In this document: one piece after another, positions 1-64,000 of the stretch
Layout of the letters: every line of letters begins with the position of its first letter
Numbering within the stretch: position 1 is the first letter of the stretch
NCBI GenBank assembly: GCA_001830425.1
Contig: MIAA01000014.1
Span: 13,891 to 77,890, forward strand
From: Rhodospirillales bacterium RIFCSPLOWO2_02_FULL_58_16
GTDB taxonomy: Bacteria; Pseudomonadota; Alphaproteobacteria; Rhodospirillales; 2-02-FULL-58-16
Direction: 5' to 3'
Length of the DNA stretch: 64,000 bases
Translations under genes and position numbers: made by a program
Notes under the pieces: generated by a model
Databases searched by the model: none
The model's input: only the letters and a program-made list of their open reading frames with translations
Told to the model about the DNA's origin: nothing

Positions 1-104
1 ACCGTTATAGTCTCGCAACAAAACGATTTGAAAGACGCGGTGAAAGCATTGGCGATTGTTTCCGCCAAGTGCTCAAAATAAGATTGTCGAGAGCAAAAAC
101 GGTT

Positions 105-446
105 CTAGGAACGGGCTGGTTTGCGCTTTGCTTGCGCCAAGGTTGGTTTTGCTGACGACATTTGTTGTGTCGCGTGTTTCATTCTTAAAATCTGCACTGT
201 GCGGCCCTCGTCCGGCACACGATAAAAAACGATGTAGTTAGGATGTGCAACAAGCTCTCGGACGCCGGGCAGGCGACCGGGTCGGCCAAGCTCGGGATGC
301 CGGGTCAGCAGTTTCGTCTTGTCGCGTAGTTCCTTGCCGAAGTTCTTGGCGCGCGTCGGGTTGTCCTTGCCGATGTATTGAATGATGGAGCGTAAGTCTT
401 CGCGGGCCATAGGTCGCCATTCAACGCGGTAGGTCTTGGTTGTCAC
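105..446 (-). CDS. parE: ParE/RelE-family type II toxin
   Basis: 113-aa ORF with a RelE/ParE-like pattern (EDLRSIIQYI..., ELVAHPNYIVFYRV...VQILRMKH). It lies 35 nt downstream of a co-oriented putative antitoxin ORF. Confidence 0.8.
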   Translation of the reverse strand: MTTKTYRVEWRPMAREDLRSIIQYIGKDNPTRAKNFGKELRDKTKLLTRHPELGRPGRLPGVRELVAHPNYIVFYRVPDEGRTVQILRMKHATQQMSSAKPTLAQAKRKPARS

Positions 447-481
447 TCTTCGTTTCCATCACGCATGTGATCTGTGGTGAC

Positions 482-934
482 TCATGCGTGTTTTCTCTTG
501 GCGACCGGCAAGGCGGCAATGTCGGCGTCCATCTCGGCCATGACTTCATCATGGGGAATGTTTGACCGGGGGTCGTCGATGGATTCCTGAATCTCGGCGG
601 CCAGCCGCTTGTTATAGGCGGCGGCCTCATGCGCCTCGCGCATGGCTTGGGCGCGTTTTTGCCGGCTCCGGCTCATGTCTTTTTGGCCGGGATTCCAGTG
701 GGTTGCGTCGAGTCGGGCAACGGCGATGCCGATATTATGCAGCACGACAAGCGCGGACGTGGGATTGCCGAAGCGGCGCGGCTCAACGCTGCGTGCTTTG
801 GATAAAACGGCGTTTTGGCCGCTGCGGGTGGCGATTTCCAAAAAGAAACCGGCGCCTTCCCCTTTCAGGGTGACGCCGACAACGCCGCCGGCGCTGACAG
901 CAGCGCGTAACTGCTCCATGGTCATGCTTTGCAT
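482..934 (-). CDS. putative antitoxin for the ParE-like toxin (ParD-like C-terminus with an unrecognised N-terminal domain)
   Basis: 150-aa ORF directly upstream of the toxin. The C-terminal part (AAYNKRLAAEIQESIDDPRSNIPHDEVMAEMDADIAAL) looks ParD/RHH-antitoxin-like. I cannot assign the N-terminal ~85 aa. Confidence 0.55.
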   Translation of the reverse strand: MQSMTMEQLRAAVSAGGVVGVTLKGEGAGFFLEIATRSGQNAVLSKARSVEPRRFGNPTSALVVLHNIGIAVARLDATHWNPGQKDMSRSRQKRAQAMREAHEAAAYNKRLAAEIQESIDDPRSNIPHDEVMAEMDADIAALPVAKRKHA

Positions 935-1044
935 GGGTCGTTCCTCTATCGGTTAAGTTACAAGATGCATCATAATTGTGTATGACCTATAGAAAACATG
1001 CAAGTTTTCCATGGATTTGCTTGACCGGGGCGCAGTCCATCAAA

Positions 1045-2046
1045 TCACGCCATCCACTCCGGGAACGGCAGGTTTTTGCCGCGCAGGAAGGCCGGGTTGA
1101 ACAGCTTGCTTTGGTAGCGGTTGCCGAAGTCGCCGAGGATGGTGACGATAGTGTGGCCGGGGCCGAGGGTTTTCGCCAGCCGGATGGCTCCGGCGACGTT
1201 GACGCCGCTTGATCCTCCCAGACACAGCCCTTCGTGTTTTAACAGGTCGAAGATGATCGGCAGCGCTTCCTCGTCGGGGATTTGATAAGGCTCGTCGATT
1301 TTGAGGCCTTCCAGATTTTTGGTAATGCGGCCTTGGCCGATGCCTTCGGTAATCGACGAGCCTTCGGCCTTCAACTCGCCGTGCTTGTAGTAATGGTAGA
1401 GCGCCGCTCCCATCGGGTCGGCAAGTCCGATAACCACGTCCTTGTTGCGTTCGCGCAGAGCCATGGCGACTCCGGCCAGCGTTCCCCCGGTGCCGACGGA
1501 ACAAATAAAGCCGTCAACCGCGCCTTCGGTCTGCCTCCAGATTTCCGGGCCGGTGGTTTCGTAGTGGGCGCGGCGGTTGGCGATATTGTCGAACTGGTTG
1601 GCCCAGACGGCGCCGTTAGGTTCGCTTTTTGCCATTTCCTCGGCCAGCCGAGCGGAGTAACGCACATAGTTGTCGGGGTTCTTGTAGGGCACGGCGGGCA
1701 CCTGGCGCAGATCGGCGCCGCACAGACGCAGCATGTCCTTCTTTTCCTGACTCTGGGTATCGGGGATGACGATGACGCTGCGGTAGCCCAGCGCGTTGCC
1801 GACCAGGGCGAGGCCGATGCCGGTGTTGCCGGCGGTGCCTTCGACGATCACGCCGCCGGGCCTGAGTTCGCCGCGCTCCTCGGCGTCGCGCACGATGTAC
1901 AGGGCGGCGCGGTCCTTGACCGAACTGCCGGGATTGGCGAACTCGGCCTTGCCCAGAATGTTGCAGCCGGTAACTTCGGAAGCCCGGCGCAGACGGATCA
2001 GCGGGGTATTGCCGATGGCTTCGAGGAAACCGTCGCGGATGTCCAT
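1045..2046 (-). CDS. PLP-dependent cysteine synthase family protein (CysK/CBS-like)
   Basis: GNTPLIRL...GKAEFANPGSSVKDRAA (PLP-lysine motif) and GTAGNTGIGLA. I chose the start at MDIRDGF (ATG 2046). The ORF track extends to a TTG at 2106, adding a hydrophobic, probably spurious, extension. Confidence 0.85.
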   Translation of the reverse strand: MDIRDGFLEAIGNTPLIRLRRASEVTGCNILGKAEFANPGSSVKDRAALYIVRDAEERGELRPGGVIVEGTAGNTGIGLALVGNALGYRSVIVIPDTQSQEKKDMLRLCGADLRQVPAVPYKNPDNYVRYSARLAEEMAKSEPNGAVWANQFDNIANRRAHYETTGPEIWRQTEGAVDGFICSVGTGGTLAGVAMALRERNKDVVIGLADPMGAALYHYYKHGELKAEGSSITEGIGQGRITKNLEGLKIDEPYQIPDEEALPIIFDLLKHEGLCLGGSSGVNVAGAIRLAKTLGPGHTIVTILGDFGNRYQSKLFNPAFLRGKNLPFPEWMA

Positions 2047-2099
2047 AGGGGAGAACCTTGTGGCAAGAAAAAACGCAAGACTAACGACGGCCCCGGCCC

Positions 2100-2114
2100 C
2101 GATCAAGCATCCTT
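2100..2114. repeat. 15-bp direct repeat copy 1 (CGATCAAGCATCCTT)
   Basis: Identical 15-mer recurs at 2278..2292, which covers the nudF stop codon region. Confidence 0.8.
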
Positions 2115-2126
2115 AACCTCCCCCAA

Positions 2127-2147
2127 CCCCTCCTTGGTAAGGAGGGG
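2127..2147. repeat. GC-rich hairpin repeat CCCCTCCTT-GGTA-AGGAGGGG
   Basis: Perfect 9-bp stem with a 3-4 nt loop. The exact reverse complement of this 21-mer occurs at 37480..37500. Confidence 0.8.
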
Positions 2148-2277
2148 AGGTTGCCGCCCGCTAAACGCGAAGCAAAGATTTCAAACATGGATAGACATGT
2201 GTATTCGGGATTTTTACTTCATTTTTATCCTGTCCATCCTGTTCATCCATGTGAATAAATGAATCGCCTGTTGCCGG

Positions 2278-2292
2278 CGATCAAGCATCCTT
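2278..2292. repeat. 15-bp direct repeat copy 2 (CGATCAAGCATCCTT)
   Basis: Identical to 2100..2114. It overlaps the 3' end and stop codon of the Nudix gene. Confidence 0.8.
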
Positions 2293-2913
2293 GCGCCATT
2301 GTTTGCGGACTTTTTGGCGGTTGATCCTGAACCATTGCAGGGCGATGATGGTCATGGCGTTGCAGATTTTCCCGCTGTCCAGCCACTGGTAGGCCTCGCT
2401 CGGCGTGGCTGCTATGACCCGCAGGTTTTCGTGTTCGTCGCCCAGGCCGTGGATGCCGCCGGCGGCGGCGGCGTCTATCCGGCCGCAGAAGATGAAAACC
2501 GACTCGGAGGAGCCGCCGGGGCTGACCAGATAGCGGCAGACCGGAATGATCTCCCTGATTTCGCAGTTTGATTCTTCCATCGCCTCGCGCCGGGCGACGC
2601 CTTCGGGAGTTTCGCCGTCCTCGATGATGCCGGCGATGATTTCGATCAGCCACGGCGATCCGTCGTCGCCGAACCGGGGCGATAAAAAGGCGGCGAAGGC
2701 GCCGGGGCGGAATTGCTCGATGAACGCCAGCTTGTCGAGGTCGGGGTCATAAAGGATGGCGGCGGCGGCGTGGCCCCGCTCGAATACCTCGCGCACCATC
2801 TCGCCGCTCCACCCGCCCTCGAACAGGCGGTGCCTCAGCCGGTAGCGGTCAACGCGGAAATAGCCGGTGAAAGGGGTTTGTTTCTCAATGATTTCAACGT
2901 CGTCCATATTCAT
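2281..2913 (-). CDS. nudF: ADP-ribose pyrophosphatase (Nudix hydrolase)
   Basis: 210 aa. Nudix box GIIEDGETPEGVARREAMEESNCEI. NudF-like N-terminus (FTGYFRVDRYRLRHRLFEGGWS). Confidence 0.85.
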   Translation of the reverse strand: MNMDDVEIIEKQTPFTGYFRVDRYRLRHRLFEGGWSGEMVREVFERGHAAAAILYDPDLDKLAFIEQFRPGAFAAFLSPRFGDDGSPWLIEIIAGIIEDGETPEGVARREAMEESNCEIREIIPVCRYLVSPGGSSESVFIFCGRIDAAAAGGIHGLGDEHENLRVIAATPSEAYQWLDSGKICNAMTIIALQWFRINRQKVRKQWRKDA

Positions 2914-4178
2914 CGTTCTAATCCTAAGCCGCTGATGTCGATTTCGGGTCGCCGGCCGCTTACCAGGTCGGCCAGCACCCGGCCGGAGCCGCAGGCCAGG
3001 GTCCAGCCGAGGGCGCCGTGGCCGGTGTTGAAAAACAGGTTGGGATACTTCGCCGGTCCGATGATGGGCGCGCCGTCCGGGGTGGCGGGGCGCAGCCCGG
3101 CCCAGAACTCCGCCTGGGCGGCGTCGCCGCAGCCGGGGAACAGCTCCAGCGCCGCGTCAAGGATAGAGCGGGCGCGGGTTTTGTTGACGGATGTATCGTA
3201 ACCGGCGAACTCCGCCGTTCCCGCCGCCCGCAGACGGTCTCCGAGACGGCTGTAGACCAGTTTCAGTTCGTCATGGGTGATGCTGAGCATGGGCGCTCTG
3301 CTCCGGTCGTTAACGGGGATGGTGACCGAGTAGCCTTTGACCGGATAGACGGGAAGGCGGATGCCCAGCGGCCTGACCAACAAGGCGCCGTAGCTGCCAA
3401 TGGCCAAAACGAAGACATCGGCCCGGTACATTCCCTTGTCGGTCTCGACGCCGGAGATTCTGCCGCCGTCGGCATGGATGCGCTTTACCGTGACGCCGTG
3501 CAGGAAGTTGACGCCGAGTCCGGCGCTGATTTCGGCCAGCCTCGCCGTGAACTTGTAGGCGTCGCCGCTTTCGTCGCCGGGGATATGGATGCCGCCGGCA
3601 AGGGCGGGGGCGACGGCCAACGCCGGCTCCAACGCTACGCAGCCGGCGGCGTCCACCGGAAGGCGTTCACATCCCGCCCCGCTCATCAGTTCCGCCTGCT
3701 TCAGGGCGCGACGATATTCACGCGCCTCCCGATAGACATGCAGGATGCCGCCCGTCAGTTGATCATAGGCGATGGCGGTCTCCGCCCTCAGTTCGGCCAG
3801 CGCCTTGCGGCTGTAAAGGGCGAGGCGCAACGTGCGGGCGGCGTTGAGGCGCGTCCTGCCGGGCAGGCACTCGGCGAGAAAGCGCAGACTCCACGACCAC
3901 AGGGCCGGATCGGCGTGCAGACGGTAAAGCAGCGGCGCATCGTCCCGCCCCAGCCATTTCAGCGCCTTCAAAGGAGTCGATGGATTTGCCCAAGGCTCGT
4001 GGCCGGTCGAAATCTGGCCGCCGTTGGCGAAACTGGTTTCCAGGCCGACGCCCTCCTGACGGTCGATTACCGTGACCTGATGGCCGCGACGAGCGAGGTA
4101 ATAGGCGGCGGCGACGCCGACCACGCCGGCGCCCAGCACCAGGATTTCTATTTTATTTTTGTTCTCGGCAACAGACAT
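2910..4178 (-). CDS. dadA: D-amino-acid dehydrogenase small subunit
   Basis: 422 aa. FAD dinucleotide fold ILVLGAGVVGVAAAYYLARRGHQVTVIDR, then ETSFANGGQIS. DadA-like over the full length. Confidence 0.9.
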   Translation of the reverse strand: MSVAENKNKIEILVLGAGVVGVAAAYYLARRGHQVTVIDRQEGVGLETSFANGGQISTGHEPWANPSTPLKALKWLGRDDAPLLYRLHADPALWSWSLRFLAECLPGRTRLNAARTLRLALYSRKALAELRAETAIAYDQLTGGILHVYREAREYRRALKQAELMSGAGCERLPVDAAGCVALEPALAVAPALAGGIHIPGDESGDAYKFTARLAEISAGLGVNFLHGVTVKRIHADGGRISGVETDKGMYRADVFVLAIGSYGALLVRPLGIRLPVYPVKGYSVTIPVNDRSRAPMLSITHDELKLVYSRLGDRLRAAGTAEFAGYDTSVNKTRARSILDAALELFPGCGDAAQAEFWAGLRPATPDGAPIIGPAKYPNLFFNTGHGALGWTLACGSGRVLADLVSGRRPEIDISGLGLER

Positions 4179-4265
4179 GACAAACCATATACAAGACTAT
4201 CGGCGTAAAAACAGCTACACTGGAAGGCATGATCTTGTTTTCATGGTCGTGGAGCATAACGGGCA

Positions 4266-5000
4266 ATGGTCAAGGAAAAGAATACAGAACCCCGCGTGAG
4301 TTGCTTCACCTGCCAAATGAGGAATCATTCCGAGTGGAGCGTTTTGACTCTACGGGAGCTTGAGTTTCTCGACTCGAAGAAAGTCTGTCGACAGTACGCC
4401 CGTGGCGAGTTTGTTTTTCACGAAGGCGATCCCTGCCGGGGAATTTACTGCGTTGAGAGAGGCCTGGTGGGAATTCGCAAGGCTGACGCCGAAGGCAATT
4501 CCGTTCTGTTGGGGCAGTTGGCCGAGTCGGGCAGCACGCTCGGCTACCGACCCCTCCTTGCCGGAGAGAACCACCGGGCCGGCGCCGAGGTTCTGAAAGA
4601 AAGCACGATCTGCTTTATAGACAAATCATCGGTATGGGAGCTTATCGGCCACAATCCGAACCTGGGAGTTCAGTTCCTGCGCGTCGCCTCAAAGGCTCTC
4701 GGCGAGGCCGAGGAGGAAATCCTTAAGTTGATCACGCTCGATCTGCGCACCCGACTCGTTCACCTGCTGCTGATCTTCATCAAGCATTACGGAACGATCC
4801 TGGAAAGCGGCGCCGTGATGCTGGAGCTTCCTTTGTCGCGCCCGGATATGGCGGCGATGGTCGGCGCCCGCCCCGAATCCGTCTCACGCATTATTCGCAA
4901 AATGGAGAATGACGGCGTCGCCGTCTTTTCAGGCCGCATGGTAAACATTCCCGAGATCGAAAGGCTCCGGCGGGAAATTTGGCGCGATCACCATATTTGA
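4266..5000 (+). CDS. Crp/Fnr family transcriptional regulator
   Basis: 244 aa. It has a cNMP-binding-like beta-roll (GEFVFHEGDPCRGIYCVERG) and a C-terminal HTH (SRPDMAAMVGARPESVSRIIRKMENDG). N-terminal Cys residues are present (CFTC...). Confidence 0.85.
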   Translation: MVKEKNTEPRVSCFTCQMRNHSEWSVLTLRELEFLDSKKVCRQYARGEFVFHEGDPCRGIYCVERGLVGIRKADAEGNSVLLGQLAESGSTLGYRPLLAGENHRAGAEVLKESTICFIDKSSVWELIGHNPNLGVQFLRVASKALGEAEEEILKLITLDLRTRLVHLLLIFIKHYGTILESGAVMLELPLSRPDMAAMVGARPESVSRIIRKMENDGVAVFSGRMVNIPEIERLRREIWRDHHI

Positions 5001-5017
5001 TTCGTTATCAGCCGGGA

Positions 5018-5037
5018 GTTAATTTTCAAAAATTAAC
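5018..5037. promoter_or_regulatory. 20-bp perfect palindrome GTTAATTTT-CA-AAAATTAAC, candidate Crp/Fnr-type operator
   Basis: Seen directly. It lies between the Crp/Fnr gene and the oxidoreductase operon, about 97 bp upstream of the 5134 start. Confidence 0.45.
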
Positions 5038-5133
5038 CCAGGTCATTGTCCCGGTTCGGATAAAGCCCCAAACTCGCGAACCGGTAGTTCTGTAAGTGCA
5101 TCCGTTTAACCACTGCGAAAAGGGGGGTCCGTC

Positions 5134-5871
5134 ATGAATGGTTCCCAACTCGACCTGACCCGCAGGGATATCGTGAAGAGTCTGGGCGCGGGAGCGGTGG
5201 CGGTAGCGGCGGCTCTGCCGTCGTCCGCCGGAGCGGCGACGGCGGCCAAGTCTCCCCGTTACGGCATGGTCATCGACACCCGGCGCTGCTCCGGGTGTCA
5301 TGCCTGCTCCGTCGCCTGCAAGAGCGAGTTTAATGTCCCTCTGGGTTTAACCCGATCCTGGGTCGAATATATCGAAAAGGGCGATTTCCCCAATGTCAGC
5401 GTCAGCTTCCTGCCGCGTCTGTGCAACCAGTGTCGGCATGCGGCCTGCGCCGATGTCTGTCCTACCGGGGCGACGTACAAGCGCCAAGACGGCATCGTCG
5501 CCATCGATCCCGACATCTGCATAGGCTGCAAATACTGCCTTCAGGCCTGCCCCTATGACGCCCGTTTCATCAACCCGGTCACCGGGGCGGCGGATAAATG
5601 TGACTTCTGCCTGCACAGGATAGAGAAAGGCATTGAGCCGTCTTGCGTCAACACCTGCCCCGGCAGGGCGCGTATCTTCGGCGATCTCAACGATCCCGGC
5701 AGCGAGATATCGAAGGTGATCAGTAGAAATCCGGTGACGGTGCTGCGCAAGGGCATGGGGACGGAGCCTTTTGTTTTCTACATCGCCGCCGATCATGCCG
5801 ACGAGCATGACCGCAAGCGCGGCTGGAACATGCGCGTGACGACCCATCGTCGCCAAAAAGAGAGGAGGTAG
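5134..5871 (+). CDS. 4Fe-4S ferredoxin-type subunit of a molybdopterin oxidoreductase (PsrB/TtrB/NrfC-like), Tat-signal bearing
   Basis: 245 aa. Twin-arginine-like N-terminus (LTRRDIVKSLGAGAVAVAAA). Multiple CxxCxxCxxxCP clusters (CSGCHACSVACK, CNQCRHAACADVCP, CIGCKYCLQACP, CDFC...CVNTCP). Confidence 0.9.
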   Translation: MNGSQLDLTRRDIVKSLGAGAVAVAAALPSSAGAATAAKSPRYGMVIDTRRCSGCHACSVACKSEFNVPLGLTRSWVEYIEKGDFPNVSVSFLPRLCNQCRHAACADVCPTGATYKRQDGIVAIDPDICIGCKYCLQACPYDARFINPVTGAADKCDFCLHRIEKGIEPSCVNTCPGRARIFGDLNDPGSEISKVISRNPVTVLRKGMGTEPFVFYIAADHADEHDRKRGWNMRVTTHRRQKERR

Positions 5872-5873
5872 TC

Positions 5874-6836
5874 ATGACCGAATATCTGAATTGGGGACTA
5901 CCTATTATCGGCTATTTTTTTCTGGCGGGAACGGGGGCGGGCGCGGCGACGGTCAGCGCCTCGGTGTTGCTCCGGGGCGGCGGCGGCGGGTTCGGCGGTC
6001 AACACTTCAGGCTGGCGCGTTACGGCGCCATGATCGCGCCGCTTCCGGTAATGATCGGTTCGGCGCTGCTGATTCTGGAACTCGGGTCTTTTGAGGCGGG
6101 GAGCTACTTCAAATTTCTCTATCTTTTCTCTACCATCAACCTGTCGCCGATGTCGGTCGGCTCATGGCTGCTGATGGCGTTCATCGCCGTCAGCCTTGCC
6201 TATGCTTATACTTTCCTCGACAATGACGCCTCCCCGAATGACAGGATGGCGGGCCGGAGGAGGGCCTTGGCCTGGATTACCGTTCCCTTCGGCATTGCGG
6301 TGGCGATCTATACCGGCGTCCTGCTCGGCGCCATGCCGGCAAGGCCGTTCTGGAACTCGCCGATCATAGCCATGTTATTCATGATTTCGTCCCTATCGAC
6401 GGGCGTAGCGGCGATTCTTCTCGCCAGGGCGTTGCTCCATGCGGAGGCGCCGGCTTCCGAAGCCAAGAATATTCAGTTCGGTGGTTATCTGCTGACCGCT
6501 TCCGATCTCATGCTGATCGGGTTCGAGGCGGCGATTGTCTTCCTGTTCGTCATGTTCGGCTACCTTACGGTCGGCGATGTCGGCTACGCGGTGGACGTGA
6601 TCATGCCGGGGGGTAGTCTGGCCGCCCTGTTCTGGGTCGGTTTCGTACTTATCGGTCTGCTGCTGCCGGCGCTGGTCGAGCTGAGGTACGTTCTTCCGAA
6701 ACTTCTTTACCACAAGGATTTCTCACCGTCGCGCAGCACGGAGATGCTGGTGTCGACGGTGGTTCTGCTCGGCGGCTTCATGCTCCGCTATGTGGTGGTG
6801 ATTGCGGGTCAGATCACCGGCCCGGTTGGAATATAG
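5874..6836 (+). CDS. NrfD/PsrC-type polytopic membrane anchor subunit
   Basis: 320 aa, about 8 hydrophobic helices. It sits between the FeS and catalytic subunits, as in PsrC/TtrC. Confidence 0.8.
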   Translation: MTEYLNWGLPIIGYFFLAGTGAGAATVSASVLLRGGGGGFGGQHFRLARYGAMIAPLPVMIGSALLILELGSFEAGSYFKFLYLFSTINLSPMSVGSWLLMAFIAVSLAYAYTFLDNDASPNDRMAGRRRALAWITVPFGIAVAIYTGVLLGAMPARPFWNSPIIAMLFMISSLSTGVAAILLARALLHAEAPASEAKNIQFGGYLLTASDLMLIGFEAAIVFLFVMFGYLTVGDVGYAVDVIMPGGSLAALFWVGFVLIGLLLPALVELRYVLPKLLYHKDFSPSRSTEMLVSTVVLLGGFMLRYVVVIAGQITGPVGI

Positions 6837-6845
6837 GAGGGTGCG

Positions 6846-9377
6846 ATGCTTAACCGTCGGAAATTCCTGGAACTGGGCGCCGCCGTCGCCGCCGCAGCGA
6901 CGGTTTTATCCGGTGGAACGGCCCTCGCCGCGCCGCAAGGCGTGACGTTCAAGGGCGGCAAGGATTTTTCGCCGAAAACAGGGAAAGAACGCACCGCCAT
7001 ACCCTCCGCCTGCTGGGGCTGCGTAACCCGTTGTCCGATGATCGGCTATGTGGAGGACGGCAAGATAGTCAAGATCGAAGGCCAGCCCAAATCTATCCGT
7101 ACCGAGGGCGTCATGTGCGCCAAGGGGCAGGCAGGCGTCAATCAGGCCAACGATCCTGATCGCATCCTCTACCCCATGAAGCGCGTCGGCAAGCGCGGCG
7201 AGGGGCAATGGAAGAGAATATCCTGGGACGAGGCCATGGGTGAGTTGACGGCGCGTTTGAAGAAGCTCAGGGATGAAGGAACGCCGGAAAAATTCGCCTT
7301 CCATTACGGACGGATGAAGTCCTCGTCCGGCAAGCTGATCAAGGATGTCTTTCTGGCCGCCTACGGAACGGGCACTATCGGCGACCACACCAGCATCTGC
7401 GAGGGCGGTAAATGGACGGCCCAGGAGCTGACCTGGGGCGTCTCGTATGATAACTGGGACTTCGACAATGCCCGCTATATCCTCAACTTCGGTTCCAATG
7501 TTCTGGAAGCCCATACCAACCACACCCCGACGGCGCACCGCCTGTTGCGGGCGATGGCGGACAGAAAAATCAAGATGGTGACTTTTGACGTGCGCATGTC
7601 CAATACCGCCGCCAAATCGACAGAGTGGATGCCGATCAGGCCGGGAACCGACATGGCCGTGGCCCTGGCCATGTGCAGCGTGGTCATGGAAAAAGACCTT
7701 TACAAAGGCGAGGGCGAGGAGCTTTTCAAGTTCTGCAAGGTTGCTTCCGGCTTCGGCGCCTCCACCGAGGAAAAGGTGGCGGCGCTGAAAGCGCATCTGG
7801 CTCCCTATACGCCGGAATGGGCGGAGAAAATCAGCGGCGTTCCCGCCGTCAAGATCAGGGAAATCGCCGTCGCCTTCGCCGCCGCCAAGCCGGCGTGCGT
7901 CATCAGCTATCGCGGGGCCGTTGCTCACTATAACGGCAATGATACCGAACGGGCGATCCAGATGCTGGCCACGATCACCGGCAACATCGACAACCCCGGC
8001 GGTCGCTGCAAAGCCGTTGACGCCAAATGGAAATACCATAAGGGACCGAAAGACAAGCCGAAGGCCAGGAAACTGAATATCCTGGACGGCTTCAAGGGCG
8101 ACGCGGCGCTGCCCACGCACCATGTAAGCCACCGCCTGCTCAAGATGATCAAGGACGGCAAAGCCGGACGGCCCGACGTTTATATGTGGTACTGCTATAC
8201 GCCGGTGTACGCCAACGGCGAGGTTCAGGAGAATATAGACATCCTGAAAGACGAAACCTTGATCCCGTATACGGTATGCGTCAACCCGTTCTATGATGAG
8301 TCGGCGGCGCTGGCCGACCTTATCCTTCCCGACGCCACTTACCTTGAAAGGTGGGATACCGAGGACATGGTGTCCCCTAATCAGATCGCCGAATACGCCA
8401 TCCGTCAGCCTTTGATCAAGCCGATGGGCGAAGCCAGGAACTTCGCCGATGTCTGCTGCGAAATGGCCGAGAGGATGGGGTTCCCGCTCGGCTTTGCTTC
8501 GATGGAGGAGTTCGTCAAGATCGCCTGCAACGAGACGCCGGGCGTCAAGGAAGCCGGCGGATTCGAGTATATGAAACAGCAGGGCGTCTGGCATGACCCG
8601 GAGGCCAAGCCTAAATACTTCTCGTACAAAAAGGCGATCAAGCCGGAAGAGTATGAGGCCGAGGGCGTTATCCTTGACGAGGCTACGGGGGTCTATTGGG
8701 AGTGGAAGAAGGCCGAGGCGGAAAGCGCCGAAGAGGCCCGCGCCAAGGGTTACTCCCACACCAAGAAATCCTATTCCGGGTACGTCGGCCAGAAGATCGG
8801 CGGCGCCGTCTACTATGGCTTCAAGCCCGACAAACTCAACAAGTCTGGATATATGGAACTCTACTCAACCATCATGGAGGAAAACGGGTTCCCGCCGCTG
8901 CCGACATGGACCGCCATTCCCGAACACGGCAAGATGAAAGCGGGCGATATGATCCTCACCACCTACAAGGCGGCGCCGCAGACTCAATCGCGATCACAGA
9001 ACTGCAAGTGGCTGACCGAGATTTATCACGACAATCCGGCCCTGATCAACCCGGCCACGGCCAAGGAAAAGAACATCGCCGACGGTGACCGCATCAAGGT
9101 CAAGTCAAAGATCGGCGAGATCGTAACCATGGCCAGAGTGACCGCCTGCGTAGTCCCCGGCGTGGTTGCCATCGCGCATCACTGCGGGCATTGGGAATAT
9201 GGCCGTTACGCCAGCGGCAAGAAGGCGCCGGAAGGAGTCGACGATGCTGATTTTGCCGGGATGTGGTGGAAGGGGAGTCATGGCGTCCACCCCAACTGGA
9301 TCATCCCCAACGACCCTGATCCGGTCAATGGACAGATCACGGTCATGGATACGGTTGTCTCCGTTACCAAGGCTTGA
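6846..9377 (+). CDS. molybdopterin (bis-MGD) oxidoreductase catalytic subunit, Tat-exported
   Basis: 843 aa. Tat signal MLNRRKFLELGAAVAAAATVL...ALAA. N-terminal FeS motif CWGCVTRCPM...C. Candidate Mo-ligand Cys in HTSICEGGK. Substrate cannot be called from sequence alone. Confidence 0.9.
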   Translation: MLNRRKFLELGAAVAAAATVLSGGTALAAPQGVTFKGGKDFSPKTGKERTAIPSACWGCVTRCPMIGYVEDGKIVKIEGQPKSIRTEGVMCAKGQAGVNQANDPDRILYPMKRVGKRGEGQWKRISWDEAMGELTARLKKLRDEGTPEKFAFHYGRMKSSSGKLIKDVFLAAYGTGTIGDHTSICEGGKWTAQELTWGVSYDNWDFDNARYILNFGSNVLEAHTNHTPTAHRLLRAMADRKIKMVTFDVRMSNTAAKSTEWMPIRPGTDMAVALAMCSVVMEKDLYKGEGEELFKFCKVASGFGASTEEKVAALKAHLAPYTPEWAEKISGVPAVKIREIAVAFAAAKPACVISYRGAVAHYNGNDTERAIQMLATITGNIDNPGGRCKAVDAKWKYHKGPKDKPKARKLNILDGFKGDAALPTHHVSHRLLKMIKDGKAGRPDVYMWYCYTPVYANGEVQENIDILKDETLIPYTVCVNPFYDESAALADLILPDATYLERWDTEDMVSPNQIAEYAIRQPLIKPMGEARNFADVCCEMAERMGFPLGFASMEEFVKIACNETPGVKEAGGFEYMKQQGVWHDPEAKPKYFSYKKAIKPEEYEAEGVILDEATGVYWEWKKAEAESAEEARAKGYSHTKKSYSGYVGQKIGGAVYYGFKPDKLNKSGYMELYSTIMEENGFPPLPTWTAIPEHGKMKAGDMILTTYKAAPQTQSRSQNCKWLTEIYHDNPALINPATAKEKNIADGDRIKVKSKIGEIVTMARVTACVVPGVVAIAHHCGHWEYGRYASGKKAPEGVDDADFAGMWWKGSHGVHPNWIIPNDPDPVNGQITVMDTVVSVTKA

Positions 9378-9386
9378 GGAGCGTTG

Positions 9387-9971
9387 ATGGGCTTTCCCTT
9401 GCGGCTGCTGATTTTGTCAGCGTCGGCGTTGGCGCTTTACTCGCTCGTTACGGCTTCCTCCCGCCCCGCCAATCCTTGCGGGTGGTGGGGCGACGGCGAG
9501 GTGGACCTGACCGGACGGGAAATCACCTACGGCAATCCGGAAGATGCCTCTCCTGCTTCGTCTTACTCGTCGGCGGCCATGACGGGCCACGGCATCGCCA
9601 TTTTCCGCCCGGATCACGCGGTGCCGTATTTACGCGCCGTAGCCGGACGAAATATCTCCGGCATTAACCGGCTTAAGCCCGCCGGGTTTGTTTTTGTCAT
9701 TGATCTCGGCATGCCGACGGCGACAGCCGCGCTGCACAGGGCCGAGGCCGAGGGAGCGGGCATGGGCTATATCGGCATGGCGGTGGAGGGAGAAACGCCG
9801 TCGGCGGAACAAGTAAAGCAATTCTCGGCGGCGGTTGACGATCCAGCCAATCGGCCGATGGTTGTCTTCGCCCCGACATCCGAACTGCTGGGGACGATAT
9901 GGACGCTCCATCGCCTGGGCCAGGGAGAACTTCAGGGTACCGCCGTCGGCGAAGGTCGGGCGTTACAATAG
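9387..9971 (+). CDS. exported protein with a DSP/PTP-like (DUF442/TIGR01244-like) C-terminal domain lacking an obvious CX5R
   Basis: Signal-like N-terminus (LLILSASALALYSLVTA). The C-terminal half resembles sulfur-transferase/phosphatase-like domains (GETPSAEQVKQFSAAV...RPMVVFAPTSELLGTIW). ATG 9387 follows GAGGA. The assignment rests on my memory of the family. Confidence 0.45.
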   Translation: MGFPLRLLILSASALALYSLVTASSRPANPCGWWGDGEVDLTGREITYGNPEDASPASSYSSAAMTGHGIAIFRPDHAVPYLRAVAGRNISGINRLKPAGFVFVIDLGMPTATAALHRAEAEGAGMGYIGMAVEGETPSAEQVKQFSAAVDDPANRPMVVFAPTSELLGTIWTLHRLGQGELQGTAVGEGRALQ

Positions 9972-9982
9972 GGTGAGCAATA

Positions 9983-10423
9983 TCATGCTTCGTCGTAATC
10001 GACGGTCAGGCCGGCCTCACGGAACATAGTGTCGGAGATTCTTGCCTGCTCGCCCCACTTTATCTGCTCGAAGTCGGGCTTGGGCGCCACCACCCGGACG
10101 ATTCCGGCCTGGATAATGATCACCGCGCAGCGGGCGCAGGGGGCCAGAGGGGTGACATAGAGGGTGCATCCGTCGGCCTGTCGTCCGGCGAAGAGAATGG
10201 CGTTCTGCTCGGCGTGAACCACCATCTCGTACTTGACGGCGCGGTCTCCCAGACGCTCCTCGCTGTCCTCGATGCCGGCGGGAAAGCCGTTGAAGCCCAC
10301 CGAGATGACGCGCCGCTTCTCAGTGTGGGTGAGAACCGCCCCGACCTTGGTCGAGGGGTCCTTGGACCAGGTGGAGATATGTTCGGCGAGGTCCAGGAAT
10401 CTGCGGTCCCAGCGGTCAATCAT
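9983..10423 (-). CDS. dCMP/cytidine deaminase family zinc enzyme
   Basis: 146 aa. HAEQNAI and PCARCA zinc-binding motifs. Confidence 0.9.
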   Translation of the reverse strand: MIDRWDRRFLDLAEHISTWSKDPSTKVGAVLTHTEKRRVISVGFNGFPAGIEDSEERLGDRAVKYEMVVHAEQNAILFAGRQADGCTLYVTPLAPCARCAVIIIQAGIVRVVAPKPDFEQIKWGEQARISDTMFREAGLTVDYDEA

Positions 10424-10509
10424 TGCGTTTCCCTTCGTTAATTCAGGTATCTTGGCATGATAATTTAGAACATATTAGTGTTGATTGAGAATTAAGGAAA
10501 GCCGCGCCC

Positions 10510-11973
10510 GTGACCGATAGCGTCCTGCTGACCGTGGAAGAGATGGCTGAGGCCGATAAGATCGCCGTGGCTACCGGCGTTCCGAGTCTTGAGTTGATGG
10601 AAGCGGCGGGAACCGCCGTCGCCGATGAAATTTGCCGCCGTTGGCAACCTCGTCCGGTGACCGTGCTTTGCGGTCCCGGCAACAACGGCGGCGACGGGTT
10701 CGTAGCGGCGCGGCTATTGTCCGAGGCGGGATGGCCGGTGAAATTAGCTCTGTCCGGTGAACGTGACCGCTTGCGGGGGGACGCCGCCGTCAATGCCGGT
10801 CGGTGGACGGGCGCGGCGGAGCCTCTTGACGTGAACGTCCTTGACGGGTGCGAATTGGTTATCGACGCCCTGTTCGGCGCCGGATTGGCGAGGCCGTTGT
10901 CGGGCGCCGCCCTAAAAGTCGTCGAGGCGGTCAATGAAAGATCATTGCCGTGCGTCGCCGTGGACATTCCCAGCGGCGTTGACGGCAACAGCGGGCAGGT
11001 TCTCGGCGCCGCCGTTCATGCCTGCCTGACCGTTACTTTTTTTCGCCGCAAGCCGGGGCATTTGCTTTTTCCCGGCGGCGGGCCGGCCGGGGAGGTCGTG
11101 GTCGCCGATATCGGCATTCCCGAATCCGTATTGCTGAAAATCAAGCCGCTGACTTTCGCCAACGCTCCCCTCTTGTGGCTGGATCGCTATCCGTGGCCCG
11201 AAGCGGCCTCCAACAAGTACGCCCGTGGTCACGGTGTAGTGGTCGGCGGCGGCGAAATGACCGGCGCGGCGCGGCTGGCGTCAACGGCGGCGCGGCGCGT
11301 GGGGGCCGGTCTGGTGACCATCGCCGCCCCCGCCGAGGCCATGGTCGTCTATGCGGCGGGAGCGCCGGGAACCCTGTTCAGGCCGGCAGCCGACGACAAG
11401 GAGTTGGCCGTCCTGCTGTCTGACCCGCGCAAGAACGCCGTCCTGATCGGGCCGGGGAGCGGCGTTTCCGAGACGACGCGGCTGATGACGCTCGAAGCCC
11501 TCAGGACGGGAAGGCCGTGCGTTCTCGACGCCGACGCCCTGACCGTCTTTCAGGATGACCCGCAGTCATTGTTTTCCGCTATTGCCGGGCCTTGCGTGCT
11601 GACTCCTCACGAGGGGGAATACGCCCGCCTGTTCGGCTGCTCCGGCGACAAGTTGTTCCGCGCCCGCGCCGCCGCCCGGCAAAGCGGCGCGACGGTTCTT
11701 ATAAAAGGAGCGGACACGGTGATCGCCTCGCCCGACGGCCGCGCCGCAATCAGCGTCAACGGGCCGCCCGAACTGGCGACGGCCGGAACCGGCGACGTGC
11801 TGGCCGGGTTTATTCTCGGCTTGCTGGCCCAGGGCATGGACGCTTTTGACGCCGCTTGCGCCGCTTCCTGGCTGCATGGCGCGGCGGCGGCGCAGTTCGG
11901 CCCCGGCCTGATCGCCGAGGATATCGCAAAAACCCTGCCGACGGTCCTGCGCGACCTTAAAAGAATGCCATGA
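10510..11973 (+). CDS. nnr: bifunctional NAD(P)H-hydrate epimerase / ADP-dependent dehydratase
   Basis: 487 aa, GTG start. YjeF-N (GPGNNGGDGFVAAR) plus a C-terminal carbohydrate kinase domain (GTGDVLAG). Confidence 0.9.
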   Translation: MTDSVLLTVEEMAEADKIAVATGVPSLELMEAAGTAVADEICRRWQPRPVTVLCGPGNNGGDGFVAARLLSEAGWPVKLALSGERDRLRGDAAVNAGRWTGAAEPLDVNVLDGCELVIDALFGAGLARPLSGAALKVVEAVNERSLPCVAVDIPSGVDGNSGQVLGAAVHACLTVTFFRRKPGHLLFPGGGPAGEVVVADIGIPESVLLKIKPLTFANAPLLWLDRYPWPEAASNKYARGHGVVVGGGEMTGAARLASTAARRVGAGLVTIAAPAEAMVVYAAGAPGTLFRPAADDKELAVLLSDPRKNAVLIGPGSGVSETTRLMTLEALRTGRPCVLDADALTVFQDDPQSLFSAIAGPCVLTPHEGEYARLFGCSGDKLFRARAAARQSGATVLIKGADTVIASPDGRAAISVNGPPELATAGTGDVLAGFILGLLAQGMDAFDAACAASWLHGAAAAQFGPGLIAEDIAKTLPTVLRDLKRMP

Positions 11974-12800
11974 AAATCGAGGTATCTCTCCCCGAGGCGG
12001 CGATGACGTTGAGTCCGCTGATTGTTACGGCGCCGGTCGAGCGTTCGGGGACGACCCTGATCCAGCGCCTGATCTGCTCGTCAAACAACGGCATTTGTTA
12101 CGGCGAGAATCTGTTCGTCGAGTTTCTCGACATGCTCGCCTATACCGTTTCCAAGATTCAATACCACTCAAACAACAAGGTTTCCGAAGAGGAGGGGTTG
12201 AAAAGCGTCCTCGAAGGCAGGGCCGACAGGTGGATTCCCGATCTTTCTCCGGGACACGGCGATTACCTGTACGCGATCATCAATATTTTCTATGTGCTGC
12301 CCCGTTTTGCCGACCAATACTCGAACAGCGTCGGCCGGCCGGTTTGGGGGGTGAAAAGGCCGGCGCTCAGTCACGGCGCCGTTGTTCAGTTGTTGTCGCT
12401 GCTGCCCAAGGCCAAGGTTGTTTACGTTTATCGTGATATTTTTGCCTGTGCGCGTTCCGCCAAGGCCAGGAAGTTCATCGAGAACGAAGACGGCGCCGCC
12501 AAAATGGCCGAAGAATGGCGCCGCAACCTGTCGGAAATCATCAATAAGCCGGACCACGGCGGAATATGCCTGATCAAGTACGAAGACTTGGTTGCCGACC
12601 CCGGACGGGAAATAGCCCGCCTGGAGGAGGCGACCGGCGTCCGGGGGATCAATCCGGCGGTGATGAAGGTCAGGGTGAACGCCTGGGAGGGCGAAGGCGA
12701 CGCCGTGAACCAGTATATCCCGCCGTCCGACCTCAGCGGCGGCGAGCGGGAGGTTATCAGGAAAATCGCCGGCGACCTGATCGACAGACTCTATCCGTGA
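11970..12800 (+). CDS. sulfotransferase family protein
   Basis: 276 aa. PAPS 5'-phosphosulfate-binding-loop-like VERSGTTLIQRLI. It also has the VYVYRDIFACARS region. The start overlaps the nnr stop (ATGA). Confidence 0.7.
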   Translation: MKIEVSLPEAAMTLSPLIVTAPVERSGTTLIQRLICSSNNGICYGENLFVEFLDMLAYTVSKIQYHSNNKVSEEEGLKSVLEGRADRWIPDLSPGHGDYLYAIINIFYVLPRFADQYSNSVGRPVWGVKRPALSHGAVVQLLSLLPKAKVVYVYRDIFACARSAKARKFIENEDGAAKMAEEWRRNLSEIINKPDHGGICLIKYEDLVADPGREIARLEEATGVRGINPAVMKVRVNAWEGEGDAVNQYIPPSDLSGGEREVIRKIAGDLIDRLYP

Positions 12801-12852
12801 GGGGGATCAAGATGGTCTTGGAAAATGTCATTCTCCGGCCTATACTGGCGGC

Positions 12853-13140
12853 ATGGAGTTCGTGTGGGACGAAGCTAAGAGCGAGGCCTGTTACTTGGAG
12901 CGCGGCTTTGACTTCGCCCATGTGGTCCGGGTTTTTCTCGATGCGGATCGTCTCATCGAACCCGATAACCGCCTCGATTACGGCGAGCCGCGCTACCGCG
13001 TTCTGGGGCGCATAGATGGTCGCGTTTTCGTTGTCATATACACGCCGCGCGGCAAGCGGTTTCGTCTCATTTCGGCTCGTAAGGCAAACAAAAGGGAGAC
13101 CCAGCGATATGTCGCAAGTCCATGTGACAACGACGCCTGA
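12853..13140 (+). CDS. brnT: BrnT-family (DUF497) type II toxin
   Basis: 95 aa. FVWDEAK...GFDF...DYGEPRY...VVIYTPRG...RLISARKANKRE is the typical BrnT pattern. Confidence 0.85.
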   Translation: MEFVWDEAKSEACYLERGFDFAHVVRVFLDADRLIEPDNRLDYGEPRYRVLGRIDGRVFVVIYTPRGKRFRLISARKANKRETQRYVASPCDNDA

Positions 13141-13441
13141 CGGCAAATCGCCTACGGGACGGATCAATACGGCGAAGGTCGATGCGACGACCGAGGCCGA
13201 GATCAATCGTCAAGCCGCCGACGACGAGGCCGAGGCGAGGCGCGATGCGGCGGCCTATGCGCGGCGCGTACGCAAACGCACCGGCTTGACGCAAGCCGCA
13301 TTTGCCGCACGGATCGGCGTGTCTCTCGACACGATCCATAACTGGGAACAGGGCAAGCGCTCGCCCGCCGGTCCCGCAAAGGCGCTCCTGAAGGTGCTCG
13401 ACCGCGCCCCGGAGACGGCTCTCGCAGCCCTTAAGGCGTGA
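13109..13441 (+). CDS. brnA: BrnA-like / XRE-HTH antitoxin
   Basis: ATG 13109 is preceded by AAAGGGAGA and overlaps the toxin 3' end by 32 nt. HTH: TGLTQAAFAARIGVSLDTIHNWEQGKRSPAGPAKALL. Confidence 0.8.
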   Translation: MSQVHVTTTPDGKSPTGRINTAKVDATTEAEINRQAADDEAEARRDAAAYARRVRKRTGLTQAAFAARIGVSLDTIHNWEQGKRSPAGPAKALLKVLDRAPETALAALKA

Positions 13442-13530
13442 GCGGCCTCGAATCTGATCCCTTGACGTGATTGACAGGTTCTATCAATCGTATAAAGTCG
13501 CGCACCCGCCCGGAAAAGCCGGGTTTGGCG

Positions 13531-13615
13531 GCGGGCGTGGTGGAACTGGTAGACACGCTTGGTTTAGGTCCAAGTGCCGAAAGGTTTGGGGGTTCGAGTC
13601 CCTTCGCCCGCACCA
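13531..13615 (+). tRNA. tRNA-Leu (anticodon TAG)
   Basis: Manual fold. Acceptor GCGGGCG/CGCCCGC, anticodon stem CTTGG/CCAAG with loop TT-TAG-GT, long variable arm, T-loop TTCGAGT, encoded CCA. Confidence 0.9.
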
Positions 13616-13656
13616 GCTCATCTTGCAACTTTGTCAACGATATTACTGGGTTTCCA

Positions 13657-15045
13657 ATGCAGGTTAATGAAACAAAAGCCGAGGGACTGAAGCGGGAATT
13701 CGCGATTGCCGTTCCCGGCGCCGAAATCGAGGAAAGCGTCACCAACCGCCTCAAGGAATTGGCGCGAACCGCCCATTTGCCGGGCTTTCGTCCCGGAAAG
13801 GCCCCGGTGTCGCTGTTGCGCAAGAAATACGGCTCAGCGGTTATCGGCGAGGTGCTGGAAAGCACTCTCAACGAGGCGTCAAAGAAGATCATGGCCGAGC
13901 GCGATCTGCGTCCCGCCGTGCGGCCGAAAATCGAGATCACCAAATTCGAGGAAGGCTCGGACCTGGAGTACACCATGGCTATCGAGGTGTTGCCCAAGAT
14001 TGAGCCGCTCGACGCCTCCAGGATCACGCTGGAGCGTCTGGTCGCCGATCCCGAAGAGACCGAAATCGAAAAGGTGCTTGCGCGTCTGGCCGAGGCCAAC
14101 ACGACCTCCAAGCCGGTAGTCGGCGATCGCAGGTCCAAGAACGGCGATGTGTTGGTTATCGATTTTGCCGGCAAGCTGGACGGAGTGGAATTCCCCGGCG
14201 GCAAGGCTGACGGCTATTCGCTGGAGTTGGGGTCCGGCAGCTTCATTCCCGGCTTCGAGGACCAGCTTGTCGGGGCCAAGGCCGGCGATCATGTGACGGT
14301 CAAGGTCTCCTTCCCGGAAAAGTATCAGGCCGCCGGTCTCGCCGGCAAGGACGCGGTTTTCGAGGTCGATGTCAAGGAACTGCGCGAGACGGCGCCGGCT
14401 CAGGTTGATGAAGAACTGGCCAAGGCCCTGGGCGTGAAAAGCCTTGACGTTCTCAAGGAAAATATCCGCGAGGAGCATCGCAAGGAGTTCAGGGAACATT
14501 CACGCCGTCGCCTCAAGCGCTCTCTTCTGGATGCCCTGTCCGACGATCACGATTTTGAAGTACCCGAGAGCTTGCTGGAAGGCGAGTTTGAAAGCATTTG
14601 GGATCAGTTCGAAAAATTCCGCAAATCTTCCCCGCAGGAGTTCGAGAACGAGGACAAGTCCAAAAGCGATGATGACTACAAGGCCGAATTCCGCGTAATC
14701 GCCGAGCGCCGCGTTCGTCTGGCCCTGTTGATGGCCGACGTCGGTCGCCTCAATAACATCAAGGTAAACCCGGAAGACGTCCGCAAGGCGATGATGGCCG
14801 AAGCCAAACGCTTTCCCGGCCAGGAAAAAAGCATAGTCGAGTATTTCGAGAAAACTCCCGGCGCCAGGGAGGGGCTTTCCGCGACCGTTCACGAGGACAA
14901 GGTCGTCGATTTCATCATCGAAATGGCCAAGGTCACCGACAAAAAGGTTTCCGTCGAAGAACTGATGAAAGAACCCGACGAAGCGGAAGCCTCCAAGGCT
15001 AAGGGCGAGGCCAAGAAAAAAGGCAAGAAGGCGGCAAAGAAATGA
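13657..15045 (+). CDS. tig: trigger factor
   Basis: [20 protein letters not shown]... with an FKBP-type PPIase core ([22 protein letters not shown]). The upstream part of the ORF-track ORF overlaps the tRNA, so the start is set at ATG 13657. Confidence 0.93.
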
Positions 15046-15065
15046 AAGGCCCGGTAGAGACAAAC

Positions 15066-15698
15066 ATGAGTTATCTTATCCCCATGGTCGTGGAAACGAC
15101 CAACCGTGGCGAGCGTTCCTATGACATCTATTCCCGGCTGCTCAGGGAGCGCATTATTTTCATTACCGGCGCTATTGACGATTCCGTTTCCAGCGTTGTT
15201 TGCGCGCAGTTATTGTTCCTGGAGTCCGAGAATCCCAACAAGGACATCTCGTTTTACATCAATTCGCCGGGCGGCATCGTCACTTCCGGCCTCGCTATTT
15301 ATGACACCATGCGCTACATCCGGCCCGAAGTCTCCACGGTGTGCCTGGGTCAGGCGGCGTCGATGGGATCGTTGTTGCTGGCCGCCGGAAGCAAGGGCAA
15401 GCGCTACGCTCTTCCCAATTCGCGGATCATGATTCACCAGCCTTCCGGCGGCGCCCACGGTCAAGCCACCGATATCGAAATCCAGGCCAGGGAAATCCTC
15501 GCCCTGAGAAGCCGGCTGAACGCCATCTATGCGGAACATACCGGCCAACCCATTGATGTTATTGAGACGGCTCTTGAACGTGACCGTTACATGACTCCCG
15601 ATGACGCCCTGAAATTCGGCCTCATTGATGAAGTCGTCACCAGCCGCCCGATGCCGGAAGATGAGGACAACGGCAAGGATGGGGTGAAAAATAACTAA
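15066..15698 (+). CDS. clpP: ATP-dependent Clp protease proteolytic subunit
   Basis: [26 protein letters not shown]... with catalytic GQAASMGS and IMIHQP. Confidence 0.95.
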
Positions 15699-15839
15699 CG
15701 GCGCACCATATAAATGATTGGTTAAGGTTTGCCGGGTAGTTTTGCCGTCTGAGGCTTTGCTGATAAGGGGTTGTGCGCCATGCCCCCATGCAGGTAGAGT
15801 AATATCATTGAGTGAGCCGGCCACTTTAACGGTGTATCC

Positions 15840-17105
15840 ATGAGCAAATCATCCGGCAGCGATTCGAAGAATACCCTTTACTGCTCCTTCTGCGGAAAGA
15901 GTCAGCATGAGGTCCGCAAACTGATTGCCGGGCCGACCGTGTTCATCTGTGATGAATGCGTCGAACTTTGCATGGACATTATCCGCGAGGAACACAAGGG
16001 CAGCCTGACCAAGGCAAGCGACGGCGTTCCCGCTCCGCGTGAAATTTATTCCGTTCTTGATGATTATGTAATCGGTCAGGACCACGCCAAGCGGGTGCTG
16101 GCCGTCGCCGTCCATAATCACTACAAGCGGATCAGCCACAGCACCAAGAAAAACGACGTGGAGCTGGCCAAGTCCAATATCCTGCTTATCGGGCCGACCG
16201 GCTGCGGCAAGACATTGCTGGCGCAGACCTTGGCCCGCATCCTTGATGTTCCCTTTACCATGGCCGACGCCACGACCCTTACCGAGGCCGGTTATGTAGG
16301 CGAGGACGTGGAAAACATCATCCTCAAACTGCTTCAGTCGGCGGATTACAACGTCGAGAGGACCCAGCGCGGCATCGTTTATATCGACGAAGTGGACAAA
16401 ATATCGCGCAAGTCCGACAACCCGTCGATCACGCGGGACGTTTCCGGTGAGGGCGTCCAGCAGGCCTTGTTGAAAATCATGGAAGGCACGGTGGCCAGCG
16501 TGCCGCCCCAGGGCGGACGCAAACATCCTCAACAGGAATTCCTGCAAGTAGACACCACCAATATCCTGTTTATTTGCGGCGGCGCCTTTTCCGGCCTGGA
16601 CAAGATCATCACGGCGCGGGGCAAGGGCACCACCATCGGTTTCGGCGCGGATGTCCGCGCCGCCGACGAGCGCAGCACCGGCGATATCCTTTGCGATGTG
16701 GAACCCGAAGACCTTTTGAAGTTCGGGCTTATTCCCGAATTTGTCGGGCGCCTGCCGATCCTTGCCACCCTTGAAGACCTTGATGAAGAGGCGCTTGTGG
16801 AAATTCTGACCAAGCCCAAGAACGCGCTGGTAAAGCAGTATCAGCGCCTGTTCGAGATGGAGGATGTGCGCCTTACTTTCTCCGACGGCGCGTTGGACAC
16901 TATCGCCAGAAAGGCCGTCGTAAGAAAGACCGGCGCTCGCGGCCTGCGCTCGATCATGGAAAACATTTTGCTGGACACCATGTTCGATCTTCCGGCGTTC
17001 AAGGGCGTGGAAGAGGTCGTCATCAACCAGGAAGTTGCCGAAGATAACGCCAAGCCGCTCTATATCTATTCGGATCGGCGCGACAGCATGGAAACCAGCG
17101 CGTAG
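15840..17105 (+). CDS. clpX: ATP-dependent Clp protease ATP-binding subunit ClpX
   Basis: 421 aa. Zinc-finger CSFCGK...CDEC, Walker A GPTGCGKT, and the [10 protein letters not shown]-type box ([10 protein letters not shown]). Confidence 0.97.
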
Positions 17106-17132
17106 CGTCATCACTGAAGAACAAGAGGTTTT

Positions 17133-19550
17133 ATGACTTTAATTCCCGGCGGCGAGCTTTACCCAGTTCTTCCATTGCGCGACATCGTGGTGTTCCCGCA
17201 CATGATCGTTCCCTTGTTCGTCGGGCGCGAGAAGTCGGTCAGCGCCCTTGAAGACGTAATGAAGGAAGACAAGCAAATCCTGCTGCTGGCCCAGAAAAAC
17301 GCCGCCCAGGACGATCCCTCCACGGATGATATTTATTCCGTCGGCACTGTTTCCACGGTGTTGCAACTGCTCAAGCTGCCTGACGGCACCGTCAAGGTGC
17401 TGGTCGAGGGCGGGCGGCGCGCCCGCGTCAATCATTACACCGACAACGAGGCTTTCTTCCAGGCCACGGCGACGCTGATCGAGGAAAAGGAAGCCGACCA
17501 CCGTGAACTGGTCGCCCTGTCCCGTTCCGTGGTCGCGCAGTTCGAGCAGTATATAAAGCTCAACAAGAAAATCCCTCCCGAGGCGCTGGTTTCAATCAAC
17601 CAGATCGAAGACGCAAGCAAGCTTGCCGATACGGTGGCTTCCCATTTGGCGCTGAAGATTTCGGAAAAACAGGAAGTTCTTGAAATCGAGTCAATCGTTG
17701 CGCGCCTTGAGAAAGTCTATTCCTATATGGAATCCGAAATCGGCGTTCTCCAGGTGGAAAAGAAGATACGCAACCGGGTCAAGCGGCAGATGGAAAAGAC
17801 CCAGCGCGAGTATTACCTGAATGAGCAACTCAAGGCGATTCAGAAGGAACTGGGCGAGACCGAAGACGGTCGTGACGAAACCCAGGAATTCGAAGATCGC
17901 ATCAAGGGAACCAAATTCAGCGCCGAGGCCCGCGATAAAGCCATGGCCGAACTGAAAAAGCTGCGTTCGATGAGTCCTATGTCAGCCGAATCAACGGTCG
18001 TTCGGAATTATCTGGAATGGATTCTCAGCATCCCCTGGAAGAAACGGAGCAGGGTCAACAAGGACATCAAACATGCCCATGAGATACTGGACGCCGACCA
18101 TTACGGCCTGGATAAGGTTAAGGAACGGATACTTGAATATTTAGCCGTTCAGCAGCGCACCAACAAGATCAAGGGACCGATACTCTGTCTGGTCGGACCT
18201 CCCGGCGTCGGCAAAACATCTCTCGGCAAGTCGATCGCCCGAGCGACGGGGCGCAACTTCGTGCGGATGTCGCTCGGCGGAGTGCGTGATGAGTCCGAAA
18301 TTCGCGGCCACCGGCGCACCTATATCGGCTCCATGCCCGGCAAGGTCATTCAAAGCATGAAGAAGGCCAAGGCTTCCAACCCGCTGTTTCTTCTCGACGA
18401 GGTGGACAAGATCGGCCAGGACTGGCGCGGAGACCCGGCCTCGGCGCTGCTGGAGGTTCTCGATCCGGAGCAGAATTCCGCCTTCAACGATCATTACCTG
18501 GAAGTGGATTACGACCTCTCCGACGTGATGTTTGTCACCACCGCCAACACCATGAATATCCCGATGCCCTTGCTTGACCGCATGGAGATCATCCGCATTT
18601 CCGGCTATACCGAGGATGAAAAGATCGAAATCGCCAAGCGCCATCTGATCAGCAAGCAGATGAAGCAGCACGGGCTGAAGGACAGCGAATGGTCGATCTC
18701 GGATTCCGCCTTGCGCGACATCATTCGCTATTACACCCGCGAGGCCGGCGTCAGAAATCTGGAGCGCGAAATCGCCGGTCTGACCCGCAAGGCAATCCGG
18801 CAGATACTGATGGGCGAGTGTAAAAGCATCGCGGTCACGCGGCGCAACCTGGGGAAATTCGCCGGCGTGCGCCGCTATCGTTTCGGCGAGATCGAGTTGG
18901 AAGACATGGTCGGCGTCACCACCGGGCTGGCGTGGACGGAAGTCGGCGGCGAACTGTTGTCAATCGAGGCGTTAATGGTGCCCGGCAAGGGCAAGATGAC
19001 CATCACCGGCAAGCTCGGCGACGTTATGCAGGAGTCTATCCAGGCCGCCAAGTCCTTCGTGCAGTCGCGTTCGCTGGCGTTCGGCGTCAAGCCGACGGTG
19101 TATCAAACCAATGACATCCACGTCCATGTTCCCGAAGGGGCGACCCCGAAAGACGGCCCTTCGGCCGGGGTCGGCATGGTGACCTCGATCGTTTCCGTCC
19201 TCACCGGCATTGCGGTTCGCCGGGATGTGGCGATGACCGGCGAGATCACCCTGCGGGGCAGGGTGCTTCCCATCGGAGGACTTAAGGAAAAAATGCTGGC
19301 GGCCCTGCGCGGCGGCATCAAAACGGTGTTGATCCCCAAGGATAATGAAAAGGACTTGGCCGAGATACCCGACAATGTGAAACGGGGCCTGGAAATCATC
19401 ACGGTTTCCAATGTGCAGGAAGTCCTTGAAAACGCGCTTGTTTCTCCTTTGGCGCCGATTGAGTGGGACGAAAAGGAAGAACTCAAGGCCGCTACCCTCG
19501 CCAAATCCCAGTCCGAAGAAGAAGACGCCGGCGGCATAATAAAACACTAA
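17133..19550 (+). CDS. lon: endopeptidase La (Lon protease)
   Basis: 805 aa. Walker [10 protein letters not shown]. Protease Ser motif PKDGPSAG. Confidence 0.97.
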
Positions 19551-19680
19551 GGCTATGATCGGATCGCTATCAAAATCCCCTAAATAATTGTGGATAACAG
19601 GAGTTCTCCGATTGACGCTCTTGCCGGCGGCGATTTAGACTTCGCGCCATAACTTAATAAATCAGAGGGGGGACCAAGAC

Positions 19681-19953
19681 TTGAATAAAAGCGATCTCGT
19701 TGCCGCCGTCGCCGACAGCGCCGGCCTGTCGAAGTCCGATGCAGCGAAGGCCGTTGATGGTGTTTTTGACGCCATCACCAAATCTCTCAAGCATGGAAAA
19801 AAAGCCTGCTTTGTAGGTTTCGGCACTTTCAGCGTGACGAAACGCGCCGCAAGCAAGGGGCGTAATCCGCGCACCGGCGCCGCCATCAACATCCCGGCCA
19901 GGAAACAGCCTAAGTTCAAGGCGGGCAAGGGATTGAAGGACGCCGTAAACTAA
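19681..19953 (+). CDS. hup: DNA-binding protein HU
   Basis: 90 aa, TTG start. MNKSDLVAAVA...GFGTFSVTKRAASKGRNPRTGAAINIPA. Confidence 0.93.
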   Translation: MNKSDLVAAVADSAGLSKSDAAKAVDGVFDAITKSLKHGKKACFVGFGTFSVTKRAASKGRNPRTGAAINIPARKQPKFKAGKGLKDAVN

Positions 19954-20030
19954 GTTGCCGTTCTACAATCGGCGTCAATAGCCTTTCCGGGGGGCGGCGT
20001 TTGTTCGGGCGCCGTCCGTTCGGGATTCCG

Positions 20031-20106
20031 GGGCGGTTAGCTCAGCTGGAAGAGCGTCACGTTTACACCGTGAATGTCGGCGGTTCGATCCCGTCACCGC
20101 CCACCA
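20031..20106 (+). tRNA. tRNA-Val (anticodon TAC)
   Basis: Manual fold. Acceptor GGGCGGT/ACCGCCC, anticodon stem TCACG/CGTGA with loop TT-TAC-AC, T-loop TTCGATC, encoded CCA. Confidence 0.9.
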
Positions 20107-20140
20107 TTCCTTGCTGCTTGATCATGCTTGTGACCCCATC

Positions 20141-20431
20141 TTATGCTGCGTCGTGCAGGGCCTCAGACACCGTATCGGGCATACGGGCAATAACACGCAG
20201 ATAGCTTTGTGTGGCGGCGTCCGGCGCCCGTCGCCCCTGCTCCCAATCCCGAAGCGTGGCAGCAGGAATGCCGAAGCGCTTGGCGAAGGCGTTTTGCGAC
20301 AAGCCGGTGACGGCGCGGGCGCGGCGCGCCAACATGGCCCCATGACCGCGCTCGAACTCGGCATCGGTCAGGGGGAAATCCGCATTCGGATCATCGCGGC
20401 GTTTTATTGTAGCGGTGCTTTTCTTTGTCAT
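20141..20431 (-). CDS. brnA: BrnA-like / XRE-HTH antitoxin (second copy)
   Basis: 96 aa. TGLSQNAFAKRFGIPAATLRDWEQGRRAPDAATQSYL is paralogous to 13109..13441. It overlaps the upstream toxin by 41 nt. Confidence 0.8.
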   Translation of the reverse strand: MTKKSTATIKRRDDPNADFPLTDAEFERGHGAMLARRARAVTGLSQNAFAKRFGIPAATLRDWEQGRRAPDAATQSYLRVIARMPDTVSEALHDAA

Positions 20432-20666
20432 TGGCTTTCCTTACGCTGATTATGCGGCACACCCTGTCGCGCTGGGTAAATACGCAGACCCAAACCCGGC
20501 CATCGACCATCCCGTAGGAAACGAATCGCTCTTCGGAATAGTCGAACCGCACATCCAGAATGTCCAATCGCCGAGTGTCGGCCAGAATCCTGGCGCCGAA
20601 GGTCAGAGAAATCCCGTGCCTTCCCCGGTTGACCGCATCCTTGCTGGGGTCAAAATCGATCTGCAT
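20391..20666 (-). CDS. brnT: BrnT-family (DUF497) toxin (second copy)
   Basis: 91 aa. DFDPSKD...HGISL...DYSEERF...VCVFTQRD...RIISVRKANDKE. Confidence 0.85.
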   Translation of the reverse strand: MQIDFDPSKDAVNRGRHGISLTFGARILADTRRLDILDVRFDYSEERFVSYGMVDGRVWVCVFTQRDRVCRIISVRKANDKEKHRYNKTPR

Positions 20667-20801
20667 AGCATGGATTATACGGCAATACCGTATAGCACTG
20701 CAAGCGCCAACTCGCTCCTTGTCGATTGCCTTGGGGCGGATGTCTTGACACCTGTCATGGCACTAGATTACATCATCCCGAGAATCAGACCGGATTTCGA
20801 T

Positions 20802-20878
<77 letters not shown>

Positions 20879-20922
20879 TCTTCTCCGCGCCAGACAAGGG
20901 ATTCAGAACCGGGAACGGCCTT

Positions 20923-21288
20923 ATGGATGTGATGCTTCAGCAATATTTCCCGATATTGGTATTTCTCGGCATCGCCGTCGCCATCGCCATAGCGGCGGTG
21001 GGAGCGTCTTATCTGATTGCCCGCCAGCTTCCGGACATCGAGAAGAACTCGGCCTATGAGTGCGGTTTCGAGCCGTTCGAGGATTCCCGGCAGAAGTTTG
21101 ATGTACGGTTTTATCTGGTGGCTATTTTGTTTATTATCTTTGATCTTGAAGTGGCTTTCCTGTTTCCGTGGGCGATATCGCTGGGGAAAATAGGCGTTTT
21201 CGGCTTCTGGTCGATGATGATTTTCCTTGGGGTTCTCACCATCGGCTTCATCTACGAATGGAAAAAGGGAGCCTTGGAGTGGGAGTAA
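20923..21288 (+). CDS. nuoA: NADH-quinone oxidoreductase subunit A
   Basis: 121 aa. [13 protein letters not shown]...[22 protein letters not shown]. Confidence 0.95.
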
Positions 21289-21821
21289 TATCCGAAGCCG
21301 CCGCGCCGCTTTCTTCCGGGAGCGACCAGGACCTCTTGTTGAACAGGATCGCCGGTGAATTAGGCGACAAGGGGTTTGTCACCGCAAGTCTGGATGGCCT
21401 GGTCAACTGGGTGCGCACCGGATCGTTGTGGCCGATGACCTTCGGCCTCGCTTGCTGCGCTGTGGAAATGATGCACGCCGCCGTCAGCCGTTATGACATG
21501 GATCGCTTCGGGGTCGTCTTCAGGCCCAGTCCGCGCCAGTCGGATGTCATCATTGTCGCCGGCACGCTGACCAACAAGATGGCGCCGGCCTTACGCAAGG
21601 TCTATGACCAGATGGCCGAGCCGCGCTATGTGATTTCCATGGGTTCGTGCGCCAACGGCGGCGGCTATTACCATTACTCATATTCCGTGGTCAGGGGTTG
21701 CGACCGGATCGTGCCGGTGGATGTCTATGTTCCCGGCTGTCCGCCGACGGCGGAAGCGTTGATTTACGGGATCATGCAGTTGCAGAAGAAAATAAAAGGG
21801 ACCGGCGCGCTTTTTCGCTGA
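21279..21821 (+). CDS. nuoB: NADH-quinone oxidoreductase subunit B
   Basis: [11 protein letters not shown]...[10 protein letters not shown]...PGCPP. I propose a GTG start at 21279 after GGGAG. The ORF-track start at 21168 lies inside nuoA. Confidence 0.9.
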
Positions 21822-21867
21822 CAAATAACAATAACTATAATAATGCCGACCCGAGACAGGGGGGGGG

Positions 21868-22476
21868 ATGGATCAGGCACTCAAGGATCTCGATGAATTT
21901 ATCGCAGGCGCGCTTTCCAAGGAAGTGGTGCGCTCCGAGATCGTCAACAACGAACTGATCGTGCTGGTGCGCGCAGAGAAGATCGTCAAAGTCCTGACTT
22001 TCCTGCGCGATGACGTCAACTGCCAATTCAAGCAGTTGATGGACCTTTGCGGCGTCGATTATCCTGAACGCGAGGAACGCTTCGAGGTGGTCTATAATCT
22101 GCTCAGCCTGACCCATAACCGCCGCCTGCGCATCAAGATTCAAATCGCCGACGGCGTCCCGGCGCCTTCGGTCAGCGGCGTGTTCAGCTCCGCCAATTGG
22201 TTTGAGCGCGAGGCGTGGGATCTCTTCGGCATCTATTTCTCCGAGCATCCTGATCTTCGCCGCATCCTTACCGACTACGGCTTTGAGGGTCATCCGTTAC
22301 GCAAGGATTTCCCCCTCAGCGGCTATGTGGAGGTGCGCTACGACGACGAGAAGAAGCGGGTGGCGTACGAGCCGGTCAAGATGACCCAGGAATTACGCAA
22401 TTTTGATTTCCTCAGTCCCTGGGAGGGGGCCAAGGCGGAGCTTCCCGTCGGCAAGAAGGCGGAAGGGCAAGCCTGA
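21868..22476 (+). CDS. nuoC: NADH-quinone oxidoreductase subunit C
   Basis: 202 aa. [42 protein letters not shown]. Confidence 0.95.
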
Positions 22477-23654
22477 TGGCCGGCGTCGATATCAAGAACT
22501 ATACCCTTAACTTCGGGCCGCAGCATCCGGCGGCCCATGGAGTTCTGCGGTTGGTGCTGGAGATGGACGGCGAGGTCGTTGAGCGGGCCGACCCTCATAT
22601 CGGCCTTCTGCATCGCGGCACCGAGAAACTTATCGAGAGCAAGACCTACGTTCGGGCGGTTCCTTATTTCGACCGCCTTGATTATGTCTCGCCGCAAAAT
22701 CAGGAACACGCCTACGCCCTGGCCGTCGAGAAGCTGCTGGGCATCGAGGCGCCGCCCAGGGGACAGTACATCCGGGTGCTTTACGCCGAGATCGGACGCC
22801 TGCTCAATCACATCTTCACCGTTTGCGCCTACGCCATGGATATCGGCGCCATGACGCCGATGCTCTGGGGCTTCGAGGAGCGCGAGCGCCTGATGGAGTT
22901 CTGCGAACGGGTAAGCGGCGCCCGCATGCATATGGCCTATTTCCGGCCCGGCGGCGTCGCTTTCGACATGCCTGACGGGCTGGCCGAGGATATCGCTGCC
23001 TGGTGTGAGCGCTTCCCTAAAGTGATGGATGATATTGAATCCCTGCTTACCGAAAACCGCATCTTCAAGCAGCGCTCCGTTGATATCGGCGCCGTCACCG
23101 CCGAGCAGGCTCTTGATTGGGGATTCAGCGGCCCCAATCTGCGCGCCGCCGGCGTTCCCTGGGACTTGCGTAAGTCTCAGCCCTACGACGTATATGAAAA
23201 GATGGATTTTGACATCGCCGTCGGAACTCACGGCGACTGCTATGATCGTTATCTGGTGCGCCTTCTGGAAATCCGCGAGAGCATCAAGATCGTCAAGCAG
23301 TGCCTGGAAAAGATGCCGTCCGGGCCGGTCAAGACGGATAACCGCAAGATTTCGCCGCCGCCGCGCGCCGAGATGAAAACCTCCATGGAATCGATGATCC
23401 ATCACTTCAAGCTGTCCTCTGAGGGCTATCATGTGCAAAAAGGCGAAACCTATACCGCCGTCGAGGCGCCCAAGGGCGAGTTCGCCGTTTATCTGATTTC
23501 CGACGGCTCCAACCGCCCGTACCGCTGTAAAATACGCACTCCGGGGTTCGCCCACTTGCAGAGCATGGATATGCTTTCAAAAGGCCATATGCTGGCCGAT
23601 GTGGTCGCCAACCTCGGCTCGCTTGACATTGTTTTCGGCGAGGTTGACCGATGA
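22476..23654 (+). CDS. nuoD: NADH-quinone oxidoreductase subunit D
   Basis: 392 aa. [15 protein letters not shown]...HRGTEKL...DIVFGEVDR. Confidence 0.97.
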
Positions 23655-24229
23655 GAGATATCAAACAGCCCGCCGGCTTCGCCTTCACCGAGGAAAACGT
23701 CAAAAAGGCCGACGAGTATGTAGCCAAGTACCCGAAAGGCCGTCAGGCCAGCGCGGTCATGCCGCTGCTTTACCTTGCACAGCGCCAGAACGATAACTGG
23801 TTGCCGCCGGCGGCTATGGATTACGTCGCCGAATTCCTCGGCATGGAGCCGATCCGCGTCTACGAGATCGCCAACTTCTACACCATGTACAATCTCAAGC
23901 CGGTGGGCCGTTACCATATTCAGGTATGCACCAGCATCTGCTGCATGTTGCGCGGCTCCGACGATATTGTCGCCTCGTGCAAAAAGGTGACGGGGGTTGA
24001 ATTCGGCGGAACCTCCGACGACGGCATGTTCACCTTGAGCGAGATGGAATGCCTCGGCGCCTGCGTCAACGCGCCGATGATGCAGATCAACGATGATTGC
24101 TACGAGGATTTGGACCAGGGCAGCGCCGAGTCCGTTCTCAATACGCTGAGAATCGGCGGCGCTCCGAAGGTCGGGCCGCAGAGCGCCCGCAAGGGAAGCG
24201 AACCCGGCCCCCTGAAGGGGAAGGGGTGA
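23651..24229 (+). CDS. nuoE: NADH-quinone oxidoreductase subunit E
   Basis: 192 aa. 2Fe-2S motif [10 protein letters not shown]...[10 protein letters not shown]. Confidence 0.95.
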
Positions 24230-24233
24230 TTTG

Positions 24234-25523
24234 ATGCTGAAAGACAAGGATCGCATCTTCACCAATATCTACGGCTTCGAGGACATCGGCCTGACCGGCG
24301 CCCGCTCTCGCGGAACTTGGGACGGAACCAGGGAGATCATGGCCAAGGGCCGCGACTGGATGGTCAATGAGGTCAAGGTGTCCGGCCTTCGCGGTCGCGG
24401 CGGCGCCGGTTTCAGCACAGGCATGAAATGGTCGTTCATGCCCAAGGAAATCGGCGAGCGCCCCCATTACCTTGTGATCAACGCCGATGAGAGCGAACCC
24501 GGCACCTGCAAGGACCGGGAAATCCTTCGTCATGAGCCTCACAAGCTGGTGGAAGGCGCTCTACTGGCCGCTTTCGCCATGGGCGCTCACGTTGCCTACA
24601 TCTATGTGCGCGGCGAGTTTTGCCGTGAAGCCGAAGTCTTGCAGCGGGCTATTGACGAAGCCCGCGAGGCCGGTCTTATCGGCAACAACGCCTGCGGGTC
24701 GGGTTGGGATTTCGAGCTGCATATCCATCGCGGCATGGGCGCCTATGTTTGCGGCGAAGAGGGGGCGCTTCTTCAGAGCCTGGAAGGCAAAAAAGGCCAG
24801 CCCCGGATGAAGCCGCCGTTCCCCGCCAATGTCGGCGTCTACGGCTGTCCGACTACGGTCAACAACGTCGAGTCGATCGCCGTTACCCCTGATATAATGC
24901 GTCGGGGCGCCGCCTGGTTCGCCGCGCTGGGGCGTCCCAACAACACCGGCATCAAGCTGTTTTGCATCTCCGGTCACGTCAATAATCCGTGTACCGTCGA
25001 AGAAGAGATGAGCATTCCCTTGAAGGAACTGATTGAAAGACACTGCGGCGGGGTGCGCGGCGGCTGGAATAACCTGATGGCGGTAATCCCCGGCGGCAGC
25101 TCGACGCCGAATATCACCAAGGAGGTGTGCGACACCGTGCTGATGGACTTTGATTCGCTGAAAGAGGCCAAGACCGGCCTCGGCACGGCGGCGGTGATCG
25201 TCATGGACAAGTCCACCGATATTTGCCGCGTAATCGCCCGTCTCTCCAAGTTCTACGCTCATGAAAGCTGCGGCCAATGCACGCCGTGCCGCGAGGGAAC
25301 CGGATGGATGGCGCGAATGATGGCGCGGATAGCCGTGGGCAACGCCGCCATCGACGAAATCGATCTGCTTGAGAAGGTCTCCCGCCAGATTGAGGGACAC
25401 ACCATCTGCGCCCTCGGCGATGCGTCGGCGTGGCCGATTCAAGGGCTGATCCGCAATTTCCGTCCTGAAATCGAGAAACGCATAAAAGAATACCAGGCGG
25501 CGCAAGCCGTCCAGGCGGCCTAG
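24234..25523 (+). CDS. nuoF: NADH-quinone oxidoreductase subunit F
   Basis: [14 protein letters not shown], and [15 protein letters not shown] 24234 is preferred over TTG 24231. Confidence 0.96.
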
Positions 25524-25534
25524 AGGTTTTACAG

Positions 25535-27595
25535 ATGCCTAAACTGACTATTGACGGCAGGGAAATCGAAGTCGCGGCCGGCCTGACGGTGATGCAGGCC
25601 TGCGACCAGATCGGCATTGAGCTTCCCCGCTTCTGCTACCATGAGCGCCTGTCGATCTCCGGCAACTGCCGCATGTGTCTGGTGGAGATGGAGAGGGCGC
25701 CGAGGGCGATTGCCGCCTGCGCCATGCCTGTGGGCGACGGCATGGTGATTCATACCAACACCGAGAAGGTCAAGAATATGCGCCGGGCGGTGCTGGAGTT
25801 CCTGCTTATCAACCACCCCCTTGACTGCCCGGTCTGTGATCAGGGCGGCGAGTGCGATCTTCAGGATATTACCGTCAATTACGGCATGGATCGCGGTCGC
25901 TTCCGGGAGAAAAAGCGGGCGGTGCGGGAAAAGAACTACGGCCCGCTGATCAAGCCGACGATGACCCGCTGCATCCATTGCACCCGCTGTATCCGTTTCT
26001 GTAGGGAAGTGGCCGGGGTTCCCGAACTGGGAGGGATCGGTCGCGGCGAACGCATGGAAGTGGGAACATATGTGGAAAAGGTGCTTAGTTCCGAGCTTTC
26101 CGGCAATATTATCGACCTGTGTCCGGTCGGGGCGCTGACCTCCAGACCCTATTCCTTCGCCGCCCGCCCCTGGGAGTTGAAGAAGACCGAATCTGTTGAC
26201 GTGATGGACGCCGTCGGCAGCAATATCCGCGTTGACAGTCGTGGTCCGGCGGTGATGCGGGTGCTGCCCAGGATCAATGAGGATATCAACGAGGAATGGA
26301 TTTCCGACAAGACCCGCTTTGCTTATGACGGCCTCAAGCGTCAACGTCTCGACACCCCTTATGTCCGGAAAAACGGCAAGCTGACGCCCGCGACCTGGGA
26401 CGAGGCCCTCGCCGCCGTCGCCAAGGGCCTCAAGGGCCTCAAGGCCGGGGAGATCGCCGCCATCGCCGGCGACATGGCCGATGGCGAGTCAATGACGGCG
26501 CTGAAGGATTTGCTGGACTCGCCCAACATTGACTGCCGTCAGGACGGTGCCGCCCTGGATGGATCGAGGCGCGTCGGCTATATCTTCAACACCACCATCG
26601 CCGGCATCGAACAGGCCGGCGCCTGCCTGCTTATCGGAACCAATCCCCGCCTTGAAGCGCCGATCATCAACGCCCGCATCAGAAAACGCTCCAGGAAGGG
26701 CGGATTCGCCATTGCATCGGTTGGGCCTGATGTTGATTTAACGTATAAATACAAACACTTGGGCAACGACACTAATGTTTTGAATGAGATTGCCTCCGGT
26801 TCTCACCTCTTTGCCGAAGCGCTGAAAAAAGCCGTCCGCCCGATGCTGATCGTCGGCATGGGGGCGCTGACCAGGCCCGACGGCGGGGCCGTCCTGTCGG
26901 CGGCGCGCAAGATCGCCGAGGATTGCGGCATGATCCGCGACAACGGCGGCTGGAACGGCTTCAACATTCTGCACACGGCGGCGGCGCGGGTCGGCGGCCT
27001 TGATCTCGGCTTCCTGCCGGGCAAGGGCGGACTGGATGCCGCCGGCATTATCGACGGCGCCGCCAACGGCGTGGTGAAGGCGGTCTATCTGCTGGGCGCC
27101 GATGAAATCGACATGAGCCGTCTGGGCGACGCTTTCGTTATTTATCAGGGGCATCACGGCGACGCCGGAGCCTCGCGGGCCGATGTAATTCTTCCCGGCG
27201 CCGCCTACACCGAGAAGAACGCCACCTACGTCAACACCGAGGGCAGGGTGCAGCGGACGAGCCTTGCCGTTTTCCCGCCCGGCGAAGCGCGTGAAGACTG
27301 GAAAATCATCCGGGCGCTGTCCGAAGTTCTCGGCAAAACGCTTCCCTTTGACACCCTTTCGCAGGTGCGCGAGCGGATGGCCGAGGTAAATCCCGTCTTT
27401 GCCGCCCTGAATGAGACCAAGCCGGCGGCCTGGGGCGCTTTCGGCGGGGACGGCAAGCTTGACGCCGCGCCTTTCGTATCGCCCATTGTCAATTTTTACA
27501 TGACCGATCCCATAAGCAGAGCGTCAGCCACCATGGCCGCCTGCACCGATGTGTTCGCAGCGTCTAAACGCGGAAAGACCGGAACCGATGGCTGA
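25535..27595 (+). CDS. nuoG: NADH-quinone oxidoreductase subunit G
   Basis: 686 aa. N-terminal 2Fe-2S/4Fe-4S motifs ([46 protein letters not shown]). Confidence 0.96.
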
Positions 27596-28616
27596 ACTTT
27601 GGGACGGATATATCTGGCCGACGCTGTGGATCGTCATCAAGATCCTCGCCATCGTCGTGCCTCTGCTGATCGGGGTGGCTTATCTTACCTACGCCGAGCG
27701 CAAGGTGATCGGCGCCATGCAGCTTCGCCGGGGGCCGAACGTGGTCGGGCCGTTCGGCCTTCTTCAGCCGCTGGCCGACGGCGTCAAGCTGCTGCTGAAA
27801 GAGACCATAATTCCGTCCCGGTCCAACCCCGCCATCTTTATTCTGGCCCCGGCCATAACCTTTGTTTTGTCGCTGGTGGCGTGGGCGGTGGTTCCTTTCG
27901 GCGAGGGGATGGTGCTGGCCGATATCAATGTCGGCATTCTCTATCTTTTCGCCATTTCGTCGCTCAGCGTTTACGGCATTATGATGGCCGGTTGGGCCAG
28001 TAACTCACGCTATGCTTTCCTTGGGGCGCTGCGTTCGGCGGCGCAGATGGTTTCCTACGAGGTCGCCATGGGCTTCGTCATCGTTACCGTGCTGCTGTGC
28101 GCCGGTTCCATGAATCTCAGCGATATAGTCATGGCCCAGAAGGGTATGTGGTTCGTGATTCCGCTGTTTCCGATGGCGGTGATTTTCCTGATCTCGATCC
28201 TGGCCGAGACCAACCGTCACCCCTTTGATTTGCCGGAGGCCGAGGCCGAGTTGGTGGCCGGCTATAACGTCGAGTATTCGGCGATGACCTTCGCCCTGTT
28301 CTTCCTCGGCGAATATGCCTTCATGATCCTGATGTCGGCGATGACCGCCATTCTCTTCCTCGGCGGCTGGCTGCCGCCGTTTGACATGGCGCCGTTCACC
28401 TGGATACCCGGCCCGGCGTGGTTCGCCTTGAAGATCGCCTTTGTGCTGTTCGTTTTCCTGTGGGTGCGGGCCACCTTCCCGCGTTACCGCTATGACCAGT
28501 TGATGCGGCTGGGCTGGAAAGTCTTTCTGCCGCTGTCGCTGGCGGGAGTGGTGATCGTCGCCGGCGTTCTCGTCGCCTTCGGGTTGACGCCGGTGGCGGG
28601 TCAGGGGGGTATATGA
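27588..28616 (+). CDS. nuoH: NADH-quinone oxidoreductase subunit H
   Basis: [11 protein letters not shown]... with [16 protein letters not shown] and [25 protein letters not shown]. The start overlaps the nuoG end. Confidence 0.94.
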
Positions 28617-29089
28617 GCTTTATTCGCACCGTATTCCTGACGGAGTTGGTCTCGGGCATGGCGCTGACCCTGCGTTATTTTTTCCGCGCCAAGATAACCA
28701 TCAACTATCCTTATGAGAAAGGTCCGCTCAGCCCGCGCTTTCGCGGCGAACACGCGCTTCGCCGCTATGCGAACGGCGAGGAGCGTTGTATCGCCTGCAA
28801 ACTGTGCGAAGCGGCGTGTCCGGCCCAGGCCATCACTATCGAGGCCGAGCCTCGCAATGACGGCAGCCGCCGCACCACGCGCTACGACATCGACATGACC
28901 AAGTGCATTTTCTGCGGCTATTGCCAGGAAGCCTGCCCGGTTGACGCTATCGTCGAAGGGCCGAATTTTGAATATGCCACCGAAAGCCGCGAGGAACTGA
29001 TATACGACAAGGCTAAACTGCTGGCTAACGGCGAACGGTGGGAAACGGAACTGGCCGACCGCATCGCGGTCGAAGCCCGATACCGTTAA
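28613..29089 (+). CDS. nuoI: NADH-quinone oxidoreductase subunit I
   Basis: 158 aa. Two CxxCxxCxxxCP motifs ([24 protein letters not shown]). Confidence 0.96.
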
Positions 29090-29102
29090 GGATAATGGAA
29101 CG

Positions 29103-29714
29103 ATGATCGAAGCACTGGTGTTTTACATGTTCGCCTTTGTAACCGTGGCCTCCGGGGTCATGGTTATCTCTTCGCGCAATCCGGTGCATTCGGTGTTGTT
29201 TCTAATTCTCGCTTTCTTCAATGCGGCCGGACTGTTCCTGTTGCTGGGCGCCGAGTTTCTGGCGATGATCCTGGTTATCGTCTACGTCGGAGCGGTAGCG
29301 GTGCTGTTCCTGTTCGTGGTGATGATGCTGGATATCAATTTTGTCGAAATACGCCAGGGGTTCCTTCATTATCTGCCGATAGGCGGCTTGATCGGAGTGG
29401 TGCTGATCGCCGAACTGCTGACCGTCATCGGCAGTCGGGTCATGGTTCCTGATGCTGCGGAAAAAGGAGCGGCGCCGATGCCGTCTCTTGAGGCTACTGC
29501 CAATACCAATGCGTTGGGCGAATTGATCTACACCCATTACATTTATTTATTCCAGGCGGCGGGACTCATTCTGCTGGTGGCGATGATCGGCGCCATTGTC
29601 CTCTCTCACCGCAGCCGCAAGGGCGTCCGCAGGCAGAATATTTCAGACCAGATAGCGCGTCGCGCCGAGGAATCGGTCAAAACCCGCAAGGTCGAGTCGG
29701 GGAGGGGCATCTGA
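29103..29714 (+). CDS. nuoJ: NADH-quinone oxidoreductase subunit J
   Basis: 203 aa. Hydrophobic, NuoJ-like ([17 protein letters not shown]). Confidence 0.93.
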
Positions 29715-30025
29715 TGTCGGTAATCGGCCTGTCCCATTACCTGAGCGTCGCCGCCATCCTGTTTGTGCTGGGGATTTTCGGGATTTTTCTCAATCGCAAA
29801 AACGTAGTCATCATCCTGATGTCAATCGAGTTGATGCTGTTGGCGGTCAATATCAATCTGGTGGCCTTCTCCGCCGAGATGCACGACCTTGTCGGTCAGG
29901 TTTTCGCCATGTTCATTCTGACCGTCGCCGCCGCCGAGACCGCCATCGGGCTGGCTATTCTGATGGCCTTTTTCCGTAATCGCGGCACCATCGCCGTCGA
30001 AGACATCAACTCGATGAAGGGCTGA
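29714..30025 (+). CDS. nuoK: NADH-quinone oxidoreductase subunit K
   Basis: 103 aa. [17 protein letters not shown]...[12 protein letters not shown]. Intact C-terminus. Confidence 0.94.
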
Positions 30026-30029
30026 GAAA

Positions 30030-30692
30030 TTGCCGACAACCCTTGAAGCGATAATAATTCTGGTTCTTCTGGTTGTTCCGGGCTTTTTGTGCTGGCAGTT
30101 AATTTCATCCAGGATGCCGAGTACGTTTGTATCCGATGCGCATTCAGTATTAACTTTTTTGTTTTTCAGCACGTTAATCCATGTCTTGGCCTCGCCGGTT
30201 ACTATTTGTTTATCAAGTCAAATCGTGGCGTTCAGCAGCTCCTTGAAAAGCATAGACGCAAATAATCAAGTTTTTTGGGATTGGGCTGTTTTTGCCTGGG
30301 TAATATTTGTTTTATTTGTTATGCCCATAGTGGTGGCTTGGTTTGTTTCTTGGTTATGGAAAAAGAATCGGCTTCAATGGATTCTTGGTAAATTTGGCCT
30401 TTCCCTTGTTCAAAAAACGCCAAAGGCTTGGGATTGGTTTTTTCTCACTCATAACAAAGAAGGGTATTGGGTTGTTGCTGAAATGGACGATGGCGCATTG
30501 GTCGGCGGAGAGTTCGGCGGGGAATCATTTTCATCACTTTCTCCACATAAAGAAGACCTATATCTAGAAAGCGCTTACTATGTGGATGAAAATCATATTT
30601 TTCTTGGCCTGATACCAAATAATGCCGGCGTCTGGATAAACGGAGACAAGGTTAAGGCATTATTTTTCTACAGTGTTAGCAAAGGAGATTAA
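30030..30692 (+). CDS. hypothetical membrane protein (3 predicted N-terminal TM helices plus a soluble C-terminal domain; reminiscent of DUF6338-type proteins)
   Basis: 220-aa ORF, TTG start 4 nt after the nuoK stop. The DNA is visibly AT-rich relative to flanking nuo genes. TM-like segments: AIIILVLLVVPGFLCWQLI, VLTFLFFSTLIHVLASPV, WAVFAWVIFVLFVMPIVVAWFVSWLW. The DUF assignment is from memory only. Confidence 0.6.
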   Translation: MPTTLEAIIILVLLVVPGFLCWQLISSRMPSTFVSDAHSVLTFLFFSTLIHVLASPVTICLSSQIVAFSSSLKSIDANNQVFWDWAVFAWVIFVLFVMPIVVAWFVSWLWKKNRLQWILGKFGLSLVQKTPKAWDWFFLTHNKEGYWVVAEMDDGALVGGEFGGESFSSLSPHKEDLYLESAYYVDENHIFLGLIPNNAGVWINGDKVKALFFYSVSKGD

Positions 30693-30694
30693 AA

Positions 30695-30910
30695 ATGAGT
30701 CAGCATCGAATTATTGATTTATCAGGCAATAATGTCGGCAGGGGAGTCAGGCCATCTTCGGATGCCGGCCCAATGCCGGAAATGAAACCTCACCCATCCG
30801 GTGTCAAGCCTGTGACCATGAGAGGCCTATCCGCAACCCGTTGGGCTTCTGTCCGTCCCGGTGATCAGAAACCGCAAGCGGCGCCCACGCCGGACAAAAA
30901 AAAGAAATAA
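30695..30910 (+). CDS. hypothetical small Pro/Lys-rich protein
   Basis: 71-aa ORF. ATG lies 2 nt after the previous stop and is preceded by GGAG. Low-complexity C-terminus (PQAAPTPDKKKK). No recognisable family. Confidence 0.4.
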   Translation: MSQHRIIDLSGNNVGRGVRPSSDAGPMPEMKPHPSGVKPVTMRGLSATRWASVRPGDQKPQAAPTPDKKKK

Positions 30911-30920
30911 GTAGAATTCC

Positions 30921-32879
30921 GTGTACACAGCTATCGTCTTCCTGCCGCTTTTCGGAGCGATGATCGCCGGGGCCATGGCCTTTTCCTCGCCCGAGGACGA
31001 GAAGGCCATGGCGCGTATCGACAAGACGGCGCAGTGGGTCGCCTGCGGCGCCATGATGCTGTCCGCCCTGCTGGCGATAAATATGTTTGCGGACGTGGCC
31101 TTCGGCGGCAAAGCCGGCGTCATTCATTTGCTTGCCTGGATCGATTCCGGAACCCTGGAGGTTTCGTGGGCGCTCAGACTGGATACGCTGTCGGCGGTGA
31201 TGCTGCTGACCGTTTCCATCACCTCGACGGTAATCCACGTTTATTCAATCGGTTACATGGGCCATGATTCGTCGGTTCCGCGCTTTATGTCGTATCTCAG
31301 CCTGTTCACTTTCTGCATGTATATGCTGGTGACTTCGGACAATCTGGTACAGCTTTTCTTCGGCTGGGAGGGCGTCGGCCTGATGTCCTACCTGCTGATC
31401 GGCTTCTGGTATGACAAGCCCTCGGCCAATGCCGCCGCCATCAAGGCTTTCGTCGTCAACCGGGTCGGCGATTTCGGCTTCGCATTGGGCATTTTCGCCA
31501 CCTTCGTGTTGTTTGACTCGGTGAACTTCGACACCATTTTCGCCGTGGCTCCCGGCAAGGCCGCCGCCGTGATGAACGTCTTTGGAATCGAGTTCCACGC
31601 CCTGACCGTGATCTGTCTGCTGCTGTTCGTCGGCGCCATGGGCAAGTCGGCTCAATTAGGGCTGCACACATGGCTTCCCGACGCTATGGAAGGCCCGACG
31701 CCGGTTTCCGCCCTGATTCACGCCGCCACCATGGTCACCGCCGGCGTTTTCATGGTGGCGCGACTGTCGCCGCTGTTTGAGTACTCGGACACGGCGTTAG
31801 CGGTGGTCACCGTCGTCGGCGGCTCGACCGCCATCTTCGCCGCCACCATCGGCTGCGTGCAGAATGACATCAAGCGGGTAATCGCCTATTCCACCTGCTC
31901 GCAGTTGGGTTATATGTTTTTCGCCATCGGCGTTTCGGCCTATTCGGCGGGCGTATTCCATCTGATGACCCACGCCTATTTCAAGGCGCTGTTGTTCCTC
32001 GGCTCCGGGTCGGTAATTCACGCCATGTCGGACGAGCAGGATATGCGCCGGATGGGAGGCATCTGGAAGTCGATCCCCGTCACCTACGCCATGATGTGGA
32101 TCGGCAGTCTGGCGCTGGTGGGCATCCCGCCGTTCGCCGGCTTCTATTCCAAGGATATCGTTCTTGAGGCGGCCTACGCCGCCCATACCGGCGTCGGCGC
32201 TTATGCCTTCTGGATGGGGATCGCCGCCGCTACCTTAACCGCGTTTTATTCGGGACGGCTGTTGTTCATGACCTTCCACGGCAAACCCAGGGCCGATGCC
32301 GAGACAATGTCTCATATTCACGAATCGCCCAAGGTGATGCTGATCCCGCTGCTGGTGCTTTCGGTGGGCGCCATGTTCGCCGGAAAGATCGGCTATGATT
32401 ACTTCGTCGGCCACAACGCGGCCGATTTCTGGGGCGCTTCAATCCTGATCCTGCCCGTCCATGACGCTCTTGAGGCGGCTCACCATGTGCCGACATGGGT
32501 GAAATACCTGCCGCTGGCAGTCGGCGGCGGCGGCATTTTTGCGGCCTTCGTCATGTATGTGGTCGCGCCGGGCATTCCGGGGGCTTTGGCCGGAACTTTC
32601 AGCGGCGTGTACAAATTCCTGCTCAACAAGTGGTACTTTGACGAGCTTTACGACTTCCTGTTCGTGCGGCCGGCGTTCATGCTGGGCAGGGGCTTCTGGA
32701 AGTCGGGCGACGGCGCCCTGATCGACGGCGTCGGTCCCGACGGCGTTGCCGCCGCGACCTTGAATTTGGCCAAAAGGGCGTCGCAATTTCAGTCCGGCTA
32801 CCTTTATCACTACGCCTTCGCCATGTTGGCCGGGGTCGTCGTGTTGATAACCTGGTATCTGTTCATGGCGATGGGGTGA
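30921..32879 (+). CDS. nuoL: NADH-quinone oxidoreductase subunit L
   Basis: 652 aa, GTG start. [51 protein letters not shown]. Confidence 0.96.
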
Positions 32880-32886
32880 GGGGAGC

Positions 32887-34401
32887 ATGAGCGATTTTCC
32901 ACTCCTCTCGGTGGTGGCCTTCCTGCCTTTGGTCGGGGCGGCCTTCATTTTGTTCATACGCGGCAGCGACGAGATCGTGGCGCGTAATTGCCGGAACGTG
33001 GCGTTGTTAACGTCTATGTTCACTTTCCTGGTGTCGCTGGCCGTCTGGATCAACTTCGACAACACGACGGCCGACTTCCAGTTCGTCGAGAAACTGGCGT
33101 GGATGCCCTACTACAAGATTTCCTATTACCTCGGCGTCGATGGTATTTCGATGCTGTTCGTCATGCTGACCACTGTGTTGACGCCGATAGCGGTGGGGGT
33201 CAGTTGGCAATCCGTCACCAGCCGCGTCAAGGAATACATGATCGCCTTCCTGGCCCTGGAAACGATGATGATCGGCATGTTTTGCGCTCTTGACATCGTT
33301 CTCTTCTACATTTTCTTCGAGGCGGTGCTGATTCCCATGTTTCTGATCATTGGCGTATGGGGCGGACCTCGTCGCGTCTATGCCGCCTTCAAGTTCTTTT
33401 TGTATACGCTACTCGGCTCGGTGCTGATGCTGCTGGCGTTGCTGGTTATGTATTATACGGCCGGCACCGCCGAGATTCCGCTGCTGATGCAGTACAAGTT
33501 CCCGGTTCACCTGCAGGTCTGGCTGTGGCTGGCTTTCTTCGCCTCCTTCGCCGTCAAGGTGCCGATGTGGCCGGTGCATACCTGGCTGCCCGACGCCCAT
33601 GTCGAGGCGCCGACGGCCGGCTCGGTAATTCTGGCGGCGGTATTGTTGAAGTTCGGCGGCTATGGATTCCTGCGTTTTTCGCTGCCCATGTTCCCCGACG
33701 CTACGATTGAATTCGCGCCGCTGATCTTCACCCTCAGCATTATCGCCGTGATCTACACCTCGCTGGTGGCGCTGGTCCAGGAGGACATGAAAAAGCTGAT
33801 CGCCTATTCCTCGGTGGCTCACATGGGGTTTGTCACGGCGGGAACCTTCTCCCTGACCCTGCACGGCATCGAGGGCGCCATCTACACCATGCTCAGTCAC
33901 GGCGTCGTCTCCGCCGCCTTGTTCATGATCGTCGGCGTCGTCTATGACCGCATACATTCACGCGATATCGCCGCCTACGGCGGTCTGGTGCATCGCATGC
34001 CGATCTATGCGTGGACTTTCATGCTGTTCATGCTGGCGTCGGTCGGGCTTCCGGGGACCGGAGGCTTTGTCGGTGAATTCCTGGTGCTGCTGGGAGTCTT
34101 CGAGGTCAATACCGTGGTGGCGGCGCTGGCTTCCACCGGCGTCGTTCTGGGCGTCGCTTATATGCTGTACCTTTACCGACGGGTCGTTTTCGGCAAGCTG
34201 ACCAAGGAAGACCTTATGAACATCGCCGACATGAACGGTCGTGAAATCCTGGTTTTCGCGCCGCTGGTAGCGCTGGTCCTGTGGATGGGCGTCTATCCGA
34301 CGCCGTTCCTCGACGTTATGCATGTTTCGGTGAGCAATCTGGTCAATCATGTCAATGAGACGCGAGCGTTGACCGGCTTCGCCGAAATGATTGGACATTA
34401 G
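32887..34401 (+). CDS. nuoM: NADH-quinone oxidoreductase subunit M
   Basis: 504 aa. [27 protein letters not shown]. Confidence 0.96.
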
Positions 34402-34413
34402 GAGAGGACTGAA

Positions 34414-35895
34414 GTGACGCCTTTAGCGGAAATTCCGAACCTGATCCCGGCCTTGCCGGAAATTTTCATGGCCTTGGCGGCGATGGCGCTGCTGATGCTC
34501 GGCGTCTCCCACAAGGAGGACGCCGTTGACGCCGTCGCCGCCCTCAAACACACCCGCCTTATTTCGTATTTGGCGGTTATCACCTTGTTTTTGGCTTTGC
34601 TGCTGGTGACGACCGTGGCCGGCGGCGGACGCATGACTTCGTTCAACGGCATGTTTATCGGCGATCCCTTTGCCGCCTTCTTCAAGGTTTTGGTATTGAT
34701 CGCCTCGGCGCTGGCTATCGTCATCTCCCAAAGTTATCTGGAGCGCCAAGGCTCCGTCCGCTTCGAGTTCGCCGTGCTGGTCCTGTTCGCCACCATCGGC
34801 ATGATGATGATGATTTCGGCCAACGATCTTATCTCGCTTTATGTGGGGCTTGAGATGCAGAGTTTGTCGCTTTATGTGCTGGCGGCTTTCCAGCGCGATG
34901 ACGGGCGCTCGACGGAGGCCGGGCTTAAATATTTTGTTCTCGGCGCGCTGGCCTCGGGAATGCTGCTGTACGGATCATCGCTGATCTACGGCTTCACCGG
35001 GACCACCAATTTCGAGACGCTGGCCGGGTTGTTGCACAGTGGGCATGGGACCGTGTCGTCGGGCGTCGTCTTCGGCATCGTGTTTATTCTCGCCGGCTTG
35101 GCCTTTAAGGTCTCGGCGGTTCCGTTCCATATGTGGACGCCCGACGTCTACGAGGGCGCGCCGACGCCGGTCACCGCCTTCTTTTCGGTGGGACCGAAAC
35201 TGGCGGCGATGGCGTTGTTCATCCGGGTGATGATCGGCCCCTTCGGCGATCTGGTGAGCGAATGGCAACAGATCGTGGTGCTGGTTTCCATGGCGTCGAT
35301 GGTCCTCGGAGCCTTTGCCGCCGTCAATCAGACCAATATCAAAAGGCTGATGGCGTACAGCTCCATCGGTCACGTCGGATACGCGCTGATCGGTCTGGCG
35401 GTCGGCAACGAAGCGGGAATTCGCGGAATTCTGATCTATCTGGCTATCTATCTGTTCATGAATATCGGCGCCTTTGCCTGTATTTTGTGCATGCGCCGGG
35501 GTGATCGCATGGTCGAGAACATCTCAGACCTCGCCGGACTGTCCAAGAGCCACCCGATGGTGGCGCTGGCCTTCACCATTTTCATGTTCTCAATGGCGGG
35601 AATTCCGCCGTTGGCCGGGTTCTTCGGCAAATTCTATATCTTCCTGGCGGCGATGGAGGCGGAGCTTTACGCGCTGGCCGTCATCGGCGTGCTGGCCAGC
35701 GTGGTCTCCGCCTTCTATTACCTGAGGATCGTCAAGATCATGTACTTTGACGATCTCGGCGAGACCCTTGAAAAATCCATCGGCGCGGATATCTCCGTGG
35801 TATTGCTGGGGGCCGGTCTGCTGATTATGTTCTTTATCCTTTACCCTTCTCCCGTTCTTTCCGCCGCCGCCGCCGCCACCGCCGCGCTGTTTTGA
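34414..35895 (+). CDS. nuoN: NADH-quinone oxidoreductase subunit N
   Basis: 493 aa, GTG start. [25 protein letters not shown]. Confidence 0.94.
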
Positions 35896-35913
35896 TCGTT
35901 GCCGTTGTTGACT

Positions 35914-36684
35914 ATGGCCGGCCTTCCCGATTTCTTCCGTTTGACGGCGTTGGACCGCGTTGACGGAACCAACGCCGAGGCCAAGCGCATGGCGGAGTCC
36001 GGCGCCGCCGAAGGCGCGGTCGTAATGGCCATGGAGCAAAGCGCCGGGCGCGGCAGACAGGGCCGGTCATGGCAGTCTCCGCCCGGCAATCTTTATTGTT
36101 CCATACTGCTGCGTCCCGACTATCCGGCATCCATGGCCATGCAGTTGACCTTCGTCGCCGCCGTCAGTCTGGCCGAGGCGGTGGCGGCGGCGTTGCCCCA
36201 GGGGACGGTGGTGACCTGCAAGTGGCCCAACGACATTCTGGTAGAGGGCCGCAAGGTCGCCGGCATCCTGCTGGAAACGTCGTCCGTCGGCATTACCGGC
36301 ATGCTTGAGTGGCTGGTGGTGGGAGTCGGCGTTAATATCGCCCGGCATCCGGCGGATGTTGAGTTCCCGGCGACCTCGTTGTGCGCCGAAGGAGCTGCGG
36401 ACATCGCCCCGGCGGCGCTTCTCGCCGGTTTCTGCCGTTGTTTTCTGTCGTCCATGACGACATGGCGGAGCCTTGGATTCGCCGCCGTCCGCGCCGCCTG
36501 GCTCAAGCGCGCTTATGGGCTGGGGGAAGCGATAGAGGTGCGGCTGGCGGGCGAAACCTTGCGCGGATCATTCCAAACTATCGACAAGAACGGAGCGCTG
36601 GTGTTGCGCCGGAACGGCCAAGAGCGCAGGATTACTGCCGGAGATGTGTTTATGAGCGGAGAAACCGATGCTGCTGGCTATTGA
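35914..36684 (+). CDS. birA: biotin--[acetyl-CoA-carboxylase] ligase
   Basis: [19 protein letters not shown] motif and [19 protein letters not shown]. The start is ambiguous (TTG 35899 or ATG 35914). Confidence 0.88.
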
Positions 36685-37441
36685 TTCCGGCAACACCAAT
36701 ATCGTCTTTGCCGTTTTCGGCGACGAAGGGGCGCTCCTTGGCGAGTGGCGTTCTTCGTCCGCCGCTGATCGCACCGCCGACGAACATGGGGTGTGGCTCA
36801 AGCAGTTGTTCGAGATGAAGGGGATCGACGCTGCGGGCATCGACGCGGCCATTATCGCCACCGTGGTGCCGGCCACGCTTTTTGACCTCAAGACCTTGTG
36901 CCGCAGGTATTTCGATTGTGAACCCATGGTGGTCGGCGAAGCCGACGTCAAACTGGGGCTGAAAATCCTCATGAACCATCCGGAGGAGGTGGGCGCCGAC
37001 CGCCTGCTCAACGCCATCGCCGCCCACAAGCGTTACCACGGCCCGCTGATCGTTGTCGATTTCGGCACCGCCACCACCTTCGACGTGGTTGACGGCGACG
37101 GCAACTACTGCGGCGGCGCCATCTCGCCGGGCATCAACTTGTCGCTGGAGGCCCTGCATCTGGCCGCCGCCAAGCTTCCGCGCGTCGCCATCGAGCGTCC
37201 CGACAAGGTAATCGGCAAGGGCACCATCAGCGCCATGCAGTCCGGCATCTTCTGGGGCTATGTCGGCATGATCGAGGGACTGACGGCGCGCATCAGCGAG
37301 GAATTCGGCGCCGACATGACCGTCATCGCCACCGGCGGGCTGGCGACGCTATTCGCCCCGTCCGTAAAGTGCATCGGGCATGTTGACCCGCACCTTACCC
37401 TGGATGGCCTTTTCGCCGTTCACCGGCTTAATACAAAATGA
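36668..37441 (+). CDS. coaX: type III pantothenate kinase
   Basis: 257 aa. [11 protein letters not shown]...VGADRL...[11 protein letters not shown]...GG. Confidence 0.93.
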
Positions 37442-37479
37442 AAAAACCACGGATGAACGCATGGCGGTCCTTGCGCTTT

Positions 37480-37500
37480 CCCCTCCTTACCAAGGAGGGG
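37480..37500. repeat. GC-rich hairpin repeat CCCCTCCTT-ACCA-AGGAGGGG (inverse copy of 2127..2147)
   Basis: Exact reverse complement of the 21-mer at 2127..2147. Confidence 0.8.
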
Positions 37501-37514
37501 TCAACCCCCTCTAA

Positions 37515-37544
37515 CTCCCCCTTGAAGCAAGGGGGAGGATTTTT
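37515..37544 (+). terminator. rho-independent terminator downstream of coaX
   Basis: Stem CTCCCCCTT / AAGGGGGAG with loop GAAGC, followed by GATTTTT. Confidence 0.7.
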
Positions 37545-37555
37545 CAGAACAGATC

Positions 37556-39232
37556 ATGACGAATAACCCCGGCGACGAATTGCTGTTCGTCCCTCTCGGC
37601 GGAGCGGGGGAGATCGGCATGAACTTCACCCTCTACGGCTTCGGTGCGCCTGACCGCCATCGCTGGCTGGCGGTCGATCTGGGGATCACCTTCGCCAACG
37701 GCACAATCCCCGGCGTTGACGTGATCATGCCCGACCCCGCTTTCATCGTTGAGCGCCGCCACAGCCTTGACGGACTGGTGCTGACCCACGGCCACGAGGA
37801 CCATATGGGGGCTGTCGCCTACCTGTGGGACAGGCTCAAGTGTCCCCTCTACGCGACGCCGTTCACCGCCTCTCTCCTTAGGCGCAAGCTGCGCGAGGCG
37901 GGGCTGGAGGACAGGGCGCCGATAACCGAAGTCCCCCTCGGCAAGCGCTTCCGGGTAGGACCGTTCGACCTGCAATTGATCGCCATTACCCATTCCATAC
38001 CCGAAGCCGGCTCGCTCGCCGTCCGTACCCCATTGGGAACGGTTCTGCACAGCGGCGACTGGAAGTTTGACTCCGGCCCGGTAATCGGCCCCACCACCGA
38101 CGAGGAAGCCTTTCGCCGCCTCGGCGACGAGGGGGTGCTGGCCATGGTCAGTGATTCAACCAACGCTTTTTCTCCGGGCAGTTCCGGTTCCGAAGCCGAC
38201 CTGCTGAAAAGTTTCACCGCTTTGATCAGAGCCTGTAAAAAGCGCGTCGTCATTACCTGCTTCGCCACCAATGTCGCACGGCTGCAAACCATTGCCGCCG
38301 CCGCCCGCGCCAATAAGCGCGACGTAGTGCTGGTCGGACGCTCTCTCGTGCGCATCAACGAGGCGGCGCGTGAGAACGGCTACCTCGCCGCCACGCCGGC
38401 GTTCCTGGACGAAGACGACGCCGGTTACATGCCCCGCGACAAGGTGTTGATTATCTGTACGGGTAGCCAGGGAGAAGTACGCTCGGCGCTGGTCCGCATA
38501 GCCGAACGCAATCACAGAAATATCGTTCTTGAACAAGGTGATACGGTAATCTTCTCATCTAAAATCATACCCGGCAATGATATCGCCATCGGTCGTCTGC
38601 AAAACCAGTTGGTGCGCCAGGGGATCGAGGTGATGACCGAGAGGGATCATTTTGTCCATGTCTCCGGCCATCCCGCCCGCGACGAGTTGGCCCGCATGTA
38701 CGGGCATATACGCCCGACCGTTTGCCTCCCGGTCCATGGCGAGCTGCGCCACATGGAGACGAACGCCGGTCTGGCCCGCGCCTGCGGCGTCGGCAAAACG
38801 CTGATTGCCGAAAACGGGTCGATAGTGCGTCTGGCGCCGGGTGAAATCACTATCACCGGCGAGGCGCCGTCCGGTCGCCTGGTGGTGGAGGGAAGGCGGG
38901 TCGTCTCCCTGAACGGCGCTCTGGTGCGCGGACGCAACAAGGCCGTCTATAACGGCTCGGCGGTGATCACGGTGGTTGTTGACTACGAGGGCAACCTGTT
39001 TGACGATCCGCAAATGGTCACCATGGGCCTGATCGACGGCGAAAACGGGGAGGAAGAGGCAATGGACGACCTGATCTATGACGCCATCGCCGATGCTCTT
39101 GAGGGCATGACGAAAAGCAAGCGCCGCGACGATGACAAGGTGCGCCATGACTTGCGGATTGCCGCCCGCCGCGTTTTCAATCATGCCTTGGGCAAGAAGC
39201 CGGTGACCACCATCCATCTGGTAAGGGTGTAA
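37556..39232 (+). CDS. rnj: ribonuclease J (metallo-beta-lactamase/beta-CASP RNase)
   Basis: 558 aa. HGHEDHMGA motif and beta-CASP-like middle region. Typical position after coaX in alphaproteobacteria. Confidence 0.88.
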   Translation: MTNNPGDELLFVPLGGAGEIGMNFTLYGFGAPDRHRWLAVDLGITFANGTIPGVDVIMPDPAFIVERRHSLDGLVLTHGHEDHMGAVAYLWDRLKCPLYATPFTASLLRRKLREAGLEDRAPITEVPLGKRFRVGPFDLQLIAITHSIPEAGSLAVRTPLGTVLHSGDWKFDSGPVIGPTTDEEAFRRLGDEGVLAMVSDSTNAFSPGSSGSEADLLKSFTALIRACKKRVVITCFATNVARLQTIAAAARANKRDVVLVGRSLVRINEAARENGYLAATPAFLDEDDAGYMPRDKVLIICTGSQGEVRSALVRIAERNHRNIVLEQGDTVIFSSKIIPGNDIAIGRLQNQLVRQGIEVMTERDHFVHVSGHPARDELARMYGHIRPTVCLPVHGELRHMETNAGLARACGVGKTLIAENGSIVRLAPGEITITGEAPSGRLVVEGRRVVSLNGALVRGRNKAVYNGSAVITVVVDYEGNLFDDPQMVTMGLIDGENGEEEAMDDLIYDAIADALEGMTKSKRRDDDKVRHDLRIAARRVFNHALGKKPVTTIHLVRV

Positions 39233-39240
39233 CCCCGCTG

Positions 39241-39807
39241 ATGTCGTGGTATTGCGCCTACGCCGCCGCCCGCCCCCACCACCACGCCTACCACGACAAC
39301 GAATACGGTTTGCCGCTGAATGACGAGCGGGCGCTGTTTGAGCTTCTGTCGATAGAGATATTCCAGGCCGGGCTGTCGTGGGACCTGATCCTCAAAAAAC
39401 GGGCTTCCACCGTCGCCGCCTTTGACGGCTTTGACGTGGATGCCGTGGCCGCCTACGGGGAACATGACGTAGTCCGGCTGCTGGCCGACCCCGGCATTAT
39501 CCGCAATCGCCTGAAGGTGGAATCGATCATCAATAACGCCAATACGGTAATCGCCCTGCGCGAATCCGACGGCGGGTTCGCCGCCTGGATCGCCGCCCGT
39601 CACCCGCAAAACCGCGCCGGATGGACCAAGTCGTTCAAGCGGACTTTCAAGTTCATGGGGCCGGAGATCGTCAACGAGTTCCTGATGTGCATAGGCTATC
39701 TTCCCGGCGCTCACCACCGGCAATGCGAGGCCTATAACCGCATCGCAAAAATCGGCCCGCCGTGGATGAAAGCGGACCCCAAGGTGTACGAAGACGGGGA
39801 AGAGTAG
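39241..39807 (+). CDS. tag: DNA-3-methyladenine glycosylase I
   Basis: 188 aa. YHDNEYGLPLNDERALFELLSIEIFQAGLSW. Confidence 0.92.
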   Translation: MSWYCAYAAARPHHHAYHDNEYGLPLNDERALFELLSIEIFQAGLSWDLILKKRASTVAAFDGFDVDAVAAYGEHDVVRLLADPGIIRNRLKVESIINNANTVIALRESDGGFAAWIAARHPQNRAGWTKSFKRTFKFMGPEIVNEFLMCIGYLPGAHHRQCEAYNRIAKIGPPWMKADPKVYEDGEE

Positions 39808-39870
39808 AGAGGCTTCGCTTGTTGAAACCGCAAATATAATTGCGTTTATACTGATTTATTATCCATATCG

Positions 39871-39906
39871 TGTATAAATGGATATAAATGGATATAAACA
39901 GATATA
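39871..39906. repeat. four tandem 10-bp units (tGTATAAATG / GATATAAATG / GATATAAACA / GATATAgcca)
   Basis: Seen directly, at helical-turn spacing, immediately upstream of or overlapping the possible start of the AAA ATPase gene. Confidence 0.65.
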
Positions 39907-39914
39907 GCCAGACC

Positions 39915-41111
39915 ATGGATCCTATCAAAAATCCTTTTTCTCCCGGTGCCGGTTCGCCGCCCCCTGAGTTGGTGGGGCGAGACCCCGTTCTTGAACAGGC
40001 GCGAATTTTGTTGGGCAGAGTAAAGCAGAAAAAATCCGAAAAAAGCATGCTGTTGACCGGTTTGCGGGGGGTGGGCAAGACGGTGCTGTTAAACGAAATC
40101 AAACGCATGGCGGACAGCGCCGGATACCGCACCATTTCTATCGAAGCGCACGAAGGCAAAGCATTGGCCCCGCTGATTGCTCCGCACTTGCGGAGCCTTC
40201 TCTATGATCTGGACCGGATTGCCGGAACCGGAAACAAGGTCAAGCGCGGTCTGGCTGTACTTCGCAGCTTTATCGGCGCTCTCAAGCTTACGATGGGCGA
40301 TGTCAGCATCGGATTGGACATTGACCCGGAAAGGGGGTCGGCTGACAGCGGCGATTTGGAAATTGACCTGCCCAATCTCTTCATCGCAATCGGCGAAGCG
40401 GCGGAGGATCGCAAGAGCGCAGTGGCTATCTTTATTGATGAGATTCAATACTTCAGCAAGAATGAATTGAGCGCATTGATCATGGCGATGCACAAGATTC
40501 AACAGCTTCAACTGCCCCTGGTATTGCTGGGCGCAGGGCTACCTATCCTTCCCGGTCTGGCGGGCGAATCAAAATCGTATGCCGAGCATCTCTTCAGCTT
40601 CCCGAATATTGGCGCACTCTCGCAAGACGATAGTGCGAAAGCGTTGCAGGAGCCTGCACAAAAAGTTGGGGTTACTTTTGAGAATGCAGTGTTGGATGAG
40701 GTTTTTAATCTGACGAAGGGGTATCCGTATTTTCTTCAGGAATGGGGCTACATAGCTTGGAACTTAGCAACAGCGAGTCCGATTACCTTGCAGGTTGTTC
40801 GTGATGCAAAAAATACAGTTATTGCACGTCTCGACGAGAACTTTTTTCGGGTGCGTTATGATCGACTAACGCCAAGTGAAAAGAATTTTCTACGAGCAAC
40901 AGCAGAGCTTGGGCCGAGGGCGCATCGCACCGGTGATATCGCTGAGATTCTGGTGGTTAAGATTACCAGTCTCGGCCCCGTTCGCGCCAAGTTGATCAAC
41001 AAAGGGATGATCTATAGCCCTGCGCACGGTGACTTGGATTTCACGGTCCCTCTCTTTGATGATTTCATGATCCGCACGATACCCACATTCAAACGGCAGT
41101 CAGCAGCTTGA
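39915..41111 (+). CDS. orphan AAA+ ATPase (archaeal-ATPase/ORC-like P-loop) with a C-terminal winged-helix-like region
   Basis: NPFSPGAGSPPPELVGRD... Walker A GLRGVGKTVLL, Walker B AIFIDEIQY. C-terminal LTPSEKNFLRATAELG... The start could instead be ATG 39888, inside the 10-bp repeats. Confidence 0.75.
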   Translation: MDPIKNPFSPGAGSPPPELVGRDPVLEQARILLGRVKQKKSEKSMLLTGLRGVGKTVLLNEIKRMADSAGYRTISIEAHEGKALAPLIAPHLRSLLYDLDRIAGTGNKVKRGLAVLRSFIGALKLTMGDVSIGLDIDPERGSADSGDLEIDLPNLFIAIGEAAEDRKSAVAIFIDEIQYFSKNELSALIMAMHKIQQLQLPLVLLGAGLPILPGLAGESKSYAEHLFSFPNIGALSQDDSAKALQEPAQKVGVTFENAVLDEVFNLTKGYPYFLQEWGYIAWNLATASPITLQVVRDAKNTVIARLDENFFRVRYDRLTPSEKNFLRATAELGPRAHRTGDIAEILVVKITSLGPVRAKLINKGMIYSPAHGDLDFTVPLFDDFMIRTIPTFKRQSAA

Positions 41112-41203
41112 TAATACCGTATGTTGTCATAGCGATTCAATATATGGTATCTAACCGATATTGGTTTTACGTTCCCGCAACTTCAGTGAATAGCCGTTAG
41201 ATA

Positions 41204-41647
41204 ATGACTTCTCATATCATTGCCATCGCCGGCGACCACGGCGGCTTCCAATTAAAAGCCGATCTGAAAGTCTTTATCGGCGAGATGGGCCACGAGGTTA
41301 TCGACCTCGGCTGCGACGGCCCCGAGTCGGTCGATTACCCTGATTTCAGCTATGCCCTAGCTGCCGCCATCAGGGAGGGCCGGGCCGGGCGCGGCGTTCT
41401 GATCTGCGGAAGCGGCATCGGCGTCAGCATCGCCGCCAACCGTTATCCTGAAATCCGGGCGGCGCTGATTCATGACGCTCTGGGCGCCCGCCTGTGCCGC
41501 CTCCATAACGACGCCAACGTCATCTGCTTCGGCGGACGGATGATCGGCGTCGATTTGGCGCGTGATTGCCTAAAGATTTTCCTTGAAACCGGGTTTGAAG
41601 GCGGACGTCACGCCCGCCGCGTCGAAAAACTTTCCCATCCTCAGTGA
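41204..41647 (+). CDS. rpiB: ribose-5-phosphate isomerase B
   Basis: 147 aa. [11 protein letters not shown]...[15 protein letters not shown]. Confidence 0.92.
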
Positions 41648-41660
41648 AGGTGTTTTTTTA

Positions 41661-42959
41661 ATGTCCGTAAACTCTACCGAATACAACAGCCGCTTCTTCG
41701 GCGAATCCCTGGCGGAAAGGGACCATGACATCTACCGCGCCATCCGTGACGAACTTTCGCGCCAGCAAAATCAAATCGAGTTGATCGCCTCCGAAAACAT
41801 CGTTTCCCGCGCCGTGCTTGAAGCCATGGGGTCGGTGATGACTAACAAGTACGCCGAAGGTTATCCCGGCCGCCGCTATTACGGAGGCTGCGAGTATGTC
41901 GATGTGGCCGAGGCGCTGGCTATTGAGCGGGCCAGGAAACTTTTTAACTGCGAGTTCGCCAACGTCCAGCCTCATTCCGGCGCCCAGGCCAACGGCGCGG
42001 TTTATCAGGCGCTGCTGAAACCCGGCGCGACTTTAATGGGCATGTCGCTGGCGGCGGGCGGGCATCTTACCCATGGCGCCGCCCCGGCCCAGTCGGGGAA
42101 ATGGTTCAACGCCGTGCAATACGGCGTTCGGCGCGAAGACGCCCGCATTGATTTTGATGAAGTCGAACGGCTCGCCATGGAAAACAAGCCGGAGTTGATC
42201 GTCGCCGGCGGTTCGGCCTATCCGCGAATCATTGATTTTGAGCGTTTCCGCGCCATCGCCGACAAGGTAGGGGCCTATCTGATGGTCGATATGGCCCACT
42301 TCGCCGGACTGGTCGCCGCCGGTGTCCATCCCAGCCCGCTGCCCCACGCCCATATAGTGACCACCACCACTCACAAGACCCTGCGCGGCCCTCGCGGCGG
42401 CATGATCCTGTCCAATGATCCCGAGTTAGGAAAAAAGATCAATTCCGCCGTCTTTCCCGGACTCCAGGGAGGGCCGCTGATGCACATCATCGCCGCCAAG
42501 GCGGTGGCCTTCGGCGAGGCCCTGCAACCGGAGTTCAAGACCTATGCCGCCAATGTCGTCGACAACGCCAAGGTTCTCGCCGCGACTCTTGTCGAGCGCG
42601 GTCTCGATATCGTTTCCGGCGGCACCGACACCCACTTGATGTTGGTCGATCTCAGGCCGATGAAGCTGACCGGAAGGGACGCCGAAGTCAGTCTGGAGCG
42701 CGCCCATATGACCTGTAACAAAAACGGCATTCCCTTTGACCCCGAAAAACCGATGGTGACCTCCGGGGTGCGGCTGGGAACGCCGGTGGGGACCACGCGG
42801 GGCTTCGGGCCGAAGGAATTTCGTCGGGTCGGCGAACTGATCGGCGATGTGCTGGCCGGTCTTTGCCGTAATCACGATGACAACGGCGCCGCCGAGGGCA
42901 AGGCGCGCGCCGAGGTTGCCGAATTATGCAACAGATTTCCGGTTTATTCAGGTTTATAA
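41661..42959 (+). CDS. glyA: serine hydroxymethyltransferase
   Basis: [38 protein letters not shown] and [14 protein letters not shown]. The start is set at ATG 41661 (MSVNST...). Confidence 0.96.
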
Positions 42960-42979
42960 CTAGGGGGAGGGGATAATTC

Positions 42980-43441
42980 ATGCGCTGTCCGTTTTGCGGT
43001 CATGGAGATACGCAGGTCAAGGATTCACGTCCGACCGAGGAAAACGCAACCATTCGCCGGCGGCGTTTTTGTCCCTCGTGCGGATCGCGGTTTACCACTT
43101 TCGAGCGGGTTCAGCTTCGTGAACTGTCGGTGGTCAAGAAAGACGGCGCCAAAGCGCCGTTCGACCGCGACAAAGTGTTGCGTTCGCTCAAAATCGCCTT
43201 GCGCAAGAGGCCGGTTGAAGACGACCAGATCGAGCGCATCGTCAACGGCATCCAAAGACGTCTGGAAACTCTCGGCGAGAGCGAAATTCCCACCAAGGTC
43301 ATCGGCGAGATGATTATGGAAAACCTCGCCAATATGGATCAGGTGGCCTATGTGCGCTTTGCTTCGGTCTACCGTAACTTCCACGAGGCCAAGGACTTCA
43401 AGGACTTCGTCGGAACGCTGGATGGCTACGAAAAAGACTGA
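42980..43441 (+). CDS. nrdR: transcriptional repressor NrdR
   Basis: 153 aa. MRCPFCGH...VKDSRP...[17 protein letters not shown]. Confidence 0.96.
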
Positions 43442-44537
43442 GAACAGCGACGCCGACAACATGCGCGCCGCTTTGGCGCTGGCGCGTCGGGGCTTGGGAA
43501 ACGCATGGCCCAACCCGGCGGTCGGTTGCGTGCTGGTGCGCGAGGACTTGCAGGGAATGGTGGTCGGGCGGGGCTGGACCCGACCGGGAGGCCGTCCTCA
43601 CGCCGAGGCCGAGGCGCTCCGCCGCGCCGGCGACAAGGCCCGTGGCGCCGCCGCCTACGTCAGTCTGGAGCCGTGCGATCATCATGGGCAAACCCCTCCC
43701 TGTTCCCAGGCACTGATCGACGCCGGCATTGTCCGCGCCGTAATCGCCATAGAAGACCCCGATCCGCGAGTCTCGGGAAAGGGAATCGCCCGCCTGCGGG
43801 CCGCCGGCGTCAAGGTTGTAGAAGGCGTATTGGAAGACGAGGCGCGGCAAGCCAACCTGGGATTTATCCTTAAGATAACAAAGCAACGCCCGCTGTTCGC
43901 CCTCAAACTGGCGACCGACGGCGTTGGGCGCATTCCGGCGCCGGGCGACGCGGAAAAAGGGATCACCGGGTCTCTCGCCCGTCAACGGGGACACCTGCTG
44001 CGCGCTTGCCATGACGGGGTTCTGTTCGGCGTCGGCACCGTGCTGGATGACGATCCTGAATACACTTGCCGTTTGCCGGGGATGAGTGAACACTCGCCTG
44101 TCCGGGTGCTTTTGGACCCGCAATTACGTCTGCCGGTTAATGCCAAGCTGTTGCAAACGCTGGATAAAGCTCCGTTATGGGTGATCGTCGGGACAAAACC
44201 GGCGATCAACCGCGACATCTATCCCGACTCGAAAAATCTGGAATTTATCGTCGCCGGGGAGGTGGATGAGAATGACCGTCCGACGCCGCGCTGGGTGGCA
44301 GGCGAACTTGCCCGTCGCGGCTTGACCCGGATACTGATCGAGGCAGGCCCCAAGGTGACGGCGGCGTTTTTGCGCGATGATCTGGTTGACCGGATTTTTT
44401 GGTTCAAGACGAAGCAGCCGCTGAAAGACGCCGGCGTCGCCGCCTTCGACGCCTTGACCGCCGCCCGGCAATTCGTCAAAACAGCGGTCCACGATCTGGG
44501 CGACGATATTCTCGAAATCTATCAGCGGACGGGTTAG
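43431..44537 (+). CDS. ribD: bifunctional diaminohydroxyphosphoribosylaminopyrimidine deaminase / 5-amino-6-(5-phosphoribosylamino)uracil reductase
   Basis: NPAVGCVLV...HAEAEALR...[13 protein letters not shown]. The start is ambiguous (ATG 43431 or 43470). Confidence 0.92.
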
Positions 44538-44807
44538 TAGAGCGGGTTGCGACCGGATGGACAGCGGAAAATCGGCTCGGCCCAGGGCCGATAAGTCCGC
44601 TTTTGCCGATTCTCCTTGCTCCTCAGTCATTTTGATGGCACAGAATTTCATGAGTTTAATGAGTCCTGACCATGGGCTATAGTGTCTCTGCTCAGAGTTG
44701 CAATGAGGTCCAGGGAACGGCAATGCCCCCGCCATCGCGAATCGAACGGCTGTACAATCAAAAGAAGATGAAGATGACGGGCCGGCAAAACGCACGTCAA
44801 ACTGATT

Positions 44808-46529
44808 ATGGCTGAAACCGTTCGTGTTTATCGGCAGATATCTCTGCCCGGACTCTGCCCTGTCGAGACGGCTGTACAAGCATTGTCCGAAGGCGGCGCT
44901 GAGAAACGGGGAGCGATCTCTACTCGGCGTGAAGTGGTTGACTTCATTCTCGATTTGATCGGCTACACGGCTGACCGTCCTCTTTATGAGAAAAAGCTGC
45001 TCGAACCATCATTCGGCAATGGTGATTTTCTCTTGGCGGCAATCGAAAGGCTAATTGCGGCATACCAATACGGAAGAAAACAGAAACCACTTGAAGTCGC
45101 CTCCCTCATGTCGTGCATATGCAGCGTGGAACTTCATCGCGACACATTTATCGCAACGGGCAATCGCATTGATGCATTACTCGATACAAGCGGATTCAAG
45201 AAAAATGACCGTCGCGCTCTTCTTGACGCATGGCTCACGCATGGAGATTTTCTCCTTACGTCCTTACCCGGCGATTTTGACTATGTAGCAGGCAACCCTC
45301 CATACATTAGACAAGAACTCATCCCCGATGCCTTGATGGCTGAGTACCGGCGCCGTTTCCGGACAATATATGACCGCGCCGATATCTATGTGCCATTCAT
45401 CGAAAAATCGCTTTCGCTGCTTCGCGAAAGAGGTACGCTGGGGTTTATTTGTGCTGATCGCTGGATGAAGAATCGTTATGGGGGGCCATTGCGACGCCTC
45501 GTGGCAGAGAAATATCACCTTAAATTCTTTATCGACATGGTGGATACGCCGGCCTTCCACTCTGACGTGATTGCTTATCCGGCGATCACAATAATTGCAA
45601 ACGAACCGCCGGGACCGACGCGACTGGCCCATCGCCCGGAAATTAATGAAAAGGCGCTTTCCTCGCTTGCCGAGACGATGTTAAACGGCAGTGGAACGCT
45701 GAACGGGACAGTGGAGGTAATAGAGCAGGTCAGCGCCGGGAAAGAACCTTGGATACTCGAATCTTTCGACCGACTTGCCGTCGTGCGACGGCTTGAACGT
45801 GAGTTTCCAACGCTGAAAGAAGCCGGGTGTAAAGTCGGAATTGGCGTCGCCACGGGCGCCGACCAAGTGTTCATCGCGCCCTTTGACGCCCTTGATGTAG
45901 AGTCTGATCGCAAGCTGCCGCTGGTTATGACGCGGGATATTCTATCCGGCGCGGTACAGTGGCGAGGTTTCGGTGTGATAAATCCGTTTAATGACGAGGG
46001 TGGCCTCGTCGCCCTGGATAAGTATCCGAGGCTCTACGCTTATCTCAAAGAGCATGACGAAAAGATCAAGAAGCGCCACGTTTCACAGAAAAACCCGAAC
46101 AATTGGTATAGAACCATTGACCGCATTTATCCGGCATTGGCGAGACGACCAAAATTGTTGATCCCTGACATTAAGGGTGAAGCGCATGTCGTCTATGAAG
46201 ACGGACACTTCTACCCTCACCATAACCTGTACTTCATCACATCCGACGAATGGGACTTACGGGCGTTACAAGCGGTATTGCTGTCGGGCATTGCCAAGTT
46301 GTTTGTGGCCATATACTCGACCAAAATGCGTGGTGGCTACCTGCGCTTCCAGGCGCAGCATCTCCGGCGCATCCGTGTGCCGCTCTGGCAGAACGTTCCC
46401 GGCGACTTAAAGTTCGATCTGGCCGCCGCAGCCGGAAGCGGCGATATCGCAAGCTGCAACGAAGCTACGTTCAGGCTATACCGCATGAGCAAAGCCGAGC
46501 GCACCATTCTTGCCGGCAATGGAAGTTGA
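44808..46529 (+). CDS. N6-adenine DNA methyltransferase, Eco57I/TaqI-like (modification subunit of a type II R-M)
   Basis: 573 aa. Motif [11 protein letters not shown], motif [12 protein letters not shown]. Its 3' end overlaps the following endonuclease gene. Confidence 0.85.
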
Positions 46530-46536
46530 ATCGCCG

Positions 46537-47262
46537 ATGGCGCTTGACCTTGCAAATTACGAAGCTAAAGCGCGAAACGCCGTAAGATTATTCTGGGGCA
46601 AACGAGAAGCCGCCCGGCAGAAGCAGCTCAAATCAGGCAAGGCTGATCAGGGCGAACGATCCGGTGTCACCGGCGGCAAGAATATGAACGGCTTCCCGGA
46701 TTTGGTTGTCGATCTGGTTAAAGCAAACGGATTGGCGGACGCAGCTATTCTACAAGATGGTCGGGTGCTGACGTTGCCGGGATATTTCCGGCCCACAAAA
46801 CTTTGGGATTTGCTGATCCTTCGGAAGGGCTGCTTGATTGCGGCGTTGGAATTCAAGTCCCAGGTCGGACCATCATTCGGCAACAACTTCAACAACCGCG
46901 CCGAGGAAGCCATAGGCACAGCAGTTGATCTTTGGACTGCCTACCGTGAAGGCGCCTTCGGCGAGCAACCTCGCCCGTTTATCGGCTGGTTGATGCTGCT
47001 GGAGGATGCTCCTGCTTCTTGTTCGCCGGTGCGGGATAGGTCACCGCATTTCCCCGTATTTCCCGACTTCCATAACGCCTCCTATGCAGAACGTTATAAT
47101 GCCCTCTGCAAGAAGCTCGTTCAAGAGCAGATGTACACTGCGGCGTGCATTCTTACCTCGCCGCGAAATACGGGCAATTACTCGGAAATGAGCGATATGA
47201 CCGGCCTGAAGACTTTTGTAACGGCATTTGCCGGACACATTGCGGTCGAAGCTGCGCGGTAG
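46537..47262 (+). CDS. XhoI/PaeR7I-family type II restriction endonuclease
   Basis: [21 protein letters not shown]...[14 protein letters not shown]...[25 protein letters not shown] matches my recollection of the PaeR7I/XhoI family. The start may be 46510, 46519 or 46537. Confidence 0.75.
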
Positions 47263-47354
47263 CCTCATAATTAAAGCAAGGAAATTCCCAAATGGACAAC
47301 GAACTACAGTTTGACTTGTCGAATTTAGCTCCAGGTGTTGATTAGGTAAAAACC

Positions 47355-47942
47355 ATGTTCACAGGAATCATCACCGATATCGGTCAAGTCCGATCCGTCC
47401 TGCGCGGCGGCGACGCCCGCATCGAAATAGCAACCTCCTATGACGCCGGGACAATCGCCGTCGGCGCCTCCATCTGTTGTTCGGGGGCCTGCATGACGGT
47501 GATCGACAAGGGCAGGGGCTGGTTCGCCGTCTCCGCCTCGGAAGAAACCCTGTCCTGCACCACCATGGGCGGCTGGGCGCAAGGTAGTAGAATTAATCTT
47601 GAACGATCCCTGAAAGTGGGAGACGAATTAGGCGGCCATATCGTTTCCGGGCATGTTGACGGCGTTGCCCGCCTTGAAAGCGTAACGCCGCAAGGGGATT
47701 CGTTGCGTCTCGTTTTTCAGGCTCCGGAAACCTTGAAATTATTCATCGCCGCCAAAGGGTCAGTCGCCGTTGACGGCGTATCGCTGACCATAAATGAAGT
47801 TGACGGGAGAAACTTCGGCGTCAACATTATCCCCCACACTCGCGAACACACTACGCTCGGCCGTTTGGCGGCGGGCGACAAGGTGAACCTGGAAATCGAC
47901 ATGCTGGCGCGTTATGTTGCGCGTCTTCTTGATAGGAAATAA
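47355..47942 (+). CDS. ribE: riboflavin synthase (alpha chain)
   Basis: 195 aa. MFTGIITDIGQV... and the internal repeat GGHIVSGHVDG. Confidence 0.94.
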   Translation: MFTGIITDIGQVRSVLRGGDARIEIATSYDAGTIAVGASICCSGACMTVIDKGRGWFAVSASEETLSCTTMGGWAQGSRINLERSLKVGDELGGHIVSGHVDGVARLESVTPQGDSLRLVFQAPETLKLFIAAKGSVAVDGVSLTINEVDGRNFGVNIIPHTREHTTLGRLAAGDKVNLEIDMLARYVARLLDRK

Positions 47943-47945
47943 CCG

Positions 47946-49070
47946 GTGCCTCACAGCAAGAATCTGTCCTCGATCGAGGAAATCATCAACGACGCCCGCA
48001 ACGGACGCATGTTCATCCTCATTGACGACGAGGACCGGGAAAACGAAGGCGATCTGGTGGTCCCCGCTCAGATGGCGACGCCTGACGCCGTCAACTTCAT
48101 GGCCAAATACGGGCGCGGCCTGATCTGTCTGGCGCTTACGTCAAGGCGGGTGGAAGAACTGGAACTGCCGCTGATGGCGCGGAAAAACGCCTCGCGCCAC
48201 GACACCGCCTTCACCGTCTCGATTGAGGCGCGTGAGGGAGTAAGCACAGGCATATCGGCATCGGACAGGGCGCGGACCATCGCCGTCGCCATTGACCCGA
48301 CAATCGACAAAGGCGATATCGTCAGCCCCGGTCACGTCTTTCCGCTGGCGGCGCGGGAAGGCGGCGTTCTGGTTCGCGCCGGCCATACCGAAGCGGCGGT
48401 GGATATTGCCCGTCTGGCCGGGCTGAACCCATCGGGCGTGATTTGCGAGATCATGAACGACGACGGCGCCATGTCGCGGACGCCGGAGCTGATCGAGTTC
48501 GCCAAAACCCACGGCATCAGGATCGCCACCATCTCCGATCTTATCGCCTACCGCCTGCGCCATGACCGGATTGTCGAGCGCGTCATGGAAACGACTTTCG
48601 ACAGCCTTTACGGCGGCGAGTTCCAGATGTTCGTCTACATTAACCGCATCGCCTATGCCGAGCATGTCGCCCTGGTGAAAGGCGACATCTCATCGTGCGG
48701 GGGGCCGGTTCCGGTGCGGATGCATTCCCTTAACGTGCTTGAAGACGTTCTCGGCGACAAAAGCGCGGGCAGGGAGGAAGAGCTTCATCAGGCGATGCGG
48801 ATGATCGGCGATTTAGGGCGCGGCATAGCGGTTCTTATCCGCGAACCGTACCGCTCCGGTCTTTCCGACCGCGTGCGCTCGAAACTTGATGACGGGGGAA
48901 AACGACCGGAACAATTGCGTGATTACGGCGTCGGCGCCCAGATTCTGCTTGATCTCGGCATCAGCGAAATGATCTTGCTATCCAATACCAAGCACACCAT
49001 CATCGGCCTTGAAGGATACGGCCTGACCGTGACCGAGCAACGTCCCATAAAAGGCCCGCTGAATGTCTGA
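47946..49070 (+). CDS. ribB: 3,4-dihydroxy-2-butanone-4-phosphate synthase fused to a GTP cyclohydrolase II-like domain
   Basis: 374 aa, GTG start. DDEDRENEGDLV...GHTEAAVDIARLAG. Confidence 0.92.
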   Translation: MPHSKNLSSIEEIINDARNGRMFILIDDEDRENEGDLVVPAQMATPDAVNFMAKYGRGLICLALTSRRVEELELPLMARKNASRHDTAFTVSIEAREGVSTGISASDRARTIAVAIDPTIDKGDIVSPGHVFPLAAREGGVLVRAGHTEAAVDIARLAGLNPSGVICEIMNDDGAMSRTPELIEFAKTHGIRIATISDLIAYRLRHDRIVERVMETTFDSLYGGEFQMFVYINRIAYAEHVALVKGDISSCGGPVPVRMHSLNVLEDVLGDKSAGREEELHQAMRMIGDLGRGIAVLIREPYRSGLSDRVRSKLDDGGKRPEQLRDYGVGAQILLDLGISEMILLSNTKHTIIGLEGYGLTVTEQRPIKGPLNV

Positions 49071-49521
49071 AAAGCCGCGAGTCCTCATCATTGAGGCAAG
49101 ATTTTACGAGGACATCGCCGATGAATTGGCGAAGGGCGCCGCAGCCGTTCTGGATGAAGCCGGAATAGCCTATGAGCGCCACGCCGTTCCCGGCGTTTTC
49201 GAGACTCCGGCGGCGGTCCATTTCGCCATCCGTTCGATGGAGATGGGAGCGGTGAAATATTCCGGCGTCATCGTCCTCGGCTGTGTCATTCGCGGCGAGA
49301 CCGATCACTACGAATACATCAGCAGCAGCGCCGTTCAGGCGTTGATGAACCTGACCGTCTCCTACAGCATCGCGCTGGGGTTCGGCGTGCTTACCTGCGA
49401 AAACTACGAACAGGCCCGGGAACGCGCCGCCGTTGACCGCAAAAACATCGGCGCCAGGGCCGCTATGACATGTCTCAGGATGATGGACCTCAAAAAAGAT
49501 TTTCATCTGGTGATTCGATGA
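49063..49521 (+). CDS. ribH: 6,7-dimethyl-8-ribityllumazine synthase
   Basis: 152 aa. VPGVFE...GCVIRGETDHYEY. Confidence 0.93.
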   Translation: MSEKPRVLIIEARFYEDIADELAKGAAAVLDEAGIAYERHAVPGVFETPAAVHFAIRSMEMGAVKYSGVIVLGCVIRGETDHYEYISSSAVQALMNLTVSYSIALGFGVLTCENYEQARERAAVDRKNIGARAAMTCLRMMDLKKDFHLVIR

Positions 49522-50051
49522 ACGCCGAAACCGGGACAGCAACCAAAAAACGCAAGGCGGGACCGCGCCGTCGCACCGCCCGCCTGTCCGCCGTGCAAGC
49601 CCTCTATGAGATGGAGGTAAGCGGCGCGGCGGTCGATTCGGTGCTTGAGGAGTTCCTCAAAAACCGCTGGAAAGAAGCGGAGAGGGAGGGAGGCGCCGAA
49701 AACGCCTTGGCCAAACCAAGTCCGGCGCTGCTTTCCGAGCTTGTTCACAGCGTGGCGGAACGCGGGCCGGAACTGGACGAGGCGATCAAGCCCGCTCTTT
49801 CCGGGGATTTATGCATTGAGCGGATAGAACCTCTGCTGAAGGTAATCATGAGGGCCGCCGTCCACGAGCTGATGAACCCATGTCATGATGTCTCGGCCGC
49901 CGTCATCATCAGCGAGTATGTTGACATCACTCACGCCTTTTTTTCCGGTAATGAAATAAATCTGGTCAACGGCGTGCTCGGCAATCTGGCCCGCCGGTTG
50001 CGTCCCGGAGAAAAGGAAGCTAAAAGTGGGGAGAAGCAGGAAAAGCTCTGA
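49518..50051 (+). CDS. nusB: transcription antitermination factor NusB
   Basis: ATGA overlap with ribH. RRTARLSAVQALYEMEV. Confidence 0.9.
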   Translation: MNAETGTATKKRKAGPRRRTARLSAVQALYEMEVSGAAVDSVLEEFLKNRWKEAEREGGAENALAKPSPALLSELVHSVAERGPELDEAIKPALSGDLCIERIEPLLKVIMRAAVHELMNPCHDVSAAVIISEYVDITHAFFSGNEINLVNGVLGNLARRLRPGEKEAKSGEKQEKL

Positions 50052-51027
50052 ATTCGGGATTATCTCCCGTTTCTTCGCCCCCCTGGCCGAGGGCGAGCCG
50101 GGAGCTTTCGGGCTTACCGACGACGCCGCGCTGATCCCCGCCGGACCGGGTCGTCTGGTCATCACCACCGACGCCATAGTCGCCGGTATCCATTTCCCGG
50201 AAGCGACGGCGGCGGATTTGATCGCCGCCAAGATGCTGGGGGTGAATCTCTCCGATATGGCGGCCATGGGCGCAACGCCGGAGGTCTATACGCTTTCGTT
50301 GGCCCTGTCCGAAGACGTTGACGACGATTGGCTGGAGTTGTTTTCGTCCTCCCTGGCGGCGGAACAGGAGATTTACCGGATAACCTTGATCGGCGGCGAC
50401 ACGGTGGCGACGACCGGGCCGCTTACCTTCGCCGTAAGCATGGTGGGCAGGGTGGAGGAGGGGAGAGAATTGCGGCGTTCGGGCGCTCGTCCCGGCGACA
50501 TTATTTATGTTTCGGGAGCAATCGGCGACGCCGCCCTCGGCCTGAAAGTAATTAACGGCGAACTTCCGTGGTTGGCCGACGGCTTTGGCGAAGACCTGGC
50601 GGATCGCTACTACAGACCGCAGCCGCGAGTGGAATTGGGACGGCGGCTTGCCGGACTCGCTCATGCCGCCATCGACGTTTCGGACGGGTTGGCGGCTGAC
50701 CTCAGACATGTATGCGCGGCGTCGGGCGTTGCCGCTACTTTAGCGGCGCATAAAGTCCCTTTATCGCCGGCGGGCCGGGCGGCGGTTGAACACGCCCCGG
50801 AATTGATTTCAAGCGTCCTCGGCGGGGGAGACGATTACGAACTCCTCTTTACCGCTCCCCCCGAAGCCGCCGATGCGCTTGCTCGTTTGTCGCGGGACCT
50901 GAACCTGCCCCTGACCGCCGTTGGAAGCATTGCCGGAATGACCGGGGAAACGCACGGAGTCACAATCATTGATAAAAACGGCGATGAAATCAAACTGACC
51001 GCCGACGGCTACCTGCATTTTGCGTGA
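50026..51027 (+). CDS. thiL: thiamine-monophosphate kinase
   Basis: 333 aa, GTG start. EFGIISRFF...TTDAIVAGIHF...GGDT...DVSDGL. Confidence 0.9.
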   Translation: MGRSRKSSEFGIISRFFAPLAEGEPGAFGLTDDAALIPAGPGRLVITTDAIVAGIHFPEATAADLIAAKMLGVNLSDMAAMGATPEVYTLSLALSEDVDDDWLELFSSSLAAEQEIYRITLIGGDTVATTGPLTFAVSMVGRVEEGRELRRSGARPGDIIYVSGAIGDAALGLKVINGELPWLADGFGEDLADRYYRPQPRVELGRRLAGLAHAAIDVSDGLAADLRHVCAASGVAATLAAHKVPLSPAGRAAVEHAPELISSVLGGGDDYELLFTAPPEAADALARLSRDLNLPLTAVGSIAGMTGETHGVTIIDKNGDEIKLTADGYLHFA

Positions 51028-51110
51028 AAGGCGGAACTTGGCGATGGGCGCGGTGCGCCACAGATAACCAAAAAGTTACTGCTATATTTGACAGGGGAGG
51101 GAGCGGAAAA

Positions 51111-51311
51111 GGCTTATCCCGTTGTCCCAGGTGACGAGGATGAACTTAGCAAAGCCGTTGGCGCAGATGGACGCCATAGTCAAAACTCTTCCCAACTCAT
51201 CCTCAATCACGGTATTCCGCACCCCAAACAGAGCAAAAATGGCCCAGAATTACCAAGGCTCTCACCATCGTTCGGGTATGCCGGGCCGAACCTGGGACAA
51301 CGAGATAAGCC
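51111..51311. repeat. 201-bp segment bounded by 21-bp inverted repeats (GGCTTATCCCGTTGTCCCAGG ... CCTGGGACAACGAGATAAGCC; 20/21 match)
   Basis: The inverted repeat is seen directly. The interior has no convincing ORF. It lies at the left edge of the low-GC ParA/RelA-SpoT island. Confidence 0.6.
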
Positions 51312-51483
51312 TTGAGCGGAACCTCAGGTAGTGTAGGAAATGATGAGAAAAATATTCTTATTAATTTCCGTGTGCGGCTGGATGATGTAGCTACAATGCA
51401 GCAAACATAGTAGTATCAGTTCTTATATCTTGGAAATGTGTATTGCATGTCTCGGTAGGTCTGGCTACTCCATTAGGTGAACA

Positions 51484-52587
51484 ATGAAAACCATATCAAT
51501 ATTTAACAATAAGGGCGGTGTTGGTAAAACAACGCTGACTTTTCACTTGGCACATGCTTTAGCTGAAATGAAGCACAAAACGCTTGTCGTCGATTTAGAT
51601 CCCCAATGTAACCTAACTATTCTCGGTATGGATGAAGAAGAACTTCATGAAATATGGTCTGTTGAGGATTCATTTATTGATGATTTCCAAGGGGCAAGAG
51701 AAAAATGTACGCCCGTTGATTTTGATAAGATAATTTCTGAACCTAGATCGGTTCACTTCCTTTTAAAGCCAGCTGAGGATGGTGCTGCAGAAATAGGAAA
51801 GTTGCCACCACCATATAAATTAGCAACTAATTTGGACCTTATCCCAGGTCGTCTCACCATGCATTTATATGAAGATAAGATTGCTGGTCGTTGGAGCGAC
51901 GTATATCAGGGAGACCCCCTCGCGATCCGTACTGTTACCAAACCACGAGAACTTGCCGAGTCTTATGCCAAACAGCATGGGTATGAATATATTATTATGG
52001 ATACATCGCCAAGCCTAGGCACTTTGAACAAGGTAATTATTTCTACAGCAGACGGCTTTCTCATTCCATGTATGCCCGACATGTTTTCTCTATATGGGGT
52101 TCAGAACATTGGGAATGCATTAAGTGTCTGGAAAAAACAATTTGATACAATTTACCATTTACTTTCCTCTGAGAAACGTAAATCCTTTCCGGCCAATTAT
52201 GTGAGACTTCTTGGTTTTACTATTTATAATGCTAAAAAATATTCTGGTAAAGAAAAGCCGTGGAATCTCGCAACAGCGCATTACAATTACGCAAAAAAGA
52301 TTCCTGATGCGATCAATCAATTTATACCATCAGGTGTTAGGGATAGGTTGGAAGAAAAAGCGTTATCGTCCCCTGTAGGCGAAACCGCAATTATGCACAC
52401 TCACAATACCCTCCCCAGTATGGCACAACGCTATCATTTGCCAATGTGGAAAGTCCCATCATGTGATAGTTTGGATAATACCGATGTCTCCACGATAAAA
52501 GGAAACAGAGGTATTTATGAGGATACAAAAAGTAAATACGCCGTGTTTGCGACGGCTCTTTTAACGCGCCTCAAAACTTTAGAATAG
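51484..52587 (+). CDS. ParA/MinD-superfamily (deviant Walker A) ATPase, enlarged (367 aa)
   Basis: MKTISIFNNKGGVGKTTLTFHLA...VVDLDPQCNLT...IIMDTSPSLG. RBS AGGTGA. The DNA is strongly AT-rich. No ParB gene or parS-like repeats are adjacent. Confidence 0.85.
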   Translation: MKTISIFNNKGGVGKTTLTFHLAHALAEMKHKTLVVDLDPQCNLTILGMDEEELHEIWSVEDSFIDDFQGAREKCTPVDFDKIISEPRSVHFLLKPAEDGAAEIGKLPPPYKLATNLDLIPGRLTMHLYEDKIAGRWSDVYQGDPLAIRTVTKPRELAESYAKQHGYEYIIMDTSPSLGTLNKVIISTADGFLIPCMPDMFSLYGVQNIGNALSVWKKQFDTIYHLLSSEKRKSFPANYVRLLGFTIYNAKKYSGKEKPWNLATAHYNYAKKIPDAINQFIPSGVRDRLEEKALSSPVGETAIMHTHNTLPSMAQRYHLPMWKVPSCDSLDNTDVSTIKGNRGIYEDTKSKYAVFATALLTRLKTLE

Positions 52588-52599
52588 GGCGTATGCCCA

Positions 52600-53307
52600 A
52601 TGAAACAGGAAGATTCGAAAGCGATTAGTGCCGTTGCTGCTTTTATTGAGAAGAGGCACGAATTCCAGATTTTCATGGATGGCATCAGCCAGTGGTTTTT
52701 AACTCATCCAAAACTACGACATCCAGATTTTCCCTTTGTTCATTCGGTTAAGGCGCGTCTCAAAAACAATGAACACTTAAAGGAAAAAATTATCCGCAAA
52801 TCTAAGGAGAATATCGAAATTACCAAGGATAATATTTTCGATGAGATTACGGATTTAGCTGGTGTACGGGTTCTTCACTTATATCAAGATCAATTTCGAA
52901 CAATCCATGAAGAATTTCTCGTTAAGGTAAATAAACTGCATGACTGGTATCTACCTGAACATCCAAAGGCGTACACTTGGGATCCAGAGTCGATACAATT
53001 TTTTGAGAACCAAAATATAAAGGTTGAGATTAAGGAAAGTTTCTACACGAGCGTTCATTACCTCGTGAAACCGAGAGAAGATTCGCTCATATGCTGTGAA
53101 ATTCAGGTGCGTACATTGTTTGAAGAAATTTGGGGCGAAATTGATCATGTCCTGAACTACCCTCGACAATCACTCAACTTATCATGCCGTGAACAGCTGT
53201 TGGTTTTGGCAAAACTTGTGGGTGCGGGAAGCCGCCTTGCTGATTCTATTTTCAGAAGCTCTACGGAAAACAACAATTCAAAACATTGGGGCGACCCCGC
53301 CTCTTGA
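52600..53307 (+). CDS. RelA/SpoT-domain protein (synthetase-only, small-alarmone-synthetase/toxSAS-like nucleotide pyrophosphokinase)
   Basis: 235 aa, 12 nt after the ParA-like stop. Motifs: SVKARLKNNEHLKEKIIRK, DLAGVRVLHLY, YTSVHYLV, EIQVRTLFEEIWGEIDH. No HD hydrolase domain. Confidence 0.85.
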   Translation: MKQEDSKAISAVAAFIEKRHEFQIFMDGISQWFLTHPKLRHPDFPFVHSVKARLKNNEHLKEKIIRKSKENIEITKDNIFDEITDLAGVRVLHLYQDQFRTIHEEFLVKVNKLHDWYLPEHPKAYTWDPESIQFFENQNIKVEIKESFYTSVHYLVKPREDSLICCEIQVRTLFEEIWGEIDHVLNYPRQSLNLSCREQLLVLAKLVGAGSRLADSIFRSSTENNNSKHWGDPAS

Positions 53308-53340
53308 CGCCGGGAGTCAACCGGCGTTACCCTCTCCTTC

Positions 53341-53604
53341 ATGACGGCAATCACCTTTGATACCCTGAAGTTCGTGGAGCGGCTGAAGGCGGCGGGCATT
53401 CCCGAAGCTCACGCTAAAGCCGAGGCTGAGGCGCTAATCGAGGCCCTGTCCGAGTCGGCGACTAATTCTCTGGCCACCAAACGGGATGTCAGCCGCATCG
53501 AAGTAAAGCTTGTGGAACACGACGGCGAGTTCAAACTCATCAAGTGGATGCTGGGCATCCTCATGGCGGGCGTGATGTCGCTGATCATTAAGTCCTTTTT
53601 CTAG
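53341..53604 (+). CDS. DUF1640-like coiled-coil protein with a C-terminal TM helix
   Basis: 87 aa. FDTLKFVERLKAAGIPEAHAKAEAEAL...KWMLGILMAGVMSLIIK. Confidence 0.65.
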   Translation: MTAITFDTLKFVERLKAAGIPEAHAKAEAEALIEALSESATNSLATKRDVSRIEVKLVEHDGEFKLIKWMLGILMAGVMSLIIKSFF

Positions 53605-53700
53605 AATATCCGTCATAGATTCGGAATCTTTGCAGACGATGCTTGATCATCGGCCCATTCAACCGTGATAATGAGCGGGTAGCGGACACATGGGAATCCG

Positions 53701-54150
53701 ATGAAAAGCCTCGTCATTGCCTTTGCCATCCTGATGATGATCGCCGGCGGTACGGTAAGCGTACTGAAATGGCTTAAAATCGGCCCGTTCGCAGTCCAGG
53801 AGGAAGTGGTCGAGCAGGCGCCTCCCGAGCCGCCGGTTTTTATCGATATCGACCCGCTGACCATTCCCGTTTTTCAGGGAGACAAGGTAGCGGTCACTTT
53901 CCAGGTGCAAATCAAGCTTGAAACCGTGGGCGCCGCCAATGACGCCGTCATCCGCAGGCAGATTCCCCGCATCAGCGACGCTTTTTTGCGTGAACTTTAT
54001 TCTTTTATCCCGGTCCACCTCAAAAAAAATGAGCAGCTCGATTTCGAGGCCATCAGGCAGCGCCTGCTGAGAGTCAGCGACAAGGTGGCGGGGAAAGGAG
54101 TAATCACCAACGTCCTCATTCAATCGGCAACCGCCACCCCCGGCCGCTGA
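53701..54150 (+). CDS. FliL-like (flagellar basal-body-associated family) membrane protein
   Basis: 149 aa. N-terminal TM helix, then IDIDPLTIPVFQGDKVAVTFQVQIKLE...ISDAFLRELY, which is FliL-like. Confidence 0.55.
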   Translation: MKSLVIAFAILMMIAGGTVSVLKWLKIGPFAVQEEVVEQAPPEPPVFIDIDPLTIPVFQGDKVAVTFQVQIKLETVGAANDAVIRRQIPRISDAFLRELYSFIPVHLKKNEQLDFEAIRQRLLRVSDKVAGKGVITNVLIQSATATPGR

Positions 54151-54158
54151 TATGCTCC

Positions 54159-55004
54159 ATGAACCGTAAACGTTTTTCGCTCGTAAAAACCATCGGATTC
54201 AAAAGCTGTCTGGATGTCGTTGACATCGGGGCCAATCCCATAGACGGCGAGGCTCCTTACAAGCGGCTTCTTGATTCGGGACATGCGCTGGTCGTCGGCT
54301 TTGAGCCGAATCCTGACGCCATGAAGATACTGAACGAAAAGAAGGGCCGGAACGAAACCTATCTGCCTTATGCCGTATTTGACGGAAACGTACATCAGTT
54401 CCGTGTTTGCCAATCGCCCGGAATGTCGTCGTTGCTGGAGCCTGACCGGGATATTCTCCGGTATTTCCACGGATTTCCCGATTGGGGGACCGTAAATGAA
54501 CGTCGTGAAATTAAAACCGTGCGCCTTGACGACATCAAAGAAATAAAGAGCATTGATTACCTGAAAATTGATATTCAAGGCGGAGAACTGGAGGTTTTCA
54601 GGAACGGCGTCGGGCAATTGGCGAATTGTCTGGTTATCCATGCCGAGGTCGAATTCCTTCCCATGTACGAAAACCAGCCGCTTTTCTCGGAGGTTGAGAT
54701 ATTCCTTCGCGGACAAGGATTTCTATTCCACCGCTTCGCGCCGTTGGCAAGTCGGGCGGTTCAACCGATGCTCGTAGATAACGATATCCATAAGGGATTG
54801 GGCCAAATATTCTGGGCGGACGCTGTTTTTATCCGTGATTTCACCAAGCTGGACGCGCTAAGTCCGTTACGGCTCAAAAAAATGGCGCTAATTCTCCATG
54901 ATATCTACGGCTCCTGCGATCTGGCGCTTCGCTGCCTCATGGCTTGCGACGGCAAGATGCAAAACGGACTTGCGGAAAAATATATGAAAGCTTTGTCCGA
55001 TTAA
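54159..55004 (+). CDS. FkbM-family methyltransferase
   Basis: 281 aa. VVDIGANPIDG...IDYLKIDIQGGELEVF. Confidence 0.8.
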   Translation: MNRKRFSLVKTIGFKSCLDVVDIGANPIDGEAPYKRLLDSGHALVVGFEPNPDAMKILNEKKGRNETYLPYAVFDGNVHQFRVCQSPGMSSLLEPDRDILRYFHGFPDWGTVNERREIKTVRLDDIKEIKSIDYLKIDIQGGELEVFRNGVGQLANCLVIHAEVEFLPMYENQPLFSEVEIFLRGQGFLFHRFAPLASRAVQPMLVDNDIHKGLGQIFWADAVFIRDFTKLDALSPLRLKKMALILHDIYGSCDLALRCLMACDGKMQNGLAEKYMKALSD

Positions 55005-55149
55005 TCCTGATGCGTTTAACATATATTGCTTTATCATAACGGTTCTGGCATTTTCCCCGCTGCTTTTAGCGGCAATATGAGGATATTTTGCCGTCTTTCC
55101 CGGTCGCCGATTCTCGGCGAAATACCCCAAAAGTAAAAGGTTTATAGAC

Positions 55150-57240
55150 ATGTCGATTTTGTTTTTAGTTATTGGCTGTAGCTTGTTGGCGCTTCTCTAC
55201 GGCGCTTATGCGACTAATTCCGTATTATCGGCGCCGGCCGGCAATGATCGTATGCAGCAGATTTCCGCCGCCATCCAGGAAGGCGCGCGCGCCTACCTTA
55301 ACCGTCAGTACAGCACCATCGCCATGGTCGGCGTCGGCGTCGGCATTCTTCTCGGCCTCACCCTCGGAGTAACGGCGGCCGGCGGCTTCTTCATCGGCGC
55401 CGTTCTTTCGGGAGCCACCGGATATATCGGCATGAACGTCTCCGTCCGCGCCAATGTCCGCACCGCCGAAGCGTCCCGCATCGTCGGCCTCGCCGGAGGG
55501 CTGGAGATCGCCTTCAAATCGGGCGCCATCACCGGCATGCTGGTCGTCGGCCTGGCCCTGTTCGGGGTGGCCGGATACTACGCGATCCTGCTCAATATCT
55601 TTGACAGCGACACGCCGGAAGGCCTGCGCCACATTCTTGAAGCCTTGCTGGCTCTCGGCTTCGGCGGCTCCCTGATTTCAATCTTTGCCCGTCTCGGCGG
55701 CGGCATCTTCACCAAGGGCGCCGACGTCGGCACCGATCTGGTCGGCAAGATCGAAGCCGGAATTCCTGAAGACGACCCCCGCAATCCCGGCGTCATCGCC
55801 GACAACGTCGGCGACAACGTCGGCGACTGCGCCGGCATGGCCGCCGACTTGTTCGAGACCTACGCGGTGACGATTGTCGCCACCATGCTGCTCGGCGCCA
55901 TTTTCTTTACCGGCGACGCCCAAAAGACTCTGATGATGCTGCCGCTGCTTATCGGCGGCGTGTGCATCATCGGCTCGGTGATCGCCACCTTTTTCGTCAA
56001 GCTCGGGCCTTCCAACAACATCATGGGGGCGCTGTACAAGGGCTTTATCGCCAGCGCCGTGATCTCGGCCATCCTGATTACCGGCGTGGTCGCCTCATTC
56101 CTCGGCTACCACACGACATTCAAAGCCGATGGAATATCCTTCACCGGCATCGACCTGCTGATCTGCGCCTTTACCGGGCTGGTCGTGACCGGCCTGATCG
56201 TCTGGATCACCGAATACTACACCGGCACCCATCACCGCCCGGTGCAGAGCCTGGCCGCCGCCTCAAGGACCGGCGACGCCACCAACATCATCCAGGGATT
56301 GGCTATCTCCATGGAATCGACGGCGCTGCCGGTGCTGGTGATCAGCGGCGGCATTATAATTTCCCATCTTACCGCCGGCCTTTACGGCATTTCCATCGCC
56401 GCCACCACCATGCTGGCCCTGGCCGGCATAGTCGTTGCGCTTGACGCCTTCGGGCCGGTGACCGACAACGCCGGCGGCATCGCCGAGATGGCGAACCTGC
56501 CGGAAGAGGTGCGCAAAGTAACCGACGCCCTGGACGCAGTCGGCAACACCACCAAAGCGGTCACCAAGGGCTACGCCATCGGTTCCGCCGGCCTTGCCGC
56601 CCTGGTCCTGTTCGCCGCCTATACCGAGGACCTGAAGCACTATTTCCCGAATCTGGAAGTGACCTTCAAACTTCAAGACCCGTTCGTCGTCGTCGGTCTT
56701 TTCATCGGCGGCATGTTGCCCTTCCTGTTCGGCTCCATGGGTATGATGGCCGTGGGCCGCGCCGGCGGGGAACTGGTGGTTGAAATCCGTCGCCAGTTCA
56801 AGGAAATACCGGGCATCATGGAAGGCACAGGAAAGCCCGAATACGGGACTTGCGTCGATATGCTGACCAGGACGGCGATCAGGGAGATGATCGTTCCCTC
56901 CCTGCTGCCGGTTCTGGCCCCCGTGGCGATGTACTTCGTGGTCAACCTCATCGCCGGTCAGGCGGCGGCTTTTTCGGCCTTGGGCGCGATGCTTCTCGGA
57001 ACCATCGTCACCGGCCTGTTCGTCGCCATCTCGATGACGTCCGGCGGCGGCGCCTGGGATAACGCCAAGAAATACATCGAAGACGGCAACTACGGCGGCA
57101 AAGGCTCCGCCGCCCACAAGGCGGCAGTTACCGGCGACACCGTCGGCGACCCTTACAAGGACACCGCCGGTCCCGCCATCAACCCGATGATCAAGATCAT
57201 CAACATCGTCGCCATTCTGCTGCTGGCCATCCTCGCCTGA
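55150..57240 (+). CDS. hppA: H+-translocating (K+-insensitive type) membrane pyrophosphatase
   Basis: 696 aa. [33 protein letters not shown] and DNAKKYIE...[22 protein letters not shown]. Confidence 0.96.
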
Positions 57241-57265
57241 GCATGACTTGCCGAACGGCTGAAAA

Positions 57266-57296
57266 CCCCGGAAGACAGGTTCTTCCGGGGTTTTTT
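57266..57296 (+). terminator. rho-independent terminator after hppA
   Basis: Stem CCCCGGAAGA / TCTTCCGGGG with loop CAGGT, followed by TTTTTT. Confidence 0.85.
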
Positions 57297-57379
57297 ATAC
57301 ACAGTCAATTCAATTCCTGTTGAGCGCCGGGCCGAAATAGAACAAACTTGACGGGTCAAGCCGAACCCGCACGGGAAAC

Positions 57380-58276
57380 ATGAGAAAGATGCAGGCCCAG
57401 GCCGCGATATCAATGAGGCGTTTTGTCGCCGTCGTGGCGGTTGCTTCGGCGTTTATCCACGTTGCCTCCGGCGCACGGGCCGGCTCGGCGCCGGAAAGAA
57501 GCTCAATCGTCAGTTCCATACACAAGCTCTTATCCGACCGGGGCGGCGAAGAGGCCGTAAGGCTGAACAGGGAAACCGCCAGATCATACTATCTGGAGGG
57601 ATTGAATCAGCGCAAAGGAACGGACGGCTCCGTCCTGTGCATCAATGACGGCAAGGATTTGCTGGTCCCGGAAACCTCCGTTCCCGTTACTTCGTACAAG
57701 GGCATTCCCATTCTGGGCAGCCCGTACCCGGCAAGCGCCCCCCGCAAGGAGGCGGCCAACATCAACGACGCCTACCTGAAGGAGACCATAAAGGCCTTGA
57801 AGGTCATCGAAACCCATACCCCGAAAATATTTGAAGACATATCGGCGGTCTTCAAAAATTCCGGCGGATACATAACTTTTCAGAATTTTTGCACCAGTGA
57901 CGGCCTGACCCTGGCGAGATTCAACGCCCTGTCCGACGGCAAGAACAAGTTCTTCACGGTAATGCTGTCGTCGTCGCTGATTTTTTTTCCGGAATTTTTC
58001 AATGAATTCGATATCGCCTCGGCGCTGGTCCATGAGGCCTATGGCCATGCCTGGGAATACTACGAAACAGGATCGACCAACGAGGACAAGGCGTTCACCG
58101 CCCAGATGAGGTTCGCCGAATTGGTCGGCGACGACAAATTTCTGGACACCCGCCACACTTCCGAGAACCTGAAGTACAAGATCAAAATGTCTTTGACCAC
58201 ATCCGGCAATTATGTGAACAAGCCCGACAAGTCCCTCAACCAATCAAGAAACTACTCGGGCAACGGCGCTCGCTAA
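57380..58276 (+). CDS. hypothetical exported protein with an HEAYGH (HExxxH) motif
   Basis: 298 aa. Signal-like N-terminus (RRFVAVVAVASAFIHVASGARAG). ALVHEAYGHAWEYYE could be a metal-binding site. No family recognised. Confidence 0.55.
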   Translation: MRKMQAQAAISMRRFVAVVAVASAFIHVASGARAGSAPERSSIVSSIHKLLSDRGGEEAVRLNRETARSYYLEGLNQRKGTDGSVLCINDGKDLLVPETSVPVTSYKGIPILGSPYPASAPRKEAANINDAYLKETIKALKVIETHTPKIFEDISAVFKNSGGYITFQNFCTSDGLTLARFNALSDGKNKFFTVMLSSSLIFFPEFFNEFDIASALVHEAYGHAWEYYETGSTNEDKAFTAQMRFAELVGDDKFLDTRHTSENLKYKIKMSLTTSGNYVNKPDKSLNQSRNYSGNGAR

Positions 58277-58869
58277 TGGGCAACGGCGCCGCTTTCAACG
58301 GCCATGCCGTCTTTATCGACGACCCGAAGATCAAGGTTCCAGCCGGCTTTTGACGTTACCTCCACCAGCAGATGGCAAAAGGCGTGAAACAGCTTTTCAT
58401 CGAGAAAAAGATGAAACGATTTTCCGTTCTGCAAATTAAACACCAGCCCCAGCCTGCCGTCCTTATGCATGCCGCCGGATACTCCGATAATAAGATTGAT
58501 CGTCGCATCGTCGTGCGCGACTTCGGCGGCGGGGCTGTTTTCACGCGGCGGCGAAGGGGTTTGCCGGGCGGGGCCGGGGGCATCGGCAGGGGGAGCCGCC
58601 GTTTTCAGCAATTCCTCCTTGAATGATTCGGTCGAGAACGCGCTCTTTTCCAGAGCATCCTGATGGCGCATGGAGAGAACGGCTTTCCTGATCTGGCCGT
58701 CCAGGTGTTTTCTTATGTCGGGGAAATTTTCGAGGTTTACGACCAGCGGCTTCCATATAATCCGGACAAAACGACGGGTCATCCAGAAACGATGTTTTCC
58801 CTGCGCGGTGAAAACGATCAACAGCACCCGATCATCGATCTGCGAATAAACCATCGAGATCTTCTGCAT
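58273..58869 (-). CDS. hypothetical protein with two similar halves separated by a Pro/Ala-rich linker
   Basis: The ORF extends to TTG 58983. I prefer ATG 58869 (MQKISMVYS...). The halves are RVLLIVFTAQGKHRFWMTRRFVRIIWKPLV and RLGLVFNLQNGKSFHLFLDEKLFHAFCHLLV. Confidence 0.45.
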   Translation of the reverse strand: MQKISMVYSQIDDRVLLIVFTAQGKHRFWMTRRFVRIIWKPLVVNLENFPDIRKHLDGQIRKAVLSMRHQDALEKSAFSTESFKEELLKTAAPPADAPGPARQTPSPPRENSPAAEVAHDDATINLIIGVSGGMHKDGRLGLVFNLQNGKSFHLFLDEKLFHAFCHLLVEVTSKAGWNLDLRVVDKDGMAVESGAVAH

Positions 58870-59085
58870 GGCGATCTGCTGTTGTTTCGGGTGTAACTGT
58901 GTCAAGGCGATCCCTTTACGTTGCCGGTCCCAAGCTTCTCCTGCGCCGCGTCTCCATAGTATCAAAACATCATAAAAGGTCAAAAAAGCTTATGCCGCGA
59001 AAGACATTATCGACTTGTTCGGCAACCGTAAACGACCTACGATCTTTTCTACCTTCTTGATGATGCCGATGTAGTGGAGGCGCGG

Positions 59086-59292
59086 ATGAAATGGCTGCTG
59101 GTAATCGTCCTTGCTTCATCGGCGGGAGATATCGGGCACGAGCCGGTCTTGTTCAAAACCCGATCCGAGTGCGTTGCCGCCGCCGAGGCGTTTGTAGGGA
59201 AATATCCCGCTTTTGAATTGCGTGATAATCAAACGGTGGAAGCCCCCGTTATTCGCTCGTATGTAGAATGCGTCCCTGAAACTTCCGACTAG
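59086..59292 (+). CDS. hypothetical small exported protein
   Basis: MKWLLVIVLASSAG..., 68 aa, two Cys. GGAGG lies upstream of ATG 59086. Confidence 0.4.
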   Translation: MKWLLVIVLASSAGDIGHEPVLFKTRSECVAAAEAFVGKYPAFELRDNQTVEAPVIRSYVECVPETSD

Positions 59293-59295
59293 ATC

Positions 59296-59492
59296 GCATC
59301 AGGATTGATTGGAATCGCCGCTGTGGGCCACGCCTAACCGTCTTTGCGAGGATTGCAAGAAGCGAAGCGACGAAGCAAGACGAAGCAATCCAGAGAGCAT
59401 CCACCACCACTGGATTGCTTCCCGCGTCGCTGATGCTCGCGGTCGCAATGACGCCGATATGCACCGCAGGTGATCCTGATCAATCCTGACGC
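59296..59492. repeat. ~200-bp imperfect palindrome / candidate structured RNA or MITE-like element
   Basis: Outer arms are GCATCAGGATTGAT (59296-59309) and ATCAATCCTGACGC (59479-59492). The inner perfect stem is GAAGCAATCC (59382-59391) / GGATTGCTTC (59412-59421) with a 20-nt loop. A further pairing is GCGACG/CGTCGC. Confidence 0.55.
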
Positions 59493-59592
59493 GCTCTAAG
59501 TTCCGTGTATGAGAAGCAGGATTTTACCTGCTATGCTATTGTCAGGTTGTTCGGCATTTTGTCATCAATTGATGCAATGGAGTGCGACCGCG

Positions 59593-60414
59593 ATGGGGAC
59601 GTTGGTTGATGACAAGGACGGGCTTCCGGCTGCGGAAGTCGGAGAATGGGCCAAACAAAAGCACGATTACCTGTGCCGCTACCTGAACATCTCTCGTTAT
59701 ACCCGCACCATGTTCCTCAAAGGCCATTCAAAGTCGGCGACGTTCATCGACTTGTTCTGTGGCCCCGGCAGGGCCATGGTAAAAGAGACCGGCGAGTGGA
59801 TCGACGGTAGCGCCGTCGCCGCCTGGAAGGTCAGCCAGAAAGGTAGTGCGCCGTTTTCGGATATCTACGTCGCCGACATCGACGATGAACGGCGTGCGGC
59901 CACGGTCGAGCGTCTTAAGCGGCTCAAGGCACCTGTACGGGAACTCAAGGGATCAGCCGTCGATGCCGCAGCCGAAGTGGCGGGAACCATCAATCCTTAT
60001 GGCCTACATTTCGCCTTCATTGATCCATTCAGCCTGGGTGCTCTGGATTTCAAGATCATCCAATCGCTCGCGCTCTTGAAACGCATCGACATGCTGATCC
60101 ATGTGAACGCCATGGACCTTCAGCGAAACTGGAAAATTAATCTTGGGCCGGACGGGTCAGCCTTTGACATCTTTGCACCGGGATGGCGCAAGAAGGTTGA
60201 CCTTGCCCGCCCGCCAAAAGAAATCCGTCGCCAGTTGATTGAATATTGGAGGGACTTGGTCGCCGACCTCGGCAAACGTCCATCAACCCGTATGAAACTG
60301 ATTACGGGAAGCAACGAACAGCGCCTGTATTGGCTACTGCTCGCGGCAGAAAACGATCTGGCGCACAAGTTCTGGAATGTCGCCACAGACAACGGCCAGG
60401 GATCGTTGTTCTAA
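59593..60414 (+). CDS. tcmP: three-Cys-motif partner protein TcmP-like
   Basis: LPAAEVGEWAKQKHDYLCRYL...ATFIDLFCGPGR... matches my recollection of TIGR04474. The ORF could start as early as 59509. Confidence 0.65.
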   Translation: MGTLVDDKDGLPAAEVGEWAKQKHDYLCRYLNISRYTRTMFLKGHSKSATFIDLFCGPGRAMVKETGEWIDGSAVAAWKVSQKGSAPFSDIYVADIDDERRAATVERLKRLKAPVRELKGSAVDAAAEVAGTINPYGLHFAFIDPFSLGALDFKIIQSLALLKRIDMLIHVNAMDLQRNWKINLGPDGSAFDIFAPGWRKKVDLARPPKEIRRQLIEYWRDLVADLGKRPSTRMKLITGSNEQRLYWLLLAAENDLAHKFWNVATDNGQGSLF

Positions 60415-60418
60415 CCGG

Positions 60419-61165
60419 TCAACAAGCGGAGTGAGTCTCCGGATAGGCGTTCCACGTCCGTCCCTTGAATACCCGGCCATTCGCCTTTTTGTGTCGCTTG
60501 ACGCCATCGACTCCCCAGCCGCCCCACTGCTTGAAAAAGAAGGCGACGCCGGCCTTGTCGGCTTGGCGCTTGACGTTTTCGACCCAAGCTTCCTCCATCG
60601 GTCGGGCCTTGTGGCCGGATTCTCCGCCGACGATCACCCAATGCATGCCGGCAAGATCGAAATAGCCGAGGTCTTCCAACTGCGGCTCGATTGAAAGAAA
60701 TCTGACCTTTGCATCGACCCGGCGCAAATGATTGATGCGCGGTAGCCCATAGGCGCGGTCTTCCACCGATACGCCCAACCAGACGTTCGGCGGACAACGG
60801 CGATCAGCAAAATACTCAGGTAGCCGCTCCGCTCGCTTGGTCAGAATCTGGTAGGTGTGCTGGGGGGTCTGGCCGATCACCGCGAACACTTCATCCAGAA
60901 ACGCATCCGGGATATCGCAGTGGAACAGGTCGCTCATCGAATTAACGAAATAGACTGTCGGCTTGCGGCGCGCCAATGGCTGAGCTATGCGCTTAGGGTG
61001 CAGCGCGAGATTAAAACCGTTTTCATAACCGGCGGCCCCCATGACATGAAGACGGCGCGCCATTGTTTCAGCGTAGCAGTGTTTACAACCGGGAGAAATC
61101 TTCGTGCAGCCGGTCGTCGGGTTCCACGTCTGTTCCGTCCATTCGATCTTCGAGTTCGCGCTCAC
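60419..61165 (-). CDS. DUF5131 / phage Gp37-Gp68 family three-Cys protein
   Basis: 248 aa. IEWTEQTWNPTTGCTKISPGCKHCYAE...VNSMSDLFH...VGGESG. It lies 17 nt downstream of rpe on the same strand. Confidence 0.8.
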   Translation of the reverse strand: MSANSKIEWTEQTWNPTTGCTKISPGCKHCYAETMARRLHVMGAAGYENGFNLALHPKRIAQPLARRKPTVYFVNSMSDLFHCDIPDAFLDEVFAVIGQTPQHTYQILTKRAERLPEYFADRRCPPNVWLGVSVEDRAYGLPRINHLRRVDAKVRFLSIEPQLEDLGYFDLAGMHWVIVGGESGHKARPMEEAWVENVKRQADKAGVAFFFKQWGGWGVDGVKRHKKANGRVFKGRTWNAYPETHSAC

Positions 61166-61182
61166 ATGCTTTCTCCGCCCGG

Positions 61183-61833
61183 CTACTTCAGCGCGTTGCG
61201 CAGTTCGCCGATGGTCGCCTTGTAGTCGTCGCCGCGAAAGACGGCGCTGCCGGCGACCACCGCGTCGGCGCCGGCGTCAACCACCGACTTGATGTTCTTG
61301 GCGTTGATGCCGCCGTCAACCATCAAATCAATGTTGCGCCGCCCGATCATCGAGCGGATACGTTGGATTTTCGCTAATTGGGACTCGATGAAACTCTGGC
61401 CGCCGAAGCCGGGGTTGACCGACATCACCAGGATCAGGTCCAGCCTGTCGATGACGTACTCGATCACTGATTCCGGCGTCGAGGGGTTGAGGGATACTCC
61501 CGCCTTCTTGCCGATCGATTTGATCAACTGGAGGCTGCGGTCTAAATGCACGTCGGCCTCGGCGTGGACGGTGATGATGTCGGCGCCGGCGTCGGCATAG
61601 CTCTGAATGAACGGCTGGGCCGGGTTGATCATCAAATGGACATCGAAAACCTTGTCGGTGCAATGCCTTATGCACTTGATCACCGGCGGGCCGAAGGTCA
61701 GGTTGGGAACGAAATGGCCGTCCATGACGTCGATGTGGATATAGTCGCACCCGGCAGCATCGACGGCGCGCACTTCCTCGCCCAGCCGGGAAAAATCCGA
61801 TGACAGAATGGAAGGGGCGATCTTGACGTGCAT
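61183..61833 (-). CDS. rpe: ribulose-phosphate 3-epimerase
   Basis: 216 aa. [10 protein letters not shown]...[16 protein letters not shown]...[10 protein letters not shown]. Confidence 0.96.
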
Positions 61834-61853
61834 AGGTTCCTCCGGGATGGAAT

Positions 61854-62753
61854 TTAAGCCTTGAGCCTTTTGCTCTCTTTCAGCAAAAGGCGGAGAATGG
61901 GGGTCAGGATCAACTCCATGGCCAGGCCCATCTTGCCGGCGGGAACGACGATGGAGTTGCGGCGCGACATCCAGGAATTATGCAGCATGCGCAGCAGGTA
62001 GGGGAAGTCCACCTCGAACTTCTCGGGATCGCTGAAGCGGATCACCACCAGACTCTCGTCGGCGGTGGGGATGTCGCGGGCGATGATCGGGTCGGAAGTA
62101 TCGACCACAGGCACCCGCTGGAAGTTGATGTCGCTGTGCTTGAACTGGGGCATGATGTAGTGAACGTAGTCGTGCATGCGCCTCAGTATCGTTTCCATCA
62201 CCGCTTCTTCCGAGTAGCCGCGCTGGCTGGTGTCGCGGTGGATTTTCTGTATCCATTCCAGATTGATTACCGGCACCACGCCGATCTTCAGGTCCACATA
62301 GCGGGATATGTCGATATTTTCGTTCTTCACCGTTATGCAGCCGTGCAGACCCTCGTAGAACAGCAGGTCGGTGCCCGCCGCGAACTCCTCCCACGGGGTG
62401 AACTGACCGGAACCGAGACCGAGGGCGGCGTAAGGCTCGGCCTCCTCGGCGTTGTGCAGGTACAGGCGGCGCTTGCCTTTCCCGGTCTCGCCGTAGGTTT
62501 TGAACAGGGTTTCAAGTTCCTTGAACAGGTTGGCCTCGGGGCCGAAGTGGCTGAAATTGGGGTTACCCTTGCCCGCCGCCTCCGCCACCGCCTGTTTCAT
62601 GGCGACCCGGTCATAGCGGTGGAAGCTGTCGCCCTCGATCACCACCGGAGTCAGGCCCTCGCGGCGGAACATATGCTCGAAGGCCACCTTGACCGTGCTG
62701 GTGCCGGCGCCCGACGAGCCGGTAACGGCGATGACGGGATGCTTGATCGACAA
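61854..62753 (-). CDS. prk: phosphoribulokinase
   Basis: 299 aa. [17 protein letters not shown]...[11 protein letters not shown]. Confidence 0.95.
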
Positions 62754-62776
62754 ATCGGCTCCCTCCCTGAATCACT

Positions 62777-64000
62777 TTAACCGATGTTGAACGCCTTGCG
62801 CCAGCCGGGATAGAACTTGTCGGCGTCGGCGGGAAAACTTGTGAAGGCGCGGGCCAGTTCCTTGTGATCCCCGGCGTAATCAATCAGGTTCACGCCCGCC
62901 TTCCACGCCTCATGGCTTTGGCGCAGCGAAAGGGCGCCGGCGACCGCTCCGTCGATATGGCCGAAAGCGCCGCCGCCGGAGGTCTGGATAACGTTGGAAT
63001 GACCAAGATTAGTGAAAAAACCGGGAAGGCGCAGCGCGTTCATGCCGCCGGAAATGATCGGCGTCGTCGCCTTCATGCCTCCCCATTCCTGACGATAGAA
63101 GGGACCGTCAGCAGCGTCCCGCTCCAGCATGTAGGCGATCTTTTTGTCGGACGGATCGCCTTCCATCTTGCCGAAGCCCATGGTGCCGGTGTGGATGCCG
63201 GACGCCCCCAGCAGGCGCGACATCTTGCAGTGGACAAAGGCGGTGTAGCCGCGCCTGGACTGAGGCGAGGTGACGGCGCCGTGGCCGGCCCGGTGATAAT
63301 GCAGGAACTGTCCGGGGAAGTTGCGCCGGCAGGTGGTCACCGCCGTCGATCCGGCGACATAGCCGTCAACCAGAAAGGCCACATGCGAGGCGTTGTCGCC
63401 GAAGGTCTTGAGAATGTACTCGCCCCGGGCGATCATCTCCGCCGGGTCGTCGGCGGTGATATTGGCGGAAAACAGCTTGGCGGCGCCGGTTTCCTGTTGC
63501 GCCCGCTCCATGGCGTCGGCGACCAGGGCGATGGTCTCCTTGAGGGGCGCAAACACCTGATTGCCCTGGGGTTCGTCGTTCTTGATGAAGTCGCCGCCCA
63601 GCCAGAACTGGTGACAGGCGTCGGCAAAAGGCCGGGGCCGAAGGCCGAGCTTGGGCTTGATGATGGTGCCGGCGATCATGCCGCCGTCCTTGAGGGGACG
63701 GCCCAGCACCCGCCACATGTCCTCGATGTTCATCGCCGGGCCGTCGAACAGGGCCAAATAATCAGGCGGAAAGTAAAAATCATGCATCTTGGCGTATTCG
63801 ATGTCGCTCATGCCCTGGTTGTTGCCGATGGTCAGCGTCAGAAACGACGCCATCATCGCCCGGCCGTCGATGATGTTGAGATCGAACAAAGCGACGGGGT
63901 AGGCGATCTTCATGATCTCCTCGGCCTCGTTGATCTCATAGACCAGGGCATCGACGCCTCTGGTGAAGTCGTCGGTGGTGCAGACCTCGACGTTGGTGCC
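62777..64000 (-). CDS. cbbM: ribulose-1,5-bisphosphate carboxylase/oxygenase, form II (partial; the N-terminus lies beyond the window end)
   Basis: [12 protein letters not shown]...[14 protein letters not shown]...[15 protein letters not shown]...[14 protein letters not shown]. The reading frame stays open to position 64000. Confidence 0.95.

Follow-up and report, generated by a model that had tools for sequence, protein, structure and literature searches.

In the 64,000-nucleotide stretch of Rhodospirillales DNA analyzed here (the window), the complex I genes nuoA-N (20923-35895) are contiguous apart from two open reading frames, ORF-A and ORF-B, which separate nuoK from nuoL; no further extra ORF is present in the operon. 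The question raised by this locus is whether the pair belongs to complex I, has recently arrived from elsewhere, or represents something else. A sequence-only reading of the DNA had proposed a recent acquisition encoding either an accessory or assembly factor or an unrelated membrane effector. The explanation favored here, with about an even chance of being correct, is a self-contained accessory two-gene module, probably of the conflict type, that is co-transcribed with nuo, is not a core subunit of complex I, and did not arrive recently.

The gene order is nuoK, ORF-A, ORF-B, nuoL, and rechecking of the coordinates confirmed this anatomy as well as the initially described spacings of 4, 2, and 10 nt (Table 1). 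The upstream boundary is supported by a PF00420 match on the identical nuoK gene of another locus (L001), and the window NuoL is identical to NuoL of Rhodospirillales bacterium RIFCSPLOWO2_12_FULL_58_2…. The 3′ end of nuoK (…ATGAAGGGCTGA) is purine-rich and SD-like. It precedes ORF-A in the window, while comparison of the junctions places the same stretch before nuoL in cassette-free relatives. The spacer GTAGAATTCC ahead of nuoL resembles the whole nuoK-nuoL spacer, GGTAGGAT, of a cassette-free locus (L018), such that the insertion point is placed directly after the nuoK stop codon.

Table 1. Features of the nuoK-nuoL junction in the window, with the evidence for each.
Feature	Position	Strand	Basis
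nuoK, upstream boundary, 103 aa, stop TGA	29714..30025	+	ORF and translation
Spacer GAAA, nuoK stop to ORF-A start, 4 nt	30026..30029	+	Junction comparison
ORF-A, DUF6338 membrane protein, 220 aa, TTG start	30030..30692	+	Pfam PF19865, full length
ORF-A N-terminal membrane domain	30033..30362	+	AlphaFold model secondary structure
ORF-A C-terminal domain, predicted cytoplasmic, residues ~133-215	30426..30674	+	Foldseek matches, invariant columns
ORF-B, basic Pro-rich small protein, 71 aa	30695..30910	+	ORF, conserved N-terminus, tblastn
ORF-B conserved N-terminal motif M..R.IDL….VG.GV(Q/R)P.S.AGP.P	30695..30784	+	Alignment of ORF-B homologues
Spacer GTAGAATTCC ahead of nuoL, 10 nt	30911..30920	+	Junction comparison
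nuoL, downstream boundary, 652 aa, GTG start, intact	30921..32879	+	Protein and 5′ DNA comparison

The window cassette harbors two ORFs only, with no gene for a transposase, integrase, or recombinase, and no flanking repeats of at least 14 nt surround it. The hallmarks of an autonomous mobile element (IS, transposon, or integrative element) are absent. An Rfam search for an RNA element returned a chance-level match only (E = 0.3). Promoter and terminator sites within the cassette do not exceed the shuffled expectation; together with the tiny spacers, this makes co-transcription with nuo likely, in line with what had been proposed from the spacings. On the nuo mRNA, the cassette would be expressed by translational coupling, with the SD-like sequence at the nuoK 3′ end now serving ORF-A. 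More speculatively, the Lys-codon tail of the small ORF (AAGAAG/AAAAAG followed by the stop codon) may provide nuoL with an SD-like sequence.

ORF-A is a member of the DUF6338 family. Its match to PF19865 scores 113.4 bits (cutoff, 26.5; E = 1.4e-32) and spans residues 1-216, corresponding to profile positions 1-202 of 205, while profile searches return PF19865 proteins only. The assignment, correctly guessed by the sequence-only reading, is thus full length and rests on a score above the gathering threshold, the protein size, the TM helices, and the presence of the conserved C-terminal block P..AWD.FF … GG … SF.S..P … DLYLE. The TTG start aligns with the ATG/GTG start of the homologues ('MP(T/A)TLEA'). 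DUF6338 is a sizeable family, comprising about 3,500 clusters at 50% identity.

The AlphaFold model of ORF-A (pLDDT 80.5) exhibits the architecture anticipated from the translation, i.e., three N-terminal TM helices (residues 2-26, 36-60, and 85-111) and a soluble C-terminal β domain, as well as a short helix at residues 62-73. Six Lys/Arg residues follow TM3 (KKNR…K…K…K), which, by the positive-inside rule, implies an N-out, C-in topology. The C-terminal domain contains the family-invariant motifs TPxAWDxFF, GG, SFxS, and DLYLE, and its invariant or near-invariant residues are P131, W134, D135, F138, G160, S166, F167, S169, D176, L177, Y178, and E180. In the model, this domain consists of one helix followed by a strongly bent β-sheet. 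The top 50 Foldseek matches in the PDB are all Sm/LSm/SmAP/Gemin proteins, each of them weak (E 0.025-0.5, target TM score 0.29-0.64, identity 9-23%), and the domain is predicted to be an Sm/LSm-like (SH3-like) small barrel. Unlike in Sm/LSm proteins, the predicted barrel in the window is tethered to three TM helices. An MscS-like channel, which combines three TM helices with an Sm-like domain, was considered and set aside, as no MscS protein occurs among the top 50 listed Foldseek matches.

ORF-B contains 10 Pro and 13 Lys/Arg in its 71 residues (14% Pro, net charge about +8), which agrees with its first description as a Pro/Lys-rich protein. It matched no Pfam, NCBIfam, PHROG, or PADLOC family. 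Nonetheless, its first 30 residues are conserved in ten loci, with R5, I7, G15, P20, S22, G25, and P28 invariant, and tblastn with ORF-B finds matches directly after the ORF-A stop codon in other nuo-type loci. A small (<110 aa), basic, Pro-rich ORF lies immediately downstream of the DUF6338 gene, on its strand, in all ten nuo-type loci. In several loci, splits, duplications, or frameshifts affect the region of the small ORFs. Translation of the window ORF-B is predicted from the conservation of the N-terminal motif and from an omega of about 0.25 for the first small ORF in one pair of loci (L010 vs L013).

The association extends beyond nuo. Each of the 13 DUF6338 contexts studied outside nuo has between one and three basic Pro-rich ORFs next downstream, and such ORFs are found behind DUF6338 in Alpha-, Beta-, and Gammaproteobacteria, Cyanobacteria, Acidobacteria, and Chloroflexi. 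The mini-proteins carry G[YWF]xP motifs in 12 of the 13 contexts, and three P. stutzeri proteins carry G.GVQ-type motifs instead; the C-termini are mostly PPKKP or KK. Like ORF-B, these small ORFs have no Pfam or NCBIfam match, and a literature search with 'GYQP' returned SARS-CoV-2 spike peptides only. ORF-B is probably a cognate partner of ORF-A and, judging from its composition, is probably disordered.

A known counterpart is the operon of Pseudomonas (Stutzerimonas) stutzeri ATCC 14405 formed by the DUF6338 gene Pstu14405_RS12030 and SEP1/SEP5/SEP2 (Anal Chem 2023, PMC10433244), for which three Pro-rich small proteins were detected by digest-free MS with 44-114 PSMs (PMC10433244). As in that operon, the window DUF6338 gene is followed by a small basic Pro-rich ORF with a Lys-rich tail, and SEP1 ('MVSSPGSGVQ…NVRPAMAP…PPPPKK'; PMC10433244) can be compared with ORF-B ('…GRGVRPSSDAGP…SVRPGDQKPQAAPTPDKKKK'). 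The P. stutzeri small proteins were judged to be species-specific (PMC10433244), whereas analogues are found here behind every DUF6338 gene examined. In contrast to the P. stutzeri operon, the window subfamily sits in nuo, and its small ORF begins with a motif of its own, R.IDL…G.GVQP.SGAGPKP.

The series nuoK, DUF6338, small Pro/Lys ORF(s), nuoL is found again at other junctions (L004-6, L008, L009, L010, L011, L013, L014, and L016/17) and is partly seen at four more (L002, L007, L012, and L015). Across nine further carrier loci, the ORF-A homologues are 33-84% identical, and NuoL is only 62-75% identical to that of the window. Besides the identical cluster, the window ORF-A has ten homologues at 41-70% identity. 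Nuo-type ORF-A proteins are at most 37% identical to other DUF6338 proteins, and on this measure of sequence the nuo-resident ORF-A is a distinct DUF6338 subfamily. The ORF-A start follows the nuoK stop by 4-7 nt in 9 of 9 homologous loci, and the small-ORF stop precedes the nuoL start by 8-25 nt across carriers.

The cassette is also rare, with about 10 protein clusters of the nuo type compared with more than 120 NuoL clusters at ≥72% identity. The pair is missing from the three closest NuoL relatives (P0021, 86%; P0022, 82%; P0025, 78%), and in the cassette-free closest relatives nuoK and nuoL are 7-9 nt apart. The insertion is not strain-specific, since nine further loci carry it, but neither is it family-wide. 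In one carrier (L008), ORF-A is broken by a frameshift and an IS3-like fragment while nuoL-N are intact, indicating that the pair is dispensable; this loss and the absence from the three closest NuoL relatives bear out the view that the pair is accessory rather than core nuo. The IS fragment in L008 is an intruder and not part of the module.

Outside nuo, several DUF6338 modules are found beside conflict genes. A CBASS cyclase (E = 6e-125) and a 2TM/SLATT effector are encoded 11 nt upstream of one module (L040), a ThsB-like TIR protein and a caspase accompany DUF6338 in the cargo of a Tn7 element (L039), PDC-M24B, a type II REase, Vsr, and Dcm lie near DUF6338 at L023/L024, and Prok-E2_A and E1-JAB lie beside a further one (L038). 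Modules also occur on TA-rich plasmids (L036, L041) and on a Klebsiella phage-plasmid (L037). PADLOC-recognized neighbors are present in 4-5 of the 13 non-nuo contexts, a small sample that is biased because six of the 13 came from a plasmid database. Roughly half of the contexts outside nuo have no link to conflict (dnaN-gyrB, rbcL, a nitrate transporter, and metabolic genes), and the nuo-type copies have no defense-gene neighbors. Searches of PHROG, PADLOC, and NCBIfam with ORF-A and ORF-B gave nothing meaningful; in PADLOC v2, neither protein has a match at E ≤ 1, nor does the A. soli DUF6338 protein at E ≤ 0.01. The suggestion of an abortive-infection-type effector therefore gains circumstantial support from the CBASS, TIR/caspase, restriction, and E1/E2/JAB neighbors, and none from PADLOC profiles.

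Similarities to two-gene abortive-infection or toxin-antitoxin-like defense modules with a small membrane effector, such as CBASS 2TM/SLATT effectors and candidates identified through association with defense islands, are apparent: the unit is small, pairs a membrane protein with a small partner, is AT-richer than its host, and is patchily distributed, and DUF6338 is carried on plasmids, in Tn7 cargo, and on a phage-plasmid and adjoins CBASS, Thoeris-like TIR/caspase, restriction-modification, and E1/E2/JAB genes. Unlike known defense modules, it has no PADLOC v2 match, and many DUF6338 genes, including that of the window, reside in housekeeping contexts. These observations provide a first handle on DUF6338, namely an obligate Pro-rich mini-protein partner, the predicted fold and topology of the membrane protein, and the position of several modules next to defense systems.

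On the favored explanation, the module would have inserted once, immediately behind the nuoK stop codon, in an ancestor from which a broad range of Rhodospirillales-like Alphaproteobacteria descend. It would later have been inherited mainly vertically, with precise losses in many lineages, including the closest relatives, and perhaps occasional exchange. The pair would function as an abortive-infection, defense, or addiction-like membrane effector and its small regulator, independently of complex I catalysis. The Pro-rich partner might conceivably bind the SH3-like/Sm-like barrel of the membrane protein and thereby control ORF-A. Lodging in an essential, tightly packed operon would afford constitutive expression and shield the module from all but precise deletions.

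A broader proposal, tentative and rather less probable, is that DUF6338 and its G[YWF]xP/PPKKP-tailed mini-protein(s) constitute a widespread, unrecognized two-component conflict system for abortive infection or addiction, in which a small Pro-rich ligand gates a membrane effector through its cytoplasmic Sm/SH3-like barrel, and one branch of which has become a long-term resident of nuo. If so, the nuo-resident branch would be expressed in step with the respiratory membrane machinery and might sense it, and the persistence of a 'foreign-looking' gene in an essential operon over deep time would be explained.

Strict retention in nuo in about 10 lineages and tight coupling could instead reflect co-option by complex I. 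The pair might be a lineage-specific accessory subunit, assembly factor, or regulator, with the DUF6338 protein bound to the membrane arm near NuoK/NuoJ/NuoL, the small basic protein assisting, and the position reflecting function. This alternative is unlikely, although it accounts well for the identical operon position in lineages whose NuoL proteins are only 59-75% identical, for spacings on both sides that imply co-translation with membrane-arm subunits, for purifying selection on the cassette, and for a distinct DUF6338 subfamily whose small ORF has its own N-terminal motif. Extra URFs are known in the nqo/nuo clusters of Alphaproteobacteria such as Paracoccus denitrificans and Rhodobacter capsulatus, in which, as is probably the case here, non-subunit ORFs are scattered among the 14 complex I genes and transcribed together with them. 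The classical URFs map to other places, e.g., around nqo1-3 and nqo9-10; we know of none reported between nqo11/nuoK and nqo12/nuoL, and a literature search for URFs or inserts between nuoK and nuoL found no description. In contrast to these URFs, the family of the pair occurs mostly outside nuo, its codon usage is foreign-like, and it is missing from the nearest relatives.

Further evidence weighs against a role in complex I. A subunit or URF would be expected throughout the clade that shares the operon, and neither the three closest relatives nor most related nuo operons contain the pair, with a pseudogene in L008 beside intact nuoL-N. In genomes whose GC3 is near 0.9, a gene at 0.37-0.71 is expected to be translated poorly and non-stoichiometrically, and the rate of evolution of ORF-A is about three times that of NuoL. 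No other DUF6338 module has a connection to nuo, and several occur in defense or plasmid contexts. A sequence search of solved structures, complex I included, found no homologous chain (best E ~0.3, chance level); a match to the complex I B15 chain (E = 0.32) falls at this level and was rejected as evidence. Whatever the function, a set of Alphaproteobacteria is flagged in which an extra membrane protein is predicted to be co-translated between NuoK and NuoL.

It is improbable that the locus serves peptide production, with the Pro-rich proteins as RiPP-like or antimicrobial-like precursors and DUF6338 as an exporter, processing, or immunity protein. A single membrane protein followed by one to three small ORFs in tandem, which share a conserved G[YWF]xP core and C-terminus, would suit such a locus, and DUF6338 has been noted in biosynthetic gene clusters in the study that raised antimicrobial roles for Pro-rich small proteins (PMC10433244). 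However, the module encodes neither a leader or signal peptide nor a modifying enzyme or transporter, and the soluble domain of DUF6338 is predicted to lie on the cytoplasmic side, with no enzyme-like fold among its matches. LipoP predicts a cytoplasmic location for the P. stutzeri proteins, which were detected intact in an analysis that did not extend to membrane fractions (PMC10433244).

Base composition first prompted the proposal of a recent acquisition, taken here to mean a strain-specific horizontal transfer of foreign AT-rich DNA not yet ameliorated, and the contrast itself is real. GC in 200-nt segments is 0.38-0.45 across 30000-30700 and 0.53-0.69 in the flanks. The 663 nt of ORF-A have a GC of 0.412 (z = -3.35 relative to all same-size segments of the 64 kb), and values of 0.45 or less are reached in only one other region, at 51.0-53.4 kb. 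GC3 is 0.41 for ORF-A and 0.50 for ORF-B, compared with 0.66-0.81 for the other operon genes (nuoA-N, birA, and coaX). ORF-A is low by both measures, whereas ORF-B is atypical by GC3 only; its overall GC of 0.54 looks host-like because the protein is rich in Pro, Gly, and Ala. The same bias recurs in every carrier lineage, in which the GC3 of the cassette gene is 0.37-0.71 vs 0.70-0.97, and each nuo-junction homologue is AT-richer than its own flanks. Of the 12 DUF6338 genes compared with their loci outside nuo, 11 have an overall GC lower than the average of the locus. Since low GC3 is common to all lineages, AT-richness is no clock for recency. It is a persistent trait of this accessory family, plausibly an escape from the GC-favoring forces acting on core genes.

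The descent of the cassette also argues against recency. The ORF-A and NuoJKLM trees agree for the most part, with ((window, L008), L009) and L010+L013 in both; L014 and L016, which belong to the L004/L014/L016 clade of the host tree, form a pair in the ORF-A tree, leaving L004 as the sole conflict. This agreement suggests that the insertion is old and that it was passed on mostly vertically and lost repeatedly. Such a history implies very many losses, which counts against it. The nearest ORF-A (L008/P0002, 59-63%) occurs in the carrier with the nearest NuoL (75%), and ORF-A identity is always below NuoL identity, leaving no sign of a recently shared allele. Sliding amino acid and DNA identity of the window nuoJ/K/L was compared with cassette-free (L018, L020) and cassette-bearing loci; the nuoK 3′ end and nuoL 5′ end are closest to cassette-free relatives, i.e., the flanks are native. 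Import by recombination with donor flanks is rejected for the window, as no mosaic is seen. Flanking repeats are absent from the window and seven other loci, and only in L009 is the cassette bracketed by a direct repeat, a near-perfect 57-nt copy of the 3′ end of nuoK that resembles the outcome of a fairly recent integration or conversion event. This repeat and the L004 conflict hint at some lateral movement. Thus, despite the compositional contrast, the cassette-free closest relatives, and the L009 repeat, a recent insertion is very improbable given nine further loci, congruent trees, native flanks, and persistent low GC3. The counter-expectation of ancestral URFs is borne out in part, as the position is conserved in many lineages, whereas the pair is not family-wide and its codon usage does not match.

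Minimal mobile elements, described in Neisseria, are cassettes swapped between conserved core genes by homologous recombination. The present cassette is similarly small, lacks mobility genes, always occupies the interval between the same two highly conserved genes, and is carried by some relatives and missing from others, with 57-nt flanking target repeats at one locus (L009). Unlike minimal mobile elements, it exhibits no sign of recent exchange: cassette divergence always exceeds flank divergence, the window has native flanks, and the two trees mostly agree. For genome scans, a caution follows, in that a sharp GC dip in a core operon that reads as recent transfer would here be an old, site-faithful resident.

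Between L010 and L013, ORF-A is 84% identical at the amino acid level, with a dN of 0.087 and a saturated dS (~2.2 vs 0.18-0.36 in the flanks), and the cassette is under purifying selection in this pair. The dS gap was considered as a sign of allelic replacement and is ambiguous, because the strong nuo codon bias (GC3 ~0.9) depresses nuo dS; the cassette is collinear, with graded boundaries. A decaying, non-functional relic, tolerated since only precise deletions are viable inside the operon, would fit the fast evolution, atypical codons, frequent loss, L008 pseudogene, and disrupted small-ORF regions, yet it has hardly any likelihood, as dN is far below dS in this pair, the small-ORF N-terminal motif is conserved, and ORF-A is intact and full length with its invariant motifs in nine of ten loci.

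The nuoA-N genes of the window are contiguous and followed by birA and coaX, and the ORF-A/ORF-B pair is their sole interruption. Spacers from nuoK through ORF-A and ORF-B to nuoL are 4, 2, and 10 nt. A sequence-only reading had placed two ORFs of lower GC exactly at this junction and considered ORF-A possibly DUF6338-like. Both observations hold, the first through the coordinates, the GC dip, and the GC3 of both ORFs, and the second through a full-length Pfam match (DUF6338, PF19865, E=1.4e-32). GC falls to 0.38-0.45 across ORF-A in 200-nt windows, 3.35 sd under the mean of windows, an AT-richness matched by a single other region (51.0-53.4 kb). GC3 is 0.41 in ORF-A and 0.50 in ORF-B versus 0.66-0.81 in other operon genes. 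Promoter or terminator signals of the cassette do not rise above chance. The window's NuoL is 100% identical to a Rhodospirillales bacterium RIFCSPLOWO2_12_FULL_58_2… record. Two tRNA genes, tRNA-Val and tRNA-Asp, lie directly upstream of nuoA.

Coordinates of features in the window and in compared loci
Locus	Feature	Position	Strand	Remark
Window	tRNA-Leu(TAG)	13531-13615		
Window	tRNA-Val(TAC)	20031-20106		
Window	tRNA-Asp(GTC)	20802-20878		
Window	nuoA-N	20923-35895		
Window	nuoK	end 30025		
Window	ORF-A	30030-30692		220 aa, TTG start
Window	ORF-B	30695-30910		71 aa
Window	nuoL	start 30921		GTG start
Window	AT-rich island	51000-53450		GC 0.39-0.45, GC3 0.35-0.41
Window	ParA/MinD-like AAA_31 ATPase	51484-52587	+	367 aa
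Window	RelA_SpoT-domain protein	52600-53307	+	235 aa, small-alarmone-synthetase-like, 12 nt after ATPase
L008	interrupted DUF6338 gene	5807-7131		
L009	57-nt direct repeat, two copies	4948-5004 and 6163-6219		56/57 identical
L011	small-ORF region	5668-6357		~700 nt
L012	small ORF with repeats	443-1500		
L029-L032	DUF6338 and small ORF	5001-5833		small ORF 73 aa, GYQP repeats
L040	CBASS cyclase to small ORF	2067-4252		

Proteins identical to ORF-A are confined to contigs of the same organism. Nine further independent loci carry homologues that share 33-84% identity with one another, all at the nuoK/nuoL junction and in the order nuoK, 4-7 nt, DUF6338, small Pro/Lys-rich ORF(s), nuoL. The carriers are without exception MAGs or metagenome contigs, one labelled Azospirillaceae and the rest unclassified Alphaproteobacteria; their NuoL and NuoK are 62-75% and 77-86% identical to those of the window. 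The three closest NuoL relatives inspected (86%, 82%, and 78% identity) have nothing in a nuoK-nuoL gap of 7-9 nt. The ORF-A subfamily is rare, comprising ~10 clusters versus >120 NuoL clusters at >=72% identity.

DUF6338 is a moderately large family (3,519 cluster representatives at E<=1e-3) of single-domain proteins of ~200 aa. Searches of NCBIfam, PHROGs, and PADLOC gave no match to ORF-A, and solved structures include no sequence homologue; among viral proteins, the closest is a single full-length Siphoviridae protein (E=2e-6), itself uncharacterised. The AlphaFold model, based on 18 homologues (pLDDT 80.5), predicts transmembrane helices at residues 2-26, 36-60, and 85-111, then a helix and a small beta domain (~133-215). 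A Lys/Arg cluster just past the third transmembrane helix suggests, by the positive-inside rule, that the soluble domain is cytoplasmic. All top 50 Foldseek matches of the model in the PDB are Sm/LSm-type barrels, and because their E-values are weak (0.025-0.5), the assignment of an Sm/LSm-like fold to the soluble domain is provisional.

Judged by its conservation, ORF-B is a real partner of ORF-A. Its first 30 residues align in ten loci (M..R.IDL…VG.GVQP.S.AGPKP), with R5, I7, G15, P20, S22, G25, and P28 invariant, and a second small-ORF motif, G.QPKAPAGPKP…KK-stop, ends just 5' of nuoL. The region holds one ORF in the window and L014 and two in most loci; L011 carries it in duplicate, and in L012 it is enlarged by LRR-like repeats. 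In L011, the N-terminal motif occurs twice in nearly the same form (MAWERKIDLRKIRLGEGVQPLSGPGP… and MKFERKIDLRKIRVGEGVQPLSGPGP…), and a 35-nt repeat coding QP.SGPGPKP is present four times. The L012 small ORF opens with the usual motif (MGIRREIDLSKIRRVGGGLAPSSGAGPKP), followed up to nuoL by ~1 kb of leucine-rich-repeat-like units (LAGLTGLQSLDL…) and a masked N run. This contig is labelled 'uncultured Mycobacteriaceae', probably a binning error since its nuoL is alphaproteobacterial-like.

The same arrangement recurs outside nuo, where every DUF6338 gene examined is followed by 1-3 small, basic, Pro-rich ORFs. In 12/13 contexts, one to three G[YWF]xP motifs are present in these ORFs, the exception being the P. 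stutzeri proteins with G.GVQ-type motifs, and most end in PPKKP or KK. Examples are found in Microcystis (L025, …NDGYQAKIDKPPGKPPQGGS…), in Acidobacterium between dnaN and gyrB (L029, …DGYQP…RGYQG…KGYQPK…APKK), on a Klebsiella phage-plasmid (L037, …EKGYQPNVNGGYQPPKK…PPPKKP), and on an Acinetobacter plasmid with three tandem copies ending PPKKP/PPRKP (L038); L021, L022, L023, L033, L036, L039, L040, and L041 show the pattern as well. The sole paper found that mentions the family (PMC10433244) reports three small proteins (36, 47, and 41 aa) downstream of the P. stutzeri DUF6338 gene, detected by digest-free mass spectrometry with 44-114 PSMs and coverage up to 100%, and holds them to be species-specific. 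They nevertheless resemble alphaproteobacterial ORF-B (…GSGVQ…NVRPAMAP…PPPPKK). Given the Pro-rich ORFs at all contexts and these spectra, the two-gene unit is a general module, and at least P. stutzeri translates the small partner.

The contexts sampled outside nuo are few and in part come from plasmids. Housekeeping settings include dnaN-gyrB, a position beside rbcLXS, and a nitrate-transporter locus. The dnaN-gyrB placement, seen in 'Candidatus Acidiferrum'-type Acidobacteria (L029-L032), occurs on dozens of contigs and is a second case of the module lodged in a highly conserved housekeeping cluster. Many other settings are conflict-related or mobile. In Tn7 cargo, the module adjoins a ThsB-like TIR protein and a caspase; in a Chloroflexi MAG, its neighbours are PDC-M24B and a type II REase/Vsr/Dcm set. 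On Acinetobacter plasmids it follows Prok-E2_A and an E1-JAB fusion, and it is also carried by a phage-plasmid and by small TA-rich plasmids. On a Mesorhizobium plasmid, a CBASS cyclase (PADLOC E=6e-125) and its 2TM/SLATT effector precede DUF6338 by 11 nt, which raises the possibility that some CBASS operons have DUF6338 as an auxiliary or second effector. In this locus (L040, M. mediterraneum NZ_CP088154.1), cyclase, effector, DUF6338, and an unannotated 61-aa GFQP/GGYQG small ORF run head to tail, with spacers of 11 nt or overlapping. With a prevalence of 20/72,556 plasmids and 1/50,697 phage records, DUF6338 is not primarily a mobile-element gene.

In the closest pair of carriers, L010 and L013 (NuoL 95% identical), the ORF-A proteins share 84% identity. 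Their dN is 0.087 and their dS is saturated (~2.2), versus dS 0.18-0.36 in adjacent nuo genes, and omega is ~0.25 for the first small ORF. The cassettes are collinear, with DNA identity of only 68-90% versus 90-98% in the flanks. These values point to purifying selection on the cassette proteins, with constraint much weaker than on nuo. Either very strong constraint on the codons of nuo or an allelic replacement of the cassette could explain this contrast in dS. In L008, the DUF6338 gene starts normally (VPATLEALAIIILIVMPGFLCWQLLASHIPNT), then shifts frame and is interrupted by ~0.6 kb of GC-rich sequence (0.65-0.75) that codes for the N-terminus of an IS3-type HTH_21 transposase; gene callers merged the two as a 376-aa chimera (P0006). 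The small ORFs downstream remain intact, as do nuoL-N; the ORF-A-type gene is thus dispensable.

The best-supported reading, with about an even chance of being right, is that the unit is a self-contained accessory module, a DUF6338 membrane protein with a proline-rich mini-protein, which lodged once behind nuoK and would since have been riding on nuo transcription and translational coupling. The mini-protein may bind the SH3-like/Sm-like barrel, and the pair may be a conflict-type (abortive-infection or addiction-like) membrane effector with its regulator. A place inside an essential operon would shield the module from imprecise deletion, and its AT-richness may mark an escape from GC-favouring forces on core genes. 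In the main rival, complex I has co-opted the pair as an accessory or assembly factor. This would fit the strict positional conservation but is unlikely, as the nearest relatives lack the pair, one carrier has it pseudogenised, its codons are poorly adapted, and the remainder of the family lives outside nuo.

For the history of such a module, one old insertion with mainly vertical descent and repeated precise loss is favoured by largely congruent trees, native window flanks, and an ORF-A identity always below NuoL identity in the same pair. In neighbor-joining analysis, the groups ((window,L008),L009) and L010+L013 appear whether ORF-A or NuoJ+K+L+M is used. The ORF-A tree also joins L014 with L016, both of which belong to the L004/L014/L016 clade of the host tree; L004 is the single supported conflict. 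The window's nuoK 3' and nuoL 5' ends are closest to cassette-free relatives, not to other carriers. The unit lies directly behind the nuoK stop, since the window's spacer 5' of nuoL (GTAGAATTCC) resembles the entire nuoK-nuoL spacer of cassette-free L018 (GGTAGGAT). The nuoL start codon is GTG in the window versus ATG at the homologous codon in cassette-free L018 and L020 (MYTAIVFLP…). In L009, alone among the nine loci, a direct repeat brackets a 1,215-bp unit. The repeat is made up of the final 46 nt of nuoK plus the 7-nt spacer and ATGC, and ~75 nt of unrelated sequence separates the last small ORF from the second copy. A recent integration or a Campbell-type event could have produced it, as could a duplication restoring nuoL's native translation signals. 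Together with the L004 conflict, this repeat keeps lateral or recombinational dynamics in play to some extent.

ORF-A exceeds its flanks in AT content at every carrier locus (GC 0.41-0.59 vs 0.62-0.66; GC3 0.37-0.71 vs 0.70-0.97), so the contrast is a constant property of this gene type wherever found; the DUF6338 gene is also AT-richer than its surroundings in 11/12 non-nuo loci checked. The earlier reading had taken this contrast to suggest recent acquisition; a recent strain-specific import is very improbable. Nor do the junctions of relatives bear out strain-specificity, as nine further loci carry the pair, or family-wide conservation, as the three closest NuoL relatives lack it.

Apart from the cassette, the window has a single strongly AT-rich island. 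It follows a gene with AIR-synthase-related (AIRS) domains and encodes the AAA_31 and RelA_SpoT proteins, which could form a toxSAS-like or defence pair. The PADLOC match of the ATPase is weak and partial (PDC-M28B only, E=1e-6).

Follow-up and report, generated by a model that had tools for sequence, protein, structure and literature searches.

A two-gene island of low GC content

The question raised by this locus is why the gene for a ParA-like ATPase and the gene for a stand-alone RelA/SpoT-type synthetase should lie side by side in a short stretch of DNA far richer in AT than its surroundings. The pair was found in a window of 64,000 nucleotides from Rhodospirillales bacterium RIFCSPLOWO2_02_FULL_58_16, the window being the whole stretch of DNA that was analyzed. 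A first-pass annotation, made from the sequence, had described two tightly coupled genes with a 12-nt spacer, each with its own ribosome-binding site, located between thiL and a DUF1640 gene, and had proposed a horizontally acquired toxin or defence module. Both reading frames were recovered at exactly the coordinates first given, and the features of the cassette are as follows.

51330-51483, + strand: AT-rich leader of the cassette, in which GC content falls (composition profile, sequence)
51475-51480, + strand: Shine-Dalgarno sequence AGGTGA of ORF1, ending 3 nt before the ATG
51484-52587, + strand: ORF1, 367 aa, ParA/AAA_31 protein, frame intact
51511-51534, + strand: deviant Walker A motif KGGVGKTT of ORF1, residues 10-17, K10 being the signature lysine
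52588-52599, + strand: intercistronic spacer, 12 nt, GGCGTATGCCCA
52600-53307, + strand: ORF2, 235 aa, RelA_SpoT synthetase only, frame intact
52756-53169, + strand: synthetase catalytic core of ORF2, residues 53-190

The composition profile gave a GC content of 0.385-0.417 over positions 51400-53200, compared with 0.58-0.65 across thiL and ribBA upstream and 0.60-0.64 across the H+-PPase gene downstream, which confirms an AT-rich island of 39-42% GC and about 2 kb between flanks of about 60% GC. The cassette is adjoined upstream by thiL (AIRS/AIRS_C in Pfam), within a thiL/nusB/rib gene neighbourhood, and downstream by a DUF1640/CCDC90-like ORF scoring below the Pfam cutoff. With respect to ribosome-binding sites, the original description held for ORF1, whereas ORF2 has only a weak candidate, AGGG, 12 nt upstream. 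A sigma-70 scan upstream of ORF1 and a promoter and terminator scan for the operon ends gave nothing above chance, no Rfam match was obtained in 50.5-54.2 kb of the window, and neither att-like direct repeats nor a tRNA was found flanking the island. As first noted, the cassette is accompanied neither by a ParB gene nor by centromere-like tandem repeats. Over about 10 kb around it ParB, integrase and transposase genes were all absent, and no min genes lie near it. An XhoI-type RM pair lies 4.2 kb upstream of the cassette, and a 24-nt inverted repeat, present as a single copy within the window, lies upstream of the island.

ORF1 is an enlarged ATPase with a Soj-like fold

ORF1 matches the Pfam family AAA_31 (2e-30, 106 bits) and also CbiA. 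The deviant Walker A motif, initially read as KGGVGKT, is present as NNKGGVGKTT at residues 8-17, and K10-GGVG-K15-T, together with D37/D39 of Walker A' and D173 of Walker B (DTSPSLG), is invariant in a family alignment of 56 sequences whose mean column identity is 75%; identities among the top matches were 67-87%. The AF2 model had a pLDDT of 86.9, and the nearest structures were 3PG5/DIP2308 followed by Soj/ParA (Foldseek E~1e-9 for the latter). By HMMER the alignment of ORF1 with Soj was limited to the P-loop and Walker B segments, and the arginine which Soj uses for non-specific DNA binding appears, from a motif alignment, not to be conserved in ORF1. ORF1 is thus a ParA/MinD ATPase (SIMIBI, deviant Walker A), with the P-loop fold of the Soj/ParA partition ATPases. 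Its 367 aa exceed the solved Soj/ParA chains (255-276 aa) by about 100 aa, as had been remarked of partition ParAs in general, and what it has in excess of Soj is a helical segment inserted after switch I, together with a helical extension at the C-terminal end. The extra length is also present in 3PG5, a structural-genomics protein (DIP2308) of Corynebacterium diphtheriae which has NNKGGVGKTT, DPQCN and a C-terminal MH..P..AQ..H.P in common with ORF1 over residues 1-334.

Two assignments of ORF1 were rejected. As a MinD it was ruled out by a score of 33 against the minD equivalog TIGR01968 (cutoff 212.9) and by the lack of min genes nearby. As an ordinary partition ParA it was ruled out by a score of 76.6 bits against NCBIfam ParA_partition NF041546 (cutoff 180) and because, unlike the Soj/ParA partition ATPases, it is accompanied by neither ParB nor parS, and by no conserved third gene or centromere-like repeats.

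ORF2 is closest to RelP and RelQ

ORF2 matched Pfam RelA_SpoT PF04607 at 60.2 bits (cutoff 27) over residues 53-190, and this was its sole Pfam match, with no second domain and, as originally proposed, no HD hydrolase domain. Its AF2 model (pLDDT 88.3) consists of the SYNTH core and terminal helices alone, with nothing beyond one helix at the C-terminal end. Sequence features thus place ORF2 among the small alarmone synthetases (SAS) of the RSH superfamily, as a predicted single-domain protein without HD, TGS or ACT. All of the synthetase motifs named in the first-pass annotation were present (R53-x-K55, D85-LAGVR, Y149-x-S-x-H153, E167-IQVRT and H183); in 61 sequences of the family R53, K55, D85, K145, Y149, S151, H153, E167, Q169, R171 and H183 were invariant, and the motifs align to their equivalents in the RelQ-type chains 2be3 and 3l9d. 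In RSH enzymology R53 and K55 correspond to residues contacting the ATP phosphates, D85 to the Mg2+ ligand and E167 of E167-IQVRT to the catalytic glutamate, while K145-x-S-x-Y149-x-S-x-H153 is an acceptor G-loop-like motif. Cysteines C165, C166 and C196 are invariant and specific to the ORF2 family.

The fold of ORF2 was nearest to RelP/RelQ (E~1e-9 over about 220 columns), with CapRel at rank 34 (6e-6) and FaRel2 at rank 45 (2e-3), both behind RelP/RelQ, and in sequence searches no match to FaRel2, CapRel or Tas1 chains was obtained at E<=1. RelP/RelQ were the best match by both structure and sequence, the similarity covering almost the whole protein with its N-terminal helices and C-terminal helix, and have the ATP-binding, Mg2+, G-loop and catalytic glutamate motifs in common with ORF2, although identity is merely about 20%. 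By sequence and fold ORF2 is closer to these (p)ppGpp synthetases than to FaRel2 or CapRel, and the toxSAS enzymes that modify tRNA are not its nearest relatives in fold. It is nonetheless not the housekeeping RelQ/YjbM enzyme, an assignment ruled out by a score of 41.7 bits against the NCBIfam RelQ equivalog YjbM (NF053588, cutoff 320); its distribution is patchy and mobile, and unlike RelP/RelQ it is obligately tied to an ATPase and lies in AT-rich DNA. The earlier reading of ORF2 as a toxic SAS (toxSAS) stands as regards its bicistronic context with a dedicated partner, but because ORF2 is nearer to RelP/RelQ the label denotes context and not subfamily membership.

The pair is strictly conserved, rare and widely spread

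An ORF1 homologue was found directly upstream of an ORF2 homologue on the same strand at 78 of 80 genome loci; the remaining two were cut by contig ends, and the neighbour relationship was therefore kept in 78 of 78 testable loci. The reciprocal result was obtained in viral and metagenome contigs, in which every close ORF1 homologue (>=45% identity) with room downstream was accompanied by an ORF2 homologue. No third conserved gene was found, the biggest flank cluster comprising 6 loci. Among 120 homologous pairs the junction was a 4-nt overlap in 30 and a gap of 0-14 nt in 58, an arrangement suggestive of translational coupling. Pairwise identities of the ORF1 and ORF2 proteins correlate (r=0.86); the two genes co-evolve.

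Hosts include Proteobacteria, Acidobacteria, Bacteroidota, Firmicutes, Chloroflexi, Poribacteria and methanogenic archaea, with identities of 51-71%. At least 331 loci were confirmed among 185,579 species genomes, a lower bound limited by the search pattern, and the pair was found in 7 of 5426 complete E. coli genomes. The full pair occurred in one of 72,556 plasmid records, the Caballeronia megaplasmid pNK81; relatives on pXO1 and Geobacillus plasmids (37-42% identity, about 345 aa) lack the ATPase. No close homologue was found in isolated phage genomes, and BFVD structures gave distant RSH folds and nothing closer.

The cassette is mobile and recurs in a P2 prophage hotspot

GC content of the cassette was more than 0.03 below that of its flanks in 59 of 75 loci and in none was it above them by that margin. 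The cassette is horizontally acquired, as had been suggested for the window copy, and mobile: it is mostly richer in AT than the surrounding DNA, patchy in distribution and borne on mobile elements. Flanking genes across loci included IS elements, resolvase, integrase, ArdC, CHAT-TPR, McrB-N/NOV_C, OLD, AriA-like, MADS and type ISP RM genes, and the immediate neighbours across genomes were mostly ordinary housekeeping genes. At least 8 loci (L070, which is Edwardsiella ictaluri ATCC 33202, and L092, L093, L096, L097, L109, L111 and L114) have the cassette in a P2-like prophage, with the replication gene gpA on one side and the portal gene gpQ on the other. It occupies the same interval in E. 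coli J31, the pair and DinI being the sole variable cargo of that P2-like prophage, and 7 complete E. coli genomes are likewise counted as carrying it there. P2 hallmark genes were found within the flanks of 11 of 129 close-pair loci, and the window copy and most other copies have no prophage context.

The gpA-gpQ interval of P2-like prophages is precisely the one defined as the old/tin anti-phage hotspot (Rousset et al. 2022; PMC9122126), whose systems mediate inter-viral competition. It also holds non-defence cargo, including the putative partition systems present there in about one quarter of P2-like phages (PMC9122126). Outside this hotspot the neighbourhoods of the cassette were mixed, and enrichment in defence islands, judged qualitatively from flanking genes, was modest. 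At one locus (L064) an IS-like insert of about 1.4 kb, bounded by 19-nt terminal inverted repeats, splits ORF1 but leaves ORF2 intact; at several further loci ORF1 was frameshifted and ORF2 intact, which may reflect assembly errors.

Comparison with known systems

The pair had been thought to be new. It is uncharacterised, but it already appears as a row of a supplementary table of Rousset et al. 2022 (Cell Host Microbe; Table S5B #110, 29 occurrences), where it carries no comment, test or name, and the assayed systems in Table S2 of that study contain no ParA/AAA_31/RelA_SpoT entry. The E. coli pair (WP_089588522.1 + WP_176599854.1) represents this very system: gene order and tight junction agree, and identity to the window pair is 52% for ORF1 (363 aa aligned) and 49% for ORF2 (208 aa aligned). 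The E. coli copy lies between gpA and gpQ of a P2-like prophage whereas the window copy is a naked island of about 2 kb between thiL and the DUF1640 gene. Apart from this row, no account of a ParA and RelA/SpoT pairing was found in a literature search that took in work on toxSAS, NetFlax, PANGU, HEPN and polyvalent proteins, on NTP-dependent conflict systems, on exported SAS and on P2/P4 hotspots. PADLOC-DB 2.0 gave no system-level match, with none for ORF2 and a 37-residue P-loop match of ORF1 to PDC-M28B.

The toxSAS (FaRel, FaRel2, PhRel, PhRel2 and CapRel; Jimmy et al. 2020) act in toxin-antitoxin (TA) and defence systems (PMC7229694). In common with the window pair they have an RSH synthetase alone, without a hydrolase and with catalytic residues intact, encoded in a conserved, often overlapping bicistron on mobile DNA. 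Their partners are a small antitoxin, SAH, Panacea/PAD1 or a fused pseudo-ZBD, in contrast to the 367-aa ParA-fold ATPase found here. As regards the novelty of the ATPase partner, dyads of a ParA/Soj-like ATPase gene beside a putative toxin gene had already been predicted for HEPN proteins (MAE_18760) by Anantharaman et al. 2013 (Biol Direct; PMC3710099), a computational TA-like prediction in which the ATPase is regulator or antitoxin; those dyads have an RNase-type HEPN protein as effector, whereas ORF2 is a predicted pyrophosphokinase.

In PANGU a sensor activates a SAS which by itself is an inert tetramer (bioRxiv 2026; 10.64898/2026.04.06.716658). PANGU type I is likewise a two-gene defence system in which a separate sensor, the YejK-like NAP Pag1A, controls the GRel SAS Pag1B. 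The PANGU sensor is a DNA- or nucleoid-associated protein of the NdpA/YejK family, whereas ORF1 has a ParA fold. ParA/Soj-family ATPases generally bind the nucleoid. Pag1B, of about 330 aa, docks its sensor through a C-terminal DNA-mimic (DMK) domain, and ORF2, with 235 aa, has no such domain; the ParA-fold partner and the missing DNA-mimic domain rule out the pair as a PANGU system.

Proposed function and alternatives

Strict pairing together with recurrent placement in the P2 prophage hotspot suggests that the pair is most likely an uncharacterised phage-defence module, and the gpA-gpQ placement supports the defence reading independently. We hold with moderate confidence that the two genes make up a self-contained conflict module which is horizontally mobile and most likely acts against phage by abortive infection, and regard it as a real, uncharacterised candidate among the variants of SAS-effector modules. 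In this proposal ORF2 would be the effector, a RelP/RelQ-like pyrophosphokinase which, when active, would use ATP as the donor to pyrophosphorylate a purine nucleotide, with (p)ppGpp and/or (p)ppApp as product, and would thus deplete ATP and halt growth. ORF1, with its ATP-sandwich-dimer and hydrolysis motifs intact and its family-specific helical insertions and C-terminal extension, would be the obligate regulator or sensor. A nucleotide-bound, dimeric or surface-bound state of ORF1 would gate the synthetase. ORF2 would be licensed when this state is switched by an infection cue, candidates being nucleoid DNA that is lost or altered, a shift in ATP/ADP, and a phage protein. We infer the physical ORF1-ORF2 complex, the product and toxicity of ORF2 and the nature of the trigger. 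We lean slightly towards ORF1 licensing or activating ORF2 rather than repressing it, and locus L064, with ORF1 disrupted and ORF2 intact, is a hint for licensing over a classical antitoxin; this locus could instead represent polar loss of ORF2 expression and not a harmless ORF2. Against the defence proposal are the unusual conservation of both proteins for defence genes (75% mean column identity for ORF1), the modelled fold of ORF2, which appears nearest to non-toxic housekeeping RelP/RelQ, the lack of any PADLOC-DB 2.0 model matched beyond the P-loop, neighbours that are mostly housekeeping genes, the modest enrichment in defence islands, and the non-defence cargo of the P2 hotspot.

An unlikely alternative is a classical TA pair in which ORF2 is a constitutively toxic SAS, neutralized by ORF1 through binding or ATP-dependent remodelling or phosphorylation, and which stabilises its carrier element instead of defending against phage. 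The putative antitoxin gene comes first, junctions overlap and pairing is strict, the same role was postulated for the ParA/Soj-like ATPases of HEPN dyads (Anantharaman et al. 2013), and a conserved TA-like arrangement served to predict the toxicity of five SAS subfamilies (PMC7229694). ORF1, however, is a large (367 aa), well-folded and highly conserved enzyme and not a small labile antitoxin, ORF2 is nearest to non-toxic RelP/RelQ and stays intact where ORF1 is disrupted (L064) or, assembly errors aside, frameshifted, and many copies, the window's included, sit in stable chromosomal housekeeping settings with no element to stabilise. Such settings, of which thiL/nusB/rib beside the window copy is an example, would suit a stress-signalling module outside any conflict, with ORF2 an ordinary SAS adjusting (p)ppGpp and ORF1 its positional or nucleotide-state tuner, as would the RelP/RelQ-like fold with all catalytic residues and the strong purifying selection on both proteins. 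We nevertheless consider this decidedly improbable for a pair that is rare and patchy (at least 331 loci in 185,579 species genomes, 7 of 5426 E. coli genomes), consistently AT-rich across hosts and carried in P2 prophage hotspots and in ICE-like and IS-rich regions, whose synthetase is below the RelQ equivalog cutoff and whose ATPase has paralogues with SIR2 and Schlafen-type partners.

Two explanations centred on mobile elements remain. It is very unlikely that the module serves the prophage and not host-owned immunity, by superinfection exclusion of related phages or control of lysogen physiology. The cassette does lie inside intact P2-like prophages, prophage-encoded toxSAS exclude other phages (cited in PMC7229694) and hotspot systems mediate competition between viruses, but P2 hallmark genes flank 11 of 129 close-pair loci only, most copies have no prophage context, and the mechanism overlaps that of the abortive-infection proposal and differs mainly in the beneficiary. 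A maintenance or partition function, with ORF1 as segregation ParA and ORF2 as an adaptor or regulator replacing ParB, is highly improbable despite the Soj/ParA fold, the copy on a Caballeronia megaplasmid and the putative partition systems that P2-like phages carry at the gpA-gpQ hotspot. More than 120 loci lack ParB, centromere-like repeats or a conserved third gene, ORF1 is below the ParA_partition cutoff, copies are mostly chromosomal with the full pair in a single plasmid record, and ORF2 is predicted from its sequence to be enzyme-like, its pyrophosphokinase active site being intact, and lacks a DNA-binding domain.

Work on SAS conflict systems is recent and, to our knowledge, comprises TA toxSAS, CapRel and PANGU, in which the partner of the SAS is a small antitoxin, a hydrolase, a fused domain or a nucleoid protein. 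With a ParA-fold ATPase as obligate partner, a SAS would be governed by a regulatory principle not represented among these, and a role in immunity would extend a ParA/MinD superfamily known for cargo positioning. The system is compact (about 1.8 kb) and widespread, in many bacterial phyla and methanogenic archaea, and the native E. coli P2-prophage version makes toxicity, alarmone chemistry and phage protection directly testable in a standard model.

Related ATPases with other partners

Full-length ORF1-like ATPases at 25-33% identity were found to pair with other partners. These divergent ATPases were accompanied by a SIR2_2 protein (ThsA-like, 7e-30) at 22 loci, by a SLFN_AlbA_2/HATPase_c_4 protein at 28 loci and by an AriA-like ATPase at 2 loci. 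The ATPase-SIR2 and Schlafen-type-ATPase sister pairs suggest a broader modular family missed by current defence-finding databases. We put forward, as a tentative and somewhat doubtful extension, that enlarged 3PG5-type ParA-like ATPases form a new family of defence sensors whose effectors can be exchanged for one another; these effectors would comprise the alarmone synthetase, SIR2 NADases, AriA-like ATPases and Schlafen/HEPN-type proteins. As sensor, the ParA-like ATPase might guard a conserved feature of the cell, either the integrity of nucleoid DNA, which would parallel the YejK sensor of PANGU, or the cellular ATP/ADP state; perturbation by phage would then cause an oligomeric or nucleotide switch which activates, and does not merely release, an otherwise inert RelQ-like synthetase. 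A guard-type sensor role of this kind would explain the strong conservation of both proteins across bacteria and archaea. The Schlafen-domain partners of the distant ATPases fit the theme of the HEPN dyads, and at one locus (L078) a close ORF2 homologue was itself paired with a divergent ORF1-like ATPase.

Organization of the cassette

The two genes proposed by the first-pass annotation were recovered as two ORFs with exactly matching coordinates:

51484-52587, + strand: ORF1, ParA-like ATPase, 367 aa
52600-53307, + strand: ORF2, small RelA/SpoT-type synthetase (SAS), 235 aa

The ORFs are separated by a 12-nt spacer and lie between thiL on the 5' side and a short DUF1640/CCDC90-like ORF on the 3' side. 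The composition profile confirmed that they occupy a low-GC island, with a GC content of 0.385-0.417 across 51400-53200 as compared with 0.58-0.65 upstream (rib/nusB/thiL genes) and 0.60-0.64 downstream (H+-PPase gene). In ORF1, matches to the Pfam families AAA_31 (2e-30) and CbiA were accompanied by the deviant Walker A motif NNKGGVGKTT. ORF2 produced a single Pfam match, to RelA_SpoT, over residues 53-190 (60.2 bits, cutoff 27), and an identical protein is on record from the MAG 'Rhodospirillales bacterium RIFCSPLOWO2_12_FULL_58_28'. A ribosome binding site had been assigned to each gene, on which we have one quibble, that the Shine-Dalgarno of ORF2 itself is weak. No direct repeats flanking the cassette, no nearby tRNA and no Rfam elements around it were found.

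Conservation and mobility of the pair

A genome scan with the ORF2-relative alignment, using one genome per species, confirmed at least 331 ORF2-homologue loci, of which the best 80 (51-71% identity) were retained. Among these 80, bacterial hosts included alpha-, beta-, gamma- and deltaproteobacteria, Acidobacteria, Bacteroidota, Firmicutes, Chloroflexi and many Poribacteria, and archaeal hosts were Methanobacterium and Methanothrix. Of the 80 loci, 78 have a full-length ORF1 homologue (360-670 bits) directly upstream in the same orientation, and at the other two the contig stops at the ORF2 gene. Reciprocally, IMG/VR and metagenome contigs were searched with the ORF1 alignment; wherever the contig continued far enough past a close ORF1 homologue (45% identity or more), an ORF2 homologue followed it, and the sole full-length plasmid match, on a Caballeronia megaplasmid, was likewise paired. 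The two genes are conserved neighbours.

Among 120 pairs, the genes overlap by 4 nt in 30 and are spaced by 0-14 nt in 58, and pairwise identities of ORF1 and ORF2 were correlated (r=0.86). No third conserved gene was found, the biggest flank cluster comprising 6 loci. More distant ORF2 relatives, with 42% identity or less (pXO1, a Geobacillus plasmid, a Vibrio phage), lack the ATPase and are either longer or different in kind. An exhaustive profile search produced 179 clusters (50% identity) at E<=1e-30. The family is real but moderate in size. The two genes are obligately linked, and the cassette they form is autonomous.

The cassette is also mobile. Its GC content was more than 0.03 below that of its flanks in 59 of 75 genomes (mean -0.089) and more than 0.03 above in none of the 75; the low-GC island is accordingly a feature that the module shows in general. 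Directly adjacent genes were heterogeneous (128 Pfam families in 149 proteins), housekeeping genes occurring alongside transposases, OLD/AriA-like ATPases, MADS, a type ISP RM and phage GPA. Individual homologous loci were accompanied by an rve transposase (L245), by a resolvase, McrB-N/NOV_C and an IS (L246, Burkholderia contaminans), or by an ICE-like region with CHAT-TPR, SSB, ArdC, integrase and IS91 (L247/L248).

Location in the P2 prophage hotspot

The flanks of IMG/VR copies were mainly P2-family hallmarks, namely replication protein GPA, portal, gpP-type large terminase and GPO scaffold. A P2-like prophage location was found for 11 of 129 close-pair loci, and in 8 of these 11 the cassette is bracketed by gpA and the portal gene:

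gpA-cassette-portal loci: L070 (Edwardsiella ictaluri ATCC 33202), L092, L093, L096, L097, L109, L111, L114

In E. coli J31 (RefSeq) the order is integrase - CI - ... - replication endonuclease - hypothetical - DinI - ParA - RelA/SpoT - portal - terminase - GPO, and a copy of this type is present in 7 of 5426 complete E. coli genomes. The cos-proximal gpA-gpQ interval was described as an anti-phage hotspot in which P2 bears old and tin (Rousset et al. 2022, PMC9122126), and placement there is the key contextual evidence for the cassette. In L109 (10112-11347) a DUF3644 protein additional to the cassette lies between it and the portal gene.

Predicted properties of ORF1 and ORF2

ORF1 (AF2 model, pLDDT 86.9) is a Soj/ParA-fold ATPase in which the signature lysine and the Walker A, A' and B motifs are all invariant. 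Compared with Soj it carries additional helices, some inserted after switch I and others extending the C-terminus. The closest structure was DIP2308 (3PG5), an uncharacterised protein of 361 aa which shares the ORF1 family motifs over residues 1-334.

In the ORF2 model (AF2, pLDDT 88.3) a SYNTH alpha/beta core is preceded by two helices at the N-terminus and followed by a long one at the C-terminus. Profile-sequence and fold comparison alike placed it nearest the RelP/RelQ-type (p)ppGpp synthetases, with best structures 2be3, 3l9d, 6ewz/6ex0/6fgj and 5dec/5ded (E~1e-9, about 220 aligned columns); CapRel (6e-6), exported SAS (6e-5) and FaRel2 (2e-3) were farther. ORF2 is not a member of the housekeeping RelQ group, and because it failed the RelQ equivalog cutoff (41.7 bits against 320) we regard it as a family of its own. 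The earlier reading as a toxSAS needs a qualification; the protein is RelP/RelQ-like and probably falls outside the recognised toxSAS subfamilies. No catalytic or substrate motif varies in the family, the K-x-S-x-Y-x-S-x-H acceptor loop included; with established RSH enzymology, this points to alarmone synthesis on a nucleotide as the probable activity, tRNA being a less likely acceptor.

Family-invariant cysteines were observed in both proteins, C42 (DPQ-C-N after switch I) and C196 (P-C-M-P-D) in ORF1, and C165, C166 (C-C immediately ahead of the catalytic Glu) and C196 in ORF2. These may confer redox or metal sensitivity.

Relation to described systems

An E. coli pair (WP_089588522.1 and WP_176599854.1, as in J31), 52% and 49% identical to ORF1 and ORF2 of the window, is catalogued in Table S5B of Rousset et al. 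2022 (PMC9122126) as #110 with 29 occurrences, outside the set of systems assayed there and without discussion in the text. A ParA partner for an RSH enzyme was not mentioned in the toxSAS (PMC7229694), NetFlax, PANGU (10.64898/2026.04.06.716658), exported-SAS and Aravind-lab conflict-system papers surveyed. The pair thus has a catalogue entry but no characterisation. Anantharaman et al. 2013 (PMC3710099) predicted TA-like dyads in which HEPN/Schlafen-fused proteins are joined by a ParA/Soj-like ATPase as putative antitoxin. As to the claim of a new pairing, it has been listed once without comment, and its ParA plus toxin theme was predicted for HEPN. With these qualifications, and that of a RelP/RelQ-like SAS, the overall interpretation of the first-pass annotation is supported.

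Proposed function

With moderate confidence, the cassette is best explained as an abortive-infection-type module in which the ORF1 ATPase would gate the activity of the RelQ-like ORF2 synthetase. A classical TA or addiction pair, to which gene order and junctions correspond, is unlikely; ORF1 is a large, conserved enzyme, unlike a labile antitoxin, and in one locus (L064, 3358-6657) a GC-rich insert of ~1.4 kb interrupts it but leaves ORF2 intact. This insert ends in imperfect inverted repeats of 19 nt (4309-4327, 5662-5680), contains a 431-aa ORF without a Pfam match, and is possibly an unclassified IS; the case may simply be one of polar silencing. A stress-signalling module unconnected with conflict seems decidedly unlikely, and a weapon serving the prophage rather more so. 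A partition function is highly improbable. Rousset et al. 2022 (PMC9122126) cautioned that the hotspot also carries some non-defence cargo, e.g. putative partition systems; in the window, as had been claimed, no ParB was found within about 10 kb of the cassette and no centromere-like tandem repeats at it. Integrase and transposase genes were likewise absent within that distance.

With respect to the direction of the gate in the abortive-infection-type module, a SAS effector can stay inert until its sensor activates it in PANGU (10.64898/2026.04.06.716658). From this precedent, the size and conservation of ORF1 and the L064 locus, we lean slightly towards ORF1 licensing or activating ORF2. On balance the cassette is a plausible candidate member of the SAS-effector conflict modules. 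It is widespread, and the native E. coli version offers direct experimental access.

Partners of distant ORF1-like ATPases

Constant NTPases with swapped effectors are typical of defence systems. Searches with ORF1 also recovered 94 full-length relatives of about 330 aa (25-33% identity) without a SAS, and recurrent arrangements included:

L139 7965-9878 and 21 other IMG/VR or metagenome loci: ATPase (~330 aa, AAA_31) then ~289-aa SIR2_2 protein
L120 6755-8981 and 27 other loci: SLFN_AlbA_2 + HATPase_c_4 protein (~395-414 aa) then, directly downstream, ATPase

The SIR2_2 partners (22 loci) matched ThsA-SIR2 (7e-30), LmuA and Dsr in PADLOC, where the ATPase of this pair had no system match; the two may form an undescribed ATPase and NADase defence pair. 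The SLFN_AlbA_2 loci (28) recall the ParA/Soj and HEPN/Schlafen dyads predicted in 2013. In 12 human-gut phage contigs (e.g. L122 7699-9325) the ATPase is flanked by two small ORFs, of 74 aa on the upstream and 95 aa on the downstream side, for which no Pfam or PADLOC match was found. An AriA-like ATPase was the partner in 2 loci, and in L078 a close ORF2 homologue accompanies an ATPase of the divergent clade (25-33% identity).

Surroundings of the cassette

Further features were observed in the window:

44808-47262: type II restriction-modification pair, between ribD and ribE in the riboflavin operon
44808-46529: Eco57I-type methylase with TaqI_C specificity domain
46510-47262: XhoI-family endonuclease (Pfam XhoI, 2.6e-93)
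53341-55004: DUF1640/CCDC90-like ORF, FliL-like ORF and FkbM methyltransferase, downstream of the cassette

The restriction-modification pair (GC 0.52-0.56 against ~0.6 in its flanks) lies 4.2 kb upstream of the cassette and adds another small defence insertion. Just ahead of the GC drop, the thiL-ORF1 spacer contains an inverted repeat with 24-nt arms (51109-51132 and 51290-51313, 96% complementary), which occurs as one copy in the window; the 221-nt region folds as RNA at -83.6 kcal/mol (z = -4.7) and may represent either a long hairpin or a MITE-like element. The three genes 3' of the cassette are also below average in GC (0.46-0.55), and the entire thiL-hppA interval may be a variable region. 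On the - strand, among ORFs without Pfam matches, a DUF5131 protein (60419-61165, Pfam 2e-107), of a family once annotated as phage Gp37/Gp68, may be the remnant of another mobile element.

Follow-up and report, generated by a model that had tools for sequence, protein, structure and literature searches.

The two genes that lie behind the Calvin-cycle operon cbbM-prk-rpe in the 64,000-nt stretch of DNA analysed here (the window), from Rhodospirillales bacterium RIFCSPLOWO2_02_FULL_58_16, encode TcmP, a three-Cys-motif partner protein, and a DUF5131 (phage Gp37/Gp68) protein. In our preferred reading, to which we give slightly better than an even chance, they form a self-contained, horizontally transferred 1.57-kb module inserted behind rpe, which is mobile and SAM-dependent, modifies nucleic acid in phage-host conflict and probably has no tie to CO2 fixation.

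Layout and boundaries of the gene pair

Reading of the sequence placed both open reading frames at the locus, TcmP on the plus strand and DUF5131 on the minus strand, lying tail to tail (Table 1). The spacing given by an earlier sequence-only reading was exact, with 4 nt between the two stop codons and 17 nt between the stop of rpe and the start of DUF5131. The start that it had given for TcmP, at 59509 (a protein of 301 aa), was 84 nt too far upstream. TcmP homologues are 273-275 aa long and open with MG(T/A)L, the upstream extension is missing in all of them, gene callers on an identical contig report 273 aa, and the DNA homology of the TcmP region to other genomes starts at 59588-59593 (blastn). 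The start is therefore the ATG at 59593.

Table 1. Coordinates of the gene pair, its motifs and its neighbours in the window
Feature	Position	Strand	Remarks
Nested palindrome	59287..59502	.	About 215 nt; outside the conserved module, a short way before the TcmP start
Upstream in-frame ORF extension	59509..59592	+	Within the coordinates given earlier; probably untranslated
TcmP gene	59593..60414	+	273 aa and TAA stop; three-Cys-motif partner protein, predicted class I SAM-methyltransferase fold
TcmP motif I, FIDLFCGPGR (F51-I-D53-L-F-C-G57-P-G59-R60)	59743..59772	+	Predicted SAM-binding glycine loop after strand beta-1 (49-53)
TcmP motif IV-like, F-A-F-I-D144-P145-F	60010..60030	+	Directly after strand beta-4 (138-143); Asp where amino-methyltransferases have (D/N)PP(Y/F/W)
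TcmP stop, TAA	60412-60414	+	Read from the sequence
Spacer CCGG between the convergent stops	60415..60418	.	4 nt; read from the sequence
DUF5131 (phage Gp37-Gp68) gene	60419..61165	-	248 aa, GTG start; radical-SAM-superfamily-like
DUF5131 stop, TCA (TGA on the minus strand)	60419-60421	-	Read from the sequence
DUF5131 three-Cys motif, C20-x6-C27-x2-C30 (GCTKISPGCKHCYA)	61076..61108	-	Putative [4Fe-4S] site
DUF5131 start, GTG	61165-61163	-	17 nt after the rpe stop
rpe-DUF5131 spacer	61166..61182	-	17 nt; GGAG Shine-Dalgarno 7 nt before the GTG
rpe stop, TAG	61185-61183	-	Read from the sequence
rpe, last gene of cbbM-prk-rpe	61183..61833	-	PF00834, 272.7 bits; abutted host operon, outside the module
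prk	61854-62753		Member of cbbM-prk-rpe
cbbM	62777 to beyond 64000		Window ends inside the gene; 458 aa on the matching contig

Homology of the pair to other genomes in blastn searches spans only 59588/59593 to 61153/61169, that is, from start codon to start codon, with DNA identities of 79% (R. centenum) and 66-68% (beta- and gammaproteobacteria, Methylacidimicrobium). The pair had previously been described as welded to the Calvin-cycle operon, an association that turned out to be idiosyncratic: neither cbbM nor prk was found near the pair at 80 genome loci, at 34 viral loci or in the phages examined. One of the 80 genome loci has an unrelated rpe 3 kb from the pair, and every contig that showed the pair behind a cbb operon was identical to the window, an independent metagenome contig from the same organism. 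The GC content of the pair is slightly below that of the cbb genes. Horizontal transfer appears to have brought the pair behind the Calvin-cycle operon by accident. As a restriction-modification system is likewise embedded in the riboflavin operon of the same window, this genome appears to acquire conflict modules habitually within its core operons. Scanning metagenomes with rpe for an empty insertion site yielded 80 loci, none with the same cbbM-prk-rpe operon (best rpe 77-79% identical).

The palindrome that precedes TcmP has 30-nt arms at 80% complementarity and an inner perfect 12-nt pair, a fold energy of -93.9 kcal/mol (z -6.6) and a single copy in the window. The identical metagenome contigs end in or at this element, which possibly marks the left edge of the inserted DNA. 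It has no match in Rfam, and other genomes do not conserve it next to the module. An attC site or integron cassette end was considered for it and rejected, given this lack of conservation and as no RYYYAAC/GTTRRRY cores were recognised by eye.

Promoter and terminator scans around the pair gave nothing above shuffle expectation, and no promoter- or terminator-like site was found in the rpe-DUF5131 spacer. Many other genomes carry an HTH gene 13-16 nt upstream of DUF5131. Since rpe occupies that position here, read-through from the cbb operon is the probable source of DUF5131 expression, as had been suggested earlier, and the geometry of the junction (17 nt of spacing, a Shine-Dalgarno sequence, nothing resembling a terminator) fits this proposal.

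Predicted folds and conserved residues of the two proteins

The plus-strand protein had been recognised by eye as TcmP-like, and it passes the curated cutoff of TIGR04474 by a wide margin (166 vs 53 bits, E 1.5e-48, model positions 1-260 of 263). Its AF2 model is confident (pLDDT 92, pTM 0.90), and the order of secondary-structure elements is that of a class I methyltransferase, with a Rossmann-like seven-strand fold. A Foldseek search of the PDB with this model returned 241 chains at E <= 1e-3, and the best 50 of these 241 were all class I methyltransferases. The closest was E. coli RlmJ (E 7e-7, TM 0.55), followed by Trm1, RlmO and cap methyltransferases. Nearly all of the named viral fold matches were likewise methyltransferases or capping enzymes, mostly RNA cap or RNA methyltransferases. 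The suspicion of a methyltransferase that FIDLFCGPGR had raised is thus upheld at the level of the fold. Membership in a methyltransferase family by sequence was rejected: Pfam gave no methyltransferase match (E 0.01 level), neither phmmer nor a profile search matched any PDB sequence, and hhalign against E. coli RlmJ aligned only 32 columns (E 0.016, probability 2.8%), the sole aligned stretch pairing motif I of TcmP with motif I of RlmJ (YLDTHAGAGRY). It is therefore the predicted fold and the conserved residues that carry the methyltransferase assignment.

In a deep alignment that included phage TcmPs of 18-21% identity, K23, D53, G57, D144 and W198 were invariant down to 18% identity, and D144-P145 was invariant in the close clade. 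D95 is the acidic residue that follows strand 90-94 at the end of beta-2, as in class I methyltransferases. Motif IV reads D144-P145-[F/Y], one proline fewer than the (D/N)PP(Y/F/W) of N6-adenine and amino methyltransferases. RlmJ, the 23S rRNA m6A2030 methyltransferase, which resembles T4 Dam and M.TaqI, offers the closest comparison. Its K18 and D164 (in DPPY) are catalytic, and its active site resembles those of DNA m6A methyltransferases (PMC3814359). In the TcmP model, K23 in the N-terminal helix would be the counterpart of K18, D144 after beta-4 that of D164 and W198 that of the stacking W195, and the glycine loop with D53 and G57 is a further likeness. TcmP differs from RlmJ in having no significant sequence similarity to it, in its motif IV (DP[F/Y] vs DPPY) and in a short hairpin that replaces the helical subdomain; moreover, TcmP is linked to a radical-SAM-like partner and RlmJ acts without one. 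By structure prediction, then, TcmP has a class I SAM-methyltransferase fold nearest to that of the m6A methyltransferase RlmJ, and K23, D53/G57, D144 and W198 make up the predicted residue constellation of amino-group methyltransferases.

The assignment of the minus-strand protein to DUF5131 proved correct: it scores 358.6 bits against PF07505 (gathering threshold 28.9, E 2e-107) across the whole model (1-243 of 243), and the signature GCxxxSxGCxxCYA was found as G19-C20-x3-S24-x-G26-C27-x2-C30-Y-A. It also matches PHROG 2045. C20, C27 and C30 are invariant across bacterial and phage members. Homologues are 74-88% identical across phyla, and identity is still about 50% between actinophages, cyanophages and proteobacteria. 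The two proteins evolve at different rates, fast for TcmP (18-21% identity against phage members) and slow for DUF5131 (49-53%).

Whether DUF5131 is radical-SAM-like, as had been proposed, is answered in part. Its spacing of CX6CX2C departs from the canonical radical SAM CX3CX2C; non-canonical cysteine spacings occur in the radical SAM superfamily. The model is of low confidence (pLDDT 68, below 50 in the cysteine loop) and has an alternating beta/alpha core, and its top PDB folds, spore photoproduct lyase (SPL; E 4.8e-3) and lipoyl synthase (E 7.3e-3), are weak matches with TM about 0.4. Like SPL and radical SAM enzymes it has three conserved cysteines near the N-terminus, and its predicted core may resemble the partial or full TIM barrel of solved radical SAM enzymes, although at 248 aa it is far smaller than SPL. 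The sequence is also related to TIGR04471 (radical SAM mobile pair protein A), which is likewise half of a mobile two-gene pair, but at 96 bits (E 2e-27) it falls far under the equivalog cutoff of 355 and is not a member. A role for C124 as fourth cluster ligand or SPL-like hydrogen donor was rejected as a universal feature, because this residue, although constant in the close clade, varies among phage members. In the literature, DUF5131 is treated as a radical SAM subgroup and listed beside SPL (PMC9477430). That listing and, weakly, the fold matches support the radical-SAM-like assignment, and the cysteine spacing speaks against it. The family assignment and the weak fold matches suggest that DUF5131, which evolves slowly and whose three cysteines are universally conserved, is an enzyme that most likely binds [4Fe-4S] and does radical SAM chemistry.

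Distribution in genomes, phages and defence islands

DUF5131 directly adjoins TcmP in 70 of the 80 genome loci found through TcmP, a co-occurrence far beyond chance. The two genes are convergent in 52 of the 80 loci and co-directional in 18; they are convergent in all 34 viral contigs from IMG/VR, about 13 of which carry the pair at a predicted provirus end, and in the three phages examined. The convergent layout, which had been taken as a peculiarity of this locus, is thus the family norm, seen alike in proteobacterial prophages, in Gordonia phages and in a cyanophage. A shared palindromic stop (CTAG or TTAA) with a 4-nt overlap was found in 41 of the 52 convergent loci, whereas the present locus has a 4-nt gap instead. 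Across loci the identities of the two proteins co-vary (Spearman 0.68). Both families are large, with more than 1,800 clusters for TcmP and at least 8,000 for DUF5131. By its adjacency, three-Cys motif and scores above the curated cutoffs, our pair is a plain member of the NCBIfam/TIGRFAMs TcmP-DUF5131 pair, apart from its gap and its site, which is neither a prophage nor an island but the rear of a Calvin-cycle operon. A literature search found no paper on the biochemistry of this pair.

The DUF5131 side of the pair faces prophage tail and lysis genes in R. centenum and Thiohalobacter, and its TcmP side faces restriction, SNF2, AIPR or PLD/Vsr genes. Among the 52 convergent loci, 15 have HTH_3 and 7 have phage lysozyme on the DUF5131 side. 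In Gordonia phages Fairfaxidum and BaxterFox and Synechococcus phage Yong-M2-251, TcmP was identified by TIGR04474 (109, 175 and 149 bits, respectively), convergent with and overlapping DUF5131, and the two Gordonia phages have it directly downstream of their immunity repressor. In Gordonia phage Bakery, a C5-type DNA methyltransferase, not TcmP, abuts DUF5131. Cyanophages, Microcystis phages, the haloarchaeal virus PhiCh1 and soil actinophages also carry DUF5131; GenBank holds 181 records of phage DUF5131 genes, of which a minority was checked for a TcmP partner, and many may lack one. The idea that phages have no TcmP, which a blank tblastn search against 50,697 phage records had suggested, was dropped as a sensitivity artefact, the DUF5131 neighbours being TcmP by HMM. 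The usual homes of the pair are prophage ends, the lysogeny-control region of temperate phages and defence islands.

On the TcmP side of the convergent loci we found HmaC/DUF499 in 7 of 52 and CBASS cyclase with 2TM effectors in 3-4, together with TIR, HEPN, ResIII and SNF2 genes. The pair is already catalogued as the PADLOC phage-defence candidates PDC-M41/PDC-M30, the two adjacent genes matching both component HMMs: DUF5131 scores 364 bits against PDC-M30B and 361 bits against PDC-M41B, and TcmP 42 bits (E 2e-11) against PDC-M41A and 21 bits against PDC-M30A. These two are among 145 untested 'guilt-by-embedding' candidates (Payne et al., bioRxiv 10.1101/2024.01.29.577857). Neighbouring Hma, CBASS and restriction genes, the basis for proposing such candidates, accompany the pair elsewhere, but here it lies neither within nor beside any recognisable defence system, and the ORFs beside TcmP (57380-59292) gave no match to Pfam or PADLOC models, whether of defence or of phage genes. 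HMM searches found no nuclease domain in TcmP or DUF5131, and the window holds no third conserved gene; with no nuclease partner, the pair does not qualify as a restriction-modification system. Convergent type II restriction-modification and toxin-antitoxin pairs offer an analogy of layout only, as compact mobile modules in which a methyltransferase-fold gene would face the gene of a potentially harmful enzyme. Gordonia TcmP holds a place equivalent to that of repressor-linked exclusion genes such as lambda rexAB and CarolAnn 43/44 (PMC6426606), but the pair has no nuclease, no membrane protein and no homology to RexAB or 43/44. Gordonia phage CarolAnn genes 43/44 were themselves considered as instances of this pair and discarded, being RexAB-like and unrelated. 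A prophage family that has this pair as its conserved terminal genes, next to a variable cargo spot, would also match what is seen, and such a position would give the pair defence-gene neighbours even if it were not a defence system. Residence in defence islands amounts to guilt by association.

Proposed mechanism and competing readings

In the mechanism that we favour, TcmP and DUF5131 would act jointly on nucleic acid, most likely DNA. The fast-evolving TcmP would recognise its target base and flip it out, perhaps methylating the target, and the conserved DUF5131 would then do radical chemistry on the flipped base. The resulting covalent mark or lesion would serve phage-host or phage-phage conflict, either in prophage self-marking and exclusion or in attack on incoming DNA. 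As a terminator would have no space within the conserved tail-to-tail overlap, each transcript should, from this geometry, run antisense into the partner gene. This suggests, by analogy with convergent restriction-modification and toxin-antitoxin pairs, that mutual transcriptional interference may balance a potentially harmful enzyme against its partner. A bolder version, possible but doubtful in our judgement, would make the pair a two-enzyme machine that installs or removes an undescribed radical-SAM-dependent DNA base modification, with TcmP as target-selecting, base-flipping subunit, DUF5131 as radical catalyst and the shared-stop overlap as an antisense circuit that sets their ratio. It would be a new epigenetic or immune module of temperate phages, and here the modification would become dependent on autotrophic growth, the CbbR-controlled cbb operon having captured DUF5131.

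Several features could also be those of a selfish addiction module with no direct anti-phage role, in which DUF5131 damages nucleic acid, TcmP protects or marks the genome and the overlap sets their ratio, stabilising the carrier prophage or island. Conservation of the shared-stop overlap across phyla, compactness without flanking mobility sequences, and the siting in immunity-repressor operons and at prophage ends all agree with such a toxin-antidote pair. We nevertheless consider it unlikely: with 18 loci co-directional, antisense control is not a requirement, many phages carry DUF5131, which in Bakery stands beside a C5-type DNA methyltransferase, and the proposal overlaps our main explanation, differing only in the biological pay-off. 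RNA as the substrate is suggested by the rRNA methyltransferase RlmJ, Trm1, RlmO and the cap methyltransferases at the head of the structural matches of TcmP, by the mainly RNA-directed viral fold matches and by automatic names in some phage records that call DUF5131 an 'RNA methyltransferase'. TcmP, as an RlmJ-like enzyme, would then methylate rRNA or tRNA, to which DUF5131 would add a radical-SAM-dependent mark in the manner of RlmN/Cfr or MiaB, re-tuning or disabling translation during infection. The RlmJ active site, however, resembles that of DNA m6A methyltransferases (PMC3814359), so the fold match does not separate RNA from DNA. The genes around the pair (restriction-modification, Hma, Vsr, DNA methyltransferase and replication genes) centre on DNA, the radical SAM enzymes nearest to DUF5131 act on DNA, and we regard an RNA target as quite unlikely.

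A phage or prophage DNA-repair module seems to us decidedly unlikely. Here DUF5131 would be an SPL-like enzyme reversing a UV- or dehydration-type lesion in packed phage DNA, and TcmP an altered methyltransferase fold that finds and flips the damaged base. This agrees with SPL as the best PDB fold of DUF5131, with its carriage by phages of light-exposed or desiccated habitats and with a TcmP motif IV that departs from active amino-methyltransferases. The SPL match is weak, however (E 5e-3, TM about 0.4, from a poor model), phage members do not conserve C124, the one cysteine that could serve as an SPL-like hydrogen donor, and repair would lead one to expect neither the rapid divergence of TcmP nor the convergent overlap, the siting in repressor operons and the replacement of TcmP by a C5 DNA methyltransferase. 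Finally, the junction with rpe (the 17-nt gap, the Shine-Dalgarno sequence and the missing terminator) and the same arrangement on independent metagenome contigs of this organism might be read as a functional extension of the Calvin-cycle operon, the pair being co-regulated with cbbM-prk-rpe and acting on a metabolite, RuBisCO or PRK. We find this scarcely credible given that the 80 genome loci, the 34 viral loci and the phages examined show no link to cbbM or prk, that homology stops exactly at both start codons, that GC falls slightly below that of the cbb genes and that a restriction-modification system is embedded likewise in the riboflavin operon.

The window contributes one further copy of a known, named and catalogued gene pair. 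The family merits attention because it is widespread, because DUF5131 is unusually conserved and because the pair is sited where temperate phages keep exclusion genes. The confident methyltransferase-fold model of TcmP and the contrast between a fast TcmP and a slow DUF5131 provide experimental handles, K23, D53, G57, D144, R178 and W198 of TcmP and C20, C27 and C30 of DUF5131 are the residues to mutate, and the conserved overlapping-stop layout predicts antisense control. If the pair does make a new DNA modification or block phages, it would add new enzyme chemistry to the repertoire of phage-host conflict.

Organization of the gene pair and its recurrence

Both ORFs claimed by the sequence-only reading are present in the window, and its family call for the minus-strand product held over the full length of the DUF5131 (phage Gp37/Gp68) model, as did the three-Cys signature G-C20-x3-S-x-G-C27-x2-C30-Y-A. 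The genes converge with stops 4 nt apart, as had been described: TAA at 60412-60414, CCGG, and then TGA (TCA on the plus strand) at 60419-60421. The DUF5131 gene also lies 17 nt past rpe as claimed, with a GTG start at 61165, a GGAG 7 nt 5' of it and TAG as the rpe stop codon; rpe, prk and cbbM are the next genes on its strand, and on an identical metagenome contig the cbb genes are preceded by a divergent LysR-type gene. The TcmP start, previously placed at 59509, was corrected to the ATG at 59593, because the homologues are 273-275 aa long and begin with MG(T/A)L, gene callers return 273 aa, and DNA homology with other genomes has its left limit at 59588-59593.

Coordinates of the gene pair and of the restriction-modification system in the window
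Feature	Position	Strand	Evidence or arrangement
TcmP gene	59593-60414	+	TIGR04474, 166 bits (cutoff 53)
DUF5131 gene	60419-61165	-	PF07505, 358.6 bits
Type II restriction-modification system	44808-47262 (context 43350-51027)		Co-directional in riboflavin operon
Eco57I/TaqI-type methyltransferase of this system			PADLOC MTase_II, 820 bits
XhoI-family endonuclease of this system			368 bits
Flanks of this system			ribD on one side; ribE-ribBA-ribH-nusB-thiL on the other

A scan for TcmP relatives, with one genome per species, returned 80 loci from Alpha-, Beta- and Gammaproteobacteria, Methylacidimicrobium, a Cytophagales MAG and a cyanobacterial MAG. DUF5131 was adjacent to TcmP in 70 of them, in a sample that over-represents the window's own clade, since close homologues had supplied the search patterns. 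It lay immediately downstream on the opposite strand in 52 loci and was co-directional in 18, mostly more distant relatives; in six it was further away, and in four it was absent, twice through a contig end. All 34 IMG/VR viral contigs with TcmP carry the convergent pair, about 13 of them at the extreme end of a predicted provirus. The convergence singled out earlier is thus real, but it is typical of the family rather than an oddity. When both reading frames were prolonged to their stop codons, the genes overlapped by 4 nt in 41 of the 52 convergent loci, via a palindromic CTAG or TTAA that provides both stops (loci L005-L079, e.g., L007 around 8822). Exceptions are the window (gap of 4 nt), L001 and L002 (0 nt) and Rhodospirillum centenum (5 nt); the closest relatives of the window pair have stop gaps of 0-5 nt.

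Blastn of window positions 58500-62000 against the compared loci gave one colinear block, from 59588/59593 to 61153/61169, and no homology outside it. R. centenum matched at 79% identity, a Magnetospirillum MAG at 76%, and beta- and gammaproteobacteria and Methylacidimicrobium at 66-68%. This single bounded block points to a 1.57-kb transferable unit that begins at one start codon and ends at the other, without conserved flanks. The identities of TcmP and DUF5131 co-vary across loci (Spearman 0.68), showing that the two genes are inherited together.

A nested palindrome of about 215 nt (59287-59502) lies between a 72-aa ORF and the start of TcmP, with 30-nt arms of 80% complementarity, a perfect 12-nt inner pair and a fold energy of -93.9 kcal/mol (z -6.6). 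It had no Rfam match and is single copy within the window, and identical metagenome contigs terminate in or at it. It may be the edge of inserted DNA or a MITE-like element.

Genomic neighbourhoods and the Calvin-cycle genes

The proposed weld to the Calvin-cycle operon does not recur. Using tblastn with the window rpe, prk and cbbM, we found neither cbbM nor prk in any of the 80 loci, and a single unrelated rpe 3 kb from the pair (L059); the order cbbM-prk-rpe-DUF5131 occurs only on metagenome contigs identical to the window. The location behind rpe appears to be incidental. In 15 of the 52 convergent loci the place of rpe is taken by a small XRE-type HTH gene whose end lies 13-16 nt ahead of DUF5131 and which may be a third, regulatory component that rpe has replaced in the window; it looks as though the module came without the HTH gene and is now fed by rpe. 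Our sequence scan found no promoter- or terminator-like sites above chance in the pair or the 17-nt gap, making read-through from the cbb operon into DUF5131 plausible. A sister genome without the module was sought in a metagenome scan with rpe and not found. Many beta- and gammaproteobacterial loci (L007-L027, L076) have a gene of about 110-130 aa ending 13-16 nt 5' of DUF5131 (e.g., L012:9588-9920, minus strand), often followed by phage lysozyme; in L088 this place is held by a 133-aa HTH_3/HTH_31 gene (11597-11998).

Elsewhere, prophage and restriction or defence genes flank the pair, and the module is a mobile one resident in prophages and defence islands. The R. centenum pair, 80-87% identical to that of the window, has prophage tail genes facing DUF5131, and its TcmP gene comes after a block of SNF2, AIPR, N6/N4-methyltransferase, RhuM and ResIII genes. 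In Thiohalobacter, TcmP comes after SNF2, MZB, PLD and Vsr genes, and DUF5131 after an HTH gene, phage lysozyme and tail genes. We scanned the two closest crude ORF calls per side in each of the 52 convergent loci; on the DUF5131 side they matched HTH_3/HTH_31 (15 loci), phage lysozyme (7) and integrase (2), and TcmP-side matches were DUF499/HmaC (7), CBASS cyclases with 2TM/SLATT effectors (3-4), and TIR, HEPN_Swt1, ResIII, DEAD and SNF2 domains. The window ORFs adjoining TcmP matched no defence or phage models. DUF5131 scored 361-364 bits against PADLOC PDC-M30B and PDC-M41B, and TcmP 42 bits against PDC-M41A; these models are among 145 untested candidates proposed for their embedding in known systems (bioRxiv 10.1101/2024.01.29.577857). 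For Sinorhizobium meliloti, the TcmP gene SMa2243 is listed as sharing a putative transcription unit with the gene for the defence helicase Hna (PMC12445080). We are highly confident that the pair is a mobile module of phage or defence type, unrelated to CO2 fixation.

The window also carries a type II methyltransferase and an XhoI-family endonuclease between ribD and ribE (table); thus, small conflict modules in core operons recur in this genome. In the contig L081, identical to the window, trp and moaC genes just 5' of cbbR-cbbM are interspersed with a gene for a ParD-like antitoxin and a MazE/PemK toxin-antitoxin pair (350-830 and 5352-5899). A low-GC island (51484-53307; GC 0.39-0.43 versus about 0.6 nearby) codes for an AAA_31 ATPase resembling ParA and a RelA/SpoT-domain protein of 235 aa, which may together form a toxin or defence pair based on a small alarmone synthetase, and is followed by an FkbM-type methyltransferase (54159-55004).

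Predicted folds and conserved residues

Sequence methods saw almost nothing in TcmP: the Pfam search was without match, and hhalign against E. coli RlmJ aligned only ATFIDLFCGPGRAMV..KETGEWIDGSA with PFLYLDTHAGAGRYQ..AERTGEYLEGIA (E 0.016, probability 2.8%). The AF2 model, built on 29 homologues (pLDDT 92, pTM 0.90), has the secondary-structure order of a class I methyltransferase with an N-terminal helix in front. Foldseek returned 241 PDB chains at E <= 1e-3; the top ones are all class I SAM methyltransferases, with RlmJ the best (E 7e-7, TM 0.55), and the BFVD matches are of the same kind. The methyltransferase hint of the sequence-only reading is thereby borne out at the level of the fold, and TcmP very likely adopts a SAM-binding methyltransferase fold.

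Only K23, Y30, D53, G57, D144, R178, W198 and L222 are invariant between the window TcmP and three phage TcmPs at 18-21% identity. In the model, the loop that follows beta-1 (motif I) holds D53 and G57, D144 comes directly after beta-4 (motif IV position) and K23 is in the N-terminal helix, a conserved catalytic-type constellation within the predicted fold. By position, these invariants parallel a set in RlmJ, where catalysis depends on K18 (N-terminal motif X) as well as on D164 (motif IV, DPPY), and W195 stacks against the target base (PMC3814359). Since motif IV of TcmP reads DP[F/Y] and deviates from the (D/N)PP(Y/F/W) of amino-methyltransferases, we treat TcmP as a protein that would work like an amino-methyltransferase or a base-flipping protein, and not as a member of that family. 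In the TcmP of Gordonia phage BaxterFox the motifs are degenerate (YIDLMSGQPD, FLDQQG), so it may be catalytically inactive.

DUF5131 is a slowly evolving three-Cys protein. Its close clade is 74-88% identical across phyla, and the phage members from Gordonia phage Fairfaxidum, Yong-M2-251 and BaxterFox retain 49-53% identity to the window protein, whereas TcmP from the same genomes retains 18-21%; the two proteins evolve at very different rates. C20, C27 and C30, spaced CX6CX2C, are universal in the bacterial and phage members aligned. C124, also considered, is not conserved in the aligned phage members, and membership in TIGR04471 was rejected (96 bits versus a cutoff of 355). As for the radical-SAM-like partner suggested earlier, the DUF5131 model (pLDDT 68, cysteine loop <50) had weak best PDB matches to spore photoproduct lyase (E 4.8e-3) and lipoyl synthase (E 7.3e-3), and RadicalSAM.org lists DUF5131 itself as a subgroup, Megacluster-5-2, that neighbours spore photoproduct lyase (PMC9477430). 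Radical SAM chemistry is a prediction that we consider somewhat probable. Our literature search yielded no biochemical study of TcmP or DUF5131.

The pair in isolated phages and a proposed role

DUF5131 occurs in 181 GenBank phage records, with hosts including Mycobacterium, Gordonia, Burkholderia, cyanobacteria and a haloarchaeon; tblastn with TcmP against phage records found nothing, owing to low sensitivity. In Fairfaxidum, gp42 (DUF5131) converges with an 11-nt overlap on gp43, annotated as a methyltransferase and directly downstream of the immunity repressor gp44. In BaxterFox, the repressor gene gp43 is followed by gp42, which faces a DUF5131 gene, and in Synechococcus phage Yong-M2-251 DUF5131 overlaps a convergent ORF (305 aa at full length) by 46 nt. 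All three partners pass TIGR04474 (109, 175 and 149 bits, respectively). The tail-to-tail overlap of DUF5131 with TcmP is conserved across very distant hosts. In Gordonia phage Bakery (L205, 1921-4475), DUF5131 (gp64, 324 aa with insertions) instead directly follows a C5-type DNA methyltransferase (gp63, 1-nt overlap) without TcmP, in the early region beside an HTH gene, a replication initiator and RuvC. Thus, DUF5131 is repeatedly tied to methyltransferase-fold proteins. Two annotation errors were noted: DUF5131 is unannotated in BaxterFox (KU963263.1, L208 3001-3744), where small reverse-strand ORFs are annotated instead, and TcmP of Yong-M2-251 (OM868082.1, L207 3699-4616) is 83 codons too short and loses motif I, YIDAFAGSGS.

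We propose that TcmP and DUF5131 would act jointly on nucleic acid, TcmP as the variable, target-selecting subunit and DUF5131 as the conserved radical catalyst; for such joint modification we see an even chance. DNA would be the most likely target because the neighbours are DNA-centred, a C5 DNA methyltransferase is the alternative neighbour, and the nearest radical SAM relatives act on DNA. Overlapping stops leave no space for a terminator, so each transcript would run antisense into the partner gene, suggesting that mutual transcriptional interference fixes the TcmP:DUF5131 ratio; with 18 of the 80 loci co-directional, such antisense control cannot be obligatory. The product would serve the prophage or host in conflict with other phages. 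The slot that TcmP occupies just downstream of the repressor in the two Gordonia phages holds exclusion genes, unrelated to the pair, in lambda and in Gordonia phage CarolAnn (PMC6426606). That the pair's benefit would lie in protection against phages, and not in addiction or repair, is a tentative reading.

The family is known and catalogued, although uncharacterised, and the window pair is a further member. What our analysis adds is a predicted RlmJ-like fold and a short list of invariant residues for TcmP, the contrast in evolutionary rate between TcmP and DUF5131, the gene overlap via shared stop codons, and the location next to the repressor in temperate phages.
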